DNA from: an uncultured delta proteobacterium
Lineage (GTDB): Bacteria > Desulfobacterota > Binatia > UBA9968
DNA length: 64,000 bases
NCBI GenBank assembly: GCA_963737905.1
Contig: CAVTUQ010000029.1
Location: 32,001-96,000 of the forward strand
Direction of reading: 5' to 3'
Of this stretch, positions 1 to 64,000 are shown piece after piece. Every line of letters starts with the position of its first letter. Positions within the stretch are counted from its first letter, which is position 1. The position numbers were made by a program, and so were the translations under genes. The notes beneath the pieces were generated by a model. It was not told the DNA's origin and ran no database searches. It saw only the letters and a program-made list of their open reading frames with translations.

Positions 1-79
1 ACGGGGCGGGGACGCCTTGGTGCCGTCCATAGGGCGCGCGCTCGATGGGTTGAGTCTGCATGGATAAAGGGTTTCCTTT

Positions 80-985
80 CTATCTGTGGCTGCCAGTGAA
101 GGCGACCATGGCTGCCAACGCCAGGCCCGCCATAGTCGCCAGCCCGCTTAACAAGCTCGGTAAAATCTGTTTCGACGGCAAGCTCGGCGCGGGCGGCAGG
201 TTGTAGACCTCCGGACGATCCGTGAGCAAGAAAAAAGCATTTAGTTGGTTGATTCCGCCTGTCGCACCGGGTGAATCGGGCGCGCCGTAAAGGTAGGCAT
301 CATTTCTACCCTGGGCGCGCAGGCTATCGACGCGCTTGCGCGCTCGGTCGTGCAGCGTGGACAGCTCTCCGAACTGGATCGAATCGGTGGGGCAAGCCTT
401 GGCGCAAGCCGGTTCAAGCCCGCCCTTTAAGCGGTCGTAACACAGCGTGCATTTATGCGCCTTGCCGTCGGGCACATTCACCTCGACGACTCCAAAGGGG
501 CACGCCGGGACGCAATAGCCGCAACCGTTGCAGATATCCTGCTGGACCACGACCGTGTCGAACTCGGTGCGAAACAACGCGCCCGTGGGGCAGGCTTCGA
601 GGCAGGGCGCCGGGGAACAGTGCTTGCACACATCGCTCATCATCAGCCAGTTGCTTTGAAACGGTTGGAGCGCCGTGGCCCGGTTGCCGTCGCTCTTTCT
701 TAGCTTTTCTAGGAACGTGACGTGGCGCCAGGTTGTCGCCGAAAGCCCCCCGGTATTGTCGTAGCTATGACCGCTGAGCTTGAACTCTTCCGCCGGCAAC
801 GCATTCCATTCTTTACAGGCGACTTCACAGGCTTTGCATCCGATGCAGAGCGATGTGTCGGTGAAAAAACCATAACTACGGCCGGGTTCGATGCGTGACG
901 CCTGCAGTCAACTCGGCTTCCTGCGGATCGACTGCCTGGCAAGGATCGATTCGGTGTAATCCAAAGCGCGTGGGGTAAATGTCAT
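80..985 (-). CDS. fdnH: Formate dehydrogenase iron-sulfur (beta) subunit, 4Fe-4S dicluster with C-terminal TM helix
   Basis: ORF 80..799 has CKHC..PCLEACP, CNGCGYCVPACP and KCTLC..PACAKACP motifs. The same frame extends upstream to YGFFTDTSLCIGCKACEVAC and to an ATG at 985, with an in-frame TGA at 908-910. Start uncertain. Confidence 0.85.
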
Positions 986-989
986 GCTG

Positions 990-3900
990 TTATAACCTCT
1001 CATTCATCATGGTCCCGTTCGTCGTTTTACGTTTCACTCGTCCCTTGCGCAAATTGCAGGTGAACGCTTTGCCTTCGTGAATCGTGGTGTTTGGATCACC
1101 GACGATCGCTGATAGCACATTCGCAATGTCGCCGGTCGCGTACCCTTGCCAGCCAAAGTGCCAGGGCATGCCGATCTGATAGACGCGCCGGCCGTTGATT
1201 TCGAATGGCCGCAGGCGATCCGTCACAAGCGCGCGTGTTTCAATCTCGCCACGCGCAGTGGAGATCACAATCCAATCCAGGCTCCGCGATCCCTTTTTCG
1301 TCCGCTAGCTCCGGTGGGATCTCGGCGAAGCCTTCGGGTTGCAACTCGGCGAGGGTTGGTACGAACCGTGTCGGTATCGCGCCGGAATGATGTTCGGTCA
1401 AACGGTACGTCGTAATAACGTACGGGTAATCGAGGATCGCCGACCTTGTGGTAGACGTTGTCCGGCCGCGGCCACTTGCGGGTCGGCGGATTGTCTTGTT
1501 GCTTGTACATCGGATTCGCACCGGCGACTCGACGGGCTCATAGTGCGTCGGCAGCGGCGCGTCCTTCAATCCTGATGGAACGAATAGCCACGCTTTGCCA
1601 TCGGCCGACATCATAAACGGCGATTTGCCGTCGTGCGCATCGTTGCCCAATAATGGGCCCGTGGCAAAATCGGGATTGGTAGTCAGGAGACTTGCTCGAG
1701 GAAAAATCAGGCTTGTCTTTTCCGACCCACTCTTTCTTTTCCGCATCCCACCACAGGTAGCGTTTGCGCTCCGACCACGGTTGCCCGTGGGTATCGGCGG
1801 AAGCCCGGTTGTACATGATGCGCCGATTGCTCGGCCAGGCGAACGCCCAATTCAAGATGAGTGCCCGGACCATCCGGTGGGTCGGGTTGTCGCGACCTGG
1901 AATGATTGAAATCATTTCGCGGGTAAACGCCCGTGTAGATCCAGACGCCACAGGCTGTCGAGCCGTCGTTTTTTAATTCTTTGAAATCGTCGATCTGCAT
2001 GTCGATCTGGCCAGGTATAGCCGTTCATCTCTTTCAAAATCGCGTCGGCCGATGGTTCGTCGTTCGGACCCTTCGTCGGGTAGTCCCACGTTATATTCCT
2101 GATCGGATCGTCCTTGGCGTCGGTACTGTTCGCGTAAAGTTTTTTCAACCGGTTGCCCAAATGGAACATGAACCAGAGGTCCGACCTGCAGTCGGCTGGC
2201 GGTTCGACGATTTTCTCGTGCCACTGGATCAGCCGCTGGGTATTGGTGAACGATCCTTCCTTCTCCCCGGGCAATGCCGCCGGCATTAAAAAGATCTCCG
2301 TTTTGATTGCTTCGGGAGGGAGGAGGGTGACTTGCGGCGATTTGTACCAAAACGACGCGGTTTCGTTTTCAAATGTTTCGCGCACGACCATCCATTCGAG
2401 GTTCGCAAGGGCTTTGCGCACGAGACGACTATTGTGTCCGCCGACCACCGGATTTTGGCCGATCAGATAGTAGACCCCGGATGACGCCGTCGGCGATCGC
2501 CAGCATCATCGGCTCCTGGGAATGATCGCCAATGATCTTCGGAACCCATTGGTAACCCCACTCATTCTGCGGAGTTGCTACATCGCCGTACCAGGCGCGC
2601 ATCAGGCTAATCATGTATTTGGGAAAGTTGTGCCACCATCCGGTGGGCGGCGTTTCGACCTCGAGGTATCGATCAAGCGATTTATGCGGCTTCATAGCGC
2701 TCGGCTGCGGCAGATAACCCGGGAGCAGGTTGTAGAGCGTCGGAACATCGGTACTGCCTTGAATGCTGCAATGACCGCGAAGCGCCAGGATACCGCCACC
2801 TGGCCGGCCGATGTTTCCCAGTAAGGATTGGATGATCGCAGCCGCGCGGATCATCTGAACTCCGGTCGTGTGGTGAGTCCAGCCGACCGCGTAGCACCAG
2901 GCGCCGGTCCGATCGCGCCCGGAGTTTTTCAAGAGCGCTTCCGCGATGTTTAAGAAGGTTTCCTTGGGACATCCGGTGACTCGCTCGACCATTTCAGGCG
3001 TGTAGGCCGAATAATGGGCTTTGAGGATCTGGTACACGCACTTCGGATCTATCAATGTCGGATCGCATGGCGGCGGCCGGCGCGTCAGTTCCTGCTGCTT
3101 CTTGATCATCTTTTCCGGATCATCCGTGCTCGGATGCACGTACGCTTCAGCGAGTGTCGCGGGAATATCCATGCCGCGGTACTGCCACGAATCCACGTTG
3201 TAGGAAAGCGTCTCTGCCTCCCATCCGGAAAATAATCCGTCGAGCTCGCTGGCATCCTTGAAGTCGTCCTCGATGATCGTCGCGATGTTCGTGTAGTTGA
3301 GCGCGTACTCTTTGAAGAAGGGGTCGTTGTGCCAGCGCTCACTGTCGAGAATGTAGTGGATGATGCCGCCGAGAAAAGCGATGTCGCTGCCGGCGCGCAA
3401 GGGAGCATAGATATCGCATAGCGCTGAGGTGCGGGTGAATCGCGGATCGACGTGAATAATCGTGGCGCCTTTCTCCTTGGCCTGCATGACGAACCGAAAA
3501 GCGATCGGGTGGTTTTCGGCCATATTGGAGCCCATGATCATGACGCAATCGGCATTCGCCAGATCCCATTGCGACGTCGTTGCCGCCCCGCGACCGAAAG
3601 TGGCGCCCAAACTGGGCACCGATGAGCTGTGTCAGACCCGCGCCTGGTTTTCTATCCAGACCATTCCCAGAGCGCCGCCGCAGAATTTTTTGATCAGATA
3701 ATTTTCTTCGTTGTCGAGGGTAGCGCCTCCGAGCTCTGCGACAGCTAAAGTATGATTCACTTGGGTTCCGTCCGGCAGCTGGCGCACAAAGGTTTCATCG
3801 CGGGTACGCTTGACCAAATACGCGATGCGGTCCATCGCCCATTCCAGCGGGCGTTCCTCCCAGTGATCGGAATAGGGCGCGCGATATTTCACTTTGGTAA

Positions 3901-4225
3901 GCCGGTTCGGGTTGAGCATCCAGCCGAGAGTCGCCGCCCCTTTGGGACAGAGCGTTCCCTGGTTGATCGGGCTGCGGGGATCCCCTTCGATATGGATAAC
4001 CTCGTTCCCCTTGGCATATATTAGCTGCGCGCAGCCCACAGCGCAGTACGGGCAGATGCTCGTGCCGACCCGATCGGCCTCTTCCAAACGGGGCCGCAGC
4101 GTACGGGACTGAGTGGATTCTGCTGCGGTGCTCTTTGGATCTTGCCCGGCCAGTTGCCGCGGTATCGACCATTCATGCAGAACGCCTCGCAATCGCTCGC
4201 CGACACTTGCTAGTTTAGCTGACAT
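990..4225 (-). CDS. fdnG: Selenocysteine-containing formate dehydrogenase major (alpha) subunit, FdnG/FdoG family; 3' part broken by several frameshifts
   Basis: CPYCAVGC..LCPKG Fe-S motif; NQARV-TGA(3632-3634)-HSSSVPSLG active-site motif; GILALRGHCSIQG. Consecutive fragments in different frames (2429-3619, 1912-2448, 1707-2000, 1538-1951, 1240-1746, 1265-1510, 990-1268) reconstruct one molybdopterin oxidoreductase. Confidence 0.92.
3602..3634 (-). promoter_or_regulatory. UGA (Sec) codon plus bacterial SECIS hairpin
   Basis: TGA, 11 nt, then GGTGCCC-AGTTT-GGGCGCC stem-loop with GU in the loop; same spacing as the E. coli fdhF SECIS. Confidence 0.8.
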
Positions 4226-4490
4226 GTTTTTCCTCCGGTTTAAGCTTATCCATCTGTTGGACAGCGCACGCTATGCCGGAGGCTTGGTTTGCTTCTCCCG
4301 CAAACCATACCCGCACGCGTGCGCGCGTGCGCTTGAGCTGAATTAGACCGCTAACGTCAACAGGTGCTTTACGTCCGAGGAGCAAAATCAAGCTCCGGCC
4401 GTCGTCCAGTATCAGACGAAACCGTTGTTCCTGAACTAGATTTATGTATCCTGTGACCGCCGTATACGCTGGAATCAGATTGTGAGACAT
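4215..4490 (-). CDS. Small hypothetical protein upstream of FDH alpha
   Basis: 91-aa ORF (MSHNLIPAY...) whose end overlaps the FDH start, suggesting translational coupling. Confidence 0.6.
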   Translation of the reverse strand: MSHNLIPAYTAVTGYINLVQEQRFRLILDDGRSLILLLGRKAPVDVSGLIQLKRTRARVRVWFAGEANQASGIACAVQQMDKLKPEEKHVS

Positions 4491-4750
4491 GTGCTTCGTC
4501 GATTGGACCTGCAATTGGACGGAGCAAGGCAGGTGCCAAATATTCGGCTCTTACGAAACGTTTGTCAGTCGACTATCAGAGGATCTCTGTATCGACTATT
4601 GCTCGGTGGGATCCTCGAAGCGAGTGATCGTCGATGGCGCGTTCGTCGAGTATGTCGGATGACCTGTACTGATTTGGCTTTCAATTGGCCTCTCTATCTG
4701 AGAAAAATCCGTACAAAAAATCCCGTTGAGATGGAATCTATCGCGCCGTC

Positions 4751-5353
4751 TCATCGGTAGAAAACGTGTTTTCCGATCTCCACAGTACGTCTGTGCTCTT
4801 TGGCCCAAGCTGGCGTCAGCTCCACCGAATGAAAGAACAAAGCGCCACCGGTTGGATCGATTGGAGGGTTCTTCAGGAGCTGTGCGGCGACTTCCCGTGC
4901 TTCCTTCCAGGCGTCGGCGTTGTGCGGTGTATCAGACTGGCCGTCGCACCAGTATGAAAATTGGCACGGTGACTTTTCACCTCCCTGCCGTACCACTTCA
5001 CAGGCTGTGTCCGGGAAGTTTGGATTCTTCATTCGATTCAAAACCACCCACCCAACGGCCTCCATCGCCGCACGCCCCTGAGCACGCGCTTCCCAGTAAA
5101 CTGTCAAGGCGAGACAGCGAATCTCATCAGACTGCCTCTCCGTAGCTATGAGGTTCGATTGGCGACCTATCGGCATCAGATATAAGGCCAGGCTCATAGC
5201 GATCGCTAGCAGGAACCGTCCGATACTCTGAATGTTAAAAGCACCCAAGCGCTTAGCTCTCGAATTATTCGACCAGCAAAAATTAGGCAATTCATGTGCC
5301 ATTATATGAGTGGGCATGCCCCTGTTCTTTCCGCTAGCAGGGCCGCGCACCAA
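4751..5353 (-). CDS. Cell wall hydrolase, SleB/Hydrolase_2 family
   Basis: CLALTVYWEAR..G...VGWVVLNR...FP.T.C.VV.Q...CQFSY, DPTGGALFFH and IGKHVFY motifs; true start probably downstream of 5353. Confidence 0.88.
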   Translation of the reverse strand: MVRGPASGKNRGMPTHIMAHELPNFCWSNNSRAKRLGAFNIQSIGRFLLAIAMSLALYLMPIGRQSNLIATERQSDEIRCLALTVYWEARAQGRAAMEAVGWVVLNRMKNPNFPDTACEVVRQGGEKSPCQFSYWCDGQSDTPHNADAWKEAREVAAQLLKNPPIDPTGGALFFHSVELTPAWAKEHRRTVEIGKHVFYR

Positions 5354-5759
5354 ACATCCCGAGATCGGTGATTTTCAGCAATGCCTTGCCCGTCCAGCGC
5401 CAACAACTTTGCAAGCACAGTTCCCCGGCCGAGCTCGTCTAGATCGTTTCCTGACTTCGTCCCTAGTTTGTCCTATTTCTTAATGGCTGGCCGTTCTTTA
5501 ACATTGATTGACAAAGGCCCGCTCTTTGATAGGCTGAACCAGGGCTTAATAATGATTTGTTACGTCACAGAAACAGCCATGTTAACGGACGAAAAGTGGT
5601 CACGTTTCCGGGCCCGAATACAGACAGAATTCCACAGAAGAAACCTTCGCTCGACCCCAGCCGGTGGCGATTCTCGCGTCGGCGAATTCGAGCACGGCGC
5701 GTCCGAGTACTTTATCCCTTTCAACTCCTGAGAGCCGCTGGCATCGATAAGCACAATCG

Positions 5760-8700
5760 ATGATTTCACAAATTTCCACTGAAGTTCTGGAACGGGAGCG
5801 AAGATTGCGCTCTCAAGCCGAGAAGCTCAATGAGGTGGCGCGCAGCCTGACATCCGAGCTTGACCTTCAGACGCTTCTTCAAAAGGTCACCGATGTGGCC
5901 ACTGAGCTGACGGGCGCGAAGTTTGGGGCTTTCTTTTACAACTCGATGAACGAGCGAGGCGAGTCTTACGTGTTATACACGCTGTCAGGTGCGCCTCGTG
6001 AAGCGTTCGAAAAGTTCGGCATTCCGCGAAATACGCCATTGTTCGAACCAACTTTTCGAGGCGCGGGGGTCGTGCGTGTTGATGATGTGCTAAAGGATTC
6101 GCGTTATGGCCAAAACCCACCTCACCGCGGCATGCCCCAGGGCCATCTTGCCGTTCGCAGTTATTTGGCGGTTCCAGTTATCTCGCGCTTCGGCGAAGTC
6201 CTAGGGGGTTTGTTCTTTGGTCACCCTGAGCCGGCTGTATTTACCGAGTATGCAGAGAGCGTCGCTCTGGGTATCGCAGCTCAAGCAGCCGTTGCTATCG
6301 ATAACGCGAAGCTTCATGGGCAAGCCAAGAAAGAAATCGAAGAGCGCGTCCGAATCGAAACGGCGCTGAGGGAAAGCGAGGAACGGCTTCGTTTAGTTGC
6401 TCGCGCGGCCAATGACGTAATTTGGGAAATCGACATTAACAAAGACCGGGTCTGGTGGAGCGAGGCTATGCAAGGCGTCTTCGGATACGCGCCCGAGGAG
6501 ATCGGCCTTGATACAGCCTGGCTCCGCGAGCACATTCATCCTGATGATCGAGATCGAGTTGTTGGCGGAATGACTGAAGCTATCAAGGGCACAAGCGAAG
6601 TATGGTCGGACGAATTTCGTTATCGCCGAGCGGATGGGTCCTACGTGTACGTGGTCGACCGGGCCTTTCTGGTCCGGGATGCAAAAGGGGATGCATTGCG
6701 CATGATCGGGGGAATGCGCGACATCACTGAACGCAAGCAGGCGGAACAGTCGTTAGCGGAAAAGATGCGCCAATTGGAAGCGCTCTACCAATTCGTGGAG
6801 CAGCGGCAGCGAGCCAGATGCCTCGAAGAGATCTACGATACGGCGCTGGATGCGATTCTGTCGGCGCTGCGCTGCGAGCGCGCTTCGATTTTGCTTGTCG
6901 ACGAGTCGGGGGTTATGCGTTTCGTAGCATGGCGTGGATTGTCCGACATTTATCGGAAAACCACCGAAGGTCACTCTCCGTGGAGGAAAGACGACCCTAA
7001 CCCGAAGCCTGTCTGTGTTCCCGATGTCGCCGTTGCTGATCTTGATGGTGCGCTGAAATCGGTGGTCACGGCCGAAGGGATCGGCGCGCTTGCCTTTATT
7101 CCGTTGGTGAACGACCAGAGGCTTGCTGGCAAGTTCATGATCTATTATAACGCGCCTCATGTTTTTGGCGATGAAGAACTTGAACTGAGCCTTACCATTG
7201 CTGGCCACCTCGCGCTCGGCATCGAGCGCATGCGGGCGGAACAAGCTCTGCAGATCGTCTCGCTTTTGCCAGGTCAAAATCCAGCTCCGGTGCTGCGCAT
7301 TACTCGTGCTGGCACGCTCCTTTATGCTAATCCAGCTGCTCTCGAATCGTTTAAGGAATGGGATCTTCGCATCGACGCAACAGTTCCGCGTGTGCTCAAT
7401 GAAGTGATCGCGGAGGCCTGGAGCGCAGGAGAAGTACGCACACAGGAACAGATTGTGGGTGACCGAGATTACCTCGTCTGCATTGCGCCCGTATTGGAGT
7501 CTGATTATGCGAATCTCTACTGGAACGACATCACCGAGCGGAAACGAAGCGAAGTAGCATTACGGGAGAGCGAGGCGCGTTTCCGCCAGCTTGCCGATGC
7601 TATGCCTCAAATTGTCTGGACTGCCAGGCCCGACGGCTATATCGACTACTATAACGAACGTTGGTATGAGTTCACCGGGTTCCCGCGCGCCGAATTCGGC
7701 CAAAGCAGCTGGAAACCGATTCTCCACCCTGATGATGTGCAGCGTTGCGTTGAGACTTACTTCGGCTGCATACACGAGGGCAAGCCTTATCAGATTGAAT
7801 ACCGGTTTAAAGATCGCGCCAGCGGCGGCTACCGATGGTTCATGGGTCGCGCGATGCCCATCCGCGACGATCGAGGCGAGATCCTCAAATGGGTCGGCAC
7901 CTGCACCGATATTGATGACCAGAAACGAGGCAATGAGCGTCTGGAAAAGACGGTGGCGGACCGAACCCGGGAGCTGCAGCAGGCGAATGCGGCGATCTTG
8001 CGGGACATGGAGGAACGAAGGAAGCTCGAGGAGCAGCTGCTGCAGGCTCAGAAGATGGAAAGCATCGGAGTCCTGGCTGGCGGCATCGCACACGATTTCA
8101 ATAATATTCTCAACATCATTCAGGGATATGCTTCGGTTTTGAGCGCCGATGGCGTCGAAAGCAAACAGACGGGCGAAAGCCTGGCCATCATTAGCGAGAC
8201 TGTCCAGCGCGGGTCTATCCTAGTGCAGCAGCTTTTGACTCTGGCGCGTAAGAGCAGCATTCATTTGGAATCGGTAAGTCTTAACGGGCTGATCGAAGGA
8301 CTGATCTCATTGATCAGCCAAACTTTTCCCAAGACCATCGAATTGAACTCCAGGCTCGAGGCGGATCTCCCGCCGATACTGGCCGATAGAAACCAAATCG
8401 AGCAGGCACTGCTGAATCTTTGTGTGAACGCCAGCGATGCCATGCCCGACGGCGGCAATCTCACCTTCAAAACCGAATCAGTAGACCCCCGGAATTTGCA
8501 GGGTTTGGGCGATGTCCTCGAACCGCGTTACGTCTGCATTGAAGTGAGTGATACCGGGAAGGGGATAGAGGAGGGCGTTCGAGAGCGGATTTTCGAGCCC
8601 TTCTTCACGACCAAAAAGAGTCAGGGAACCGGATTGGGGCTCTCGGTGGTCTACGGCATTGTAAAAAACCACAACGGCTTGATCGACGTGAAAAGCAGGC

Positions 8701-9179
8701 CGATGTCCGGGACAGTGTTTCGATTGTACTTCCCGATCAGCGATTTCGAGAAAACTGTCGACGAACCGGTAGTCAAGCCCGACATCGATCCCGCCGCAGT
8801 CAGTGGTACGGCGACGGTATTAGTCGTGGAAGATGAGAAGAACATGCTGAATCTTTTAGAGAAAGTTCTCCTGCAGCAGGGATATCAGGTCTTCACTGCG
8901 ACTGATGGAGAGAAGGCGCTGGAGGTCTATCAGCATCACAACGGAACCATCGATGTCGTGCTGCTTGACATCGGACTGCCAAAACTGGCGGGTGAGGACG
9001 TCTTGCGAAAAATGAAACAACAGAACCCGGGCGTGAAAGTTGTTATCGCCAGCGGTTATTTAGAACCCGAACTCAAGGCCAAGATGGATCAGGCCGGAGT
9101 CCAGTATTTTTTGCCGAAGCCCTACTTACCCGACAAGGTGGTCAAAATTCTCCAATGTGCGATTGAGGGCAAACCGTAA
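5760..9179 (+). CDS. Hybrid sensor histidine kinase (GAF/PAS sensors, HisKA, HATPase, receiver)
   Basis: 1139 aa; [11 protein letters not shown]-box, [11 protein letters not shown]-box, [15 protein letters not shown], receiver VLVVEDE..LLDIGLP. Confidence 0.95.
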
Positions 9180-9204
9180 ACGCGCTCCAAGCATCATTTT
9201 GTCA

Positions 9205-9972
9205 CTACTTCCCCGACGCTACTCGCTTCTGATAATTCCAGATGCCGTCGCGCTGCGGCGGGCGGCCTTTGAGGACGTCTTTAAAGTGCGGGTGCTCGTA
9301 GAGTGGAGTGCGATTCGACATCTCATCGATAAGATCGTCGGATAGGTAAGTGTAGTCCTTGCCCTCTGCGCAGTACGCTAGGTAATTCATCCGAGCCTGC
9401 TCTTCTAGCTGCGCCATACCCATCACCGCCTCTGAGAGGTTTTTCCCCGTCGTTACGGCGCCATGGCCACGAAGCAGCATAGCTCGGCTGTTGCCCAACA
9501 GATTTGCGACCTCCATCCCCTCAGCATCGCTCTGGATCGTCTTGACGTGGGGGTAAATGGGGAGCGCACGGCGCACCAGTTGCGCGCCTTCTTGGCACAT
9601 CGGCTTCAGCGAGCCCGTGAGAACGCTCATGAGGATGGTGTAGCGCGGGTGAACGTGCACGACCGCCTGAACGTCCGGTCGCGTCTTGTAGATGCACGCG
9701 TGGATTTTCACTTCGGAGCACTGCGTCAATCCCGGTCGGCCCGCGATGAGAAATCCCTCGGTGTCGCACAGAACCATATCGTCCGGCTCCATGATCGACA
9801 GGGCGTCGAACTCGTACTCGCGACCCTTGACAAAGAAATGCTTGGGCTCCGAGGGGACGCGCATGCTGGCGTGTCCCAGAGCGGCAGTCAGGCCAGTTGC
9901 CAGGCCCAGGTTGGCGAGGACGCGGTTCGCCGCCGCCACCTCGCGCTTTACATCTTCGAGATTTGTGCTCAT
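9205..9972 (-). CDS. Class II aldolase/adducin family protein
   Basis: GHASMR, SEVKIHACIYKTRPDVQAVVHVHP and LLRGHGAVTTG motifs. Confidence 0.9.
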   Translation of the reverse strand: MSTNLEDVKREVAAANRVLANLGLATGLTAALGHASMRVPSEPKHFFVKGREYEFDALSIMEPDDMVLCDTEGFLIAGRPGLTQCSEVKIHACIYKTRPDVQAVVHVHPRYTILMSVLTGSLKPMCQEGAQLVRRALPIYPHVKTIQSDAEGMEVANLLGNSRAMLLRGHGAVTTGKNLSEAVMGMAQLEEQARMNYLAYCAEGKDYTYLSDDLIDEMSNRTPLYEHPHFKDVLKGRPPQRDGIWNYQKRVASGK

Positions 9973-10110
9973 TTCTGACCTCCTGCTTCAATGACGGCGT
10001 GAGTTTTAGCATGTTCTGAGACCATGCGTCGATATCCCATTATAATATTAGAACGACGGTAATTGCAGCGACCTTTACGGCATTCTGCGTTAACGAACCG
10101 CATCTCGGCT

Positions 10111-10163
10111 GGATGGAATCGTGAGACCGATCTGCTTCGCGGTCCTGAGATTGACAATAAATG
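10111..10163 (-). pseudogene. Orphan 3' remnant of an ABC_sub_bind SBP gene
   Basis: Reverse complement reads [17 protein letters not shown], matching the C-terminus shared by the SBP paralogues. Confidence 0.75.
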
Positions 10164-10272
10164 CTTTTCCCCAGCAATAGTCAAACTCAGGTAGGCTCGG
10201 TCGCGCCAAGAGCAAGACAAGTAATTTTCTTATTCATCGGACGTCCCAAATCCGAGACGCACTGCCAAATGC

Positions 10273-10301
10273 TTGACTAGGTAGCTACCAGAAGCTACAT
10301 T
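10273..10301 (+). promoter_or_regulatory. Sigma70 promoter with palindromic operator for the TA operon
   Basis: TTGACT-17nt-TACATT with perfect palindrome GGTAGCTACC (10280-10289) in the spacer; ATG at 10309. Confidence 0.6.
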
Positions 10302-10308
10302 GTTAACC

Positions 10309-10599
10309 ATGAGAGCCGTTGGTTTAAAAGTCCTCAAAAACAAGCTTAGCGAGTATGTTCGCTTGGCCGCGAGCGGCGAAACCGTACTGGTCACCGACCG
10401 CGACCGTGTAGTCGCCGAGCTGGTTCCGCCCCAAAAGAACCGCAGCCCGTTTCTGGCCGACGCATTGCTTGCTGAGGCGGTACGCCAGGGCTGGATAACC
10501 CCTCCGATGCAGCGCTCCGAAGGCCCTCCGCCACGCAAGCCGGTCATGTCCTTCCGCAAACTACTTGGTGAGCTGGAGCAGGACCGGAGCGAGCGTTGA
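10309..10599 (+). CDS. Type II antitoxin, Phd/YefM family
   Basis: MRAVGLKVLKNKLSEYVRLAASGETVLVTDRDRVVAELVP; overlaps the PIN gene by 4 nt. Confidence 0.88.
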   Translation: MRAVGLKVLKNKLSEYVRLAASGETVLVTDRDRVVAELVPPQKNRSPFLADALLAEAVRQGWITPPMQRSEGPPPRKPVMSFRKLLGELEQDRSER

Positions 10600-10982
10600 T
10601 CTATCTCGATACTTCGGTTGCCCTGGCTCATCTGCTGGCGGAAGACCGGACGCCACCCGAACAGCTTTGGCAGGAGGATCTGATTTCTAGCCGCCTTCTT
10701 GAGTATGAAATCTGGACTCGGATTCACGCGCTTAAACTGACCGGGTCGCATGCGGATGAGGTCCGTTCCTTGCTGGGCCGCGTCGCACTTATTGAGCTCT
10801 CCCCGCCGGTGCTCGCGAGAGCCTTGGAGCCTTTCCCAAAACCCGTCCGTACTCTAGATGCCCTCCATCTAGCATCGATGGAATTTCTCCGAAAGCAGGG
10901 GCAGAGCGTTTCTGTGGCAGTTTACGAGGGCCGCCTTCTTGACGCGGCCCGTGCCCTTCGCTTTCCCCTCTACAAGCTCTAG
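10596..10982 (+). CDS. vapC: PIN-domain toxin (VapC family)
   Basis: IYLDTSV N-terminus and RTLDALHLAS motif. Confidence 0.9.
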   Translation: MIYLDTSVALAHLLAEDRTPPEQLWQEDLISSRLLEYEIWTRIHALKLTGSHADEVRSLLGRVALIELSPPVLARALEPFPKPVRTLDALHLASMEFLRKQGQSVSVAVYEGRLLDAARALRFPLYKL

Positions 10983-11081
10983 CGATTGTCGATTGTCGGA
11001 TAAGAGCGGAAATTCTCTTCGAGAAGCTGCATCCATGCGTCTTCTCCCCCAATCTAAAATCCCAAATCAAAAATCGAAAAT
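10983..11081. repeat. Inverted heptamer repeat element (GATTGTC / AATCNAA) enclosing a truncated SBP leader
   Basis: cgattgtcgattgtcggat ... aatctaaaatcccaaatcaaaaatcgaaaat; the minus strand has GGAG then MDAASRREFPLLSDNRQS. Confidence 0.65.
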
Positions 11082-11082
11082 G

Positions 11083-12113
11083 TTATCTGATCAACTTATT
11101 CGCCCGGGCGAGCACCTCCGGCGGAATGGTCAGGTCGATCTGCTTTGCGGTCTTAAGATTGATCACCAGCTCGAACTTCGTCGGCTGCTCGACCGGCAGA
11201 TCGGCGGGCTTGGCTCCCTTCAGGATTCTGTCCACGTAGTATGCGACGCGCCCGTAGCTGTCCGCTTGGTCCGCCCCGTAGGACATGAGCCCGCCGGTCT
11301 CTACAGCTTCTTTGTTTTTGTACACCGACGGTAACCGGCTCTTTAACGCCAAGCCAATGATCCGTTTTTCGTTGTTATTCATTAGTGGGCTCGCGGTCAC
11401 GTAGAGTCCATCCGGGCGCTGCTTGTTTAGCGCGGCGAATGCCTTCTCGAAACCGTCCGCAGCTCTTACCTCCCAAGGCTGAAGGGTCAACTTCAGGGCG
11501 CGCGCCGCGGCCGGGAGAACCTCTTTCACCTCGTGTACAGTGGTCGAAACGGCCGGATCATAGAGAACCGCGACACGGGCAAGTTGGGAACGGCTTCTTT
11601 GAGCAGTTCTAAACGCTTCCCGCCTAGTTCTCTGTCAAGGAGAGTAATGCCGGTGACGTTGCCGCCGGGACGGGCAAGGCTTTCAACATGGCCTGCTACG
11701 ACAGGATCGTTCCCAGAGCCCATCATAACGATGGGAATTGTCTTGGTCGCATTCTTGGCGGCCCGGACCACCGGCTCCGCTCCTGATACCAGAAGAATAT
11801 CAACCTTGAGACGCACTAATTCGGCCACAAGCTCAGGGTACCGATCGTTCTTCCCCTCCGCATATCGGTACTCGGTGGCGATGTTCTGTCCTTCGATGTA
11901 GCCATGCTCGCGCAGCGCCAGATATCCTATCCGCGGGACTTTCTTTGGCTGCTGCGCCTGAGCCATCGCCCCACCGAAGATGAATGTGAGAGTCATAGAG
12001 AAGATCCCCGCCCATTTTAGATTTTCGATACTTTGGCAAGGCTCAGCACAGGTTTTAGATTTTCGATTGTTGGACCGGAAACTCAAAGATCGCATCCAGG
12101 TTTTCTCATGCAT
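11083..12113 (-). pseudogene. ABC_sub_bind (PF04392-like) SBP with a frameshift and a short internal deletion
   Basis: ORFs 11526-12113 and 11083-11529 join into one gene; RIGYL-ALRE lacks about 17 codons relative to the 57998 paralogue. Confidence 0.8.
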
Positions 12114-12144
12114 TTGTTTTTCTCCAAATCTAAAATCGAAAATG

Positions 12145-13161
12145 TCATCTTATGACCCGATTCGCCCGCGAGAGAAACTCCGGCGAGAGTGTCAGACCGA
12201 TCTGTTTCGCTGCCTTCAAGTTGATCACGAATTCAAACTTCGTTGCCTGCTGCACCGGCAAATCAGCCGGTTTGGCACCCTTCAAGATCTTGTCCACGTA
12301 AACAGCCGCACGCCGATAGTTGTCAGTCGAGTCGATCCCGTAGAACATGAGACCGCCTTCATCGACATAATCCTTCGTTGGGTAAATAGCCGGCAAACGG
12401 TATTTGACGGCAAGCTCGACGATCCGCTTTCTCTCGGCGCGAAAGCGCCCACCGGCCTGCGGCATAATCGCGCCCACCTGTTTCTGCTTTGCGGTTTGGA
12501 AGGCGATTTCTAGTTTTTTGGCGTCGGGTTGAGTCTCGATCTCCTCCAGTTTTATCTTCAGTGCCACACCCGCAGGCCTGAGCTCTTTTAGTTGGGGGTT
12601 TTCTAGTTCACTCCTCTGCGTCACGAGAAATCCAACTCGGACAAGCTTGGGAACCGCGTCCTTGAGTATCTCTAGCCTTTTGGTACCTAGCTCGGGCGAT
12701 AAACCGGAGTTCCCGGTGATATTGCGTCCCGTCCGCGCCAGACTGGCAACCAAACCTTGTCCCACGGGGTCCGTAGAGGTCGCCATTACGATGGGGATGG
12801 TGCTGGTTGCTCTCTTCGCCGGTAACGACGTCCCTCCCCCTGAGATGACGATCACATCAACTTTTAGACGAACGAGTTCCGCCGCCAACTCCGGTAGCCG
12901 CTCATTTTTTTGCTCGGCAAACCGATACTCGATGGTGATGTTTTTACCTTCAATCCATCCAAGCTTGCTCAGCTCCTGCCGAAACGCCTCCCAGAGGACT
13001 GCCTGACTGGTTGCAGTGCTATTATCCAGGATACCGATGCGGAAGATTTTCCCTGTCTGTTGCGCGGCAGCGGACGCGCAAAACGCAAGGAGCATGGCGC
13101 CCACTAGGGTAAAGGCAAAGCGCATGGCGCTAGGTGCAAAAGCGATCCCGTTCCTACTCAT
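12145..13161 (-). CDS. ABC_sub_bind SBP, intact
   Basis: Signal peptide, AQQ..KI.RIG, SLARTGRNITG and [28 protein letters not shown] tail. Confidence 0.92.
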   Translation of the reverse strand: MSRNGIAFAPSAMRFAFTLVGAMLLAFCASAAAQQTGKIFRIGILDNSTATSQAVLWEAFRQELSKLGWIEGKNITIEYRFAEQKNERLPELAAELVRLKVDVIVISGGGTSLPAKRATSTIPIVMATSTDPVGQGLVASLARTGRNITGNSGLSPELGTKRLEILKDAVPKLVRVGFLVTQRSELENPQLKELRPAGVALKIKLEEIETQPDAKKLEIAFQTAKQKQVGAIMPQAGGRFRAERKRIVELAVKYRLPAIYPTKDYVDEGGLMFYGIDSTDNYRRAAVYVDKILKGAKPADLPVQQATKFEFVINLKAAKQIGLTLSPEFLSRANRVIR

Positions 13162-13218
13162 GAGTTTCTCCCCGTTTTATTTCCGCGCTATGCTTTTTGC
13201 CTTCTGCGCTCTGCCCTG

Positions 13219-13263
13219 TTAACTGATCACCTTCTCCGCCCTCGCCAGCACATTAGTCGGGAT
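13219..13263 (-). pseudogene. Orphan SBP 3' tail
   Basis: Reverse complement reads IPTNVLARAEKVIS*. Confidence 0.75.
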
Positions 13264-13272
13264 CCTATCAGC

Positions 13273-13370
13273 AAATCCGCATTCCGAATATCCAAATCCG
13301 CAAGGGGCCGTATAGAATTTTTCCTAATTGAACATTTGAATTCGTTTCGAATTTCGGATTTTTGATTTTG
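13273..13370. repeat. Degenerate inverted heptamer repeat (ATCCGMA / TTCGGAT)
   Basis: aaatccgcattccgaatatccaaatccgcaa ... ttcgaatttcggatttttgattttg. Confidence 0.55.
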
Positions 13371-13488
13371 CTAGTCACTGCCGCTCAGGATTCAAGCCAA
13401 GAAAAGCGCGGTTGGTCGCGCTGCACGGTTACGAATTGACTCGATGTCAACGATCAAATACTCTTATTCTTACGCGGAGGGATTTTCC

Positions 13489-13683
13489 ATGAAAGGGATC
13501 AAGCGCAAAAACTACTCCCTGGATGAGGCCAAGGTCAAAAAGTTGAGACGCCTTTTGAAGACCCGCAGCGATACAGAAGCAGTCCATAAGGCTGTCGACT
13601 TGGTGCTTTTCCAGCAGGAGGCAGTCAAAGCGTGGATCGAGAACGCGGGGGCGGGCGGCGTCGAAGATCTCTATGCCCGCTAA
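13489..13683 (+). CDS. Putative type II antitoxin (VapB-like)
   Basis: 64 aa after GGAGG; KRKNYSLDEAKVKKLRRLL..SDTEAV; overlaps the PIN gene; TTGACtcgatGTCAA palindrome upstream at 13436-13450. Confidence 0.75.
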   Translation: MKGIKRKNYSLDEAKVKKLRRLLKTRSDTEAVHKAVDLVLFQQEAVKAWIENAGAGGVEDLYAR

Positions 13684-14104
13684 ATATATTTTTGACACCA
13701 ACATTTATATTCACTGCCTGCAGGACCGCGCTTTTGCCCTAAGGCACGCCGACCAATATTCTCGCTTTCTGCCATTGACCTATTTTTCAAGCGTTGTGGC
13801 CCAAGAGCTCCTCGTAGGCTGCACCGATGACCTCGCTGTAAGACGGGTGCAAAACTTTTTGTTGCCTTTTGAACGGGTACGGCGCATCGTCAATCCAACC
13901 TATCAGAACTGGAAAGACGCCGGGCTGATTGTCGTCAAGATAACTCTGCGCCAGCCTAACTTGAAAAGCAAAAAAATCGCCTTGGTCAACGACACGCTCA
14001 TCGCCTTGTCATGCCGTGATATTGGCGCAACGGTTGTGACGCAGAACATAGAAGATTTTCAATTAATCCGGCGGTTTGTTAGCTTTCGCTTTCAAGAATT
14101 TTAA
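13673..14104 (+). CDS. vapC: PIN-domain toxin (VapC family)
   Basis: YIFDTNIYI, SSVVAQEL, NDTLIALS and VVTQNIEDF motifs. Confidence 0.9.
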   Translation: MPAKYIFDTNIYIHCLQDRAFALRHADQYSRFLPLTYFSSVVAQELLVGCTDDLAVRRVQNFLLPFERVRRIVNPTYQNWKDAGLIVVKITLRQPNLKSKKIALVNDTLIALSCRDIGATVVTQNIEDFQLIRRFVSFRFQEF

Positions 14105-14160
14105 TCGCCAGGCCGCTCAATTGCGCGCACTTCAGCGGCGAAAGCCGCTACTTGCCGTTC

Positions 14161-14203
14161 CACCGAATCACCTGATTCGCCCGCGCCAGCCCATTCGGGG
14201 GAT
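14161..14203 (-). pseudogene. Orphan SBP 3' tail
   Basis: Reverse complement reads IPPNGLARANQVIR. Confidence 0.7.
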
Positions 14204-14247
14204 CGCCGATCCATTTTGGATTTTCGTTTGCGGCGCCGATTGTTCGG

Positions 14248-14845
14248 TCATCGGATCACTTTGTCCGCCCGATATAGTAACGATTGCGGAATGTTACGCC
14301 GATTTGCTTCGCTGTCTTAAGATTAATGACAAGCTCGAACTTCGTTGGCTGCTCGACCGGCAGATCGGCGGGTTTAGCTCCGTTCAGGATTCTGTCCACA
14401 TAATAAGCGACGCGCCGGAAGCTTTCGTCTTGGTCGGCCCCGTAGGACAGGAGCCCGCCGCCACCGACAAATTTCTGTTGCTGTAAGCCGAAGGCAATCG
14501 CCTTTTTAACGCGAAGCCCACAATCCGTTTCTGGTTAGTAACTATTGTTGGACTGGCGCCGGCCACGTAGAGTCCATCCAGGCGCTGCTTACCCATCGCG
14601 GCAAAAACCTTATCGAAATCGTCCGGAACTCGCACCTCCCAAGGTTGGATAATCAACTTTAGTGCGTGCGCGGCCACTGGGAGAAGCTCTTTTACCTCTC
14701 GTACACCGGCCGGATTACCCAAATCGTAGAGAACCGCGACACGAGCAAGTTTGGGAACGGCTTCCTTGAGCAGCTCTAGCCCGCTTCCCGCCGAGGTCTC
14801 TCGTAAGGTTTGCAATACCGGTGACGTTGCCGCCGGGGCGGGTGA
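14248..14845 (-). pseudogene. 5'-truncated, frameshifted ABC_sub_bind SBP
   Basis: LELLKEAVPKLARVAVLYD... through FELVINLKTAKQIG..ADKVIR* across frames; N-terminal third missing. Confidence 0.8.
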
Positions 14846-14894
14846 TGCACCTCTGGGCCCTAACACGACGGAGACAAAACCAAGTAAGAGTGAA

Positions 14895-14966
14895 TCGCGC
14901 AAAGGCGCAAAGGCCGCAAAGGAAAGAATGAATCTCAACTTGGCGTTCTTGGCGTCTTGGCGCGAG
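14895..14966. repeat. Inverted 8-9-mer tandem-repeat element (CGCAAAG / CTTGGCG)
   Basis: tcgcgcaaaggcgcaaaggccgcaaag ... cttggcgttcttggcgtcttggcgcgaga. Confidence 0.75.
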
Positions 14967-15044
14967 AATAATCCTAAGCGCTCTCAACTAGAGGGCAAAG
15001 ACTGCCGGTAGACTTGCAGAAGCCGCGAAAACTTTCACGGCCGA

Positions 15045-15449
15045 TTACTTGGTGCCGAGCCAGCCGTGTTCGGACAGGTCGATCGTGACGCCGTCCGGGC
15101 CGCTGAACTTGACCTCGACGTTGCCTCGCTTCGCCATCTCTTCGGTTCCCGGGTAGGGACGATGCACGGCACCCGCCTTCTCGATTTGCGCCTGAGCCTT
15201 CGCCATGTCCTCGACTTCGACACCGAAGTGGTGGATGCCGGCGTACCTGAGGGTGCCCTCGGTAGTGGCGGGATCGTCGTATTTGAACTTCAGGATTGCG
15301 AGGTTTACGTGGCCGTCGCTCAGGTAGTAACCCTCGGAAGTTGGCGTGTTGACCTTACCCACCTGCTTCAAGCCGAGGCCCTCAATGTAAAACTGCGTCG
15401 TCGCCTCCAGATCCCGGGTGGCTATTGCGATGTGCCGAATTCGTCCCAT
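15045..15449 (-). CDS. VOC/glyoxalase family protein
   Basis: IRHIAI..D.E....FY..GLGL, GIHHFGVEVED and GPDGVTIDL. Confidence 0.9.
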   Translation of the reverse strand: MGRIRHIAIATRDLEATTQFYIEGLGLKQVGKVNTPTSEGYYLSDGHVNLAILKFKYDDPATTEGTLRYAGIHHFGVEVEDMAKAQAQIEKAGAVHRPYPGTEEMAKRGNVEVKFSGPDGVTIDLSEHGWLGTK

Positions 15450-15508
15450 TGTCTACCTCCTTTTTCTGCCTTCATCCCACACTGGAAAACCTGATTTTCG
15501 AACTCCAA

Positions 15509-17062
15509 TTATTTGAACTCCGCTTTTTTGCTCAGATAGAACTTCCGCATCTGCGGCCGATATTTTTCCATCATCTCCCTGTTGAGATCCAGCGGCGGTT
15601 TGGCGTCCGGAGGAAGTAGTGAAAAATACTTGATATCTTTCGTGTCCTCCTCAAACTGTTTCTTCGCCGCTGCCCGCAGTTCAGGCGAGGTCAATAAGTC
15701 TAGGATCGATGCTGCCATCACCTTCGCGCCGACGACCGCGCCCCTGTGGGCAATCGACATCGTCGGCGTAATTCCTGCCGTCCAGTGGTGCGCTTGCACC
15801 CCAGGCACGACAACGGGAAAGCGAACAGTACCCGTCGGTACGACCCAAGTAACATCGCCGATGTCGTTCGAGGAACTATTCTGCCTTGCAGCTTGGAGTG
15901 GCGCTTCCTTTGTTGGGAGGCCCGCCTCTTTTTTACCCAAGGATTTTTGTAACTCTTTGGCGAACTTGTTCTCTTCCTCGGTCCATTTCGGCATTCCTAC
16001 CATCTCGATATTCTTTTGCACCGCTTCAGCGATCGCTTTGTTACCCAGCGACGGCCAGGCCGCACCGAACGGTTCCATCTCCATCGTGGTTCCGGTCATG
16101 AGCGCGGCGCCCTGCGCAATGTTGACCAGCTTATCAAAGTTTTCCTTTGCCCACGGGCCGTTGGCGTCGCGGATGAACCACCAGATCTGGCCCACGTCCG
16201 GGATGATGTTGGGTTGCACGCCGCCCATGGTGATCGCTCGATGACCGCGGTAAGTAGGGCGCAGATGTTCACGCAGTTTATCGAAGCCGATATCCATCAA
16301 GACTACAGCATCGACAGCGTCTTTACCGTCCCAGGGATTCACGGCGCCATGCGCAGTTCTGCCCTTAAAAGTGAACTTGGCGCCGATCAACGCGTAGTTC
16401 TGTAATCCATAGCCGGTGGCCAATTGGTCGGCGACATGTGTGATGATCGCCGCGTCGACATCCTTGAAATAACCCGCGCGCACCAAATAGGGCCGGCTCA
16501 TCAGTTGCTCTTCCGCTGGACCGATCGAGACCACAACGGTGCCAGGAATTTTGAATTGCTCCATCGTCGTTTTAACCGCGTGTGCGGCGCCCACAGCTAC
16601 CGCCGCCATCACATTGTGGCCTTCCATGTGGCCCGGGGCGCCCTCGACAAGAGGTTTGCGTGGAATACTTCCCGGCGTTTGTGAACCCTCCGGCAGCGAG
16701 TCCATCTCGGTGGCGATTGCAATTACTGGCTTACCCGTTCCCCACGTCGCCCAAACGTTCGTGGGTAATCCAGCGCCGCCGACCTCGACTTTGAAGCCGA
16801 TCTGCTCCAGCGTTTCTTTTAGATACTTGGAGCTCTCAACCTCTTGCATGCCAGGTTCGCCGAAATAATAAAGCACGTCGCCGACAGTGGCGATCTGATC
16901 CGCATTGCGATCGATCACTTCCATAGCAGCTCGTTTGGGTTCGCTTGGAGAATCGGCGGTGGCCACCGGGAAGACAAAGGCCACTAAGGCAACAGCAATC
17001 CCGATTGCCAGCATTAGTGTTCTTGACCAGTAGGCTTTTAGCATCGGCCGGGCGTATGACAT
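15509..17062 (-). CDS. M20 family amidohydrolase (AbgB-like) with signal peptide
   Basis: EMDSLP, GHMEGHN, GPAEE, FKGRTAHGAVNPWDGKDAVDA and SNDIGDVTW motifs. Confidence 0.88.
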   Translation of the reverse strand: MSYARPMLKAYWSRTLMLAIGIAVALVAFVFPVATADSPSEPKRAAMEVIDRNADQIATVGDVLYYFGEPGMQEVESSKYLKETLEQIGFKVEVGGAGLPTNVWATWGTGKPVIAIATEMDSLPEGSQTPGSIPRKPLVEGAPGHMEGHNVMAAVAVGAAHAVKTTMEQFKIPGTVVVSIGPAEEQLMSRPYLVRAGYFKDVDAAIITHVADQLATGYGLQNYALIGAKFTFKGRTAHGAVNPWDGKDAVDAVVLMDIGFDKLREHLRPTYRGHRAITMGGVQPNIIPDVGQIWWFIRDANGPWAKENFDKLVNIAQGAALMTGTTMEMEPFGAAWPSLGNKAIAEAVQKNIEMVGMPKWTEEENKFAKELQKSLGKKEAGLPTKEAPLQAARQNSSSNDIGDVTWVVPTGTVRFPVVVPGVQAHHWTAGITPTMSIAHRGAVVGAKVMAASILDLLTSPELRAAAKKQFEEDTKDIKYFSLLPPDAKPPLDLNREMMEKYRPQMRKFYLSKKAEFK

Positions 17063-17158
17063 CTAACTCCTCCTTTTAGCACCGGCTTATCATGAATTCA
17101 TTTACAGTTCACGCTAGACCTGATTGAGGCAGGGAGCAGTATTTTCCATGAGAACCAA

Positions 17159-18208
17159 CTAGTTTTTCCAGAGCTGCTTGAAAAAACCGCTCTGATCGAG
17201 CTCTTGAAGCAGCGAAAGATCGACAAAGCTCTCCGGCGCCACGTTCCTTGCCCGTGGCTGTGTTTCAGCCATGCTGTCTAGAATAAACTTTATGCCCTTA
17301 AGCGTCGGGTAGGGAATTCTTTGAACTCTCTGTGAGTAAAAGGCGTAGGCGTCGTCCAGCATTTCTTTTTCATCCACTCGCAAATACTTTTTCAATACTT
17401 GAATGGAAAAATCCCGGTCGGTCACAAAACGATGAAGACCCTCTGAGTAAGCCTGAACAAAGGCCTTGACGATGGGCCGGTGCTCGCGCAGGTATTTAGT
17501 AGTGACCGTGATACACGTCTGCTGCAGCTCGATGCCGAGTGTGTCGATATCGAAAAGCTCTCTCATGCCGAGCTTTTTAGCCCGGCTCGAATTGGGAGGA
17601 GAGGCGAAGCCGGCTTGGACGGCGCCTTTTTCCATCGCCGTGATGATCTCCGGCAGACCGCCTAACTGGATGATGGCCACGTCCGTGCCGCGCTTGAGCC
17701 CAACGCGCTCAAGAAAAATCCCCGAGCCGGTTTCGCTCAAGGCGCCGAATCTCGATATCCCAAGTTTTTTCCCTTTGAGATCCTCCGGCGTCTTAATTTC
17801 CGGCCGGACGTAAATAAAGCCGACGAGCCGGTTGAGCGTGCTGGCGATGATTCGCACGTCCGCCCCTGCTAAGATAGCCCCGGAAGTAGAGACCCCGGTC
17901 ACTTGCGCCAATTGAATTTCGCCGGCGATCAACGCCTGGGTAGCTGCGACCGCGGGAATATAAATGAGCTCCGCTTCTATGCCATACTTTGAGAGATACC
18001 CGGCTTCCTTTGCCATCCAAGAGCCGATTTGGCTTGCTGATAGAGCCGCATAGCCTAGCTTAATGGGTTGAGCAAAGACCTCTGCACTGAAGCCGAACAG
18101 GACTACCATCAGGGCCATCGCAAGAGGTTTGCGGAAAAAGAGCCGGCCTCGTCTCCAAATAAAAATTCGATCTTCGAGCAACGTTCGTGGGCGATCATAA
18201 AAATTCAT
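17159..18208 (-). CDS. NMT1/SsuA/THI5-like SBP (type A)
   Basis: Signal peptide, AKEAGYLSKYGIEAEL, IKTPEDLKGKKLGISRFG; paralogue of 19312-20370. Confidence 0.9.
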   Translation of the reverse strand: MNFYDRPRTLLEDRIFIWRRGRLFFRKPLAMALMVVLFGFSAEVFAQPIKLGYAALSASQIGSWMAKEAGYLSKYGIEAELIYIPAVAATQALIAGEIQLAQVTGVSTSGAILAGADVRIIASTLNRLVGFIYVRPEIKTPEDLKGKKLGISRFGALSETGSGIFLERVGLKRGTDVAIIQLGGLPEIITAMEKGAVQAGFASPPNSSRAKKLGMRELFDIDTLGIELQQTCITVTTKYLREHRPIVKAFVQAYSEGLHRFVTDRDFSIQVLKKYLRVDEKEMLDDAYAFYSQRVQRIPYPTLKGIKFILDSMAETQPRARNVAPESFVDLSLLQELDQSGFFKQLWKN

Positions 18209-18315
18209 TTTTAGATCCTCCTCTATTTACATTGCTTCACGTTTGCCTGGTCCTTTTAACGTCTAACTCCTCCGGCTTGTTGGGAAATCGAAAATCTAAA
18301 ATCGGCAATCTAAAA

Positions 18316-19272
18316 TTACTTAATCCCCAGCTCCTTCTGCGCTTCTCTGAGAAGCGACAGATCCTCAACTTCATTGATCGACACTTCACGGTTTACCTTG
18401 GTGGTTCTCTTTGCCTCTTCAATCACAAGACGGAGTCCATCTTGCGGTACGCTGCCGTCGCCATTGAACGCTTTGGAGACGCTGTCATAGGTAGCCGTGG
18501 CCATCTCTCGATCGATCTTCAGCCAGTCCGCTTTCACCTGAATCGTCCCGCCGCGATTCTGCGGGATATATCGATTGGCCTTGATTCCCGCCATGATGAC
18601 CCGCTTCACTTCATCCGGCTTCTCTTTGATTTTCTTTACGGTGGCGATCAAGCCGCTAGCGGGGTAGCTGAAAAGTTCGTGGGCGCTGGCAAGCACTACA
18701 AACCCCTGCTTCTTGCCTAGGAAATCTAACGGCGCCGAGCCCAAAGTGGCAGCGGTCAACCCCTGATTCATCGCAGCAAATCGCGACTCGATCATTCCCG
18801 TGGTCAGGAACTTTATCTCATTGTCCGGGTCAATACCGAAGTGTTTGACGATCAGTCTGCCGATGACCTCGAGCGGACTGCCGTAAGTGTTGATCCCAAT
18901 CGTCTTACCCTTAAGCTCGGGAACCGATTTGAATTCCGGCCGGGCGATGATCGCAATCGGAGCGCTGGGAACGTAGCAGGCCACAACTTTAACCGGCAAT
19001 CCCCGAATGGATGCGGCGACCCCGGAACCGATTGAAGTGTAATAGTCAATTTCTCCGCTGACTAATGCTGCGATCGCAACGGTTGGCACGATCCGGATGA
19101 ACTCTGCCTGAAGCCCTTCCTCTCTAAAGAAGCCTCGCTGTTCTCCCAAAGGGAGCGGGACAAATTGGGCGGCACGGTCCGGGAATCCGATTCTGATCTT
19201 GTCTACTGCATGGACTGAGGTCTGGAGAAATAAGATGGCGAGCAAAATCCCCAAAAGCTTTCTCATAGCCAC
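18316..19272 (-). CDS. NMT1/SsuA-like SBP (type B)
   Basis: Signal peptide, RGFFREEGLQAEFI, FKSVPELKGKTIG; paralogue of 20503-21462. Confidence 0.9.
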   Translation of the reverse strand: MAMRKLLGILLAILFLQTSVHAVDKIRIGFPDRAAQFVPLPLGEQRGFFREEGLQAEFIRIVPTVAIAALVSGEIDYYTSIGSGVAASIRGLPVKVVACYVPSAPIAIIARPEFKSVPELKGKTIGINTYGSPLEVIGRLIVKHFGIDPDNEIKFLTTGMIESRFAAMNQGLTAATLGSAPLDFLGKKQGFVVLASAHELFSYPASGLIATVKKIKEKPDEVKRVIMAGIKANRYIPQNRGGTIQVKADWLKIDREMATATYDSVSKAFNGDGSVPQDGLRLVIEEAKRTTKVNREVSINEVEDLSLLREAQKELGIK

Positions 19273-19311
19273 TCCGTGTTGTGCGCCGACCGCTACAAAA
19301 CTCCAGTCCGA

Positions 19312-20370
19312 TTAGTTTTTCCAAAGCTGCTTGAAAAACCCGTTCTGGTCGAGCTCTTGAAGCAGCGAAAGATCGACAAAACTTTCCGGCGCCACGTTCC
19401 TTGCCCGCGGCTGCTTCTCGGCCATTTCATCCAGGATAAATTTTATTCCCTTCATGGTTGGGTAGGGGATCTTTTGCAGTCTTTGCGAGTAGAAGGTATA
19501 GGCTTCGTCCAAAATCTCTTTGTCTTCCACCCGCAAATATTTTTTTAGCACCTGAATGGAAAAATCCCGATCGGTCATAAAACGGTGCAGACCTTCCGCG
19601 TAGGCTTGGAGAAAAGACTTCACAACCGGCCGCCGCTCGCGCAAGTATTTGGTCGTAACCGTTAGACAGGTCTGTTGCAGCTCTACGCCGAGCGCGTTCA
19701 GATCAAAAAGCTCTCTCATGCCGAGCTGTCTGGCCCGGCTTGTTTGGGGAGGATTGGCAAATCCTGCCTCGACGGCCCCTCGATCCATCGCCGTGATGAT
19801 CTCCGGCAGACCGCCCAGCTGGATGATAGCCACGTCGGTGCCGCGCTTGAGGCCGAAGCGCGCAAGAAACATCGCCACGGCGGTCTCGCTCACCGCGCCA
19901 AATCTCGATATCCCAATTTTTTTTCCTTTGAGATCCTCCGGCGTCTTGATTTCCGGGCGGGCGTAGATCGAGCCGGCTAGCCGATCCTGCACGCTGGCTA
20001 TGATTCTCACGTCCGCCCCTGCCAAGATCGCCCCGGCAGTAGAGACCCCGGTGACTTGGGCCAGTTGAATCTCGCCTGCGATCAGCGCCTGGGTAGCTGC
20101 GACCGCGGGAATATAGATAAGGTCGGCGTCGATGCCGTTCTTTGAGAGATAACCGCCTTCCTTTGCAATCCAAACGGCCACCTGACCTGCGACCAGTGCC
20201 GCGTAGCCGACCTTGATGGATTGAGCAGAAGCCTTTGCACTGAAGCCTAACAGGACTCCCGTCAGGAGCAGCGAAAGAAACTTCCGGAAAACGAGCCTAT
20301 TGCACCGATCTTCGAGTAAAGTTTGTATGCGAAAAAAAAGGTCCATTTTTAAAAGCCTCCATCGTAACAT
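19312..20370 (-). CDS. NMT1/SsuA-like SBP (type A')
   Basis: Highly similar to 17159-18208; start may be 20346. Confidence 0.9.
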   Translation of the reverse strand: MLRWRLLKMDLFFRIQTLLEDRCNRLVFRKFLSLLLTGVLLGFSAKASAQSIKVGYAALVAGQVAVWIAKEGGYLSKNGIDADLIYIPAVAATQALIAGEIQLAQVTGVSTAGAILAGADVRIIASVQDRLAGSIYARPEIKTPEDLKGKKIGISRFGAVSETAVAMFLARFGLKRGTDVAIIQLGGLPEIITAMDRGAVEAGFANPPQTSRARQLGMRELFDLNALGVELQQTCLTVTTKYLRERRPVVKSFLQAYAEGLHRFMTDRDFSIQVLKKYLRVEDKEILDEAYTFYSQRLQKIPYPTMKGIKFILDEMAEKQPRARNVAPESFVDLSLLQELDQNGFFKQLWKN

Positions 20371-20440
20371 TGCCTCGCGTTTGCCTGATCCTTCTTACGT
20401 CTGAGCCCTCCGATTGTTGGACGGAATCGAAAATCCAAAA

Positions 20441-20487
20441 CCTGTGGTGAGCCCTTCGCCTAGGCTCAGGATAAACTCTGTCGATCC
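20441..20487. repeat. REP-like insert (CCTGTGGTGAGC..GTCGA) with a nested reverse copy, inside a heptamer repeat
   Basis: Absent from the paralogous intergenic region at 18286-18316. Confidence 0.7.
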
Positions 20488-20502
20488 ATCGGCAATCTAA
20501 AA

Positions 20503-21462
20503 TTACTTGTTTCCCATCTCCCTTTGCACCTCTCTAAGAAGCGATAGATCCGCCACTTGATCGATCGAGACCTCGCGGTCCACCTTGGCATTTTTCTTGG
20601 CCTCGTCGATCAGGAGCTTAAGCCCATCCTCAGGAAGGCTTAAGTCGTCGCTATAGGTTTTCACGATGCCATCGTAAGTGGCTGCCGCCGTCTCTCGATC
20701 GATCCTCATCCACTCCATCATCACTTGAAGCGTGCCCTCGCGATTGTGAGAAATATACCTGTTCGCTTGAATGCCTGCTTTGATCATTCGCTTGATTTCG
20801 TCCGGTCTCTCTTTGATCCTTTTGGCATTTACGATCAACCCGCTTGAAGGGTAAGTGTACAGTTCGTTGGCCCTGGCAAGCACAACAAATCCCAACTTTT
20901 TGCCGAAAAACTCGATGGGGGGCGAGCCCATGGTCGCAACGGTAAAGCCTTGTTTCATGGCCGTGAGGCGAGACTCCATTCCGCCGGTGGGAAGAAGCTT
21001 TACGTCCTTTTCCGGGTCCAGACCAAAATGCTTGAGCATCAACTTCGTTTGACCCTCAAGACCGCCGCCCAAGCTGTTTAGCCCGATCGTTTTACCTCTC
21101 AGGTCCTGGACTGACTTGAACTCGGGCAAGGCGATGAGGGCAGTGGCTACGCGAGGCGTGAAACAGGCCACGATTTTGACTGGAATGCCGCGCATCGCCG
21201 CCGCCACCGCGGGGCCTATCACCGTGTGATAATCGAGTTCTCCGCTAACCAGGGCGGTCAGCGCAACGGTCGATCTAATCCTGATGAGCTCTGCTTGAAT
21301 CCCTTCCTTTTGATAGAAGCCCCGCCTCTCTCCCACCGGCGGTGAAAGAAACGAGCCGGAGTTGTCCGGATAGCCGATCCTGATTTTATCTGCGGCATGA
21401 ACCGAGAAGCGGAAAGCAAGAATGGCAAGAATAGTGAGGAAAGCTACAAAGATCCGATTCAT
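20503..21462 (-). CDS. NMT1/SsuA-like SBP (type B')
   Basis: Signal peptide, RGFYQKEGIQAELI, FKSVQDLRGKTIG. Confidence 0.9.
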   Translation of the reverse strand: MNRIFVAFLTILAILAFRFSVHAADKIRIGYPDNSGSFLSPPVGERRGFYQKEGIQAELIRIRSTVALTALVSGELDYHTVIGPAVAAAMRGIPVKIVACFTPRVATALIALPEFKSVQDLRGKTIGLNSLGGGLEGQTKLMLKHFGLDPEKDVKLLPTGGMESRLTAMKQGFTVATMGSPPIEFFGKKLGFVVLARANELYTYPSSGLIVNAKRIKERPDEIKRMIKAGIQANRYISHNREGTLQVMMEWMRIDRETAAATYDGIVKTYSDDLSLPEDGLKLLIDEAKKNAKVDREVSIDQVADLSLLREVQREMGNK

Positions 21463-21500
21463 CGGACACCCCCCTTATAGCCATTATTCGCTTCACAAAC

Positions 21501-21533
21501 GAAAAAGCCCGGCTGGTACATCCAGTCCGGGCT
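21501..21533 (-). terminator. Intrinsic terminator
   Basis: AGCCCGGACTGG-ATGTA-CCAGCCGGGCT hairpin followed by a T run on the minus strand. Confidence 0.75.
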
Positions 21534-21600
21534 CATGTAGTACGAATCAAAAGGGGTGACCGGATCTGAAGACCCAGTTTAACCTGAGAGGTTATGTGGA
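21501..21600 (-). ncRNA. Candidate sRNA or attenuator leader
   Basis: TTGACA-17nt-TAAACC (21632-21604), two hairpins, a CACCCCTTTT tract, then the terminator. Confidence 0.35.
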
Positions 21601-21645
21601 CGTGGTTTATGCCTGGGCAGGCCAGCTGTCAAGCGGTTTTTTTGG

Positions 21646-23229
21646 CTAGATCTCTCTTCGGCTTTTGGAGACGAACTGCCGATCATACAGAGCCTGGAGC
21701 TCTGTCAGTGTGGTAGATTGCTCGGGACTTTTATCGTCCCGGATTCTCGTGATCCGCGCAAAGCGCAGCGCGAAGCCCGAGCTGTACTGCGGGCTTCGCT
21801 GTATTTCATTGTAGGCGACTTCGACGACGACCTCCGGCTTTACCGTCACCGTATAGCCGTCGTCGGCAGTTTGTAGCTCACGCAACCGGGCCGTCATCTC
21901 AATGAATTCTTTATCGGTCAAGCCTTTAAAAGTTTTTCCCACCGGAGCAAATCCATCCGCGCCGTCGGCAACGGCGAGATGATAGTTAGAGAGCCAGCCG
22001 CGCCGTCTTCCCGAACCGCGATCGGCGGCCGTGATCACGCAATCCACCGTTTCCGCGGGCTTGATTTTAAACCAAAGCTTTCCTCGGTTGCCTGGCATGT
22101 AGGGGCTATCCAAGGCCTTGGCCATCAGCCCTTCATGACCTGCGGCGAGGGCCTCGTTCAGAAAAACTTCGGCTTCGGCGATATCGGTCGTGATTTTTCG
22201 GTGCGCGACGTTTTTGCCTCTGGAAATAGCGCTCAGTTTCAACCAGCGCGCTTCATAAGGCTCGTCGATGAGCGAACGAGCTTCGAAAAAGAGGCAATCG
22301 AAGAGGTGAAGAGAAAGAGGGATCTCGCTGGCCGCGGATTCAATTCCATGAATCCGCTTGAAGCGGCGCATGAGCTCCTGAAAAGGAAACGGCCGTCCGT
22401 CTTTGCCTACGGCCACAACCTCCGCGTCGAGAATGAAAGAATTCCCTTGAAGATCTTTGCGCACAATCTCAACGATTTCCGGTAGACTCCAAGTTACCTC
22501 AGAAAGGCGCCGGCTCCAGATGCGCACCTGCTCTCTCTCTTTATGAATCTGAACCCTCGCCCCATCGTACTTGAACTCAAGCGCTGTCTTTCCTCCATGA
22601 GCCGTGAAAATTTCGTTGAAGTCCTGAGATAGCTCGGAGAGCATGGGCAGCAGAGGAACGAAAAGTTTGATATCGACCTGTTGCAGACCAGCCATTCCGT
22701 CCGTAAGAGCAATTGTGGCAACCTCGGCGAGGTCCGAAAGAAAAAGAGCCGCGCGGCGGACGGTTTTCAAATCCGTGTTGGAAGCGCGAGCGATCGCTTC
22801 TTGAATGAGGCCGTCGTGTAGACCGATGCGCAGTTCGTTGTGGAGCAGGCGAAATAGAATGGGCCGTTCATGGGAATCGGCTCTTTCGACAAGCTCCGTG
22901 AGCCGAGCCAATTTTTCTCGGCGCGAGCCTTTGCCGCCGGCCTCGGCGATTTTGCCGAAACTGTCCGCGACATCTTTGAGCGTGAGCGACGTTGAGGATA
23001 GATTCTCGACTGCGGGGATTTTCGATGCTTCGAAAAAAGCCCCTGCCCCAATGTCGAGGGTCCGGGGATCGGAGACCGGAAATGGCCGGCCGGACAAGAA
23101 CGCAATGCCGTACCGGATCTCATCGGGCTGAAGCCGCTTGAGATAGGCCGCCGCCGACGCAATCTTCGCAAGCCGGCTCGGCGTTTTCTCGAGCTCGTAG
23201 CAGAGAGCGGCGAAGTCAGAAAACTTCAT
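21646..23229 (-). CDS. lig: ATP-dependent DNA ligase (LigB/archaeal-like)
   Basis: EFKYDGARVQIH adenylation motif, ILDAEVV, EGLMAK, WFKIK and ALRFARITRIRDDK. Confidence 0.95.
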   Translation of the reverse strand: MKFSDFAALCYELEKTPSRLAKIASAAAYLKRLQPDEIRYGIAFLSGRPFPVSDPRTLDIGAGAFFEASKIPAVENLSSTSLTLKDVADSFGKIAEAGGKGSRREKLARLTELVERADSHERPILFRLLHNELRIGLHDGLIQEAIARASNTDLKTVRRAALFLSDLAEVATIALTDGMAGLQQVDIKLFVPLLPMLSELSQDFNEIFTAHGGKTALEFKYDGARVQIHKEREQVRIWSRRLSEVTWSLPEIVEIVRKDLQGNSFILDAEVVAVGKDGRPFPFQELMRRFKRIHGIESAASEIPLSLHLFDCLFFEARSLIDEPYEARWLKLSAISRGKNVAHRKITTDIAEAEVFLNEALAAGHEGLMAKALDSPYMPGNRGKLWFKIKPAETVDCVITAADRGSGRRRGWLSNYHLAVADGADGFAPVGKTFKGLTDKEFIEMTARLRELQTADDGYTVTVKPEVVVEVAYNEIQRSPQYSSGFALRFARITRIRDDKSPEQSTTLTELQALYDRQFVSKSRREI

Positions 23230-23396
23230 TGCCTGTATTCTACCACGTCACCTAAAACGGCAAGACAATCCAAGCCCACCCTGCTACGTGAAAGCGCCGC
23301 CTTAACCGATATTGGTCGGGCAGCCAGCTTAGGCGTTCGAGGTCGGTTGGCGGTATCCGCGACGTGTTAGACAGGGGTGTTTGGGTGCAAGGTAAA

Positions 23397-24356
23397 CTAT
23401 GCGAACAGCGGGAGACCGGCCTCGAGCCAATGAGGACGAATGCCGGCTATGTTTAGCGACGCGAGGACCCGCTTGGGTTCACCGAGATCGTTCCATCTTA
23501 CCCCGATGACCTTGAGAACGGCGAGCCGATCTGGACGGTGGGCGAGTACGTGATGGGAAAAATTTGTTTCCGTGATGCGCTGGTAAAGCTCATCGATGAT
23601 AATAGATTCCTCGGCCGTGCCGAGGAATGGAGAGAGACCGATAAACGTTCCGTAGAGTTGCGGAATTGCGCTTTGAATGATTCCGAGTAAAGCTTGCACC
23701 GAGGCGACCATCACAAAACTGTTCCACAGGCACCCGCGAAGCTGTAGCACCTGAGCCAAGAGTTGATTGGGCTTCTCCCAAAAACGCCGCACGCCATAGA
23801 CTCGCGATTGACCCCGGACCGGCTCCGACGGTTCGATCCAACCATATTCCACTTCCGGAGTTTCCGGGTCGAATCCAAGTAGGATGACCAAATCCGGTCG
23901 TTGGCGGGCGGTGTCCAGTGCAGCGCGGATATGGCTCATAAATTTTTCGTTGTCTGAAATGTAATGGTCAGAAGGAAGGAAGGCGACCAAAGCCTTAGGA
24001 TCAACGGCGGCGATCCGCAACAAACTATAAAGAATTGCCGGTGCGGTGCCACGATTGCTGGGTTGAACCACAAGGTGTCTTCCGGACTCACCGCCCACAA
24101 TGGGCCCGTAGTAGGGCGCGTGAACGCGATTGACAACATAGAGGGTTCGTTCGCGCGCCAGTTCCAGGGCGGCGCGAGTTCGTGTTTCTTCGAGAAGCGT
24201 TTTCTTGCCAAACACGGAGCAGAACTGCTTAGGCCGCTCGTCGCCAGCGATCTTTCTGGTGAGAGACTTGAGGCGCGTGCCGTCGCCGCCCGCCAGAATG
24301 ACTGCCCATTCGCTTTCTCGATTGCGGACAGTGCCCGTCAACGTTAGGTAATTCAT
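23397..24356 (-). CDS. Sugar-phosphate nucleotidyltransferase (mannose-1-phosphate guanylyltransferase-like)
   Basis: VILAGGDGTRL, PKQF, QPSNRGTAPAI, PSDH, EYGWI, FWEKP and WNDLG motifs. Confidence 0.9.
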   Translation of the reverse strand: MNYLTLTGTVRNRESEWAVILAGGDGTRLKSLTRKIAGDERPKQFCSVFGKKTLLEETRTRAALELARERTLYVVNRVHAPYYGPIVGGESGRHLVVQPSNRGTAPAILYSLLRIAAVDPKALVAFLPSDHYISDNEKFMSHIRAALDTARQRPDLVILLGFDPETPEVEYGWIEPSEPVRGQSRVYGVRRFWEKPNQLLAQVLQLRGCLWNSFVMVASVQALLGIIQSAIPQLYGTFIGLSPFLGTAEESIIIDELYQRITETNFSHHVLAHRPDRLAVLKVIGVRWNDLGEPKRVLASLNIAGIRPHWLEAGLPLFA

Positions 24357-24676
24357 AAGTTTGTCCTTGTTGTCGTTTCTAACGTGTGGCTGTTAAATGC
24401 CTGTTTCCTCTATGTTAAATCTTTGATGACCAGTGGAACAGAAAGGATGCAACAAGGCGGAGTTCAGAAAACAGATTGCCGGTCGAGCCAACTCGTCGAC
24501 AATAGCGTCCGTGGTAGAGGCCCATCGACTTCGGTCGGAGGGTTTGCCGCTGCGGTTGACTATCGGAAGAATCCGCGCCTATAGGCAACAATAGTGAAAT
24601 GGATAACTCCCGGACTAGGGATCATTTCTCGTATCTTGTGGCCTGCTCGACAACAACTTGGCAAAGGAGAAGAAAA

Positions 24677-25144
24677 ATGACCAAAAGAACAAATTTGAAT
24701 CCGCAAGCTCAATCGCAAGAGTTGGTTAGAGCCGGTATCGAGCAGACGCTGCAAAAATTATCGACAGCATTTCGTGAGCACGACGCAAGTGCTTTGAGCG
24801 GCATCTACGTGGAGGATGCTGATTGGACAAATGCCTTTGGCACAACCCGACATGGACGTGACGCGATTATCTCCTATCTCAGGGGGCTCTTCGCTGATCC
24901 GCACTTTGCTGCCGGTAAGCCAGTCGGCGCACCGGAACTGGCGGTCCGCTTCGTTACCGACGACGTGGCCCTAGCCAAGACGTACGTGGAAATTCAAGGG
25001 CAACAAACGGTCGCAGGTGGCGTACTCCCAATGCGACGGAATCACTCGCTCAAAGTATTGAGCCGGCAGTCGGATGGACGATGGCTCATCGTTTCAGAAA
25101 TTTTCATGGATGCTCGTGATGACAGCACCTACGTCGAGAGCTAG
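24677..25144 (+). CDS. SnoaL-like/DUF4440 (SgcJ/EcaC family) protein
   Basis: AF..HDA..L..IY.EDADWTNAFG....GRDAI and DGRWLIV; AGGAG RBS. Confidence 0.8.
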   Translation: MTKRTNLNPQAQSQELVRAGIEQTLQKLSTAFREHDASALSGIYVEDADWTNAFGTTRHGRDAIISYLRGLFADPHFAAGKPVGAPELAVRFVTDDVALAKTYVEIQGQQTVAGGVLPMRRNHSLKVLSRQSDGRWLIVSEIFMDARDDSTYVES

Positions 25145-25314
25145 CCGCCCGGAAAACAAGGCCAACTGATCTGAACCTGACCCTTGGGTTGAAAAAGAAG
25201 CGCGCCTCTCACCCACGTCGTTAGGCGGCAACCCGGGAGAGTCGGCGGACAACATTAAGTTGTAGTATTATAATCCACAGGTGGCAGGTTCCTCCTGGGA
25301 GACGAGTTGTACTG

Positions 25315-26292
25315 ATGTCAAAACTCAAACTTACCCTCGCATGCTGGGACTATGATCGCACCCGTCCGCTCATCGATGGTCGTGTCCAAGCCGAAGGCAT
25401 CGATTTGGAGATCAAGATCATGCGTCCCCGCGAGATCTTTCCCAGGATGCTGGAGAACAAAGAGTTTGAGGTTTCGGAGCTATCGCTTGGCTCTTATGTG
25501 ATCCTCAAAGGCCGCGACATTTGCCCTTTCGTGGCGGTGCCTGTCGCGTTGTCTAAGATCTTCCGCCACTCTTGTATTTACATACGGACCGATGCCGGCA
25601 TCCGGACGCCTGAAGACCTCCGGGGCAAAAGGGTGGGAACGACTCAGCTCGGTTCTACCGGCGTCGTCTTTATGAATGGGATGCTGCAACACGAGTACGG
25701 TGTGACACTGGAGGATATTCACTGGTTCGTTGGCGGATTGGCTGACGCGACCCCACGACCCGTGATTCCGTTGAAGCTGCCGGGGAAAATTAAGATTGAG
25801 TTTCTGCCGTCGGACCAGACACTGGAGGGAATGCTGGAGAACGGGAACCTCGACGCGTTGTTCGCGTTGTATATTCCCTCCATTTTCCAGAAGGGCTCGC
25901 CCCGCATAGCGCGCCTGTTTCCGAACTATTGTGAGGTAGAGCAAGATTATTATCGTCGCACCCGCATCTTCCCGATCATGCATACGGTGGTAGTACGCGA
26001 TGATGTCTGTCGAGAGCACCCGTGGGTGACCCGGAGTATATACAAGGCCTTCTGCGAAGCTCGGGATCTAGCGATCGGTGGACTCTATGACACGGACGCG
26101 CTACGCCTCTCGCTTCCTTGGCTCATCAACCATATCGAGGAGACATGGCGGGTCTTAGGGAAGGATTTCTGGGCCTATGGTTTGGAGCCTAACCGGCCGG
26201 CGCTACAGGCTATCGGTCAGTATGTGTACGAGCAGGGTTTCTCGCCCCGCGCTGTTGGGCCTGAGGAACTGTTCGCCTCGAACGTGGAGTAG
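25315..26292 (+). CDS. 4,5-dihydroxyphthalate decarboxylase-like protein (SBP fold)
   Basis: LTLACWDYDRTRPLIDGRV, FEVSELSL, FRHSCIYI, IFPIMHTVV and FWAYGLEPNR; substrate unproven. Confidence 0.85.
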   Translation: MSKLKLTLACWDYDRTRPLIDGRVQAEGIDLEIKIMRPREIFPRMLENKEFEVSELSLGSYVILKGRDICPFVAVPVALSKIFRHSCIYIRTDAGIRTPEDLRGKRVGTTQLGSTGVVFMNGMLQHEYGVTLEDIHWFVGGLADATPRPVIPLKLPGKIKIEFLPSDQTLEGMLENGNLDALFALYIPSIFQKGSPRIARLFPNYCEVEQDYYRRTRIFPIMHTVVVRDDVCREHPWVTRSIYKAFCEARDLAIGGLYDTDALRLSLPWLINHIEETWRVLGKDFWAYGLEPNRPALQAIGQYVYEQGFSPRAVGPEELFASNVE

Positions 26293-26571
26293 ACAGATAA
26301 TATGGCCCCTTTACTCTGTTTGGTGACGATTATTCGTACTGAACACCTCTGGTCCGCTGGCAGTTTGGCTTTCAGTGACGAGGTGAGCTTGGGGTCAAAG
26401 CGATGCATCGCGAAGTTGCCGAGGTAAGCGGGATGTACACACTGCGGGAGCCGTGTGTGTTCAAGGGAAGTCACCCGCATAGGTAGAACGGCAATGCGGA
26501 GTTGTATGTCTTTGAAGCCAGCATTTTTCATCAGTCCTTCGACTTCTTTTGCGAACTTTTGGGACAGGACA

Positions 26572-27555
26572 CTAGTTGGGTAACCACGCAAGCGCGCCGC
26601 GGACTTCGGTAAATTCGCGCGGCAACTTGACCCACCACTCGCCGCCATCCGAGCTGGCGAAGAGCTGTCCGTAGTGGCTGCACGCGAGAATCAGGTCGGG
26701 ATCTGCCGGATGGGTCGCGAAGCACTCCATGTGAGTGTTCGGCGCGATGGGCAGCAGTGGCGTTTCCCAAGTGTGACCGCCGTCCGAAGAGCGCTGTATC
26801 GAGCCGAGGCCGCCGAGGGCGTCGTCGCCGATAGCCGCAAGAATCACTCTCACATCGTCTTGCTTAAAGACTATGCTTCGGCAATACGGCAAAGGAAATT
26901 TTCCGCGCACGCCGAGCGCCTGCCAATTCATTCCGCCATCGTTGCTGATGCAAATCTCGTCGGGGAGAGTGACCACCGCGGCTCCAGATTTGCCGGGCAG
27001 CGGTTTGATGTCATGAATATCGGGTTCATCCATGAGCCCGCCGGACGGGCGCGTCCAGCTCTCACCACCGTCCCGGCTCACGCGGACGCCGTCGACTTCG
27101 ACTCCCGCCCAGACAAATTTGTGATCCAGGGGATCCACGACCAGAGCAGTTACGCGGGGCGTGGTAACATTAACGCATTCCGTCGAAAAATCCGCCGGGA
27201 GCTTCTCCCAGTGCAAGCCGCTGTCTCGCGAGCGAAAAATCGCCGGCGGCGCGGTTCCGGCAAACATCGTATTCGGAGCCACCGGATCGATGGCGATGCG
27301 CCAAACTTTGTAGCCATCCAACGGAGAGTCGATATGCTCGAAGTTGGCGCCGCCGTCCTCGCTGCGATAGATGCCGTCATCGGCGCCGGCATAAATAACG
27401 CGGGGATCTTTCGGGTGCACCGCGAGGCCGAAGACCGACCTGCCGCCCTGGTACCCTTTCCACAATTTGCCTCTAGCCCAACTCATACCTCCATCGGCGC
27501 TGCGCCATAGACCCATGCCCAAAGTGCCGACGCAGATCGTGAAGTTTTTTGCCAT
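26572..27555 (-). CDS. BNR/Asp-box (YCF48/VPS10-like) beta-propeller protein
   Basis: Repeated SxDGGxxW Asp boxes. Confidence 0.85.
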   Translation of the reverse strand: MAKNFTICVGTLGMGLWRSADGGMSWARGKLWKGYQGGRSVFGLAVHPKDPRVIYAGADDGIYRSEDGGANFEHIDSPLDGYKVWRIAIDPVAPNTMFAGTAPPAIFRSRDSGLHWEKLPADFSTECVNVTTPRVTALVVDPLDHKFVWAGVEVDGVRVSRDGGESWTRPSGGLMDEPDIHDIKPLPGKSGAAVVTLPDEICISNDGGMNWQALGVRGKFPLPYCRSIVFKQDDVRVILAAIGDDALGGLGSIQRSSDGGHTWETPLLPIAPNTHMECFATHPADPDLILACSHYGQLFASSDGGEWWVKLPREFTEVRGALAWLPN

Positions 27556-27575
27556 AAGAGCCTCCTGTGGTGAGC

Positions 27576-27635
27576 AATGGAATACTGGAACAATGGAGTA
27601 TTGGATCCCATCACTCCACTACTCCAATGGTCCAA
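27576..27635. repeat. Inverted octamer repeat (TGGARTAY / ACTCCA)
   Basis: aatggaatactggaacaatggagtattgga ... catcactccactactccaatggtcca. Confidence 0.65.
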
Positions 27636-27782
27636 TCTGGCATTGTGCAGAGCTTTGATCAAGCAGCCTGCGTCGCGCACGCGAGTACATAGTCGCTCGC
27701 TGCGCGAAAATGATGCGCGCATGACATTGACGATGGTGTCGAGGTTTTGTTATTGCTGCCTCAGAACGGGTTGGATATTGAG

Positions 27783-27819
27783 TTCCATCACTCCATCATT
27801 CCACCACTCCATTACTCCA
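27783..27819. repeat. Octamer tandem repeat (TCCATCAC) directly before an RBS
   Basis: ttccatcactccatcattccaccactccattactcca. Confidence 0.75.
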
Positions 27820-27836
27820 GCCCAAGGAGGTAACCC

Positions 27837-29000
27837 ATGCCTGGAGCTCTCCAAGACTTGCGCGTGATCGACTTTACCCACGCTTTGAATGGGCCTTTCT
27901 GCACGATGCTACTCGGACATCTGGGAGCGGAGATCATCAAGATCGAGCCGCCGAGCGGCGACCGCTTTCGCCGGTCATGGATGCCGCGGGACGCAAAAAA
28001 GGATGGCTACGAGTTTCTTTGGATAAATATCAACAAAAAGAGCGTCGTCCTCAATCTGAAGAGCGAACGGGGCGTAGAGCTAGCGCGCCGGTTGATCGCC
28101 ACTGCCGACGTGCTGGTGGAGAATTTTCAGAAAGGGACGATGGAGCGGTTTGGTCTGGACTATGACTCGCTGAAAAGTCTCAACCCGCGGCTGATATATG
28201 CTTGCTCGCGCGGTTACGGCGAATCGGGGCCCTATTCAGCCTACGGCAACACAGCGCAATCCAACAACAGCATGACCGGATGGACCCACACGTCGTGGGG
28301 GTACAGCGGCGCCCCGGGGACGAAGTCCCTGGGCATCGGCGACGAAGCAGCTGGCGTTAGCATGTGCGTCGGCATTCTCGCAGCGCTGCACGCCCGCGAG
28401 CGCACCGGCGAAGGGCAGAAAATCGTGGTGTCGATGCAAGAGGCGGTGCTCGGATTCATGATCAGCTCGATGCACGAGTATTTCACCGGCATCGACGTCG
28501 GCAACCAGCCGATTCCAGTGGCCGATGGTTTCTTCACGCTTCGGGTTCCCGAAATAAGCGACGGTGTCTGGGCGAAGCTTGCTCGTCTGATGGGCCAGGC
28601 CGAACTCGTGGAAGATCCGCGTTTTGTCACCGCGGCCGCACGCCGGCAACACCAGGCTGAGCTGGAGAAAATAATCAAAGCATGGGCGCAGGGGAAAACC
28701 CGCCAGGAATTATGGAACGGGCTGCGCGACCTGGACTACTTCGGCGCGCCTGTTTTGTCGACTCGCGAGGTGTTCGAAGATCCGCACATCAAAGCACGGC
28801 AAGCATACATTCAGCGCGATCATCCGACTGCCGGGCCGACGACACTGCTGGCGCCGTGGATTCACCTGTCCAAGACGCCCGCCAGCATCCGCGACGATGC
28901 GCCGGCTATCGGCCAGCACACGGACGAGGTGCTCGGCGGAATCCTGGGGTTGAGCGGAACAGAGCTGGGAGATCTGCGCGCCACGGGGGTTATCAAGTAG
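27837..29000 (+). CDS. Family III CoA transferase (CaiB/BaiF)
   Basis: LRVIDFTHALNGPFCTMLLGHLGAEIIKIEPP, NKKSVVLNLK, ADVLVENF and APAIGQHTDEVL. Confidence 0.93.
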   Translation: MPGALQDLRVIDFTHALNGPFCTMLLGHLGAEIIKIEPPSGDRFRRSWMPRDAKKDGYEFLWININKKSVVLNLKSERGVELARRLIATADVLVENFQKGTMERFGLDYDSLKSLNPRLIYACSRGYGESGPYSAYGNTAQSNNSMTGWTHTSWGYSGAPGTKSLGIGDEAAGVSMCVGILAALHARERTGEGQKIVVSMQEAVLGFMISSMHEYFTGIDVGNQPIPVADGFFTLRVPEISDGVWAKLARLMGQAELVEDPRFVTAAARRQHQAELEKIIKAWAQGKTRQELWNGLRDLDYFGAPVLSTREVFEDPHIKARQAYIQRDHPTAGPTTLLAPWIHLSKTPASIRDDAPAIGQHTDEVLGGILGLSGTELGDLRATGVIK

Positions 29001-29012
29001 GGATGGAGTGAC

Positions 29013-29063
29013 TCGCGCAAAGACGCAAAGCATGTCCTGAGCGATGTCGAAGGGGTCGCAAAG
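29013..29063. repeat. CGCAAAG repeat interrupted by REP-like CATGTCCTGAGCGATGTCGAAGG
   Basis: tcgcgcaaagacgcaaag[catgtcctgagcgatgtcgaagg]ggtcgcaaag. Confidence 0.7.
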
Positions 29064-29196
29064 AAATTAAACTTCCGTTGGCACTTAAATCTTCAACGGC
29101 TAAAGCAAGATTCTCTTGACAGCCCGTGCTGGCTGTGGTTCGAGAAGGCAGTGGGTTGTTTTCGCCGAGAAAATTCACTGAAGGTGAGATCTTGAT

Positions 29197-30474
29197 ATGA
29201 TAACGCGAGAAGAAAACCAACTGCTGACTCATACCGATCGGGGAACGCCTGCTGGAGCGCTGTTGCGGCGCTACTGGCAACCAGTGGCTCTTTCAGAGGA
29301 GCTACCTCCGGGAGGCGCGCCACTGGCTGTGAAGATTCTGGGCGAAGAACTGGTCTTGTTTCGCGACGATCAGGGGCAGGTTGGGCTTTTAGGGATTCAC
29401 TGCGCGCACAGAGGAACAAATTTGAGCTACGGGCGAATCGAAGATGGCGGGTTGCGCTGTCTCTATCATGGTTGGCTCTACGATATTGGCGGCCGGTGCC
29501 TGCAGCAACCCGGGGAACCCGGCGGCGGAGAGCACAGGGATGCAATCCGCCAGCTTGCCTATCCGTGTGAAGAGGCTGGAGGAGTCGTCTTCACTTATAT
29601 GGGACCAGGAGCACCGCCCTTGTTTCCCAACTATGATTTTCTCAAAGCATCCCGAGAGCATGTCTGCGTTGAAAAGATCTTTCACGAGTGCAATTACCTC
29701 CAGGCCAACGAAGGGAACATCGATCCGGTTCACCTCTCTTTTCTGCACCGGTTTCTCGAGAACCGAGAGGAACAATACCGCGGCGTGCGCGGCGCCAACG
29801 AGTCGCATTACAATCTGGTGGGCCGAACGGTCACGCCTACCATCGATGTGGAGCTAGTCGACTTCGGAGTGCGCATCTACACGGTGCGGCAGATGGAAGC
29901 GGGCCAATCCTATCTCAGAGTCTCTTATTTTATCTTGCCCAACTTGAGCGCGTTTCCTGGGCAAACAGGGGGCGAGGGGTATTCAGTGAACTGGCATGTC
30001 CCCATCGATAATTCGCAGCACTGGAAATATACCTTTATCTACAGTTCGGGCGCGCCCCTCGATAAAGCTATTCTTGACCGAGAACGCTCGGAGCTAACCT
30101 CAGATTACCGATTGATCCGAAACACCGCTAACCGTTTTCTGCAGGATCGCGAAGCCATGAAAACAAAAACCTTCGCGGGCATGGGTCATGGTTTTCAAGC
30201 TCACGACGCCTTCGCTACCGCTAGCCAGGGCACGATCCAGGACCGCACGGATGAGCACCTGGTTTCCTCGGACAAAGCGATCGTTGCGGCACGCAAGCTT
30301 CTCGAAAAAGCCATCCGGGATGTTCAGGAGGGACGAGATCCCGCCCATATCGCCAGGGAGCCCAACCAGAACCGCTTTCCTCAGCTACTGGTGATTTCGG
30401 ATATGATCCCCGCGACCAGTGACTGGAAGGATTACACCAGGGGGTTGGAAGTGGAAGCGACGGCGAAGCTGTAA
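29197..30474 (+). CDS. Rieske non-heme iron oxygenase alpha subunit (phthalate 4,5-dioxygenase/LigX-like)
   Basis: CAHRG..CLYHGW Rieske motif, EGNIDPVHLSFLH Fe motif and EHLVSSD. Confidence 0.92.
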   Translation: MITREENQLLTHTDRGTPAGALLRRYWQPVALSEELPPGGAPLAVKILGEELVLFRDDQGQVGLLGIHCAHRGTNLSYGRIEDGGLRCLYHGWLYDIGGRCLQQPGEPGGGEHRDAIRQLAYPCEEAGGVVFTYMGPGAPPLFPNYDFLKASREHVCVEKIFHECNYLQANEGNIDPVHLSFLHRFLENREEQYRGVRGANESHYNLVGRTVTPTIDVELVDFGVRIYTVRQMEAGQSYLRVSYFILPNLSAFPGQTGGEGYSVNWHVPIDNSQHWKYTFIYSSGAPLDKAILDRERSELTSDYRLIRNTANRFLQDREAMKTKTFAGMGHGFQAHDAFATASQGTIQDRTDEHLVSSDKAIVAARKLLEKAIRDVQEGRDPAHIAREPNQNRFPQLLVISDMIPATSDWKDYTRGLEVEATAKL

Positions 30475-30506
30475 TTTAGGGTAGGTGGAGATCTCTGAGT
30501 AACATC

Positions 30507-30690
30507 ATGGCCGCTATGCTCTATCGCGCAGATCAAGTGGGCAGCCTTTTGCGTCCGCCGGAGTTACTTGAAGCTCGCGCCGCTAATGCCGCCGCGCGGA
30601 TGACCTTAGAGCAATTGCGAGAGGTCGAGGGACGATCAGCTCCAAAAATTGGAATTGGTGGTCGCCACGGCTGAGAAAGTCTGGGGTTAA
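30507..30690 (+). pseudogene. Internally deleted cobalamin-independent methionine synthase II (YxjH-like) remnant
   Basis: N-terminal YRADQVGSLLRPPELLEAR..LREVE joined directly to C-terminal DDQLQKLELVVATAEKVWG*. Confidence 0.75.
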
Positions 30691-30796
30691 TCGGTAACGC
30701 TACAAAAAACGTGACCGTCCTTTCTCCCGCACCGCCTTGAATCAGTTTCTATTTTAGATGGGCACGAATTTCACCTGGAGGAGTTCACATCAAGCC

Positions 30797-31861
30797 ATGA
30801 AACTAAGAGTCGGTAATGGTTGCTGGCATGCGGGCCACGTGCAAGCTGCGATGAACGCCCTGGAGGCGGGTTTCTTCGCGCAGGAGGGTTTGGACGTCGA
30901 AGTTGTCCACGCCAAGATCAACCCGAAGGGAATGGAGTCCAGCCGTCCTGACGGCGAGCGGTACGACGAAGTCGGCACCGTCGTGCGGGATATGATCGCT
31001 TTCAACATCGACATTATTCCCGACGTCCATGTGCGCACGCCCTTTGCCGAGCGCGCTCTGGGCAACGACGAGGTGCGCATTATCGGCGGCTGGCGCAACT
31101 GGTTTCCCGCCACCCTTGTCACAGCGCCGGGAATTAAATCGATCAAAGACCTCAGGGGGAGGCGCATCGGCGATTGGTACAAAGGCGGTATCGCCACTAT
31201 GTGGATCGAGCATCAGCTACGCAAAGTCGGTTTGAATCCGGACAAGGATGTGGAGTGGAAAGTCGGCTACAAGTACGGTTCGATGCGCGAAGCGTGGAAA
31301 CCCCTCCATGCCGGCGAAACGGATGCTGCGCTGGTGCGAAATCAGTTTGTTCCCGAGCTCTTAGAAAAAGGATTCAACAAGCTCTATGATTTTGTCGAAG
31401 ATAGCAAGCCGCACGGCCGGCCCGACCGCGTGACCGTAGCGCGTAAGTCTTTCATTGACCGCAATCCCGAGTTGATCAAGCGCTACTGGAAGGCGACGAT
31501 CCGCGGCTATCACTTCATGCGCATCGTGCCGGAGAACTATCCTTTTCAGCGCTTCGTGGAAGCCAAGATCCGCGTCAATAATCCTGATCCGTCGGAAAAT
31601 ATGCGTGACCTCCGCCCGATCCGGATTATGGAAAGCTCTTTTTTTCCGCTCGACGGACAGCTTACCGTTGAAGGAATCTGGCGTATCTTGGAAGAGCATC
31701 AGGATGCCGGCGTACTGGCAAAATCGATCACGCGGCGAGACGTGGAAGAAGTGGTGCGTCAGGAGCTGGTCCAAGAAGCCTGGCAAGAAATTTCTCAGAC
31801 GGACGAAGTGAAGCGCAATCTCGAACGGCTCCAGCCCGTGGTGGAGAAGTATGGGTATTAG
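30797..31861 (+). CDS. NMT1/THI5-fold protein without signal peptide
   Basis: AGFFAQEGLDVEVV and IKSIKDLRGRRIG; N-terminus MKLRVGNGCWHAGH; paralogue of 33021. Confidence 0.8.
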   Translation: MKLRVGNGCWHAGHVQAAMNALEAGFFAQEGLDVEVVHAKINPKGMESSRPDGERYDEVGTVVRDMIAFNIDIIPDVHVRTPFAERALGNDEVRIIGGWRNWFPATLVTAPGIKSIKDLRGRRIGDWYKGGIATMWIEHQLRKVGLNPDKDVEWKVGYKYGSMREAWKPLHAGETDAALVRNQFVPELLEKGFNKLYDFVEDSKPHGRPDRVTVARKSFIDRNPELIKRYWKATIRGYHFMRIVPENYPFQRFVEAKIRVNNPDPSENMRDLRPIRIMESSFFPLDGQLTVEGIWRILEEHQDAGVLAKSITRRDVEEVVRQELVQEAWQEISQTDEVKRNLERLQPVVEKYGY

Positions 31862-31924
31862 CGACTCACAGTGCGGTTCGATGTTTGGCCGGGAGGTCAT
31901 GACCAACGAAGCTAGGGAGGCCCG

Positions 31925-32953
31925 ATGATGAAAAAAGTCGTGCCACTCGTAATCTTCACGCTGTGGCACTTAAACCTCCTCGCCCAGGAGCCATTTTACC
32001 AGGGGAAAACCGTCAGGGTCGTAGTGGGCAGCAGCGCGGGCAACACTCAGGATCAAATGAGCCGTCTGATCGCCCGACACTTATCGAAGTACATTCCGGG
32101 AAATCCGAATGTGATCGTCGAGAATCGGGCTGGCGCCAGCTCGATGATCTTGGCCAACTACCTTTTCAAGGTCGCTAAGGACGATGGTTTGACCATCGGA
32201 GTGGTCTCGCGAGCGCTCTATTTCGATCAGCTCGTGGGTCGCAAGGAGGTGCAGTTCGATTGGGCGAAGTTTGCCTGGATCGGCAGCCCGGTTGAAGGGC
32301 ATGAAGTGCTTTTTGTTGCGGGTAAGGCACCCTACAGGAGCATCCGCGATGTGGTGAGCTCCGGTGAATCGGTTAAATGCGGTGCTTCGGGGACGACATC
32401 GACGGGCTATTACATTCCAAAGCTCATGAATGAAATTTTCAGCACGAAATTTCATATCGTAACCGGGTATGGCGGTGGCGCGGAACTGGACCTTGCCGTG
32501 CAGCGAGGCGAGACCCAATGCCGCGCCACCAGCGTCTCAGGTTTTACCGGCTTTGGCGCGTTCAAGGATTGGCGTCAAACCGGCTCCGCGCGCGTTCTGG
32601 TGCAAACCGGGCGAAAAAGAGATCCTAAGTTGTCCGATGTTCCCACGGTTTTCGAACTCATGGATGAATTCAAGACTCCGGAGTGGGGCCGTCGTTTAGC
32701 GGCGGTGTTGCTTAGCCCAGGGGAGTTTGGTTGGCCAATGGTTGGACCGCCGGGTATTTCCGCAGACCGGGTCAAGGTCCTGCGCGGCGCGTTCCAAAAA
32801 GCGGTTGCCGACCCTGAGCTGATCGCGGAGGCCAAGAAAAGACAGTTGGAGCTCAGCCCCTCTAGCGGTGAAGAGCTAGAGGTCGTGGCGAAGGAAGTGA
32901 TCGCTCAACCCCCTGATGTTATCGAACGAATGAAAAAGCTGCTTGAGAACTAA
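31925..32953 (+). CDS. Tripartite tricarboxylate transporter substrate-binding protein (TctC/Bug-like)
   Basis: FYQGKTVRVVVG, HLSKYIPGNPNVIVEN, GYGGGAELDLAVQRGE and RDPKLSDVPT. Confidence 0.88.
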   Translation: MMKKVVPLVIFTLWHLNLLAQEPFYQGKTVRVVVGSSAGNTQDQMSRLIARHLSKYIPGNPNVIVENRAGASSMILANYLFKVAKDDGLTIGVVSRALYFDQLVGRKEVQFDWAKFAWIGSPVEGHEVLFVAGKAPYRSIRDVVSSGESVKCGASGTTSTGYYIPKLMNEIFSTKFHIVTGYGGGAELDLAVQRGETQCRATSVSGFTGFGAFKDWRQTGSARVLVQTGRKRDPKLSDVPTVFELMDEFKTPEWGRRLAAVLLSPGEFGWPMVGPPGISADRVKVLRGAFQKAVADPELIAEAKKRQLELSPSSGEELEVVAKEVIAQPPDVIERMKKLLEN

Positions 32954-33020
32954 TCCCGGATGAAGTTGAGCAGCGGGAGTAAGTAATGGGATATGGCGAT
33001 CAATTGAAAGGAGGGCGGGG

Positions 33021-34082
33021 TTGAAACTACGAATCGGCAATGCGTGCTGGCATGCTTTTCATGTTCAACATGCCGCATTGGCTCTCGAAGCCGGTTTTTT
33101 CTCTCAAGAAGGATTGGATGCGGAGATCGTGCACGCCAAAATTAATTCCAAGGCGATTGAGTCGAGCCGGCCGGGTGGCGAGCGCTACGACGAGGTCGGC
33201 ACCGTGGTGCGCGACATGGTCGCCTTTGGCATCGACATCATTCCCGATGTCCACGTGCGCACGCCGTTTGCCGAGCGCGCGTTGGGCAACGACGAAGTGC
33301 GGATCATTGGGGGCTGGCGGAGCCAGTTTCGCGGCACCTTGGTAGCGGCGCCTGGAATCAAGTCGATGGGAGAACTGCGCGGCAAGCGGATCGGGGACTG
33401 GTACAAAGGTGGCATAGCCACGATGTGGTATGAGCAGCAGCTTCGTAACGTCGGGATCGATCCGGACCGAGAAATCGACTGGAAGATCGGTTACAGGTAT
33501 GGATCCCTTCGAGAAGCATGGAAGCCTTTGTTAGCGGGAGAGACGGATGCGGCCATTGTGCAGAATCCGTTTGTGTCCCAGTTGTTGGAGCGCGGGTTTA
33601 ACAAGCTCTATGATTTTGTCGAAGACAACAAACCTCACGGGCGGCCAGACCGAGTGACGGTGGCGCGCAAATCATTCATCGAGCGCAATCCGGAGTTGAT
33701 CAAGCGCTATTGGAAGGCCTCGATTCGCGCCTATCAGTTTATGCGCATCAAAGAAAACTACCCGTTCTTTCGCTTTGTCGAGGCCAAGCTGCGGGTCAAC
33801 AACCCCGACGAAGCCGAGCGCGCGCGCGACCTCTTTCCGATGATGCTCATGGATGACCATTTCTTTCCGCTGGATGGCCAGGTCAGCGCTGAAGGGATAC
33901 GGCGCATCTTGGAAGAACATAAAGCCGGAGGCGCGCTTTCCCGATCGATCGGTGGCGCGGATATCGAAGAGGTACTGCGGAAAGAGCTCGTGGAGGAAGC
34001 CTGGCACGAGGTCTCCCAGACCGAAGAAGTGAAACGCAATCTCGAGCACCTCCAACCCGTGATTGCTCGGGTAGGGTTCTAG
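33021..34082 (+). CDS. NMT1/THI5-fold protein without signal peptide (paralogue of 30797)
   Basis: TTG start after GGAGG; MKLRIGNACWHAFHVQH; long stretches identical to 30797. Confidence 0.8.
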   Translation: MKLRIGNACWHAFHVQHAALALEAGFFSQEGLDAEIVHAKINSKAIESSRPGGERYDEVGTVVRDMVAFGIDIIPDVHVRTPFAERALGNDEVRIIGGWRSQFRGTLVAAPGIKSMGELRGKRIGDWYKGGIATMWYEQQLRNVGIDPDREIDWKIGYRYGSLREAWKPLLAGETDAAIVQNPFVSQLLERGFNKLYDFVEDNKPHGRPDRVTVARKSFIERNPELIKRYWKASIRAYQFMRIKENYPFFRFVEAKLRVNNPDEAERARDLFPMMLMDDHFFPLDGQVSAEGIRRILEEHKAGGALSRSIGGADIEEVLRKELVEEAWHEVSQTEEVKRNLEHLQPVIARVGF

Positions 34083-34220
34083 AAGATTGTTTGACACGAA
34101 TTGTCGAGCGAGGATAGTCTCGCTTGTGCGTGGAGCGTTAGGATAGCCAATCCGCACTATTCATATTGTTGACCGAGTAAGCATCGTAGCGAGCAGAAAC
34201 AGGCGGTGGTGGGCGATCCC

Positions 34221-35258
34221 ATGGCAGAGAAAACCCGAATGTATATCGGCACGGATTCCGGGCTGACCGTGTTGACGAAGGTCGGCGACGTTTGGCGGCA
34301 CCGTCAAAAGGCTCTCAGCGGAAAATTCGTGAGAGCCATGACCAGCGTGGCCGGCACCAATAGCGTTTACGCGTGCGTTACCGGCGAGGGGGTTTTCGCG
34401 TCGAGAAACGGCGGCAATAGCTGGGAATTAGTATTTCCGGGAAACGTTCATTCGGTTACCGTAGACCCCAATGACTCGCAGGTTGTCTATGCGGGCACGG
34501 AGCCGGTGAGTCTTTTTCGTTCAAAAAACAGCGGTAGGAGCTGGTGTGAATTACCCGGACTTAAAAATCAGCCGGAAGCAGTGACTGACAAATGGTGGTT
34601 TCCCCGCCCACCCCACGAAGGACACGTGTTGTCCATCTACGTCGATTGGCATGATCCACGGATACTCTGCGTCGGGCTGGAGCATGGCGGAATACTCAGG
34701 TCGGTTGACGGCGGCGAAAATTGGGAGGATCTATCCACGGGAATCGAATATCTAGACATTCACACGGTTAAAGGCGACCCCAATCACGCGACTCTCTACT
34801 ATACCGCCACCGCGCGCGGTTTTTACCGCAGCGATCAATATGGGCGCAATTGGATTTTCTCAGAGGCGGGAATCGATCGGAGCTACTTTCACGATTTGGT
34901 GGTGATCCCGGGAGAACCTCCGACGTTGCTGTTGACGACAGCTAATGGCACGCCGCCGGCGTGGATGAGGCAAGAAAAAGCCCAGTCCGCGATTTTTCGG
35001 AGCTGCGACAGCGGGCAAAGCTGGCACCAGCTCGCCGGCGGGCTGCCCCAAAGCATGGAGCGCATGGTTTGGAACCTGAGCGTCGATCCAAACGATCCCG
35101 ATCACCTTTACGCTGGCACCGGCGAAGCCCAAGACCAACGGATCGAGTCCGCCACCACTCACGGCGCCGTGTGGGTCAGCATCAATCGTGGAGATACATG
35201 GCGGCAGATCTACGAAGGACCCAACACGGTGCGCTCGGTGTGTGTGGGGCTTCCGTAA
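34221..35258 (+). CDS. BNR/Asp-box beta-propeller protein
   Basis: Repeated SxxGGxxW boxes and VYAGTEP. Confidence 0.85.
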   Translation: MAEKTRMYIGTDSGLTVLTKVGDVWRHRQKALSGKFVRAMTSVAGTNSVYACVTGEGVFASRNGGNSWELVFPGNVHSVTVDPNDSQVVYAGTEPVSLFRSKNSGRSWCELPGLKNQPEAVTDKWWFPRPPHEGHVLSIYVDWHDPRILCVGLEHGGILRSVDGGENWEDLSTGIEYLDIHTVKGDPNHATLYYTATARGFYRSDQYGRNWIFSEAGIDRSYFHDLVVIPGEPPTLLLTTANGTPPAWMRQEKAQSAIFRSCDSGQSWHQLAGGLPQSMERMVWNLSVDPNDPDHLYAGTGEAQDQRIESATTHGAVWVSINRGDTWRQIYEGPNTVRSVCVGLP

Positions 35259-35327
35259 ATAGCGGCCGGCTGTCCGTCACAAGCCGGCGCCGCGAAGACC
35301 AAACACGGGATTTTGGGAGATCTGATC

Positions 35328-36185
35328 GTGAGCCTTGAGGCAACTTCGGAAAAACCATGGGCGCCGCCGCCGGACGAAGAACTCAGCTGGTTTCGCGCCG
35401 ACCAAAAATTATTCGCTACGCCGCGACCCCTCGACTGCACATTGGAAATCCATGCTCTGGTGTTCGGCTTGACTTACGCTTTGGAGAGCAATGAGTTTCC
35501 CCTTCACGCCCTGCGCTCGCGTCTGCTCCATGGGCGTATTTACCTTGCTGCGGTGCCGTCCGCGATGGCGGAGAGGGATCTAGGGCAGCGGCTGAAAAAT
35601 ATTCACGATCAGAGCATTCGTTTTACGAGGAATATCCAACGCGCCTGGGAGCAGCAAATTAAACCCGCGGTTAAAAAGCATAACCAATGGTTTGAAGAGA
35701 TCGCGAACTTTGCCGGCTCGTCGTCAGAACTGGCTTGGCAAGTCCGCAAGCTCAGGCGCGAGCGTGGCAACCAGTGGTTTACTATGATTCGCGGAATCGT
35801 GGCCCCGGCGGCGCTCTTGCAAGCCAACGTTCACGAATTCGGGCCGGAGGTCGCCGGGCTCGCCGTCAGCCTCACACGCCAGGGGCTCGAGCGGGTCGCG
35901 GATCGCGGACGGGCGCTCGCTACATGGGCGCTCACGCGCGTGGGCGAGCGATTGGTTGAAGCCAACGTCATCGACAAAGCCGACGACGTTTTCTGGCTTG
36001 AGTGGCAAGAAGTCCGCGAGCTTTTGCAGACCGGCCAAGATCGCCGTGTTCTTCTAGCGGGGCGGAAGGCGGAGGCAGCGCGCCTAAGTCAATTGGAAGC
36101 GCCGGAAACCCTCGGCCCAAAGTTACCGCCGGATGCGCCGCGAATGTATCTCATTCACGAAATACTGGAGCTCCTTGACTTGTAA
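35328..36185 (+). CDS. Hypothetical protein resembling the central region of PEP-utilising/rifampin phosphotransferase-like enzymes
   Basis: VGERLVEANVIDKADDVFWLEWQEVRELL and APETLG resemble that region; no His-swivel or ATP-grasp domain seen. Confidence 0.55.
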   Translation: MSLEATSEKPWAPPPDEELSWFRADQKLFATPRPLDCTLEIHALVFGLTYALESNEFPLHALRSRLLHGRIYLAAVPSAMAERDLGQRLKNIHDQSIRFTRNIQRAWEQQIKPAVKKHNQWFEEIANFAGSSSELAWQVRKLRRERGNQWFTMIRGIVAPAALLQANVHEFGPEVAGLAVSLTRQGLERVADRGRALATWALTRVGERLVEANVIDKADDVFWLEWQEVRELLQTGQDRRVLLAGRKAEAARLSQLEAPETLGPKLPPDAPRMYLIHEILELLDL

Positions 36186-36225
36186 ACACGCGGCGTCTGC
36201 GATTGACAGCGGACAGAGAAATTTC

Positions 36226-36774
36226 ATGAAACGACCGTGTCGCTGCCTTTGCTGGGTTGCGTTCCTTTTGTTCCTGACGATTGTTTCACCGTTGTCGGCC
36301 AATCCTCGACCCGGATGTTGGCTATGGAAACAAAATCCGTGGAAGCCACGATTTTTCCTCCTCCTTGGAACTTTCGACTCAGACAAGAAAGGATTTAAGG
36401 AATTGGCATTCGCCGGCGAGCATGTCACCGAGCCCTTTGTTGGCATTGCAACCAGCGTCGAAAAAATCCAAAGCAACCCAACCCAGGTCAAAAAAATGTT
36501 GCGCGTCTTTCTACATCGTATGAAAGCGATAACAGAGCGAAAAGAAGCGGCAGGATTTATCGCCCGTAGCTATAGGTTGGAACCGGAAATCGCCGCGGAG
36601 ATGTACGAAACGACCTTTCGAACCTTGACGAAAGACGGCACGTTGGACCAGGGAGTCTTGCGGGATTTCGTGAAGGTCGTCAAAGAAGAGGTCGGGGTCA
36701 CCAAGAACGTGGCGGTGGCGGAGGTCGCGGATTTCAGTCTCTTGAGCGAAGCGTTGAAGGAGACGGGAAACTGA
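36226..36774 (+). pseudogene. Internally deleted NMT1-like SBP
   Basis: Signal-like N-terminus plus C-terminal half (KGFKELAF..GIATS..NPTQVKKMLR..VADFSLL); middle missing. Confidence 0.65.
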
Positions 36775-36880
36775 CGCGCTCCTGGCTGCAAGGCCACCAT
36801 TCAAGAAACCATGGGTCGCTTACATAGACGTTTGCTAAGTCCCGCTAGTGGAACGAAGCGTCAAAGAAGTGGAACGGAGA

Positions 36881-37888
36881 ATGTCGAGAAGATTTTGCGG
36901 CGATAAGACAAAGAGACTGGCCGCGCTCTTTCTATGGTTCATTATTTTCCCTGCTCGGCTTCCGGCAGAACCGATCCGTACGGTGGTGCCACAATCGAGC
37001 CTCAACTATCTTTCCGTCTATGTTGCAGAGAGCAAAGGATTCTTTAATCAGGAAGGTCTCGAAAACGAAACCCTCGTGCTGGCGGGACCCGTAGCGGCGG
37101 CCGCTCTAATTAGCGGCAGTGTCGATTTCGGTGGTGGCGGCGGGAGCGCGATGCGTGCTGCGGCGGGCAGCGGAGCGCCGTTGAAGGCGATTTTCTTCCA
37201 GACCGACACGGTCACGTTTTATCTGGTCACGGACACGAGCATCGTCAAACCGGCCGATCTCAAGGGGAAGAAAATCGGCGTCGGAGGCATTGGCTCCAGC
37301 CAGGATCGCATCATCCTTAAATACATCGAACAAGCCGGATTATCATCAAGCGATATTACGCGCATTGCCATGGGCGCTGATGCTGGACGGCGCATTCTTG
37401 CGATCAAGACAGGATCGATTCACGCCACACTGCTTGACCCCGGCACGCTCAGCTTCGCGGAGCAAGAAGGGCTCAATGTTCTGGCTTTCATGGGCGACTT
37501 GTTTCCGTTTCCTTTTCAAGTTTTTGCAACCACGGACAAAAAACTAAAAGAGAACCCGGAACAGGTGAAGCGGTGGCTCAAGGCGATGGCCAATGCGTTG
37601 ATGTTTATCCGTGATCGACCGGAAGAAGCAGCGGAAGTCGGGATCAAACGACTTCGGGTCGGCGCTATCACCAAAGCCGCCATGCTCGGCGGCATCAAAC
37701 GCTACACCCGGGCCGTGGCATCGGGCGTGCCAGGGCTGCCGTCCAGCGAAGGGATTAAGAACGTGATCGAATACGAGGTCAAACTTCCTCTGAAGATTGA
37801 TCGGGAAATAGCGCCAGAGAGCCTCATGAATCTCAAGCTCATCGCTGAGGTAAAGGCAGAACTGGAAAGCAAGAGAACGCCACGATGA
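36881..37888 (+). CDS. NMT1/SsuA-like SBP
   Basis: VAESKGFFNQEGLE and PADLKGKKIGV; signal peptide. Confidence 0.88.
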   Translation: MSRRFCGDKTKRLAALFLWFIIFPARLPAEPIRTVVPQSSLNYLSVYVAESKGFFNQEGLENETLVLAGPVAAAALISGSVDFGGGGGSAMRAAAGSGAPLKAIFFQTDTVTFYLVTDTSIVKPADLKGKKIGVGGIGSSQDRIILKYIEQAGLSSSDITRIAMGADAGRRILAIKTGSIHATLLDPGTLSFAEQEGLNVLAFMGDLFPFPFQVFATTDKKLKENPEQVKRWLKAMANALMFIRDRPEEAAEVGIKRLRVGAITKAAMLGGIKRYTRAVASGVPGLPSSEGIKNVIEYEVKLPLKIDREIAPESLMNLKLIAEVKAELESKRTPR

Positions 37889-37903
37889 GGAGAAGAGAAC
37901 GTC

Positions 37904-38884
37904 ATGATTTCAAAGATCGCTCCGCCGCAAATCCGTGCCATCACCGGGCTAGAGCTTGCCGCGGGTGTGTTCACCAAGTGTTCGGATGAACTGGCGAGCC
38001 AGCTCACGGTCTCGCTGAGTTCAGGCAACCGAGAATCCGGGCAAACCCCGTTGCGCATCGGCATTAACGGCGATGTCTATGGCGGCATGAGAGCGCCGGT
38101 GGAGGTCGGCACGAGACGCGTGGATATCGCTTATGTCAATCCGTCCGCGATGGTGACTATGGCTTACCGGGGGAAAGGTTACTACAAACAGAAAATGGCG
38201 CTGCGGGTCCTGGGTTCGTTTCCGTCCTGGGATCGAATCGCCATCGTTGTCTCCAAGGATCTCGGAGTTAAATCGTTGCACGACATCCGGCGGCGAAAGA
38301 TACCATTGGATGTATCCACGAGGTTCTCGGGCGTGGACAACGCGACCTATTACACGATCTCGACGATTCTTTCATTCTACGGGCTCTCTTTCGAGAAGAT
38401 CAAGCGTTGGGGCGGACAAGTGCAGGAATGCCCGCGACCGTTCGCTCCGGAGCGCCTTAGGGGCATTGCGAAACGTTCTATCAATGCGGTGTTCGATGAA
38501 GGGGTGAGCACGGTCGGGGGCTGGTTGGATCAAGCGCTCGAAAGCGGCTACGAGATTCTTTCGCTGGAACCGGAGATCGTGAAGAAGTTAGAGGAGATGG
38601 GCTATAGCAAAGCTCTGCTGCCAAAGAAGCGCTACCGGCAATTGAGAGAGGACGCTTTGACCATCGACTTTAGCGGCTGGTCTTTGGTGACTCATCGATG
38701 GCTGCCAAACCGTGTGGCCTATGCGGCGGTGGAAACTATCGACGAGAGGAAAAAAATGATTCCGGTGGATGATGACAAGCCGCTCGATATGAGAAATCTA
38801 TGTCGCAGCACGGAAAAATGCTCGTTGCAGATTCCGCTGCATCCGGGCGCGCTCAACTATTACAGGAAAAAAGGGTATCTGTAA
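37904..38884 (+). CDS. TAXI-family TRAP solute-binding-like protein, no signal peptide
   Basis: LRVLGSFP, GVKSLHDI and C-terminal IPLHPGALNYYRKKGYL typical of TAXI. Confidence 0.75.
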   Translation: MISKIAPPQIRAITGLELAAGVFTKCSDELASQLTVSLSSGNRESGQTPLRIGINGDVYGGMRAPVEVGTRRVDIAYVNPSAMVTMAYRGKGYYKQKMALRVLGSFPSWDRIAIVVSKDLGVKSLHDIRRRKIPLDVSTRFSGVDNATYYTISTILSFYGLSFEKIKRWGGQVQECPRPFAPERLRGIAKRSINAVFDEGVSTVGGWLDQALESGYEILSLEPEIVKKLEEMGYSKALLPKKRYRQLREDALTIDFSGWSLVTHRWLPNRVAYAAVETIDERKKMIPVDDDKPLDMRNLCRSTEKCSLQIPLHPGALNYYRKKGYL

Positions 38885-38921
38885 GTTTCGATGAGCGGAG
38901 TGAGAGAAAAAGTCACGCGGC

Positions 38922-39977
38922 TCAGATCAAACGCACCCAGGGTTTCTGAAGCGAGGTCGCATAGCCGACTTCGGTGGCGTCCTTGACGCCAGCGGCGTGA
39001 AGTTCTTCGACGAGTTTGGCGGCTTGCTTTTTTCCAATGGCAATCAGGAGACCGCCTGAGGTTTGGGGGTCGATGGCGACTTCGACCAGGCCTTCGCGGA
39101 TGGATTTCTCAATGGTGATCTTGTCTTGCAGATATTCGCGGTTTCTCTTGCAACCGCCCGTGATGTAGCCCTTTTCGGCCAGGCGGGCAGCCCGGTGGAG
39201 CAAAGGCAGCTTCGCCGATTCTATCACCAGGGTGACGCTGCTGCCGCTCGCCATCCCGAGTGCGTGTCCCAGGATGCCAAAACCGGTCACGTCTGAGCAC
39301 GCGTGCACAGGAAATTTCCGTGCGACTTTAGAAGCGGCCGCATTGAGTGTAATCATCGACTGCACCGCAGCGTCGACACTTTCCCTAGCAGCTTTTCCCT
39401 TTTTGAGCGCAGTGCTGATGATGCCGGTGCCGAGAGGCTTGGTTAAGATTAAGACATCGCTTTCCTGCACGCCCACATTGCGAAAGATCTTGTCGGGATG
39501 GATGACTCCCGTGACGGCCATGCCATACTTGATTTCTTCGTCGATGATGCTGTGCCCGCCGATGATCACAGCGCCGCTTTCTTTTACTTTGTCGGCACCC
39601 CCTCGCAGAATCTCCCCGAGGATCTCGATGTCCATTTTGCCCTTGGGAAAGCAGACAATGTTCATTGCCGTTTTGGGCTCCCCGCCCATGGCATAGACAT
39701 CGCTCAGGGAATTGGCGGCGGCGATTTGGCCAAAAACATAAGGGTCATCGACAATGGGAGTGAAAAAATCGACGGTGTTGACGATGGCGAGGTCGGGACC
39801 CAGACGATACACCCCCGCGTCGTCGGAGGTTTCAGTTCCGACCAGCATATTGGGGTTATCGAACTTAGGCAGGCCGTGCAAAACTTGCACGAGGTCGGCG
39901 GGGCCGAGCTTGGCGGCTCAACCCGCGGCCTTGACCTCTTGCGTCAGCCGGACTGCTTTGTTTTTCCCGAGCTTCAT
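38922..39977 (-). CDS. selD: Selenide, water dikinase (selenophosphate synthetase), Sec-containing
   Basis: ATG at 39977 gives RLTQEVKAAG-TGA(39918-39920)-AAKLGP; DDAGVY, TVDFFTP, DVTGFGILGH and DPQTSGGLL. Confidence 0.96.
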
Positions 39978-40079
39978 AGGATTTGACTCTAATTCTATCG
40001 TAACCTGAATTCAATGCGGGGGTGCTATCCTTTATTCACAGAAGAGTGACCGAGAAAGTGTCTCTGGACCTGTACCTTC

Positions 40080-40157
40080 GTTCAAGGTTCAACGTTCAAA
40101 GTTCAATGTGGACGAGACCGCCTGTCTCCTTGAACCTTGAACCTGGAACTTTGAACT
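40080..40157. repeat. Inverted heptamer tandem-repeat element (GTTCAAN)4 / (TTGAACN)4
   Basis: gttcaaggttcaacgttcaaagttcaa ... ttgaaccttgaacctggaactttgaac, between selB and selD. Confidence 0.85.
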
Positions 40158-40212
40158 TCCGTGCCCGCTCACTCCGATGCTCACTTCTTGGTCTCGGTCC
40201 GTGAAATCCGGG

Positions 40213-42132
40213 CTATTTCCCTGCGCCAGCCGAGGATTTGAGGCGCCGAACATCGCCGATTCTAATGGTCAGGCCCTCGCGATCAAAATATTCCAATAGG
40301 GGGATCGTGTACTTGCGGCTGGAACCGATAAGATCGCGAAATGATGCGGCAGCAATCTCACCTTTTTCAGAGAGAAATTTCTTGAGAACAGCCCTCACCC
40401 GATCGACCGTGCTCGATAGATAATAGAGATCGCTCGTCACTCGAATTACAGATCCGTCTCGTTCCAATAACCGGATGACCTCAGTCAACTTGTTACGGTT
40501 GACGCCGAGCTGCTTTTCGATCTCCTTCAAGTCCGGCGGTGACATCGGTTGCTCGCCGAGGATCTTCTTGATTCCGTCCATGAGGGATTTTTCCTGGCCG
40601 CCGAGCTGGACCCGATGTTCCGCTGTGCGCAGCAGATTCTCTTCCTTGGCGATGGCCTTGTCCGAAATGAGAGCATCCACGACAGCGCGAAAGATCTTCG
40701 CCGAGAGCGTGTACGGGAGTTTTCCGCGCAATTCCTCCATGTCCATTCCTGGTACAAGAGCATGCGTTTTGTGGAATTCCTTCAATGTGACGAGGATCGT
40801 GGCCTTCAACCGCTGCCCTTTGCTGTCGGTCGTGTAAACTCGTTCGCCCTCTGCATTGAAAGCGCGAAGACTTTCGATCTTATCGAGTTGCGCTTTTACC
40901 ACCTCTTCGTGCAGGTTTAAGAACTGTTGGATCGATTCCATGGGTAGAGCAAAGTCACCGCTTTCGTTTAGAAAGCTCTCGGTGAGTTGCGTCACGTCCC
41001 CCAGATGCAGCGATTTCAGACGGTTTTTTAGGTTAGGCTCTCTGCGTTTATGCTTACTTGCCCAGGGATGGATGACGACCCCGCCGCCGAGTGTTTTTCT
41101 CGCCGTCTCGTCGCGGATAATAAAATGATCGTTGCGCAGAGCCAGCAGAGGCTCGGAAAGCGTGATTTGACAGTACGTCGACTCCTTCGGACCGACCTTG
41201 TCCTCGGCGCCCAGAAGGATGATCTTGGCAAGCCGTTCTGCGGTGCCAAGGTGCACTCGGATTCGCTGATGATTTTTGATTCCCTTTGCCGCTGCTGGTC
41301 TGACTTCCAAAAATGCATCGAATCGGTCCGACGTTAGAGTGAGTTTCTCGTGACAGATGACGTGTCCCCGTTCGATTGACGCTCGCTCCGGCCCGCTCAA
41401 GTTCAGGGCTACCCGCTGGCCCCATCCCGCCGTGTCCACCGAACGACCATGCACCTGCAAGCTGCGCACGCGAAAAAGCTCGCCTCCGGGCAAACAACGC
41501 ACACGATCGCCGGTTTGAACTTCGCCGCTGAGAGCGGTTCCCGTGACGACGACGCCATGTCCTTGCATTACGAAGGCACGGTCCACGGGGAGTCGAAAGT
41601 AGCCGCTCGGGACGGACTTGCCGGTGCTCTTCAGTGTCCGCGAAAGTAAATCCTTTAACTCCGTGAGTCCCTGTCCGGTCACCGACGATACCGCAACAAT
41701 CGGAGCATCCTCCAACACAGTGCCAAGGGTAAGAATTTTGATTTCTTCTTCGATCTCCGGGATTCTCTCGGGAGAAACCAGATCGACTTTGGTAATAGCG
41801 AAGATCGCCATCTTCACGCCGAGCAGGTGGACGATATCCAAGTGTTCTTCGGTCTGGGGCATGACGCCGTCATCGGCGGCGACGGTGAAGAGAACCAAGT
41901 CGATGCCGTGCGCCCCGGCGAGCATGTTTTTGATGAAGCGCTCGTGCCCGGGAACGTCGACGACGCCCGCTTGCGTTCCATCCGGTAGATCGAGATGAGC
42001 AAATCCCAGATCGATGGAGATGCCGCGCTCTTTTTCCTCCTTCAGGCGGTCCGTATCCTGTCCCGTCAGTGCTTTGATCAGGCTGGTTTTTCCGTGATCG
42101 ATGTGGCCGGCGGTGCCGATGATGTAGGGCAT
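40213..42132 (-). CDS. selB: Selenocysteine-specific elongation factor
   Basis: [32 protein letters not shown] and C-terminal [13 protein letters not shown] winged helix. Confidence 0.97.
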
Positions 42133-42141
42133 CTTTGAGTC

Positions 42142-42252
42142 AGTTCAAAGTTCAGGGTTCAATGTTCAACGTGCCGCCTTTGGCCCGGTTCAAAGTTTTG
42201 TGTTCAAGGTTGGGACGTGGGGACGTTGAACCTTGAACTTTGAACCTTGAAC
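42142..42252. repeat. Inverted heptamer tandem-repeat element (GTTCAAN / TTGAACN)
   Basis: agttcaaagttcagggttcaatgttcaac ... gttgaaccttgaactttgaaccttgaac, between selA and selB. Confidence 0.85.
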
Positions 42253-42289
42253 CAGTAAGTCCGGTCATGGTTGCGTAATTCTGAAATCA

Positions 42290-43693
42290 CTACGAGGGCT
42301 CGGCCCTGTTTAAATTCGGGACCAGCTCCTGAGGATCGAAGATGGTTCTCAAGTCGAGGAGGAAACGGTCGTCCTTGATTCTGCCGATGATCGGGGGATT
42401 TGCGTCTCGAAATTTCTTTCCGATTGCCGCGGCGGTCAGCTTGGCGTGCCCGATGGCAATGACGACGGTGGGCAGTTCTTCCGTGGGCAAGGCGCCGCTG
42501 CCGATCTGAGAAGTGGAGTCTTCCAGCACAAGACGAAAGCCCTCTCCCAATACGGCTTGAAGCTTTGGCAACATAGCGTCGCCGAACTCGCGGATCTCAT
42601 CAAGAGGACGGGTGAAGGCCCGCAAAGTTGGAATCGCCTGAGTGATGTCCGGCGATTGGCGGTAAAGTCTCAGAGTCGCCTCCAACGCGGCTAGAGTCAA
42701 TTTGCCGCAACGCAAGGCTCGCTGCAGGTGATTCTTGTTGATTCGCTCGATCCACTCTCGGCGGCCGACCATCAGTCCCGCTTGCGGGCCGCCGAGAATC
42801 TTGTCACCGCTAAAGGTAACGACGTCGGCGCCGGCGCGAATGCGTTCAGAGACGATCGGTTCTTTCGGCAGGCCATACCTGCTCAAATCGATCAACGCGC
42901 CGCTGCCCAGATCTTCCATTACCGGAACGTTGTGCTTCTTACCGATGGCGACCAGCTGATCGAGAGTCACTTCGGAGGTGAAGCCCACGACTTTGTAGTT
43001 GCTCGCGTGCACTTTTAGCAATAGCGCCGTCTGCTCATGAATTGCGTTTTCGTAGTCCGCCGGATGGGTGCGGTTGGTGCTGCCGACTTCTTTCAAAATC
43101 GCGCCGCTTTTAGCCATGACCTCGGGTATGCGAAAAGCGCCGCCGATTTCAATCAACTCGCCCCGGGAAACGATCACTTCCTTACCTTGGGCGAAGGTGT
43201 TCAACCCAAGGAGAACCGCCGCGGCATTGTTGTTGACCACGGTAGCGGCTTCCGCTCCGGTCAGATCCACAAGGAGTTGCTGGATCATTTCTTCACGCCG
43301 GCCGCGTTTGCCGGCCGCCAGATCATACTCCAGGTTAATCGGGTAGCCGGCCACCGCCGTCATGGCATCGATCGCCGCTTGGGGCAGCAAGGCGCGACCT
43401 AAGTTGGTATGGAGGATCGTGCCGGTCGCGTTGACCACACGAACGTGACCCGGCACACTGTCGGCGCGGATGGCGGCCTCCAGTTTTTGGATGACCGCTT
43501 CATCGTCAAGGTCGCCGGGTGGAAGCCCCGCGTCTTGTCTGATTTCAGCCCGCAGCTGGTCGAGGACCTCGCGACATTTTTGCGTAACGTAATCACGATT
43601 GTAGCGAGTTAGGAGAGCTTCACAGTGGCCATGCTTGAGAAGACGGTCGACAGATGGAATTTCGCGCAATAAATTTGTCACGGGTTCGGTCAT
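42290..43693 (-). CDS. selA: L-seryl-tRNA(Sec) selenium transferase
   Basis: VVNATGTILHTNLGRA, VVNNNAAA, SRGELIEIGGAFRIP and FSGDKILGGPQAG. Confidence 0.97.
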   Translation of the reverse strand: MTEPVTNLLREIPSVDRLLKHGHCEALLTRYNRDYVTQKCREVLDQLRAEIRQDAGLPPGDLDDEAVIQKLEAAIRADSVPGHVRVVNATGTILHTNLGRALLPQAAIDAMTAVAGYPINLEYDLAAGKRGRREEMIQQLLVDLTGAEAATVVNNNAAAVLLGLNTFAQGKEVIVSRGELIEIGGAFRIPEVMAKSGAILKEVGSTNRTHPADYENAIHEQTALLLKVHASNYKVVGFTSEVTLDQLVAIGKKHNVPVMEDLGSGALIDLSRYGLPKEPIVSERIRAGADVVTFSGDKILGGPQAGLMVGRREWIERINKNHLQRALRCGKLTLAALEATLRLYRQSPDITQAIPTLRAFTRPLDEIREFGDAMLPKLQAVLGEGFRLVLEDSTSQIGSGALPTEELPTVVIAIGHAKLTAAAIGKKFRDANPPIIGRIKDDRFLLDLRTIFDPQELVPNLNRAEPS

Positions 43694-43782
43694 AAGTTAA
43701 ATCAAACTTGCACAAGCAACGGGTGAATTCAACACGAGGGAAAGCGACCCTGGCGACCGTCTGAGCTTCAGCAACGTGTAAG

Positions 43783-43811
43783 TTGACAAGGGGGAGTGGC
43801 TAAACTACAGT
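43783..43811 (+). promoter_or_regulatory. Putative sigma70 promoter
   Basis: TTGACA-17nt-TACAGT upstream of the 43857 SBP. Confidence 0.5.
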
Positions 43812-43856
43812 CCGTCCAACGCGTGTTCAGGCACCGCATGACAAGGAGGGAAATCA

Positions 43857-44834
43857 ATGCGGAGAACAGAACTCTGGACTTCGTTAGCTCTTGTCGGATT
43901 TCTATTCATAACCTCTTCGTTGGCAGCTCAAGAGGGGCTGAGAAAGGTGAGAATCGCCTATCCCAGCAATACGATTTGTTGTCTCCCTTTGTTTGGCGCA
44001 CTCACTTGGAAGGTCTTCGAGGCGAACGGCCTGCAAGCGGAAATCATTCAGGTCAGGTCTCAGCTCGCCTACCCGGCAATGAGCAGCGGTGAGGTGCCCT
44101 ATGTCGCCGGGGTGGGTCCTGCATCCATAAGCGCGACCCTGAGAGGGATGCAGTCCAAGGCGGTTTGGTTCGCCACCGAAGAGTTGATCTATTCGGTAAT
44201 CGCCCGCCCCGAGTTTCAAAATATAAAGGACCTCAGAAACAAGAAAATCGCCCTGACGGGCCTCGGCGGAACTTCACATGTCGCCCTGCAAATCTCCCTG
44301 GAGGCCGTGGGTGAAAACCCAAAAAACTTCGTCTACATCGGCATGGGCGGCGCGCAGTTATTGGCGGCATTGGAGAGTGGCACGGTGGAAGCTGCGCTGC
44401 TCAGTCCTCCGATGTTATACTTCGCGAAGAAAAAGGGGTTTAGAGAATTGCTCGACGTCGGCTCACGAGCTAAAATGCCGCTCGGCGGACTTACGGTGAT
44501 GAATTCGACGATACGGAACCGGGGCGACGAGCTGAAAAGGGTGATTAAATCCATGCAGGCGGCGAAGCAGGAAATTCTCAGGTCGAAAGAAAAAAGCGTG
44601 GCGATGATCGCAAGCTTTCTACAGGTGGATCGAGACGTGGCGGAAGATACCTACCCGATCTACCGAAAAACGGTCAGTGGCAACGGCGTGCCGACGCACG
44701 AGGGTATAGACCAGATCATAAAGTCGCTCCAGGCCGCGGGCCAATTCACGGATCGAAAGGTAACGTTTGATGAGGTCGCCGACGACCGCATCGCTAAAGA
44801 GGTTGCGAGGGAGCTTGGATACAAAATCCAATAA
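43857..44834 (+). CDS. NMT1/SsuA-like SBP
   Basis: AGGAGG RBS, signal peptide and FQNIKDLRNKKIA. Confidence 0.88.
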   Translation: MRRTELWTSLALVGFLFITSSLAAQEGLRKVRIAYPSNTICCLPLFGALTWKVFEANGLQAEIIQVRSQLAYPAMSSGEVPYVAGVGPASISATLRGMQSKAVWFATEELIYSVIARPEFQNIKDLRNKKIALTGLGGTSHVALQISLEAVGENPKNFVYIGMGGAQLLAALESGTVEAALLSPPMLYFAKKKGFRELLDVGSRAKMPLGGLTVMNSTIRNRGDELKRVIKSMQAAKQEILRSKEKSVAMIASFLQVDRDVAEDTYPIYRKTVSGNGVPTHEGIDQIIKSLQAAGQFTDRKVTFDEVADDRIAKEVARELGYKIQ

Positions 44835-44849
44835 TATGCTTCTTCGAGA

Positions 44850-45035
44850 TCCCCACCCTTTCCTCTCCCAGAGCGCGAGGGAAATCGAATAGGGATTGCA
44901 TTGAGAACGCGATTGTCGTTTTAATGGGCAAACGTCAGTAATCCAAACGCCGGAAATTTCTACATCCATTTCATGTTGTTTTCGTTTTCTTTTAGTCTCA
45001 CCCTCTCCGTTGATGGGAGAGGGAAGGGTGGGGGT
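44850..45035. repeat. Inverted pair of REP-like CCCTCTCC..GGGAGAGGG elements
   Basis: ccccaccctttcctctccc..gaggg (44850-44881) and ccctctccgttgatgggagagggaagggtggggg (45001-45034). Confidence 0.6.
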
Positions 45036-45058
45036 CAAGCGTTAGGGGAAATCGCGTG

Positions 45059-45412
45059 ATGAGTGAACCAACAAACGCCAATATTCGTGATGCCAGGCGG
45101 GCGGTCATCGAGCTGCTGCGCAATCGAGCGAAAAAGGCGCGCTTCACGACCGAGTTGGCAGTGTCACTGCAGCGCGCAAGAATCGGTAAGGAAGAAATGG
45201 AACAAGCGCTAGCCGAGCTCCAAGCGGACGGCGTAGTGATGATCCGTGATAACTTTTGCGCCGATCCCCATCTGGCCAGCGTCGATCTCCGCGTGGTCGC
45301 GCTGGTCGAAAGTATCAATGGTGTGGATCCGCAACTCAGTGCGATTCGAGCAATCGATGACGCCTGGGACAAGTGGTTGGCTGAATATTTAGCGAATCAC
45401 AGGTGCGGATAG
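45059..45412 (+). CDS. Hypothetical protein (possible winged-helix N-terminal part)
   Basis: 117-aa ORF with protein-like composition; CADPHL and C-terminal HRCG. Confidence 0.65.
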   Translation: MSEPTNANIRDARRAVIELLRNRAKKARFTTELAVSLQRARIGKEEMEQALAELQADGVVMIRDNFCADPHLASVDLRVVALVESINGVDPQLSAIRAIDDAWDKWLAEYLANHRCG

Positions 45413-45430
45413 CGCGGCAGGCGCTCGCTG

Positions 45431-45470
45431 CGTTCAAACAGTTCAAAGCGTTCAAAACGTTCAAGCCGTC
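45431..45470. repeat. Nonamer tandem repeat (GTTCAANNN), left arm only
   Basis: cgttcaaacagttcaaagcgttcaaaacgttcaagccg. Confidence 0.8.
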
Positions 45471-45497
45471 CGAGCAGATCTATTGTTAAGGTAAGGA

Positions 45498-46488
45498 ATG
45501 AGATAAGAAGAAAAAATTTATTTGCTTCGCGCTCGCCGTTGGGCTCTTGGCGATCAGCTTTTCGGTCGCGGCGCAGCAACTCGGGAAGATTGCGCGGATA
45601 GGCATTCTGCATCCTGAGCGATCTGGTGATGCAGGGGTTGAGGTCCTGATCGAGGCATTTCGCACAGGCCTTCGTAAGCTTGGCTACATTGAAGGAAAGA
45701 ACATTGTTCTTGAACACCGATTCGCTGAGGGAAAGCTGGATCGGCTCCCCGACCTCATGGCCGACTTGGTCCGCCTTAAACCTGATGTCATTTTTGCGCT
45801 GAACACCCCAGCAGCTCGCGCCGCCAAGAACGGAACAAAGACAATCCCTGTCGTATTTGTCTGGGTTGCCGATCCACTAGACCTTGTCGTTAGCCTCGCG
45901 CGGCCGGGCGGGAATGTTACGGGGCTCACCACTGTTACCGCTGATCTCAGCGGTAAACGGCTGGAGGTGCTCAAGGAGGCGCTTCCCGGCGTCTCTCGAG
46001 TGGGCGTGCTCTTGCATTCGGATAATCCCATCCCCGTACGGCTCTTCAAAGATATGGAGAATGCAAGCCCACAGTTCGGTATCCGGCTTCACGCCCTGGG
46101 TGTCCGAGATCCAGACGACCTCCAGAAGGCCTTTGAAGCCGTTGCCAAGGAGCATATAGGCGCGCTTTTTGTGATCGAAGAAGCCGTGATCGCTTCCTAC
46201 CGGAAACGCGTCCTGGAACTGGCGGCAAAGCATCGGCTGCCGACGGCGTCCCTTTACAAAGAATTTGCAGAGGCCGGGGGTCTGCTCACCTACGGAGCCG
46301 ACCTACCTGATCTGTTTCGCCGTGCTGCCACCTATATCGATAAAATTCTCAAAGGTACGAAACCTGCTGATCTGCCGGTTGAGCAGCCGACAAAGTTTGA
46401 GTTCGTGATCAACCTGAAAACCGCCAAGCAGATTGGTCTGACGATTCCGCCGAATGTGCTGGCAAGAGCGGATCGGGTGATCCAGTGA
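45498..46488 (+). CDS. ABC_sub_bind SBP (ATG at 45498 is out of frame; probable indel)
   Basis: Open frame 45502-46488; KIARIGIL, SLARPGGNVTG and the shared tail. Confidence 0.85.
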
Positions 46489-46512
46489 AGCAACAGACCG
46501 CGGCTATGCCGC

Positions 46513-46641
46513 GCGTTCAAACAGTTCAAAGAGTTCAAGACGTTCAATTCGTCAGACGAGTGTAAGATGCGTTCAACCCACCAGCCGGACCGAATTTATC
46601 AAACGGCTTGAACGTTTTGAACGACTGGAACGGTTTGAACC
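46513..46641. repeat. Inverted nonamer tandem-repeat element
   Basis: gcgttcaaacagttcaaagagttcaagacgttcaa ... ttgaacgttttgaacgactggaacggtttgaac. Confidence 0.85.
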
Positions 46642-46679
46642 GGTGAGGTGGGGCGGAAAAGCAAAGGAGGGGTAAAGCT

Positions 46680-48737
46680 TTGAGAGTAGCGGTTGACATC
46701 GGCGGCACGTTCACGGACGTCGTGGTTTTTGACGAAGCGATGAGTTCACTGGCACTGGCGAAAGCGCTCTCTACGCCGGCGGAGCTGGCGCGAGGGGTCG
46801 AGGAGGGCTTAAACAAGGCGAGCGTGCCGCTGGACCAAGTCCTATCCTTGATCCACGGCTCGACCATCGTGGTGAATGCGATCATTGAGCGCCAGGGCGG
46901 TAAGACGGCCTTGATTACCACCAAAGGATTTCGTGACGTTTACGAGATCGGCCGGATCAATCGCCCGGAATCTTTCAACCCGCGCTTCCGTAAGCACCGG
47001 CCTCTGGTGCCGCGGGAGAATATCTTCGAGGTCACCGAGCGGATGCTCGCCGACGGCTCCGTGCGCACGCCGTTCGACGAGCAAGAGGCGCGCGAGGTGG
47101 CGCGGATCATAAAAGAAGAAGGTTTTGAGGCGGTGGCCGTGCTGTTTCTCCATTCTTACCGCGCTCCCGAACATGAAATCCGCATGTGCGATATACTGCG
47201 CGAAACGAATCCAAGCCTGTTTGTCAGCGCTTCCCATGAGCTATCCCGGGAATACCGCGAATACGAACGCACCTCCACTGTGGCCGCCAACGCCTATGTT
47301 GGTCCGAGGGTGAGTCAATACTTGAGCGACCTCGAACGGCGCCTGCGAAGCAACAAATTCGCTGGCAATCTTCTGATCATGCAGTCCAACGGGGGTCTCT
47401 CCGACGTGGAGCTGGCACGACGGCAGTGCGTGCAAATGATGGAATCGGGACCTGCGGGAGGCGTCGTCGGCACCATGGCCTTGTGCGAATTGCTCGATCT
47501 CGAAGCCGCCATCGCTTTCGACATGGGTGGAACAACGGCGAAGGCCAGCGTCATCCGGCGCGGCGAGCCGAGTCTCTCGCCCGATTATTTTATCGGCGGC
47601 TACAATGAGGGACTCGCCATCCGCATTCCCGTCCTCGACATCGTCGAGGTGGGAACCGGCGGTGGCAGTATCGCCTGGCTCGACGAAGGCGGCGGGTTGC
47701 ACGTCGGCCCGAAGAGCGCTGGCGCCGAACCGGGGCCGGCGAGTTACGGCCGGGGCGGAACCGAGCCGACGGTCACCGACGCGAACGTTATCCTCGGCCG
47801 TCTTTCACCTGAACGTTTTCTTGGCGGTGAGATGCGCCTTGATCGTAGTGCGGCGGAAAACGCTTTGCGCGGACGGCTTGGCCAGCCACTGGGTGTGTCC
47901 CTCGAGCGCGCGGCCTCAGGAATGCTTCAGGTTGCCACCTCGGCAATGGCCAACGCGGTGCGTCACGTCACCCTCGAGCGCGGTCTCGACCCGCGCGACT
48001 TCACGCTGGTTGCCTACGGCGGCGGCGGGCCGCTGCATGCAGCGTCTGTAGCCAAAGAGCTTGCCATTCATACGATTATTATCCCCCACGCGCCAGGCCA
48101 CTTTTCGGCGCTCGGCATGCTGATGGCCGATTTGCGCCGCGATTACGTGCAAACCTTATTCGAGCGCATGGATGATCTGGAGATGTTCGAGCTGGAGGAT
48201 CAATTTAAAAATCTCGAGGCCGAGGGCCGCCGCGCGCTTGAAGCATCGGGGATCCCGACGGACCGGATCGTTTTCGAGCGCGCCGCTGATATGCGCTATG
48301 TCGGCCAGGAGCATGCGGTCGCTGTGCGCATGCCGGCCAATGTAGGAGATGAAAATGCGCGAGCAGAGATCAAGCGACTGTTCGACCAGGCCCACGACCT
48401 GCGCTACAGCCACAGCGCGCCCGAGGAGTCTGCTGACATTGTCAGTTTGCGTGTATCGGCGATCGGACGCCTAGGAAAGCCGCAGTTCCCGAAGATTCCT
48501 CAGGGCGACGCGACTCCTCTGGCCGCAGCCCGCCGTGGCACGCGGTCGGTGATCTTCGAAGGATCGGGGTCACTCGAAGCGGTGGTGTTTGACCGCACGA
48601 AGCTGCTGCACGGGAATGTGATCACCGGGCCTGCCATCATCGAAGAGGTTGCTTCCACCACCGTGGTGGAGCCCGGCGACACGGTCACGGTCAATGCCTT
48701 CGGACATCTCATTATGAACTTAGGAGTCGCACCGTGA
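46680..48737 (+). CDS. Hydantoinase A / 5-oxoprolinase family protein
   Basis: VDIGGTFTD, TTKGFRD, MQSNGG, ESGPAGG, DMGGTT, GTGGGSIA and YGGGGPLHA. Confidence 0.93.
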   Translation: MRVAVDIGGTFTDVVVFDEAMSSLALAKALSTPAELARGVEEGLNKASVPLDQVLSLIHGSTIVVNAIIERQGGKTALITTKGFRDVYEIGRINRPESFNPRFRKHRPLVPRENIFEVTERMLADGSVRTPFDEQEAREVARIIKEEGFEAVAVLFLHSYRAPEHEIRMCDILRETNPSLFVSASHELSREYREYERTSTVAANAYVGPRVSQYLSDLERRLRSNKFAGNLLIMQSNGGLSDVELARRQCVQMMESGPAGGVVGTMALCELLDLEAAIAFDMGGTTAKASVIRRGEPSLSPDYFIGGYNEGLAIRIPVLDIVEVGTGGGSIAWLDEGGGLHVGPKSAGAEPGPASYGRGGTEPTVTDANVILGRLSPERFLGGEMRLDRSAAENALRGRLGQPLGVSLERAASGMLQVATSAMANAVRHVTLERGLDPRDFTLVAYGGGGPLHAASVAKELAIHTIIIPHAPGHFSALGMLMADLRRDYVQTLFERMDDLEMFELEDQFKNLEAEGRRALEASGIPTDRIVFERAADMRYVGQEHAVAVRMPANVGDENARAEIKRLFDQAHDLRYSHSAPEESADIVSLRVSAIGRLGKPQFPKIPQGDATPLAAARRGTRSVIFEGSGSLEAVVFDRTKLLHGNVITGPAIIEEVASTTVVEPGDTVTVNAFGHLIMNLGVAP

Positions 48738-48750
48738 TGGATCTTACGAC

Positions 48751-48823
48751 TTGAACGTCTTGAACGGTTTGAACTATTTGAACAAACTCGTTCCAGTCGT
48801 TCCAGACGTTCAAATCGTTCAAG
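48751..48823. repeat. Inverted nonamer tandem-repeat element (TTGAAC arm first)
   Basis: ttgaacgtcttgaacggtttgaactatttgaac ... gttccagtcgttccagacgttcaaatcgttcaa. Confidence 0.85.
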
Positions 48824-48836
48824 ACGTGGGGAAACA

Positions 48837-50597
48837 ATGCGAGAGCCCAGCGAGACAAAAATGAGTAGCGTCGACGCATTTACCGCCGAGGTCATTCGCA
48901 GCGCTGTGGTCGCCATCACCGGTGAGATGAAGACCAACCTGATGCGCACGGCCTATCACACGATTATTTACGAAGCGGAGGATTTCACCGTCGGGCTGTT
49001 CGACTCCGACGGCAACACGATCTCCATCGGCTTGGGTCTACCGATGTTCATCCGCGGCCTGTCGGACTCGATCAAGGCGAAAATCGAATTCTGGGGCAAG
49101 GAAAACATCGAGCCGGGTGACATTTTGCTCACCAATGACAGTTACACCATGGGGAGCCATCTCAATCACTTGATTTTTACCCTGCCTATTTTCAACGAGG
49201 GCGAGCTGGTCGCGTTTTCCTGCTCGATGGCCCACTGGCAGGATATCGGCGGGCAGCTCGGCGGCGTGACCCGGGATATTTTTTCCGAGGGGCTGCAGAT
49301 TCCCTTTGTAAAAATCTTCCGCGCCGGCAAGGAAAATCCCGAGATCACCTCGATCATCCGTGCCAACGTGCGCGTCCCGGAGCGCGCGATGGGAGACATG
49401 CGCGCCCAGCTCGCCTCGATCCGCACCGGCGAGCGGCGGCTCTTACAATTGCTCAAGCGCTACGGCAACCAGGCGTTCAAAGAGAGCATCCACCTGGTTT
49501 ATGAGCAGAGCGAGAAACTGGCGCGCGCCGCAGTCCGCCAGATCCCCGACGGCGTTTACGAAGCGGAGTCGTTCATGGACGACGACGGTGTCAATCTCGA
49601 CAAGCCGATTCCGATCAAGGTCCGCGTCGAAGTTTGCGGCGACGAGATGACCATCGACCTGAGCGGCGTCAGCCCTCAGGTGGCGGGATTTTATAATTCC
49701 GGACCCACCGCTGGACGGTCCGCCGCCGAGGTGGTTTTCAAATGCGTTACCGCGCCGCTATTGTTGCCGATCAACGAAGGATCGTTCCGGCCGCTGAAAA
49801 TCATTCTGCCGCCGGGCCGTGTGGTGAGCGCGACGAAGCCGGCACCGGTGCGCGTCTGGATGACCGTGCCCATGACCGTCTGCGACACGCTCTTTAGAGC
49901 TTTGGCTCCGGCGTGCCCCGAACGCACCATCGCCGGGCACTACGCCGACCTCTGCACTGTTAACCCGCATGGCTTCGACGCCGAGACCGGACGGTTTTTC
50001 TGGTCGCATATCGGCCACCCGGGCGGAGGTTGGGGCGCGAAGCACGACGAGGATGGGATGAACGCGACGGTGTGCCTCAACGACGGCGACACGCATAACG
50101 CCCCCGTGGAAGCGACCGAGGCGAAAAACCCCATCATTGTCGAACACCGCGCGCTGCGCCCGGACTCCGGCGGCGCGGGAAAATTTCGCGGCGGCCTGGG
50201 AGTATCCAACGAAGTGCGCATGCGCCGGCCGGCGACCATCCACGCGCATGTGGAGCGAACGATCTGCGCTCCGTGGGGGCTCCACGGCGGCAAAGACGCG
50301 CTGGCCAACCGGATTTTTATCACGCGCGAAGACGGCAAGGTTAAACGATTCCCGACGGGTAAAATCAATCCCACCGAAATCGACCAGGGCGATGGCTTTA
50401 CGGTAGAGACCGCCGGCGGCGGGGGATTCTGGAGTCCGCTGGAACGTCCCGCGGAGCGGGTGCTTGCCGACGTGTGTTCTGGTTACGTCTCACTGGAAGC
50501 GGCGCGCCGGGATTACGGTGTCATCATTCACCAGCAAGGACGCCGCTTCGAGCTCGACGTGGAAGCGACAGCGGCGCTGCGGCGAGATCGCAACTGA
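48837..50597 (+). CDS. Hydantoinase B / 5-oxoprolinase family protein
   Basis: PGDILLTND..GSHLN, HWQDIGG, EGLQIP, DSGGAGKFRGG and TAGGGGF. Confidence 0.93.
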   Translation: MREPSETKMSSVDAFTAEVIRSAVVAITGEMKTNLMRTAYHTIIYEAEDFTVGLFDSDGNTISIGLGLPMFIRGLSDSIKAKIEFWGKENIEPGDILLTNDSYTMGSHLNHLIFTLPIFNEGELVAFSCSMAHWQDIGGQLGGVTRDIFSEGLQIPFVKIFRAGKENPEITSIIRANVRVPERAMGDMRAQLASIRTGERRLLQLLKRYGNQAFKESIHLVYEQSEKLARAAVRQIPDGVYEAESFMDDDGVNLDKPIPIKVRVEVCGDEMTIDLSGVSPQVAGFYNSGPTAGRSAAEVVFKCVTAPLLLPINEGSFRPLKIILPPGRVVSATKPAPVRVWMTVPMTVCDTLFRALAPACPERTIAGHYADLCTVNPHGFDAETGRFFWSHIGHPGGGWGAKHDEDGMNATVCLNDGDTHNAPVEATEAKNPIIVEHRALRPDSGGAGKFRGGLGVSNEVRMRRPATIHAHVERTICAPWGLHGGKDALANRIFITREDGKVKRFPTGKINPTEIDQGDGFTVETAGGGGFWSPLERPAERVLADVCSGYVSLEAARRDYGVIIHQQGRRFELDVEATAALRRDRN

Positions 50598-50614
50598 AAG
50601 AAACCAGAATTTCA

Positions 50615-50775
50615 GCCGCAAAGGACGCAAAGGTCACAAAAATAAATTGACCACGGAGGGGACGAAGAGCACGAAGTTTAAGATTACATCTGTTCCAAAC
50701 TTTTCTTTGTGTTCTATGTGCCCTTTGCGGTTAAATCTCTTCTTTTCTTGGCGCTCTTTGCGCCTTTGCGCGAGA
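50615..50775. repeat. Nested inverted nonamer repeats (CGCAAAG and CACGAAG families)
   Basis: ccgcaaaggacgcaaaggtcacaaa..ccacggaggggacgaagagcacgaag ... ctttgtgttctatgtgccctttgcgg..cttggcgctctttgcgcctttgcgcgaga. Confidence 0.75.
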
Positions 50776-50786
50776 AGAGGTGATTT

Positions 50787-51641
50787 ATGAAACAGCTAAC
50801 AGCTAACGTGTTTGTGGAGACCGGACTCAAGGGCGCCAATCACGGCCTCGTGATGACTTCAGATGGCATTGTCTTGATCGACACGCCGCACAAGCCGAGC
50901 GATGCCGTGCGCCTCAGAGGAGAGATCGAGCGGCGCGGCCGGCTCCGCTACATCATCAACACCGAGCCTCACGGTGATCACTGGACTGGCAACGCGTTTT
51001 TCAACGTTCCTGTGGTTGCGCACGAAGGCGTGCGGTCCCGAATTCTGGGGACTGATCTGGCCGCGCATATTGCCCGCGTGGCATCGTTCGGACCCGACGA
51101 GCCGAAACTTCTGGAAAACTACAAACCCAATGCGCCGGTGATCACGTTTCAGAGCGAAATGACCTTGCACGTGGGCAATCACACGTTCCATATGATTCAC
51201 ATGCCCGGCCACACGCCGTACCAAGCAGCAGTGATCGTGCTGGAAGAGGGCATCGTCTTCACCAGCGACAACATCTTCTGCAAAGTACAGACCTGGCTCC
51301 AAGAAGCTAACCCGGACCATTGGCTGAAAGCGCTCGAATCGCTGCGAGCGCTGCGCGAGGAGACTTTTGTCCCCGGTCATGGACCGGTGTGCGATAAGAA
51401 ATATCTGGACGAACAAGGCTCGTTCATTCGCGAATGGGTAGATTATGTGCGCGGCGGGATCGAACGCGGGATGACCAAAGAAGAGTCCGTCGCCAACCTG
51501 ACGGCGATGACGGACAGGTATCCAATGGATGTCGGTCAAGACGGCATGTCACCCCACGTGATGCGTCTGAACGTCGCCAATCTTTACGACTACCTGACCG
51601 GTGCGGGGATCCACAAACGGGACAATAAGGGTGGGCAGTAA
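50787..51641 (+). CDS. Metallo-beta-lactamase fold hydrolase (cyclase-like)
   Basis: INTEPHGDHWTGN, PGHT, FTSD and VPGHG motifs. Confidence 0.9.
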   Translation: MKQLTANVFVETGLKGANHGLVMTSDGIVLIDTPHKPSDAVRLRGEIERRGRLRYIINTEPHGDHWTGNAFFNVPVVAHEGVRSRILGTDLAAHIARVASFGPDEPKLLENYKPNAPVITFQSEMTLHVGNHTFHMIHMPGHTPYQAAVIVLEEGIVFTSDNIFCKVQTWLQEANPDHWLKALESLRALREETFVPGHGPVCDKKYLDEQGSFIREWVDYVRGGIERGMTKEESVANLTAMTDRYPMDVGQDGMSPHVMRLNVANLYDYLTGAGIHKRDNKGGQ

Positions 51642-51677
51642 GCAGAGAGCGGTTAGCGGTAAAAAGGGAGACGACCT

Positions 51678-51968
51678 ATGAGTAAGAGAACGATTTGCCT
51701 TGCTCTAAGCGCTTTGCTCTTTGCACTTTGCTCGTCCGTCGAGGCACAGCAACCAGCGAACGTTCCGCGCATAGGCTTCATCAGTGCTACACCGATTTCC
51801 GCTATCCAGGCCCGCATCGAGGCATTCCGGCAGGGATTGCTCCAGGTCGGGTACCAGCAGGGGAAAAATATCTTCATCGAATATCGAGATGGTGAAGGAA
51901 AACCGGATCATATCCCGGTACTCGCGGCCGAGTTGGTGCGTCTCAAGGTAGACGTTATCGCCAGTTAA
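51678..51968 (+). pseudogene. Array copy 1: truncated ABC_sub_bind SBP
   Basis: Leader plus [25 protein letters not shown]. Confidence 0.8.
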
Positions 51969-52023
51969 CACTGGACAATGGCCGGTTATCAGTTGGAAGA
52001 ATAAGAGGAGTGAAAATGATGAA

Positions 52024-53011
52024 ATGGAAAAATCGCTTATCTGCTTACTGGCAACTCTCTTGCTGATAACTGTTTCGTCCGTCGGAGGCGCAGCAGTTAC
52101 CGACGAAAGTCGCCCGGATAGGATTCCTATCATTGCTGTCATCCCCGTCCGCTGCCGCGGCCCGCACGGAAGCTTTCCGGCAAGGTCTGCGCGAGCTTGG
52201 TTACGTTGAGGGGAAAAACATCGTCATTGAGTCGCGATATGCAGAGGGAAAACTCGATCGCCTTCCAGCGCTCGCGGCCGAATTGGTGCGTCTCAAGGTA
52301 GACATCATCGTCACGGCCGGTGGGCAAGCAACCCGCGCCGCCAAGGAAGCAACCCCTACGATTCCTATTGTCATGACGAACGATCCCGATCCCGTTGGCT
52401 CCGGGTTCGTCGCCAGTCTCGCGCGGCCTGGTGGAAACATTACTGGCTTGTCCACGCTTGCCCCGGAGTTAAGCGGAAAACGACTGGAGCTTCTCAGAGA
52501 GGTCGTCCCTAAGCTCTCTCGCGTGGCCATCGTCGGGACTTCAACCCAACCGGGCCACGCGCAAGCGATAAAAGAGCTGGAACTCGCCGCAAAGTCGTTC
52601 AAGGTGCAGATTCAATATTTAGATGTTTTAGAGTCCAAGGATATCGAAACTGCATTTCGAGCCGCAGCCAAGGGGCGGGCTGACGGAGTCCTCACGCTAA
52701 CGAGCCCCATCCTCCGTTCTCAGCGAGCACAGCTTGCAGACCTTGCGGTAAAGAACCGGATCCCCGCGATATACAACGACATCCAGTTTGTAGAAGCCGG
52801 GGGACTTATCTTCTACGGCGTGAGCTTTCTCGACTTGGACCGCCGCGCCGCCACGTATGTCGACAGAATTTTAAAGGGCGCCAAACCTGCTGATCTCCCC
52901 GTGGAGCAACCCACCAAGTTCGAGTTCATCATCAATCTGAAAGCCGCCAAGCAGATCGGCCTGACGATTCCGCCGAATGTGCTGGCGCGAGCGGACAAGG
53001 TCATAAGATGA
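52024..53011 (+). CDS. Array copy 2: ABC_sub_bind SBP (indels near 5' end)
   Basis: Leader ORF at 52024 plus body ORF 52133-53011. Confidence 0.85.
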
Positions 53012-53059
53012 CGAAGGGCCAAGCGCAGAGAGCAAAGAGCAAGAAACGGGAGAAACCTG

Positions 53060-54051
53060 ATGCGAAGAAACGATATTGTTTTTACGCTTAGCGCTATGCT
53101 CTTTGCGCTTTGCTCATCGCGCCGAAGCGCAGCAGCCGAAGAAAATCCCTGCGATCGAATACCTAACCGCTATCCCTCGTACCTCGCTCGGCGCAGCTCC
53201 CCGCATCGAGGCCTTCCGGCAGGGGTTGCGCGAGCTTGGTTACCTAGAAGGGAAAAACATTTTCATTGAGTGGCGATGGGCAGCGGGAAAACAAGATAGT
53301 CTGCCCGGACTTGCGGCCGAGCTCGTTGAGTCTCAAGGTAGACATCATCGTCTCAGGTGGTTCGACGGCAACCCAGGCCGCCAAGGATGCGACGAGCACG
53401 ATTCCCATTGTCATATCGCAGGACAACGATCCTTTGGCGAACAGGTTTGTCGCCAGTCTGGCCCGGCCCGGTGGAAACATCACCGGTCTGGCTACACTCA
53501 GATCTGAGGTGAGCGGAAAACACATGGAGATCCTTAAGGAGATCGTTCCGAAGCTCTCCCGCATCGCCGTGTTGGGAACTTCGAACAATCCGGGCAATGC
53601 CCAAGCGCTAAAAGAAATTGAACTCGCCGCTGATGCGCTCAATGTGCAGCTGCAAATCCTCGACGTTCTGCTTCCCAAAAACATCGAGGTTGCATTTCGC
53701 ACCGCAATCAAGGGGCGTGCCGACGGCATCCTCGCACTGGCGAGTCCCGTTTTGAATTCCCATCGAACCCAGGTTGTCGATCTCGCGGTCAAGAGCCGCC
53801 TTCCGGCGATCTATGACAGGCGAGAATTTATCGATGCCGGGGGGCTGATGACTTACGGCGTGAGCGTCGTTGATATGGACCGACGCGCTGCGGTCTTTGT
53901 CGACAAAATTTTGAAAGGCAGAACTCCGGCCGAACTTCCGGTAGAGCAGCCAACGAAGTTTGAATTCATCGTCAATCTCAAAGCCGCGAAAGCGATCGGC
54001 TTGATGATCCCGCCGAACGTGTTGGCGCGTGCGGACAAAGTAATTCGGTGA
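53060..54051 (+). CDS. Array copy 3: ABC_sub_bind SBP (frameshifted)
   Basis: Three overlapping frames (53060, 53076, 53266) reconstruct the full gene. Confidence 0.85.
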
Positions 54052-54111
54052 GAAGTAAAAAAATGAGACGTAAATAAAACGGAGAGCGCGGGCAAAATCG
54101 GGGGAGCGAAA

Positions 54112-55095
54112 ATGATGCGTAGACAAATCTTTGTTTGGTTACTGACCACTTTGTTACTGGCAACTGTTTCCGCCCACGCGCAGCAGCCGGCGAAAATTCC
54201 GCGAATTGGCTTTGAGTCCGACTCACCGGTGACGTCAATTGCCGCGCGAGTCGATGGATTCCGCCAGGGTCTGCGCGAGCTTGGTTACGTCGAGGGGAAG
54301 AACATTTTAATCGAGTGGCGCGCCGCAGAATTGAAGCCCGAGCGGCGCAGCGAGATCGCTGCCGAGCTGGTGCGTCTGAAAGTCGATCTTATCGTCTCGG
54401 CTGGGCCGACGATAACGCGCACTCTGAGGGAAGCGACGACGACGATACCGATTATTATGGCGCAAGATACCGATCCAGTTGGCAGCGGCTTCGTTGCAAG
54501 CTTGGCGAAACCCGGAGGTAACATTACGGGTTTTTCCGCTCTCTCACCGGAGATGAGCGGCAAACAATTGGAACTCATGAAAGAAATCATCCCCAAAATC
54601 TCGCGTGTAGCGGTGATTGGCAATTCGACCAATCCCGGTGACGCACAAGCACTGCGTGAGACTGTGCTAGCGGCGGGTGCATACGAAATCTATCTGCGAT
54701 ACCTGGAGGTCCAAGATGCCAAGGATGTCGAGCCGGTGCTGCGCTCCGCCGTCAAGGGGCGCGCCGACGCACTCATAGTGCTGGGCAATCCGATCCTCAA
54801 TCGCAATCGTCAACAAGTTGTCGATCTTGCCGCCAAGCTCCGCTTACAGGCGGCGTACGCGCGACCTGAGTTTGTCGAGGCGGGTGGTCTGATGACTTAC
54901 GGCACCAACTATCCCGAACTTTTCCGTCGCGCCGCTACTTATGTCGACAAAATATTAAAGGGCGCCCAGCCCGCCGATCTGCCCGTTGAACAACCGGAGA
55001 AGTTTGAGTTCATCGTCAATCTGAAAGCGGCAAAGCAGATTGGACTTACGATTGAGCCCAACGTGCTGGCGCGGGCGGATCGGGTGATTAGATGA
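54112..55095 (+). CDS. Array copy 4: ABC_sub_bind SBP, intact
   Basis: 327 aa with signal peptide and the shared tail. Confidence 0.92.
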   Translation: MMRRQIFVWLLTTLLLATVSAHAQQPAKIPRIGFESDSPVTSIAARVDGFRQGLRELGYVEGKNILIEWRAAELKPERRSEIAAELVRLKVDLIVSAGPTITRTLREATTTIPIIMAQDTDPVGSGFVASLAKPGGNITGFSALSPEMSGKQLELMKEIIPKISRVAVIGNSTNPGDAQALRETVLAAGAYEIYLRYLEVQDAKDVEPVLRSAVKGRADALIVLGNPILNRNRQQVVDLAAKLRLQAAYARPEFVEAGGLMTYGTNYPELFRRAATYVDKILKGAQPADLPVEQPEKFEFIVNLKAAKQIGLTIEPNVLARADRVIR

Positions 55096-55223
55096 AAGCG
55101 CTACGCGTGTTCCAATGGTTTCAAACGTTCGAATGGTGTTAGTACGGATTGGACAAACGCGTTGCGAGAGCGTGAAGCGGTGAGTGGAGGCCTGTCATTG
55201 TAAAGCAAACCCGGAGGGAACCG

Positions 55224-56204
55224 ATGCCGACACATGTTTTTCTCATTGTTTTAACCTTTGTCATTGCGCTTAGTCTCCCCGCCCAGGCGCAGCAGCCGGC
55301 GAAGGTCCCGCGGATCGGATACCTGAGTGGCGTTTCCCCTGCCGCAGAAGCCGCGCGCCGCGATGCGTTCAACCAGGGGCTGCGCGAGCTAGGCTATATC
55401 GAGGGCAAGAGCGTCGTCGTCGAATATCGCTATTAGGGGGAAAATCGGATCGCCTCGCTTCGTTGGTGGCGGAGCTGCTGCAGCTCAAGCCGGACATCAT
55501 CGTCACCGGCGGCAGTCCGTCGACGCGCGCCGCCAAGGCGGCGACCGCCACGATCCCTATTGTGATGACGAATGATCCCGATCCCGTAGCCAACGGATTA
55601 ATCGCTAGCCTGGCGCGACCAGGTGGCAACATCACGGGATTATCCACTCTCGCTCCGGAGCTGAGCGGCAAAAGATTGGAGAAATTAGGAGAAGTACGTT
55701 CCCAATCTTTCTCGCGTCGCCATCCTCGGGACCTCGACGAGCCCGGCCTACCGGCCCGTCAAGAAAGAGATCGATCTAGCCGCTAACGCTCTCAAGCTTC
55801 AGCTTGACTACCAAGACGTGTTGGATTTTAAGGATATCGAGTCTGCCTTTCGAGCCGCGGTCAAAGGGCGCGCCGACGCAGTCATGACACTCAACAGCGG
55901 GATCCTCAATTCCCAGCGAAGCCAGATCGTAAACCTCGCGGCAAAGCATCACTTTGCCACGATTTATACCCAGGCCGAATTCGTGGAAGTTGGCGGGCTG
56001 ATGTTCTACGGCGTGAACCTGGTCGATCTGTCGCGCCGCGCCGCAACCTATGTCGACAAGATTCTCAAAGGCGCCAGACCTGCCGACATTCCTGTCGAGC
56101 AAGCAAAGAGGTTCGAGTTCATCATCAATCTAAAGGCAGCGAAGCAGATCGGTCTGACGATCCCGCCCAACGTGCTGGCGAGAGCGGACAAGGTCATAAG
56201 ATAG
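55224..56204 (+). CDS. Array copy 5: ABC_sub_bind SBP (frameshifted)
   Basis: Fragments at 55224, 55463 and 55818. Confidence 0.85.
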
Positions 56205-56251
56205 CAAAGGGCCAAGCGCAGAGAGCAAAGAGCAGAAACGGGAGAAACCTC

Positions 56252-57236
56252 ATGCGAAGAAACGATATTGTTTTTACGCTTAGCGCTATGCTCTTTGCGC
56301 TTTGCTTTTCCGCTCAGGCGCAGCAACCGACGAAAGTCGCCCGGATAGGATTCCTACTTGCTGTCTCCCCGTCTGCTGCCGCGGCCCGCACGGAGGTTTT
56401 CCGGCAAGGTCTGCGCGAGCTTGGGTACGTGGAGGCGAAAAACATCGTCATTGAATCGCGATATGCAGAGGGAAATTTCGATCGCCTCCCGGCGCTCGCG
56501 GCCGAACTGGTGCGTCTCAAGGTAGACATCATCGTCACGGCCGGCGGGCAAGCAACCCGCGTCGCCAAGGAAGCAACCCCTACGATTCCCATTGTCATGA
56601 CGAACGATCCCGATCCCGTTGGCTCCGGGTTCGTCGCCAGTCTCGGGCGCCCGGGTGGAAACATTACTGGCTTGTCCACGCTTGCCCCGGAGTTAAGCGG
56701 AAAACGACTGGAGCTTCTCAGAGAGGTCGTTCCTAAGCTCTCCCGCGTTGCCATCGTCGGGACTTCAACCCAAGCGGGCCACGCGCAAGCGATAAAAGAG
56801 CTGGAACTCGCCGCAAAGGCGTTCAAGGTGCAGATTCAATATCTAGATGTTTTAAAGTCCAAGGATATCGAGACTGCATTTCGAGCCGCAGCCAAGGGGC
56901 GGGCTGACGGATTGCTCACGCTAACGAGCCCCATCCTCCGTTCTCAGCGAGCACAGCTTGCAGACCTTGCGGTGAAGAACCGGATCCCCGCGATATACAA
57001 CGACATCCAATTTGTGGAAGCTGGGGGACTTATCTTCTACGGCGTGAGCTTTCGCGACTTGGACCGGCGCGCTGCAACTTACGTGGACAAGATTCTCAAA
57101 GGGCGCTAAGCCCGCCGATCTTCCGGTCGAGCAACCGACGAAATTCGAGTTCATCATCAATCTGAAAGCCGCCAAGCAGATTGGCCTGACAATCCCGCCG
57201 AATGTGCTGGCGCGGGCGGACAGAGTCATTCGGTGA
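56252..57236 (+). CDS. Array copy 6: ABC_sub_bind SBP (frameshift near 57100); body nearly identical to copy 2
   Basis: ORF 56252-57109 plus tail ..ADRVIR* ending at 57236. Confidence 0.88.
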
Positions 57237-57290
57237 GGTGTGAGCCGACAGGATGAGGGGGCTAGGAGAACGAATGATGGGTCGAAATCA

Positions 57291-57689
57291 TCACACAATA
57301 CCCGACGCAATCGGCTCGAACGTCACTCTACGGGCGTGGTCGTTGAAACAAACCTCGAACTGGTTGAACACTCCGGTTCGGCCGAGAAGATTAAATCCAA
57401 CACCGAGCCGCTCAGAGAAACCGATCGGCGCCGTAATTTGCGTGCCGCCGATTTGGACTGGAAGATCGTGAATAAAAGTAGGAATATAGCTCCCGTCGCC
57501 AACCACGATCATCTGATGCCTGCCCGCGCGCCAATCGATACCGATGCGTGCCGCTTCATCGACGTTCAGCATGCTAAACGTCGCCCCAGAGTCAACAAAA
57601 ACCCAGAGCCTGTGGGCATGGATGGAGATGGGTACAATGGGCATCAAATAGCCCCGGTGACGCGTGTAAGGAAATTCTATAGCAGGCAC
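57291..57689 (-). CDS. Retropepsin-like (clan AA) aspartyl protease
   Basis: FVDSGATFS catalytic motif and NLLGR motif; 132 aa. Confidence 0.85.
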   Translation of the reverse strand: MPAIEFPYTRHRGYLMPIVPISIHAHRLWVFVDSGATFSMLNVDEAARIGIDWRAGRHQMIVVGDGSYIPTFIHDLPVQIGGTQITAPIGFSERLGVGFNLLGRTGVFNQFEVCFNDHARRVTFEPIASGIV

Positions 57690-57886
57690 GCCATGTCCTC
57701 TTCCCGCGGGACACGAAGCACGGATGGCATCTTGTTAGGTTCAATCTCACGCGCCTTGCTCTCCACTTCTTTTCCGGAATCCCCAACGGCCACCAAAGTC
57801 TCATTTACCACGGCGACATACTTTCCGGCATATTTCGTCACCAGCTCGCTGAAGTGGTCGACAATCCAAAGATCGTCTTTATCCAT
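57677..57886 (-). CDS. DUF5678-like small protein
   Basis: WIVDHFSELVTKYAGKYVAVVNETLVAVGDS..EV...A; overlaps the protease gene. Confidence 0.75.
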   Translation of the reverse strand: MDKDDLWIVDHFSELVTKYAGKYVAVVNETLVAVGDSGKEVESKAREIEPNKMPSVLRVPREEDMACLL

Positions 57887-57997
57887 CGTCTTTTCCCTTC
57901 TGCTCCAGACACTTTTCGACCTTAACTCTAAATTGTCTGCGGTCTGCGAGTCAACCTTATCTCGGGTCAATTGTAGCGATTTGATCGGGGTGAGTCC

Positions 57998-58990
57998 ATG
58001 AAGAGAACTATCCTGATTTTGGCATTCGGTTTTATTCTTATGATCGACTTCGTTTCCGCCGACGCGCAGCAGCCGAAGAAAGTCACCCGAATTGGGTATC
58101 TATCGTCGCAAGACCCAGCTTATGAGTCTGCCCGTGCCGAGGGGATTCGGCTGGCACTTCGCGAGCTCGGCTACATGGAAGGACAGAACATCGCCATCGA
58201 GTATCGGTATTCGGAGGGGAAGACCGATCGGGCTTCAGAGCTTGCGGCCGAGTTGGTGCGTCTCAACGTCGATATTATCGTGGTAGCAGGAGGGATCATA
58301 TGGATCAGGGCGGCCAAGAATGCAGCCAAGTCGATTCCCGTCGTCATGGCGGGCATTGGAAACGACCCTGTCGAAGCAGGCCTGATTGAAAGCCTTGCCC
58401 GTCCAGGCGGCAACGTCACAGGTCTTACAAACCTTACGGGAAAATTGGCTGGCAAGCGGCTGGATCTCCTCAAAGAAGCTGTTCCCAAGCTTGCCCGTGT
58501 CGCGGTTCTTTACCAACCCGCCACTCCGGCTAATGTGCTCGAGGTAAACGAGGATCTTCCAGTTGCGTCGCGTGTTCTGAAGTTGACGGTTCAGCCTTGG
58601 GAGGTACGAGCTGCGGAGGGTTTTGACGGGGTATTCGATGCGCTAAACAAGCAGCGCCCGGATGGACTCTACGTGGCGGGCAGCCCGCTCACAAATGCTA
58701 ACCAAAAACGGATCGCGGGATTGGCATTAAAGAGCCGGTTACCGTCGGTGTTTGCCGAGAGAGGAGCTGTAGACGCCGGTGGGCTCATGTACTACGGGGC
58801 GGACCTCGCAGACAGCTACCGGCGCGTCGCCTATTACGTGGACAGAATCTTGAAGGGCGCCAAGCCGGCTGATTTGCCTGTTGAGCAGCCAACGAAGTTC
58901 GAGTTGGTGATTAACCTCAAGACCGCGAAGCAGATCGGCGTAACGATTCCGCCGCAGCTGCTCGCCCGGGCGAGTAGGCTCATCAAGTGA
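57998..58990 (+). CDS. Array copy 7: ABC_sub_bind SBP, intact
   Basis: 330 aa; same subfamily as the 11083 and 14248 copies (QPWEVRA..KQRPDGLYV). Confidence 0.92.
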   Translation: MKRTILILAFGFILMIDFVSADAQQPKKVTRIGYLSSQDPAYESARAEGIRLALRELGYMEGQNIAIEYRYSEGKTDRASELAAELVRLNVDIIVVAGGIIWIRAAKNAAKSIPVVMAGIGNDPVEAGLIESLARPGGNVTGLTNLTGKLAGKRLDLLKEAVPKLARVAVLYQPATPANVLEVNEDLPVASRVLKLTVQPWEVRAAEGFDGVFDALNKQRPDGLYVAGSPLTNANQKRIAGLALKSRLPSVFAERGAVDAGGLMYYGADLADSYRRVAYYVDRILKGAKPADLPVEQPTKFELVINLKTAKQIGVTIPPQLLARASRLIK

Positions 58991-60008
58991 GAAGGGGTGA
59001 CAAAGTGGATCGAGGCATAGAAAAATACACGAAGAAAAAAGTCACGGTCGTTATTCTTTGCGCCATGCTCTTTGCGCTTTGCCCGCCCGCCGAGGCGCAG
59101 CAGCCGAAGAAAATCCCACGGATAGGTTACTTGGGTGCCTTCACCCCTTCCGCTGGCGCCTCCCTCCTTGAAGCTTTCCGCCAAGGGCTGCGCGAGCTTG
59201 GCTACGTGGAGGGCCGGAAGACTTCATTGATTACCGCTGGGCGGAGGGAACGCCCGATCGGTTCCCAGCCCTTGCCGACGAGCTGATCAATCTCAGGGTA
59301 GACGTGATCGTTACACAGAGCAACGCAGCGGTGGCAGCTCTTCAGCAGGCGACCCGAACCGTACCCATCGTCGTGGCGGGTATGGGCGATCCTGTTGAGA
59401 GCGGCTTCGTCGGCAGCCTCGCGCGGCCGGCCGGGAACATTACCGGCTTCTCAAATCAAGCCGAAGAGGTCGCAGGCAAATGGGTGGAGCTACTCAGGGA
59501 GGCCGTGCCCAAGATTCCCGCATCGCCGTCCTCGCAGTTTCCCAGACCTCGTCCCACCGCACCTATTGGGCACAGATCCAAGCGACGGCCCAAGCGTTGA
59601 AGGTGACTCCCCAGCGCCAAGAGGTGGTGGGACCGGACGAGATCGAGCACGCCTTCGCGAACCTCACCAAGGGCCATCCCCAGGGGCTCATCGTACTGCC
59701 GCATGCTGTCACCATCGAACGTCGAACGCAGATCGTGGACCTGTCAGCAAAGAACCGGCTGCCGGGGATGTACCCCTTTAGCTTGTTGTGGAGTCCGGTG
59801 GCCTCATGTCCTACGGGACGAACTTGGCTGACCTGCACCGGCGGGCCGCCACCTACGTGGGCAAGATTTTGAAAGGCGCGAAACCCGCAGACCTTCCGGT
59901 CGAGCGGCCAATAAGTTCGATTTCATCATTAATCTGAAAGCGGCCAAGCAGATCGGTCTCACGATCCCACCAAATGTACTGGCCAGAGCTGACAAAGTAA
60001 TTCGATGA
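58987..60008 (+). CDS. Array copy 8: ABC_sub_bind SBP (several frameshifts)
   Basis: Fragments at 58987, 59304 and 59480 plus tail ending in TGA at 60008; start uncertain. Confidence 0.8.
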
Positions 60009-61026
60009 AACATCGCAAAGCGCCTGCGGAGAAACGCCGGAGAAGTCATGGGAGAAAAGTCTTCATTGGCTTAACGCTCGGCGCCTTGCTTTTTGTCTTA
60101 TGCCCATGCGCCCATGCGCAACAGCAAGCCAGGATACCTAAGATCGGCTGGCTCTCAGCCCGCCGCGCTTCAAACACTGGCCAAGAAATTATCGTCCGTA
60201 TGCTGCGTGACCTCGGCTACGTTGAAGGCAAGAACGTAGTTTTCGAGTATCGATTCGCGGATGATAAGCTCGACCGGCTTCCCGCCCTTGCCGATGAGTT
60301 GGTCCGCCTCAAGGTCGATGTTCTCCTCACGCCCGGAACTCCCGGCGCCCTAGCTCTAAAAAAAGCTACCCGGACTATCCCCATCGTTTTTTTAGACGCC
60401 ACGGACCCCGTTGCGGCTGGACTGGTTGATAGCTTAGCTCGACCCGGGGGAAACATCACGGGGTTCAGCAGCATCGAGGCAATGTTGGCTGGCAAACGTC
60501 TCGAGTTACTCAAGGAAACCGTTTCGAAAATTTCTCGGGTTGCGGTCCTGTGGGATCCTCGGAATCCAGCCTCTATACAGGAATGGAAAGAGAGCCAACT
60601 CGCGGCCCGGGAACTCGGCCTGCAACTTCATTCTATGGAAGTAAGCAGCGCCGACAAATACCAGGACGCGTTCAAAGAGGCCATCAGGGCGCGTAGCGGC
60701 GCTCTTGCCGTGTTGTCGACCCCATTGGCCTCTTCCAATCAAGACCAGCTCGCGGAGCTGGCGGCGAGAAATCGGTTGCCGGCGATTTACGTCCAGGGAA
60801 GTTTTATTATCGATGGAGGTTTGATGTCCTATGGACCCGACCGCACCGAACGCTACAGGCGCATAGCGGTTTTTGTCGACAAAATTCTCAAAGGTACAAA
60901 ACCAGCCGATCTCCCGGTGGAGCAGCCGAACAAGTTCGAGTTCATCATAAATCTCAAAGCCGCAAAGCAGATCGGATTAACAATACCACCGAATGTATTA
61001 GCCAGAGCTGACAAAGTAATCCGATG
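60005..61026 (+). CDS. Array copy 9: ABC_sub_bind SBP, intact
   Basis: 340 aa; ATGA overlap with copy 8. Confidence 0.92.
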
Positions 61027-61033
61027 ATCGAAC

Positions 61034-61116
61034 AATCTAAAATCCAAAATCGAAAATCTAAAATAGTAGGGATTCCGCCGAACGTGTTGGCGAGGGCGGA
61101 TCGGGTCATAAGATGA
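61034..61116 (+). pseudogene. Heptamer repeat joined to an orphan SBP 3' tail ('empty site')
   Basis: aatctaaaatccaaaatcgaaaatctaaaat-agtaggg-ATTCCGCCGAACGTG..ATAAGATGA ([14 protein letters not shown]). Confidence 0.8.
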
Positions 61117-61162
61117 AAGTTACGATTTTCATTGTCGATTTTAGAGTGAGGGAGACAAAAAC

Positions 61163-62209
61163 ATGACTAAGAAAACTCGAGCGACGATCCGATGGGTTCC
61201 ATCCGACAATCGGAAATCTAAAATCGAAATCGAAAATGGTGGGGATCCTAGGCATCTTTTTCACTGTGTGCTTGTTAGCGCGGGGGTTCAAGCGCAGCAG
61301 CCAACCAAAGTGCCCCGGATAGGATATCTAAGTGGGGCCTCCTCTTCCACAATCGCGGCTCGCATCGAGGCATTCCGGCAAGGGCTGCGCGAGCTTGGTT
61401 ATATAGAAGGGAAAAACATTATCATCGAATGTCGATATGCAGAGGGAAAAGCTCGATCGCCTTCCGGCGCTCGCGGCCGAGCTAGTGCGTCTCAAAGTGG
61501 ACGTGCATCTGTCTGCCGGGGCAGCGGTCACCGGTCCTGCTAAGGAACGCCACGGAGACAATCCCTATTGTCATGGCTCAGGATACCGATCCTGTCGGAA
61601 ACGGGTTCGTCGCCAGCCTTGCGCGACCTGGCGGAAACATTACCGGACTCTCCTCCTATTCACCGGAGATAAACGGAAAACGAGTAGAGCTTCTTAAGGA
61701 GATCGTACCTAAGCTTTCCCGCTTAGCCGTGCTCGGGCAGTCAACCTATCCAGGCAACTCCCAAGCGTTAAAAGAAACGGAACTCGCCGCAGAAGCGCTG
61801 AAGTTACAGCTCCAATACCTAGACGTGTAAGATCCAAGGACATCGAGACGGCGTTTCGAGCAGCAAGCAAGACGCGTGCCGGCGGAGTCCTCGTGCTGCA
61901 GAACAATGTCCTCAATTCTCAGCGAAAACAAACTGTTGATCTCGCGATAAAGAACCGACTTCCGACGATCTACCACGTTCCAGAATTTTTGGAAGCGGAG
62001 GGCTGATAAGTTACGCGGCGAGCATCAACGACTTGTACCGGCGCTCCGCCACATACGTGGACAAGATTTTGAAAGGCGCCAAGCCTGCCGACCTCCCGGT
62101 GGAGCAGCCGATCAAGTTCGAGTTCGTCATCAATCTGAAAGCGGCCAAGCAGATTGGATTAACCATTCCACCCAACGTTTTGGCTAGAGCAGACAAAGTC
62201 ATAAGATGA
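61163..62209 (+). pseudogene. Array copy 10: ABC_sub_bind SBP (multiple frameshifts and stops)
   Basis: Fragments at 61163, 61437 and 61573 plus tail ending at 62209. Confidence 0.8.
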
Positions 62210-62326
62210 CGGTGAGTAGTGAGCAGAAAGCGGTGAGCAGCGGAAAACGCGGAAGGCAACCCACAAGTAAGAACGTCTTTTTTACTGGGACTTCAGGCAT
62301 TCCTGTGAAGTCGGACTCGGAGATTG

Positions 62327-62413
62327 CACCGCGAAGGCGCGGAGGACGCGGAGTAAAGAGTTCTTGATTAAAAAATTCTCCGATCTCTGCGAACTCGGCG
62401 CCTCTGTGGTGAA
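62327..62413. repeat. Inverted nonamer element CACCGCG..CGCGGAG / CTCTGCG..GTGGTG
   Basis: caccgcgaaggcgcggaggacgcggag ... ctctgcgaactcggcgcctctgtggtga. Confidence 0.75.
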
Positions 62414-62462
62414 TACTTTTTCACAGAAAACCCGGAACAACCTTTTTACTAAGGAGGATCCT

Positions 62463-63455
62463 ATGAAGGCAATGATTTTGGCAATGAGCCTGGTTACCTC
62501 GATTTCTTTTTGCACCGCCGTCTCGGCTCAGCTCACTAAAGTGATCATCGGCAACAACACGCTCAGCACCAACGGTCTTCCCGCGTGGATGGCCAAGGAA
62601 GCCGGGATATTTCGCAATAACGGCCTCGATGTCCAGATCGTCTATTTCCGAGGAGGAACTATTACGGCCATGGCTTTGATCGCCCGCGAGACTCCGATCA
62701 GCCAGGTTTCCGGGCCGCCGATCGTGAGCGCTGCTCTCAAGGGAGCCGACGCGGTCATGGTTGCAGCCGGCAACGTGGTCTCAGAGTATTGGCTCATGAG
62801 CAAGCCCGAGCTCAAGACCGGCGCGCAGCTCAAGGGAGGCTCGGTTGCCATCGCTACCTTCGGTGGCTTGTCCGATTCTCTCTCTCGGGTTGCGCTTCAG
62901 AAGCTTGGATTGAATCCTGTGAAGGATGTCACCCTCGTGCAGATCGGAACGATCCCGGAGCGCTTGAGCGCGTTAGAGTCGGGAAAGGTTCAGGCCGCGA
63001 TGCTCAACGCACCCGACAACTTCCGGGCCCAGAAAAGAGGGCTGTATAAATTAATTGAGGTGCGCCTTCCTTACCAGGGCATCGGGGTGGGAACGACGCG
63101 CACATTCATCAGGGAAAATCCCGACGTTGTCCGGCGCTATGTCAAATCTCAGGTCGAAGCCGTTCACCGCCTCAAGACCGACCGGGAAGGAGGAATCAAG
63201 GTATTGGGGAAATATCTCAACATACCGGACCGAGAGGTCCTGGAAAGAGCCTACGATGACGCAATTACTGATGAGAAATTTCCCCCAAAACAGTACCCGA
63301 GCCTGGAGGGAATCAAAAAGATTCTCGAACCGCTGGCGGAGACGGACCCAAAAGCAAAAGCCGCGAAACCCGAGGACTTTGTCGATATGCGCTTCATTAA
63401 GGAACTGGACGACAGCGGTTTCATCGACGAGCTTTACAAGGGCAGGAAACGTTAG
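62463..63455 (+). CDS. NMT1/SsuA-like SBP
   Basis: AAGGAGG RBS; WMAKEAGIFRNNGLDV and AKPEDFVDMRFIKELDDSGFI. Confidence 0.9.
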   Translation: MKAMILAMSLVTSISFCTAVSAQLTKVIIGNNTLSTNGLPAWMAKEAGIFRNNGLDVQIVYFRGGTITAMALIARETPISQVSGPPIVSAALKGADAVMVAAGNVVSEYWLMSKPELKTGAQLKGGSVAIATFGGLSDSLSRVALQKLGLNPVKDVTLVQIGTIPERLSALESGKVQAAMLNAPDNFRAQKRGLYKLIEVRLPYQGIGVGTTRTFIRENPDVVRRYVKSQVEAVHRLKTDREGGIKVLGKYLNIPDREVLERAYDDAITDEKFPPKQYPSLEGIKKILEPLAETDPKAKAAKPEDFVDMRFIKELDDSGFIDELYKGRKR

Positions 63456-63521
63456 TGAACCGGCGTCCAGCGGTCGCGAGATGCCAAGCGCTCGGTTTGG
63501 GCGGCCAGGGTGACCAGTTAA

Positions 63522-63690
63522 CCCTGTTCCGACATTGATTCGACCATTACGATGATTCTTCCCCTCTGCAACCGAGTGAAGATCTGGCCTTGTCGATGTT
63601 TCACCAGGGGTGAGGTTTTGATAGCATCGCATTAGCGAACGTTTGGCTATAGTCATTCCAAATTTACGGGTTTTTATTGTCGGAACAGGG
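63522..63690. mobile_element. MITE with CCCTGTTCCGACA terminal inverted repeats and TTAA flanks
   Basis: TTAA-CCCTGTTCCGACA ... TGTCGGAACAGGG-TTAA; 169 bp, no transposase. Confidence 0.8.
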
Positions 63691-63740
63691 TTAACAGTAA
63701 GCAGAGAGCAGTGAGCAGTAAAAACAAGAGGAGCCAAACA

Positions 63741-64000
63741 ATGATGAGAAAGTTTAATGTCCGCTTACTGCTTACTGTCTTCCTGCTTACTGTTTCTTTC
63801 GCCGAGGCGCAGCAGCCAACGAAAATCCCGCGGATAGGTTATGTCGCCACTACTGCTCCCGATACACCTAACAACTTGGCATTCCGACGAGGACTGCGAG
63901 ACCTCGGTTATATTGAAGGGAAAAACATCCTGGTTGAGGATCGCTACGCCGCGGGAAAAGCGGACCGCATCCCTAACCTTGTGGCGGAACTGGTGCAAAT
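63741..64000 (+). CDS. Array copy 11: ABC_sub_bind SBP, runs off the window end
   Basis: GAGGAG RBS; MMRKFNVRLLLTVFLLTVSFAEAQQPTKIPRIGY. Confidence 0.88.
   Translation, partial: MMRKFNVRLLLTVFLLTVSFAEAQQPTKIPRIGYVATTAPDTPNNLAFRRGLRDLGYIEGKNILVEDRYAAGKADRIPNLVAELVQ

Follow-up and report, generated by a model that had tools for sequence, protein, structure and literature searches.

The last part of the window (the whole stretch of 64,000 nucleotides that was analysed), positions 51640-64000, carries an array of PF04392 (ABC_sub_bind) genes. As judged from their sequences, these genes encode exported solute-binding proteins. We consider it quite probable that the array is an old, diverged set of paralogues that was reshaped by general homologous recombination, without dedicated machinery. 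Sequence comparison shows that recombination among the copies is real; that it is homologous and proceeds without a dedicated recombinase is what we infer.

Using a DNA profile of 924 positions made from 54 intact paralogues, we detected ten full-length units along with a single head fragment and a single orphan tail in this region, all on the plus strand. In a Pfam profile search the units matched PF04392 with E-values from 1e-10 to 6e-55, far beyond chance; the intact units u4, u8 and u10 scored 187, 146 and 176 bits (curated cut-off 25.9 bits), with profile positions 12-293 covered. An earlier sequence-only reading of this DNA had counted 11 head-to-tail paralogues with diverged bodies, which agrees with the ten full-length units plus the head fragment and with nucleotide identities of 49-74%, the exception being u2 and u6, whose bodies are 92% identical. 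It had also described orphan tails, of which we found one, and a mirror array at 10.1-14.9 kb, which the DNA profile resolved into four minus-strand pieces between 10114 and 14845. The elements of the window are as follows.

10114-10161, minus strand: tail fragment of the mirror array
11086-11964, minus strand: near-full unit of the mirror array, one frame break
12145-13161 (profile 12149-13073), minus strand: intact unit of the mirror array, 338 amino acids
14252-14845, minus strand: partial unit of the mirror array
45547-46488, plus strand: solitary intact PF04392 unit, upstream of hydantoinase A/B genes
51678-51968 (profile 51736-51960), plus strand: u1, orphan head, ORF of 96 amino acids, profile positions 2-226 of 924
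52024-53011 (profile 52084-53008), plus strand: u2, full-length (Pfam, DNA profile)
53060-54051 (profile 53120-54047), plus strand: u3, full-length (Pfam, DNA profile)
54112-55095 (profile 54170-55092), plus strand: u4, intact PF04392 binding protein of 327 amino acids
55224-56204 (profile 55279-56201), plus strand: u5, full-length, two single-base frame breaks
56252-57236 (profile 56310-57232), plus strand: u6, mosaic full-length unit
57291-57689, minus strand: Asp_protease_2 gene (retropepsin-like aspartyl protease), Pfam E-value 2e-5
57677-57970, minus strand: DUF5678 gene, Pfam E-value 6e-13
57998-58990 (profile 58056-58986), plus strand: u8, intact unit of 330 amino acids
58987-60008 (profile 59087-60004), plus strand: u9, full-length, four single-base deletions
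60005-61027 (profile 60109-61023), plus strand: u10, intact unit of 340 amino acids
61066-61114 (profile 61071-61112), plus strand: orphan tail, last ~16 codons of a unit, profile positions 882-923
61122-61240, no strand assigned: inverted pair of the AAAATCGAAAATC-type motif, z -1.77
61163-62212 (profile 61286-62205), plus strand: u11, full-length, four single-base frame breaks and one in-frame stop
62276-62447, no strand assigned: palindromic MITE/REP-like repeat of ~170 nt, hairpin predicted, z -2.68
62364-63455, plus strand: NMT1-like binding protein gene inside the array
63711-64000 (profile from 63799), plus strand: u12, start of an intact unit of 330 amino acids that runs past the window end

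This stretch is part of a 13-unit tandem array, with three further units after u12, up to C29:99763. Gaps from stop to next start are mostly 40-130 nt and contain a ribosome-binding site; the ATG of u10 overlaps the stop codon of u9. Promoter-like sites were not in excess in the array (6 versus 6.2 expected in a promoter scan), nor were terminators, and an Rfam search of positions 50500-64000 yielded nothing at or above the gathering score, its two sub-threshold matches being taken as chance. The u1 ORF encodes a signal peptide and AQQP..RIG, covers the first ~75 codons of a PF04392 unit and is then truncated. Between u6 and u8, the DUF5678 and Asp_protease_2 ORFs are inserted on the opposite strand; they overlap, as had been noted, while their description as a TA-like pair fits the layout only. 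The true start of the NMT1-like gene is likely the ATG near 62462, directly 3' of GGAGG.

Short, often inverted repeats are present in the spacers as previously described, but they are not specific to the array and represent genome-wide REP/MITE-like elements. The predicted MITE at 62276-62447 proved to have more than 35 genome copies of 85-96% identity, dispersed over many contigs and with internal inverted symmetry. The AAAATCGAAAATC motif is over-represented next to units, 11 of its 22 copies falling within 2% of the genome; the two halves of its inverted pair lie on either side of the u11 ribosome-binding site and start.

The genome is a soil metagenome-assembled genome (MAG; 87% complete, 6.7% contamination) with relatives that bear the name Candidatus Binatia. 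In it the DNA profile detected 83 full-length units, seven halves and 39 fragments, and it further contains 127 Pfam matches to PF04392, 54 intact ORFs of 300-400 amino acids and 14 clusters of at least three units or fragments. Eleven of the 13 array units find their closest counterpart on a different contig or in a different genome, which marks the paralogues as old and diverged. PF04392 matches with E-values of at most 1e-30 were found in 23 of 24 genomes of the same family (a tally that includes the unpublished genomes G006 and G012), many with at least 20 matches, versus three of five genomes of family f2 and none of 11 of family f3. Arrays of 10-16 units also occur in the independent assemblies L002, L003, L005, L010 and L013. 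Judged by these matches, the expansion is lineage-specific, that is, common to one lineage and not found in sister groups.

The conserved ends of the units were confirmed: the AQQP..RIG start corresponds to a 42-nt segment in ten copies (64-100% identity), and the tail, previously put at ~150 bp, to ~147 nt in nine copies (66-100%). The head consists of the signal-peptide end, AQQP and the first conserved RIG segment, and would mark the signal-peptidase site and the first beta-strand; the tail is the C-terminal module of the PF04392 family. The units have 45 invariant columns, including RIG and ..D-ILKG--P-D-PVEQ.., in common with homologues labelled Betaproteobacteria, Rokubacteria and Gemmatimonas, and head and tail thus reflect family-wide protein constraints rather than array-specific recombination signals. 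Same-residue codon identity was 0.42-0.48 for tails as against 0.33-0.47 for bodies, synonymous divergence in the tail is as high as in the body, and tail synonymous identity was 0.469 within the window's array versus 0.454 between arrays. With tail dN/dS values of 0.02-0.13, the pattern indicates that purifying selection at the protein level maintains both blocks. Concerted evolution of tails within the genome was considered and rejected (synonymous identity 0.454 within versus 0.462 between genomes). In the genomes L002 and L003, synonymous sites of the tails have been homogenised (0.64 and 0.60 versus 0.42), so that tail-directed gene conversion can be strong in relatives.

Evidence for exchange among copies comes from mosaic units, change-points and remnants. 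The clearest account can be given for u6, which combines the head of u3, the body of u2 and a third tail: the u5/u6 junction (tail end, spacer and signal peptide) shows only ~5 differences from the u2/u3 junction in ~125 aligned columns, its body matches that of u2 at 95-98% identity, and its tail is nearest to other units. The reassorted modules seen earlier were thereby substantiated. Between u2 and u6, dS rose from 0.12 in the middle to 0.78 in the tail, and between u9 and a unit of another array (C7:405845-406798, 92-93% identity) from 0.07 to 1.10; of 21 close pairs, 20 had a tail that was less similar than the body. Breakpoint analysis of eight pairs located the 3' change-point within columns 758-889 in seven and the 5' change-point at columns 33-68 in five, that is, they cluster at the conserved ends. 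Remnants in the genome comprise 24 tails, 14 heads and eight internal pieces, some with large internal deletions. Gain, loss and reassortment of genes driven by homologous recombination, one of the two mechanisms put forward in the sequence-only reading, are therefore supported as a process.

Under the explanation we prefer, each unit has its own ribosome-binding site and putative signal peptide, and arrays would grow, shrink and turn mosaic via unequal crossing-over and ectopic gene conversion. Since the bodies are only ~50-70% identical, exchanges would begin and end in the few conserved nucleotide blocks of head and tail; this would give the units their cassette-like look and leave orphan heads and tails behind, with neither a dedicated recombinase nor an attC-like site taking part. 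Separately, candidate order 'joints' relative to positions 51001-64000 in contigs of the public runs X3, X5 and X7 were discarded: their sides span only 20-39 letters, fall on conserved motifs of head or tail and are often separated by foreign sequence, and the joints stem from other paralogues or organisms. Contigs of run X1 over the same positions showed no joints. None of the contigs from the four public runs reached across the whole stretch, and the best of these runs contained only 0.17 of the sampled words.

The other mechanism put forward, an integron-like system, is largely refuted, and nothing shows an undescribed dedicated system. Each integron cassette is followed by attC, an imperfect palindrome that folds as single-stranded DNA, and cassettes are mostly promoterless and of unrelated functions. 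Like chromosomal integron arrays, the units are gene-sized, lie head to tail in one orientation with short spacers and have similar copies elsewhere (near-identical bodies in different arrays for u9 and C7), and an integron integrase gene is present in the genome (TIGR02249, 456 bits, C7:226498-227442, the sole match above cut-off). Nevertheless, it is extremely improbable that a site-specific recombinase, with the conserved tail or spacer as its target, moves the units about as mobile cassettes. As single-stranded DNA, none of eight tail-plus-spacer stretches folded better than its shuffles (z -0.80 to +1.48; the attC assessment consists of this fold test), the integrase is at least ~68 kb from any unit (the nearest being a fragment at C7:296030), the TIGR02249 search gave no match on C29, the window's contig, and a repeat scan of the 20 kb upstream of the integrase revealed no obvious attC array. 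The search for a co-occurring recombinase or HUH transposase gave no recurrent family beside the 14 arrays (two arrays are flanked by rve transposases and two by DDE_Tnp_1 transposases) and no Y1/HUH match on C29, C27, C7 or C2. Moreover, all units belong to one protein family, the tail is coding, conserved across phyla and free at synonymous sites, and exchange boundaries fall within genes, not at unit ends. A further precedent is provided by pilE/pilS, vlsE and msp2, which are gene-conversion multigene families; they likewise contain mosaic genes whose variable bodies lie between conserved, recombination-guiding blocks, and in the present genome many broken copies and fragments adjoin intact ones. 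That such units serve as silent gene-conversion donors into expressed units, varying binding specificity in a programmed manner, is still very unlikely, because a single expression site, a systematically truncated set of silent copies and a host-immune context are all lacking, broken units retain their own starts, signal peptides and ribosome-binding sites, the paralogues are old and stable with orthologues in other genera (88% nucleotide identity between u4 and its nearest relative in another genome, L010), and the breaks are probably errors.

Of the 83 full-length units, 32 carry frame-shifting indels, among them six of the ten in positions 51640-64000. Single-base events account for 85 of 115; no motif was common to the indel sites, 60 single-base events being evenly spread along the gene and few at GATC. 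In u2 the signal peptide (ATG 52024) is out of frame with the mature part, u3 is broken between signal peptide and AQQP and at profile position 203, and u6 has one extra base at ~57101. Contigs of run X1 insert a base at four of five covered break sites (three of the four deletions of u9 and one of u11) and agree with the window at the u6 break, each X1 difference being one contig at a depth below 5. Frame-shifts occurred in eight of 53 units at apparently short-read loci (by contig names; mostly compensated or terminal) and in 15 of 33 at 'MFD ... contig_N' loci. Most single-base breaks are probably assembly consensus errors and not decay. However, split genes were rare in control families of the same genome (0 of 35 TctC matches, 3 of 22 CoA_transf_3 genes and 2 of ~20 AMP-binding genes), so that a uniform error rate is insufficient and some breaks may be real decay. 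If most broken units were true pseudogenes of a birth-and-death family, only ~4 functional genes would be left here. Such decay would fit breaks ~6x commoner per gene than in controls (32/83 versus 5/~77), the 46 genuine fragments, the in-frame stop of u11 and the agreement at u6, but we regard it as rather unlikely: the bases filled by X1 come with few substitutions and the indel-to-substitution ratio is too high for neutral decay, broken units are full-length, keep their motifs and score 640-795 bits like intact ones, dN/dS is 0.11-0.14 for u2/u6 and u9/C7 although all four members are 'broken', and apparently short-read arrays are nearly without uncompensated breaks. An array that is itself a chimera or collapse of paralogues from several metagenome strains would be in line with the contamination of the MAG, with contigs C25, C41 and C42 ending within units and with the concentration of indel errors in arrays. 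Collapse is unlikely because the units differ by 26-50%, and with similar arrays in five independent assemblies and X1 contigs matching several stretches at 98-100%, we give an artefact little credence. What these breaks do illustrate is that in apparently long-read assemblies tandem paralogue arrays can hold many spurious single-base frame breaks, and that pseudogene counts and impressions of 'shuffled cassettes' from raw sequence need read-level checks.

With regard to function, the N-termini are hydrophobic and end in ..A-x-A-QQP (read by eye from the translations). Sequence relatives with solved structures of periplasmic binding proteins are 3lkv (E-value 1.9e-35), 3lft (1.1e-25) and 6hni (1.6e-22), u4 aligning with 3lkv over residues 43-323, and the units resemble these in sequence family and as predicted exported binding proteins. 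Table 1 of PMC10443332 gives L-Phe, L-Trp and L-Tyr as ligands of 3lkv, 3lft and 6hni. The diverged bodies may bind different small organic ligands, and the genes nearby point to the breakdown of aromatic or N-heterocyclic acids. The characterised PF04392 proteins of solved structure are encoded by single genes beside a dedicated, cognate permease (single PF02653 type) and ATPase. In contrast, the 83 units here are without a dedicated transporter nearby: no permease or ATPase genes were detected in the window by Pfam search, PF02653 has nine matches at four loci in the genome, the two of these loci that were inspected proved to be Liv-type operons encoding a Peripla_BP_6 protein of their own, and no single-permease PF04392-type transporter was seen in the 87%-complete genome. 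The proteins probably hand their ligands to few shared membrane partners, and most of them would therefore be 'orphans'.

The array is thus best compared, by analogy, with the expansions of largely orphan Bug/TTT binding proteins. PMC5994714 describes orphan TTT (TctC/Bug) expansions in Rhodoplanes sp. Z2-YC6860, Bordetella and Cupriavidus, with tandem arrays of up to nine genes of low mutual identity in Rhodoplanes. In both cases, paralogous binding-protein genes number from tens to hundreds and membrane components are few, members of the tandem arrays have low identity to one another, and within-genome duplications occur together with older ones. Unlike TTT/Bug, the proteins studied here belong to ABC-type PF04392 and not PF03401, the host phylum differs (relatives Candidatus Binatia) and the arrays are longer, with 13 and 14 full-length units. 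In addition, mosaics and change-points at conserved ends were measured here; a word search of PMC5994714 found neither 'recombination' nor 'pseudogene'. The entries listed by a full-text search included none that dealt with expansions of PF04392 or, in Binatia, of binding proteins.

A bolder proposal is that head and tail blocks also act as built-in recombination anchors and that the family, under selection for evolvability, behaves as a self-shuffling library of receptor modules, which we think unlikely. If true, ligand-binding bodies, signal peptides and tails would reassort within and between arrays (~80 paralogues per genome), and tails would be exchanged so often that they become uncoupled from bodies at every time-scale. 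Independent of this proposal, 'orphan' binding-protein expansion, previously seen for TTT/Bug in Proteobacteria, now reaches another protein family and an uncultured soil lineage, and the array offers a measurable case in which conserved coding blocks would channel recombination in a bacterial multigene family.

Using an ORF listing, Pfam and tblastn, we found PF04392 (ABC_sub_bind) genes arranged head-to-tail on the plus strand from 51.7 kb to the end of the window. A DNA profile made from 54 intact paralogues resolved 10 full-length units (u2–u6 and u8–u12, with u12 extending past the window), one head fragment (u1) and one orphan tail, and the row of paralogues described in the sequence-only reading is accurate. 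The window corresponds to positions 32001–96000 of contig C29; beyond it the array reaches C29:99763, giving 13 full-length units in total.

Fragments and other genes set into the array (window positions)
51736–51960, plus strand: head fragment u1 (DNA profile)
57291–57970, minus strand, opposite to the array: small-gene pair of DUF5678 and a retropepsin-like protease
61071–61112, plus strand: orphan tail (DNA profile)
62364–63455, plus strand: NMT1-like binding-protein gene (Pfam)

The mirror array at 10.1–14.9 kb is likewise real and comprises one intact, one near-full and one partial unit plus a tail fragment, all on the minus strand. Nucleotide identity among units of the window array is 49–74%, save for u2 and u6 at 92%. 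A short CAGTRAGCAG-type repeat (families D17 and I2) lies 3′ of the stop codons of the metallo-beta-lactamase (MBL)-fold gene, u11 and the NMT1-like gene (51628–51665, 62209–62246 and 63687–63724), and one inverted copy (52040–52061) sits just upstream of the mature part of u2.

The metagenome-assembled genome (G000; 6.7 Mb, 46 contigs, 87% completeness, 6.7% contamination) yielded 127 PF04392 Pfam matches, which were resolved at the DNA level into 83 full-length units, 7 halves and 39 smaller fragments. These fall into 14 clusters of at least three hits, with the largest runs on contigs C27 (14 units), C29 (13) and C7 (9). Matches at E≤1e-30 were found in 23 of the 24 same-family genomes, in 3 of 5 from family f2 and in none of 11 from family f3 (G006 and G012, both unpublished, are counted here); the expansion is therefore old and lineage-wide. 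Public records titled Candidatus Binatia or uncultured delta proteobacterium contain the closest relatives of one array protein. At the hydantoinase B gene neighbouring the array, nucleotide identity to the nearest genome is 85%. Eleven of the 13 window-array units have their nearest relative on a different contig or in a different genome (e.g. 88% between u4 and L010, a record of another genome). PF05635 genes (23S rRNA intervening-sequence proteins) were seen within two other PF04392 arrays (C27:7735–8163 and C7:408058–408474).

Comparison of the copies argues that recombination among units is real. u6 is a mosaic: its body is 95–98% identical to u2, the final 140 nt resemble other units most closely, and the junction formed by the u5 tail end, the spacer and the signal peptide departs from that of u2/u3 in ~5 of ~125 aligned columns (manual count). 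u9 matches a unit of the C7 array at 92–93% identity, a similarity limited to the stretch that starts at the signal-peptide core and ends just short of the stop codon. In these two closest pairs the synonymous divergence of the tail is about ten times that of the middle (dS 0.78 versus 0.12 for u2/u6, 1.10 versus 0.07 for u9/C7), and the tail was less alike than the middle in 20 of 21 pairs that are at least 85% identical in the middle. Unit ends and bodies differ in history. Breakpoints do cluster, as the sequence-only reading had led one to look for: maximum chi-square change-points gather at the conserved ends, at columns 758–889 of the unit alignment in 7 of 8 pairs (3′) and at columns 33–68 in 5 of 8 (5′), and a between-genome control pair gave no significant change-point. 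Their positions are those of the family's most conserved nucleotide blocks (mean pairwise identity 0.72 in the tail, 0.55 in the body). Remnants amount to 24 tails, 14 heads and 8 internal pieces, and some units have lost the middle while retaining head and tail.

Mosaics, remnants and end change-points thus speak for the proposed gain, loss and reordering of genes by recombination, but dedicated machinery is not needed. The simplest reading would be homologous recombination of the general kind, in which crossing-over between misaligned copies (unequal) and ectopic gene conversion would start and resolve only where diverged paralogues remain alike; this by itself would produce the cassette-like look.

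The integron-like system that had also been suggested found no support. Most stop-to-next-start spacers in the array measure 40–130 nt, and none of eight tail-plus-spacer stretches surpassed shuffled sequences in attC-like folding as single-stranded DNA (z −0.80 to +1.48). The sole match in G000 above the TIGR02249 cut-off for integron integrases (C7:226498–227442, 456 bits) has its nearest unit fragment about 68 kb away; contig C29 has none by this model, and a repeat scan of 20 kb upstream of the C7 integrase revealed no obvious attC array. Nor did any one recombinase family turn up consistently next to the arrays. When all ORFs within 8 kb of the 14 G000 arrays were clustered without preselection, NMT1-like binding proteins proved to lie beside 10 arrays, Amidohydro_2 enzymes beside 6, and rve and DDE_Tnp_1 transposases each beside only 2; the 5 hits of a Y1/HUH transposase search included none on C29, C27, C7 or C2. 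The array is not an undescribed mobile system.

The conservation of the ~150-nt tail is real, but it reflects neither a DNA-level site nor homogenisation. Among the 54 intact paralogues, pairwise residue identity is 0.66–0.77 in the tail versus 0.23–0.68 elsewhere, and codon identity at same-residue sites is 0.42–0.48 in the tail and 0.33–0.47 in the body. The AQQP..RIG head and the last ~50 residues are also kept in homologues labelled Betaproteobacteria, Rokubacteria and Gemmatimonas, with which 45 columns are invariant, many of them within the head and tail blocks. Since tail synonymous identity is alike within the window array and between arrays (0.469 versus 0.454) as well as within G000 and between genomes (0.454 versus 0.462), and dN/dS in tails is 0.02–0.13, the conservation is, on this evidence, purifying selection on the protein. 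Two related arrays of other genomes (L002:129–13948 and L003:598–13984) have tails with homogenised synonymous sites (0.64 and 0.60 versus 0.42 and 0.41 in the body), which suggests tail-directed gene conversion in those lineages; by the same measure the window array tails are not homogenised (0.47 versus 0.40).

Intact units in the window array are u4, u8, u10 and u12; the others carry single-base frame breaks (one each in u2 and u6, two each in u3 and u5, four each in u9 and u11), and 32 of the 83 full-length units in G000 have at least one. Contigs of a public run (X1) match parts of the window array at 98–100% identity and add a base at 4 of 5 covered break sites (59221, 59785, 59912 and 61993), agreeing with the window at the 57101 break; each difference comes from a single contig at a depth below 5. 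Broken units are full length, with conserved motifs and profile scores as in intact units, and dN/dS for the u2/u6 and u9/C7 pairs is 0.11–0.14. Judged by contig names, from which the sequencing technology was inferred, homologous short-read arrays of other records have a frame-shifting event in 8 of 53 units, mostly compensated or terminal, versus 15 of 33 in 'MFD ... contig_N' records. Because X1 fills these sites, broken units look intact and short-read-like arrays have fewer breaks, the data suggest that most breaks are consensus errors. That frame-broken units are mostly real pseudogenes seems rather unlikely to us, though far fewer breaks occur in G000 control families (split: 0 of 35 TctC matches, 3 of 22 CoA_transf_3 genes, 2 of ~20 AMP-binding genes), so that either errors concentrate in paralogue arrays or decay is partly real. 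The three CoA_transf_3 genes split in two (C9:182345–184649, C15:65840–68137 and C39:124507–127285) each adjoin an intact tandem paralogue, the same frame-break pattern as in the PF04392 arrays.

Motif TCTAAAATCGAAAATC occurs in the window at 61047–61065, 61122–61145, 61215–61240 and 12129. Allowing at most one mismatch, G000 holds 22 copies, 11 of them no more than 300 bp from a PF04392 unit (space that accounts for 2% of the genome). Frequently two inverted copies enclose the ribosome-binding site and the start codon; some unit N-termini carry the motif in-frame (..SDNRKSKIEN..), and near AMP-binding domains (C26:191894 and 195154) its context is apparently coding. The intergenic stretch between the hydantoinase B and MBL-fold genes (50598–50786) contains short repeats of GCGCTCTTTGCGCCTTTGCGCGAG type, to which many genomes in this family and order have matches at 90–100% over 30–40 nt. 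Elsewhere in the window, a formate-dehydrogenase-like molybdopterin oxidoreductase gene (1912–4225, minus strand) has an in-frame TGA at 3632–3634 (context R-V-TGA-H-S), probably read as selenocysteine because SelB (40213–42132, minus) and SelA (42290–43693, minus) are encoded in the window; an additional frame break lies near 2430–2448.

Solved-structure relatives of the array proteins are 3lkv, 3lft and 6hni, with L-Phe, L-Trp and L-Tyr as ligands according to Table 1 of PMC10443332. The window encodes many NMT1-like and TctC-like binding proteins and no permease or ATPase. Such paralogues at 17159–21462 (minus), 25315–26292, 30758–38884 (plus) and 43857–44834 are four tandem NMT1-like genes, more NMT1-like genes and one TctC-like gene. 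PF02653 permeases account for only 9 matches in G000, spread over 4 loci, and the two of these loci that lie near units are each a complete Liv-type operon that encodes its own Peripla_BP_6 protein; the majority of the 83 PF04392 proteins are therefore, to judge by gene content, orphans. Neighbouring genes encode two hydantoinase/oxoprolinase sets, a metallo-beta-lactamase-fold hydrolase, Amidohydro_2, UbiD-like decarboxylases, an FAA hydrolase, CoA-transferases and a Rieske/LigXa-like oxygenase, a context that would fit proteins taking up or sensing aromatic or N-heterocyclic acids.

The nearest known parallel is the over-abundance of orphan TTT binding proteins. PMC5994714 reports 434 of these in Rhodoplanes, with tandem arrays of up to nine genes of low identity, and 79–181 TTT binding proteins in Bordetella, where membrane components number four at most. 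Like the expansions described there, the PF04392 arrays are a lineage-specific expansion, but of another protein family and in another phylum. Full-text literature searches on PF04392/ABC_sub_bind, Binatia substrate-binding proteins and binding-protein gene conversion yielded, among the records listed, no paper describing such a case. To the known expansions the PF04392 case adds measured evidence of recombination guided by conserved ends.

What the first reader, a model, noticed from the sequence alone, without database searches (positions are those of the whole stretch)
53021..53114. Signal peptides encoded by the downstream arm of inverted repeats straddling the RBS
Seen: upstream AAGCGCAGAGAGCAAAGAGCA pairs with coding GCTATGCTCTTTGCGCTTTGCT (AMLFALC). 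Similar pairs occur at 56214-56306, 13115-13213, 51640-51734 and 51985-52073 (GTTATCAG/CTGATAAC). At 63697-63791 AGTAAGC..AGTGAGCAGTAA pairs with CTTACTGCTTACTG (LLLTVFLLT). Inference: different repeat families supply RBS plus export signal as a portable module, and may form hairpins that control translation or act as attC-like sites.
Basis: partly seen in the sequence, partly recalled or inferred. Interest (0 to 1): 0.75.

Follow-up and report, generated by a model that had tools for sequence, protein, structure and literature searches.

The report
Heptamer hairpins spanning binding-protein gene starts
In an uncultured soil bacterium (Binatia), many copies of one transport binding-protein gene begin inside a hairpin built from 7-base repeats, so one hairpin arm is read as part of the protein's export signal, and these start modules have been swapped among the gene copies.

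Summary
The inverted repeat at 53012-53119 is real and far beyond chance, as are those at 56203-56306 and 63693-63794. Three other named sites (51640, 51985, 13115) do not beat shuffles on folding energy.

Both arms are short tandem arrays of 7-base units. The upstream arm starts at the stop codon of the preceding PF04392 binding-protein paralog. The loop holds the Shine-Dalgarno site and ATG. The downstream arm is translated as part of the signal peptide.

With equal-length controls, 17 of 72 family members score 24 or more, against 0 of 449 control genes. At least five unit classes occur. Three of them encode hydrophilic n-region extensions, so purine/pyrimidine composition does not explain the pairing.

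The arrays belong to a genome-wide class of heptamer-array palindromes, of the STRR kind. Module class is random on the tree of the mature domains, and an AU test gives p = 6.5e-7, so modules move among paralogs.

I found no sign of RNA-level selection. G·U does not exceed A·C among mismatches, own arm pairs are no better than same-class cross pairs, and SD/AUG are not masked. attC cores are absent.

The same architecture occurs in other Binatia genomes. This scan has noted similar heptamer-encoded signal peptides in other phyla, on other DNA.

The parts
52133..53011 (+). Preceding PF04392 paralog. Its stop codon (53009-53011) directly abuts the left arm.
   Evidence: Pfam PF04392, E 2e-53. 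Gap from stop to arm is 0 nt.
53012..53043 (+). Left (upstream) arm, class 1. Purine-rich heptamer units (..AGCGCAG AGAGCAA AGAGCAA..).
   Evidence: Arm coordinates. Fold -48.9 kcal/mol, z -5.5.
53048..53062 (+). Loop content: Shine-Dalgarno GGGAGAA (53048-53054) and ATG (53060-53062).
   Evidence: Read. Unpaired in the minimum-energy fold.
53087..53119 (+). Right arm, translated as ..[11 protein letters not shown].. (hydrophobic core). The reading frame breaks just after it, at about 53116-53119.
   Evidence: A 1-nt difference at 53116/53119 appears in metagenome contigs.
56203..56239 (+). Left arm, class 1. It starts at the TAG stop of the preceding paralog fragment (55818-56204).
56240..56254 (+). 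SD GGGAGAA (56240-56246) and ATG 56252, in the loop.
56270..56306 (+). Right arm, read as [13 protein letters not shown] in [26 protein letters not shown].
   Evidence: Fold -45.5 kcal/mol, z -4.1.
61122..61145 (+). Left arm, class 3 (GATTTTN units). ATG at 61163.
   Evidence: SW 31.
61217..61240 (+). Right arm, class 3, read as SKIEIENG. This is a hydrophilic n-region extension. The gene is truncated (126 aa).
63693..63721 (+). Left arm, class 2 (AGCAGTR units). ATG at 63741.
   Evidence: SW 38. Fold -43.3 kcal/mol, z -6.75.
63765..63794 (+). Right arm, class 2, read as LLLTVFLLTV (hydrophobic core).
13185..13209 (-). Left arm, class 1, of the minus-strand paralog that starts at 13161.
   Evidence: SW 25. 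Fold z only -1.26.
13076..13135 (-). Two alternative right-arm copies (AMRFAF.. and GAMLLAFCA) inside one long signal peptide.
12013..12144 (-). Class 3 module of the next minus-strand paralog. Left arm 12128-12144, start 12095, right arm 12013-12029 read as IENLKW.
   Evidence: SW 24.
51640..51734 (+). The upstream arm is of class 2 type and the leader of class 1 type, with only a 9-bp pairing. Not above chance.
   Evidence: SW 13. Fold z -0.95.
51985..52073 (+). GTTATCAG/CTGATAAC pairing before a frameshifted paralog. Not above chance on folding energy.
   Evidence: Fold z -1.40. Sequence.

Best explanation
These are heptamer-array palindromes. They are pairs of short, imperfect tandem arrays of 7-base units in inverted orientation, of the same general kind as cyanobacterial STRR and other heptanucleotide repeats, and they are abundant throughout this Binatia genome.

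At the junctions of tandemly arrayed PF04392 periplasmic binding-protein paralogs, one such palindrome fills the whole spacer. The layout is:
- The left arm begins at the stop codon of the upstream paralog.
- The loop carries the Shine-Dalgarno site, the ATG and the first codons.
- The right arm lies in the coding sequence and is translated.

Translation is tolerated because a 7-base unit is read in all three frames in turn. For the units used here the result is either an uncharged Leu/Ala/Cys/Ser/Phe stretch that serves as the hydrophobic core (GCTCTTT gives ALCSLLF) or a Lys/Arg-rich extension of the n-region (AAAATCG gives KIENRKS).

The whole arm-loop-arm module is bounded by two family-conserved stretches: the 3' end of the previous paralog, and the AEAQQP..IPRIG cleavage region. 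I infer that modules spread among paralogs by homologous recombination or gene conversion between these anchors, so a module's class is unrelated to the ancestry of the mature domain it precedes.

Shown here: the anatomy, the excess over controls, the genome-wide repeat class, the restriction to this family, the discordance with the tree, and the conservation of the architecture across Binatia.

Inferred: the DNA-level origin (slippage in 7-nt steps, with copying between arms or between modules) and the recombination route.

The mRNA hairpin (-43 to -49 kcal/mol at the three best window sites) follows from the inverted repeat. It leaves SD and AUG unpaired in a closed loop, so any effect on expression would come from clamping or coupling to the upstream cistron, not from masking the ribosome binding site. 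I rate a selected regulatory role at about one in three.
For: Anatomy.

Excess over controls:
- Family 17 of 72 at SW >=24, against 0 of 149 secreted-looking and 0 of 300 cytoplasmic-looking genes.
- Own partner mean 17.99, against 13.8-15.7 in 20 partner permutations.

Heptamer nature and genome-wide class:
- TRF period 7 is the commonest period (661 of 2785 arrays).
- 246 of 721 merged arrays have an exact reverse complement of 9 nt or more within 200 nt.
- 106 of 173 inverted pairs have no ORF starting in the spacer.
- A 50-kb island, C28:160-210 kb, is packed with the same unit classes between unrelated genes.

Restriction to the family: heptamer arrays lie in leader codons in 28 of 72 family members, 0 of 149 other secreted genes and 1 of 300 cytoplasmic genes.

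Not a composition effect: classes 3 to 5 encode SDNRKSKIENLKW, KSAFRNLKSAI and KPISDRRLL.

Junction position:
- The arm starts -2 to +13 nt after the upstream paralog's stop in 14 of 15 cases.
- 15 of 27 members with an upstream paralog are IR-positive, against 8 of 45 without one.

Module mobility:
- 20 label changes on the tree, against a shuffled mean of 20.1-20.3 and a minimum of 5.
- AU test p 6.5e-7.
- Module identity 0.92 against mature-part identity 0.64, and overall correlation 0.0075.
- Alignments show similarity running from the upstream gene's end through both arms and then dropping, with 7-nt indels.
- The syntenic site in G002 carries class 3 where the window carries class 2.

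DNA-level rather than RNA-level signal:
- G·U 39 against A·C 29, p 0.27.
- Own pairs mean 28.5 against same-class cross pairs 25.8.
- IR status is unrelated to gene intactness: 13 of 23 against 28 of 49.

Unit filter:
- The enriched units translate without stops or charge in one orientation.
- GTTCAAG-type units are never at family starts (0 of 109).

Other genomes:
- Same architecture in G003 (SW 34), G017, which is in another family of the same order (29), and G004 (21, 21).
- 9 of 40 family N-termini in loci of MAGs titled Candidatus Binatia, uncultured delta proteobacterium or Proteobacteria bacterium (the window's closest matches) score >=20.
Against: - The same architecture (arm, SD-ATG loop, arm) recurs with five unrelated unit classes and across genera. 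Random insertion of neutral palindromes does not easily predict that, and it hints at selection or a targeted generating process.
- The filter argument is incomplete. Some unused units would also translate acceptably, for example ATGGCTT gives MAYGLWL, yet it is found at 0 of 14.
- No recombination event was caught directly, and no tract boundaries were mapped statistically.
- The tree is a 'quick' LG+G4 tree with 35 of 61 forks unresolved.
- I assigned the classes by hand, before the tree was built.
- The AU tests for classes 2 and 4 did not finish.
- Start codons and the control 'secreted' set come from my own heuristics.
- 14 of 86 N-termini were dropped for lack of a callable start or cleavage anchor.
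- One IR-positive member (C7 31668, SW 21) is not heptamer-like and may be chance.
- The genome is a MAG: 87.5% complete with 6.7% contamination.
Confidence: 0.55

Rival explanations
1. A selected RNA device. On the polycistronic mRNA the long stem clamps the initiation region of each paralog. The left arm begins at the upstream stop codon, so a terminating ribosome would melt it. That would couple initiation to translation of the upstream paralog. Alternatively the stem acts as a 3'-protective hairpin or an RNase III site that sets the expression of each cistron.
For: - Very stable folds at the three best window sites (-43 to -49 kcal/mol, z -4.1 to -6.75).
- The arm abuts the upstream stop in 14 of 15 cases.
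- IR modules are enriched at internal array junctions (15 of 27 against 8 of 45).
- SD and AUG are kept unpaired in the loop: unpaired probability 0.50, against 0.395 in other secreted genes, p 0.001.
- The architecture is conserved with different units across Binatia.
- Stems of 25-37 bp are long enough for RNase III in principle (established knowledge, not tested here).
Against: - G·U is not in excess over A·C (39 against 29, p 0.27).
- There are 60 transversion mismatches.
- Own pairs are no better than same-class cross pairs.
- Only 24 of 72 members have the inverted repeat. 18 have a coding array without a TRF-detected upstream array.
- Presence is unrelated to gene intactness.
- Loop size varies from 27 to 106 nt.
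- One same-genus gene has the arrays in direct rather than inverted orientation (L011/L024, direct SW 32).
- Identical repeat palindromes lie between unrelated genes.
Confidence: 0.3
2. A contingency (phase-variation) switch. Gain or loss of one 7-base unit in the translated arm shifts the reading frame and turns a paralog off or on, as with coding repeats in leader sequences of some pathogens' surface proteins.
For: - 7 is not a multiple of 3.
- 7-nt indels are seen between module copies.
- Many paralogs are frameshifted or truncated (158 ORF segments for 86 N-termini).
Against: - The units are imperfect and few, typically 3-5 copies, which is poor for slippage.
- The 7-nt indels seen are in the untranslated arm.
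- By eye, the two leader frameshifts in the window (near 53116-53119 and near 52085) look like single-base changes in the c-region, not unit changes.
- IR status is unrelated to intactness.
Confidence: 0.05
3. attC-like or other site-specific recombination sites that mark the paralogs as mobile cassettes.
For: - An imperfect palindrome follows each gene's stop codon.
- The genome encodes an integron integrase (456 bits against a cut-off of 265).
- An earlier scan note reports a cassette array elsewhere in this genome (unchecked here).
Against: - R'' (RYYYAAC) with R' (GTTRRRY) cores at attC spacing: 0 of 23 IR-positive and 0 of 49 IR-negative modules.
- The arms are tandem heptamers of many classes rather than one conserved site.
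- The right arm lies inside the next gene's codons.
- The integrase is on another contig (C7:226498-227442) and I noted no family array beside it.
Confidence: 0.04
4. Chance or composition. Purine-rich Shine-Dalgarno-like leaders would pair with pyrimidine-rich codons of hydrophobic residues in any secreted-protein gene.
For: - Dinucleotide shuffles of the upstream region already give strong duplex energies, so 57 of 72 members are within 2 sd of shuffles.
- Three of the six named sites are not above shuffles.
Against: - 0 of 149 other secreted-looking genes reach SW 24, against 17 of 72 in the family.
- Classes 3 to 5 pair A/T-rich arms that encode charged residues.
- Arms match within a class and not across classes (28.5 and 25.8 against 15.3).
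Confidence: 0.03

Closest known systems
Heptanucleotide tandem repeats: cyanobacterial STRR sequences and Nostoc 'contiguous heptamer repeats' near start codons
   Same: - Short tandem arrays of 7-base units.
- Many different unit families in one genome.
- Concentrated in intergenic DNA near gene starts, with a suspected but unproven role in expression. The Nostoc preprint 10.1101/2022.06.06.494920 reports arrays near or overlapping start codons and an effect of deleting them on reporter activity. I read passages only.
- STRR as such is recalled, not checked in any call.
   Different: - Here the arrays come as inverted pairs that enclose SD and ATG.
- One arm is translated as signal peptide.
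- The arrangement is tied to one expanded paralog family.
- The lineage is Binatia, not Cyanobacteria.
- 'Hairpin' occurs 0 times in that preprint's main text.
Intergenic TAACTGA direct repeats of marine Beggiatoaceae, some Cyanobacteria and Bacteroidetes (MacGregor 2015, PMC4679880)
   Same: - Heptamer arrays placed a few bases upstream of start codons.
- Indels in 7-nt steps between strains.
- Proposed post-transcriptional role.
I read passages only.
   Different: - That case has one unit (TAACTGA) as direct repeats: 169 direct sets against one inverted set.
- Forward repeats give stops in all frames and are not translated.
- 'Signal peptide' occurs 0 times in the paper.
- Here there are many units, inverted pairs, and a translated arm.
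REP/BIME-type intercistronic palindromes after periplasmic binding-protein genes in enterobacteria (recalled, not checked in any call)
   Same: A stable palindrome directly after the stop codon of a binding-protein gene inside an operon, able to act as an mRNA hairpin.
   Different: - REP elements are not built of tandem heptamers.
- They lie wholly between genes.
- They do not contain the next gene's ribosome binding site, start codon or codons.
Coding repeats in leader-peptide regions of Neisseria opa genes (CTCTT)n (recalled; also named in earlier scan notes; no paper read here)
   Same: A short repeat whose unit is not a multiple of three is translated as the hydrophobic part of a signal peptide.
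   Different: - The opa repeats are perfect, numerous and act as a slippage switch.
- Here the units are imperfect and few, are paired with an inverted copy upstream, and show no evidence of switching.

Membership tests
Heptanucleotide tandem repeats (STRR-like long simple sequence repeats) | Tandem arrays of a 7-nt unit, 2 or more to several copies | tested here: met
   TRF found 661 period-7 arrays (median 3.9 copies), plus 212 of period 14 and 31 of period 21. The arms at 53012-53119, 56203-56306 and 63693-63794 read as heptamer units.
Heptanucleotide tandem repeats (STRR-like long simple sequence repeats) | Many dispersed arrays of several unit families, mostly intergenic | tested here: met
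   188 canonical units. 106 of 173 inverted pairs have no ORF start in the spacer. There is an array island at C28:160-210 kb.
Heptanucleotide tandem repeats (STRR-like long simple sequence repeats) | Cyanobacterial host (for STRR in the strict sense) | tested here: not met
   The closest loci come from MAGs titled Candidatus Binatia or uncultured delta proteobacterium.
TAACTGA-type start-proximal direct repeats | Unit TAACTGA, direct orientation, ending a few nt before the start codon | tested here: not met
   TAACTGA is not among the 50 commonest period-7 units nor in the family modules. The arrays are inverted pairs, with SD between arm and ATG.
Integron attC site | R'' RYYYAAC and R' GTTRRRY cores 45-150 nt apart flanking an imperfect palindrome | tested here: not met
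   0 of 23 IR-positive and 0 of 49 IR-negative modules. The core motifs were recalled.
Integron attC site | Association with an integron integrase or cassette array | tested here: not met
   IntI (TIGR02249, 456 bits) is at C7:226498-227442, on a different contig from the window.
MITE (miniature inverted-repeat transposable element) | Terminal inverted repeats with target-site duplications and dispersed near-identical copies | not tested
   Target-site duplications were not examined. Module copies are shared only among family junctions.
Sec-type cleavable signal peptide | Basic n-region, hydrophobic h-region, A-x-A cleavage motif | tested here: inconclusive
   By eye, [26 protein letters not shown] and MMRKFNVRLLLTVFLLTVSFAEA/QQP fit. 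No signal-peptide predictor or export assay was available.
PF04392 ABC_sub_bind periplasmic binding protein | Pfam match above the gathering score | tested here: met
   10 of 17 window ORFs scanned match, E 1.5e-22 to 6.4e-55. 158 ORF segments in the genome match my HMM. The family is expanded in 12 of 12 same-family genomes searched.
Phase-variable coding repeat (opa-like) | Unit-number polymorphism in the translated tract that switches the frame | tested here: inconclusive
   7-nt indels were seen only in untranslated arms between paralogs. By eye, the leader frameshifts in the window look like single-base changes. No within-population data were available.

The most novel reading that the evidence does not exclude
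Heptamer-array palindromes are products of an active, lineage-spanning process that builds repeats in 7-nt steps and copies them between hairpin arms. At the junctions of tandem binding-protein genes this process repeatedly creates and replaces whole 5' modules (leader, ribosome site, start codon, signal-peptide codons). The result is new export signals made from non-coding repeat DNA. It also yields a clamp that makes initiation of each paralog depend on the ribosome finishing the previous one. That would be a new kind of intercistronic coupling element and a driver of birth-and-death evolution in the paralog array.
Probability: 0.2. Interest if true: 0.8.

Novelty: new variant of a known kind. 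Interest (0 to 1): 0.6.

Why it matters
Three points would matter if this holds.

1. Part of a working-looking signal peptide can be plain repeat DNA, read in all three frames in turn. That is a concrete route from non-coding repeats to functional peptide sequence.
2. The 5' ends of a very large paralog family (about 86 N-termini in 6.7 Mb) evolve as exchangeable cassettes, separate from the mature domains.
3. Gene callers and orthology pipelines would be misled at such starts. If the hairpin does act on expression, it would be a simple and widespread intercistronic control element in uncultured soil bacteria.

Heptamer repeats have lacked a function and a mechanism of origin since they were first described. 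A family with dozens of comparable junctions per genome is a good place to test both.

Tried and rejected
- RNA duplex energy against dinucleotide shuffles. It was weakly discriminating because composition alone gives strong duplexes (15 of 72 at z<-2). I replaced it with local alignment scores and gene-set controls.
- The first control used shorter downstream regions for the controls than for some family members. It was redone with equal lengths, and those are the figures used.
- Regex assignment of module classes missed many members and was dropped. Classes were assigned by hand from the alignments.
- The first AU test run timed out. It was finished for class 3 only. Classes 2 and 4 were not finished, and class 1 was not attempted.
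- Masking of the ribosome binding site by the hairpin is not seen. Unpaired probability of -15..+5 is 0.50 in IR-positive against 0.465 in IR-negative members, p 0.30.
- attC reading: core motifs absent.
- The consensus promoter and terminator scan of 51400-64000 gave counts at or below shuffle level and no site at the modules.
- Rfam: no family at gathering score anywhere in the window.
- Expression: no RNA holder was listed for 52000-58000.
- Laying four DNA runs gave mostly multi-organism family noise. Nothing on expression or habitat is claimed from it.
- Literature searches for an inverted heptamer pair spanning a start codon or encoding a signal peptide found none. The Binatota searches and PF04392 searches gave listings only, with nothing relevant in titles or abstracts.
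- Earlier scan notes looked up by sequence: none.
Full report
**What is at the site.** The window is G000:C29:32001-96000 of a 6.7-Mb, 46-contig genome. The genome is a MAG, 87.5% complete with 6.7% contamination. The closest loci elsewhere come from MAGs titled Candidatus Binatia or uncultured delta proteobacterium.

10 of 17 window ORFs scanned match, with E values from 1.5e-22 to 6.4e-55.

At 53009-53011 the preceding paralog ends (TGA). The layout that follows, is:
- 53012-53043: a purine-rich stretch.
- 53048-53054: GGGAGAA.
- 53060: ATG.
- 53087-53119: the reverse complement of the upstream stretch, read as ..[11 protein letters not shown]...

A near-identical module lies at 56203-56306. 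A differently composed module lies at 63693-63794.

**Is it more than chance?** Folded as RNA with 200 dinucleotide shuffles each:
- 53010-53125: -48.9 kcal/mol, z -5.5.
- 56200-56315: -45.5 kcal/mol, z -4.1.
- 63690-63800: -43.3 kcal/mol, z -6.75.
- No shuffle was as good at any of these three sites.
- The other three named sites are not individually significant (z -0.95, -1.40 and -1.26).

It found 158 matching ORF segments in the genome, of which 86 contain the N-terminus. A start codon and cleavage anchor could be called for 72. Fourteen were dropped: 7 without an anchor and 7 without a start.

I aligned -90..-7 against the reverse complement of +7..+141, with the same lengths for all sets:
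- Family: 24 of 72 score >=20 and 17 of 72 score >=24 (max 45).
- Secreted-looking genes of other families: 2 of 149 >=20 and 0 of 149 >=24.
- Cytoplasmic-looking genes: 8 of 300 >=20 and 0 of 300 >=24.
- Same-strand control in the family: 1 of 72 >=20.

Permuting partners lowers the mean from 17.99 to 13.8-15.7 across 20 permutations. The refutation condition, 'no greater than for other secreted-protein genes', is therefore not met. The control sets rest on my own crude start and signal-peptide heuristics.

**The arms are heptamer arrays.** The listing and the alignments show that the arms are short, imperfect tandem arrays of 7-base units. At least five classes occur:
1. GGAGCAN/AGAGCAA upstream, with GCTCTTT/GCTCCAT downstream, read as LALCSMLLAPC or AMLFALC.
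2. AGCAGTR, with CTGCTTA downstream, read as LLLTVFLLTV.
3. GATTTTN, with AAAATCN downstream, read as SDNRKSKIENLKW.
4. CGGATTK/CGAATTT, with AAATCCG downstream, read as KSAFRNLKSAI.
5. CAGAAAT/CAGAGGT, with its complement read as KPISDRRLL.

Classes 3 to 5 encode charged extensions of the n-region that lie ahead of a separate hydrophobic core. Pairing of purine-rich leaders with pyrimidine-rich hydrophobic codons therefore cannot be the explanation. Arms match within a class and not between classes: own pairs average 28.5, same-class cross pairs 25.8, and other-class cross pairs 15.3.

**A genome-wide repeat class.** The evidence for this is:
- Period 7 is the commonest TRF period (661 of 2785 arrays, plus 212 of period 14 and 31 of period 21), with 188 canonical units.
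- Of 721 merged arrays, 246 have an exact reverse complement of at least 9 nt within 200 nt.
- Of 173 collapsed inverted pairs, 106 have no ORF of 80 aa or more starting in the spacer. Examples in the window are at 40080-40142 and 42143-42245.
- A 50-kb stretch, C28:160-210 kb, holds over 110 arrays of the same unit classes, stacked into nested palindromes between unrelated genes.

Where an ATG with a Shine-Dalgarno site starts inside the spacer, the gene is almost always a PF04392 member. 16 of the 75 ORFs listed are family members, and most of the rest are TTG/GTG ORFs without a ribosome site. TRF arrays overlap leader codons in 28 of 72 family members, 0 of 149 other secreted-looking genes and 1 of 300 cytoplasmic-looking genes.

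The unit classes used at family starts are a subset:
- AAAGCGC 11 of 15, AGCAGGG 6 of 15, AAGGAGC 6 of 11, and AAGCAGT 3 of 4 lie at family starts.
- The commonest units, the GTTCAAG type, are never there (0 of 109).
- The used units translate, in one orientation, without stops or charge: GCTCTTT gives ALCSLLF and GCTCCTT gives APCSLLL.
- The GTTCAAG type gives stops or charged residues.
- This filter is not complete, because a few unused units would also be acceptable.

**Position in the arrays.** In 15 of 23 IR-positive members, an upstream family gene ends within 200 nt. In 14 of those 15 the left arm begins -2 to +13 nt after that gene's stop codon. 15 of 27 members with such an upstream paralog are IR-positive, against 8 of 45 without one. 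The loop, which holds SD, ATG and the first codons, is 27-106 nt.

**Modules move among paralogs.**
- On a maximum-likelihood tree of the mature domains (64 rows, quick LG+G4), module class needs 20 changes. The minimum is 5 and the shuffled mean is 20.1-20.3.
- Well-supported branches alone force at least 6, 3, 3 and 2 changes for classes 1 to 4.
- An AU test rejects the three class-3 carriers as one clade (delta lnL 185, p-AU 6.5e-7). I named the classes, before the tree was built.
- Pairs share modules at 0.86-0.92 identity while their mature parts are at background (0.64-0.74). Across all pairs the correlation is 0.0075.
- Alignments show similarity running from the conserved 3' end of the upstream gene through left arm, SD, ATG and right arm. 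It then drops and resumes at the conserved AEAQQP cleavage region. There are 7-nt indels in the left arm.
- In the same-genus genome G002, the gene upstream of the 63.7-kb module is 94% identical up to its stop codon. The DNA after it is unrelated, and the following paralog has a class 3 module. In G001 a GCTTATGGC-type palindrome sits there and no paralog.

I infer exchange by homologous recombination or gene conversion between the two conserved flanks. No event was mapped directly.

**Does the RNA hairpin look selected?**
- Among mismatches in the 23 best pairs, G·U (39) does not exceed A·C (29), p 0.27, and 60 mismatches are transversions.
- Own arm pairs are no better than same-class cross pairs.
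- IR status is unrelated to whether the gene is intact (13 of 23 against 28 of 49).
- The initiation region is not masked. The mean unpaired probability of -15..+5 is 0.50 in IR-positive members, 0.465 in IR-negative members (p 0.30), 0.395 in other secreted genes (p 0.001) and 0.42 in cytoplasmic genes.

So the stem would act, if at all, by clamping the initiation region in a closed loop, by coupling to termination on the upstream cistron, or as a processing or stabilising hairpin. It would not act by hiding the ribosome site. No RNA data could be found. No Rfam family matches. Consensus promoter and terminator scans are at chance.

**Other genomes.**
- PF04392 is expanded in 12 of 12 same-family genomes searched.
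- In loci from relatives, 7 of 32 N-terminal rows score >=20. Two loci are G000's own, and two genes appear twice in the rows.
- The positives include G003 class 3 (34) and G017 (29). G017 is in another family of the same order. Its unit is AGGCAGT upstream with CTGCCTA downstream, where the window has AAGCAGT with CTGCTTA.
- G004 scores 21 twice.
- In named public MAGs, 9 of 40 N-termini in loci of MAGs titled Candidatus Binatia, uncultured delta proteobacterium or Proteobacteria bacterium score >=20.
- In loci titled with other taxa (Betaproteobacteria, Gemmatimonas, Rokubacteria, Verrucomicrobiia, Syntrophobacteraceae), 2 of 19 do. Both are GC-rich and show no heptamer arrays by eye.
- One G001 gene has the arrays in direct rather than inverted orientation (direct score 32).

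**attC reading.** R'' and R' core motifs at attC spacing occur in 0 of 23 IR-positive and 0 of 49 IR-negative modules (the motifs were recalled). The genome's integron integrase is on another contig.

**Comparison with what is known.** Heptanucleotide tandem repeats are known.
- MacGregor 2015 (PMC4679880; passages read) describes TAACTGA direct repeats just upstream of start codons. It reports 169 direct sets against one inverted set and never mentions signal peptides.
- A Nostoc preprint (10.1101/2022.06.06.494920; passages read) reports contiguous heptamer repeats near or overlapping start codons, with effects on reporter activity.
- STRR, REP/BIME and opa coding repeats are recalled, not checked in any call.
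- My searches found no paper describing inverted heptamer arrays that enclose a start codon, or whose arm encodes a signal peptide.
- Earlier notes of this scan describe the same general phenomenon on other DNA, in Nitrospirota, Acidobacteriota, Omnitrophota, groundwater Deltaproteobacteria and others, and recombining junction modules in Bacteroidales. These are unchecked AI notes, and I used them only as leads.

**What this case adds.**
- The restriction to one massively expanded paralog family.
- The fixed junction position at the upstream stop codon.
- A formal test that modules are discordant with the mature domains.
- Negative tests for RNA-level selection.

**Verdict.** It is a lineage-typical heptamer-array palindrome sitting on the junctions of tandem binding-protein paralogs, with one arm translated. 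The 'portable module' idea is supported as recombinational exchange. Translational control remains an open inference, which I rate at about one in three. The attC idea is rejected.

Noticed in passing
window 51678-57240 (and genome-wide): Many PF04392 paralogs are broken. Examples are 51678-51968 (96 aa), the frameshifted gene starting near 52017, the frameshifted gene at 53060, the fragment 55818-56204, and 56252-57109 (285 aa). Genome-wide there are 158 ORF segments for 86 N-termini. At 53116-53119, contigs from three of the four soil and bog runs laid differ by one base from the window, so this break may be specific to this assembly or strain.
   Followed up: partly
G000:C28:160000-210000 (L064-L066): A roughly 50-kb island in which the spacers between unrelated genes are filled with stacked, nested heptamer arrays of the same unit classes as the binding-protein modules (GGAGCAT, CGGATTT, CAGAGGT, CTTACCC and others). 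It holds over 110 TRF arrays, and the four densest 10-kb bins of the genome are here.
   Followed up: partly
window 40080-40142 and 42143-42245: Intergenic palindromes of GTTCAAG/TTGAACC heptamer arrays. This is the commonest unit class in the genome and is never found at binding-protein starts.
   Followed up: partly
L011/L024 (G001:C8): A same-genus paralog has AATCCAAAATCC-type arrays both upstream and in the leader codons (MRSRSDNPKSKIQNLKS..) in direct rather than inverted orientation (direct score 32, inverted score 10).
   Followed up: no
L004 and L010 (G002, G010): Several relatives' paralogs are preceded by a different conserved upstream element..CCCTCGCCC(T)TTGGGAGAGGGATAGGGTGAGGG.., a small hairpin lying wholly upstream of the ATG.
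   Followed up: no
G000:C7:226498-227442 (L067): A full-length integron integrase gene (TIGR02249, 456 bits against a cut-off of 265, no internal stops). An earlier scan note reports a cassette array elsewhere in this genome.
   Followed up: no
window 46680-51641: Hydantoinase/oxoprolinase A and B genes and a metallo-beta-lactamase-fold gene lie directly ahead of the binding-protein array. NMT1-like binding proteins are at 43857-44834 and 62364-63455. A relative (L036) has the same genes in a different order relative to its array.
   Followed up: no
window 13240-13300 (minus strand): A CGGATTT/GGATATT/CGGAATG-type heptamer array lies in place of the usual 3' coding end just upstream of the 13161 module.
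   Followed up: no
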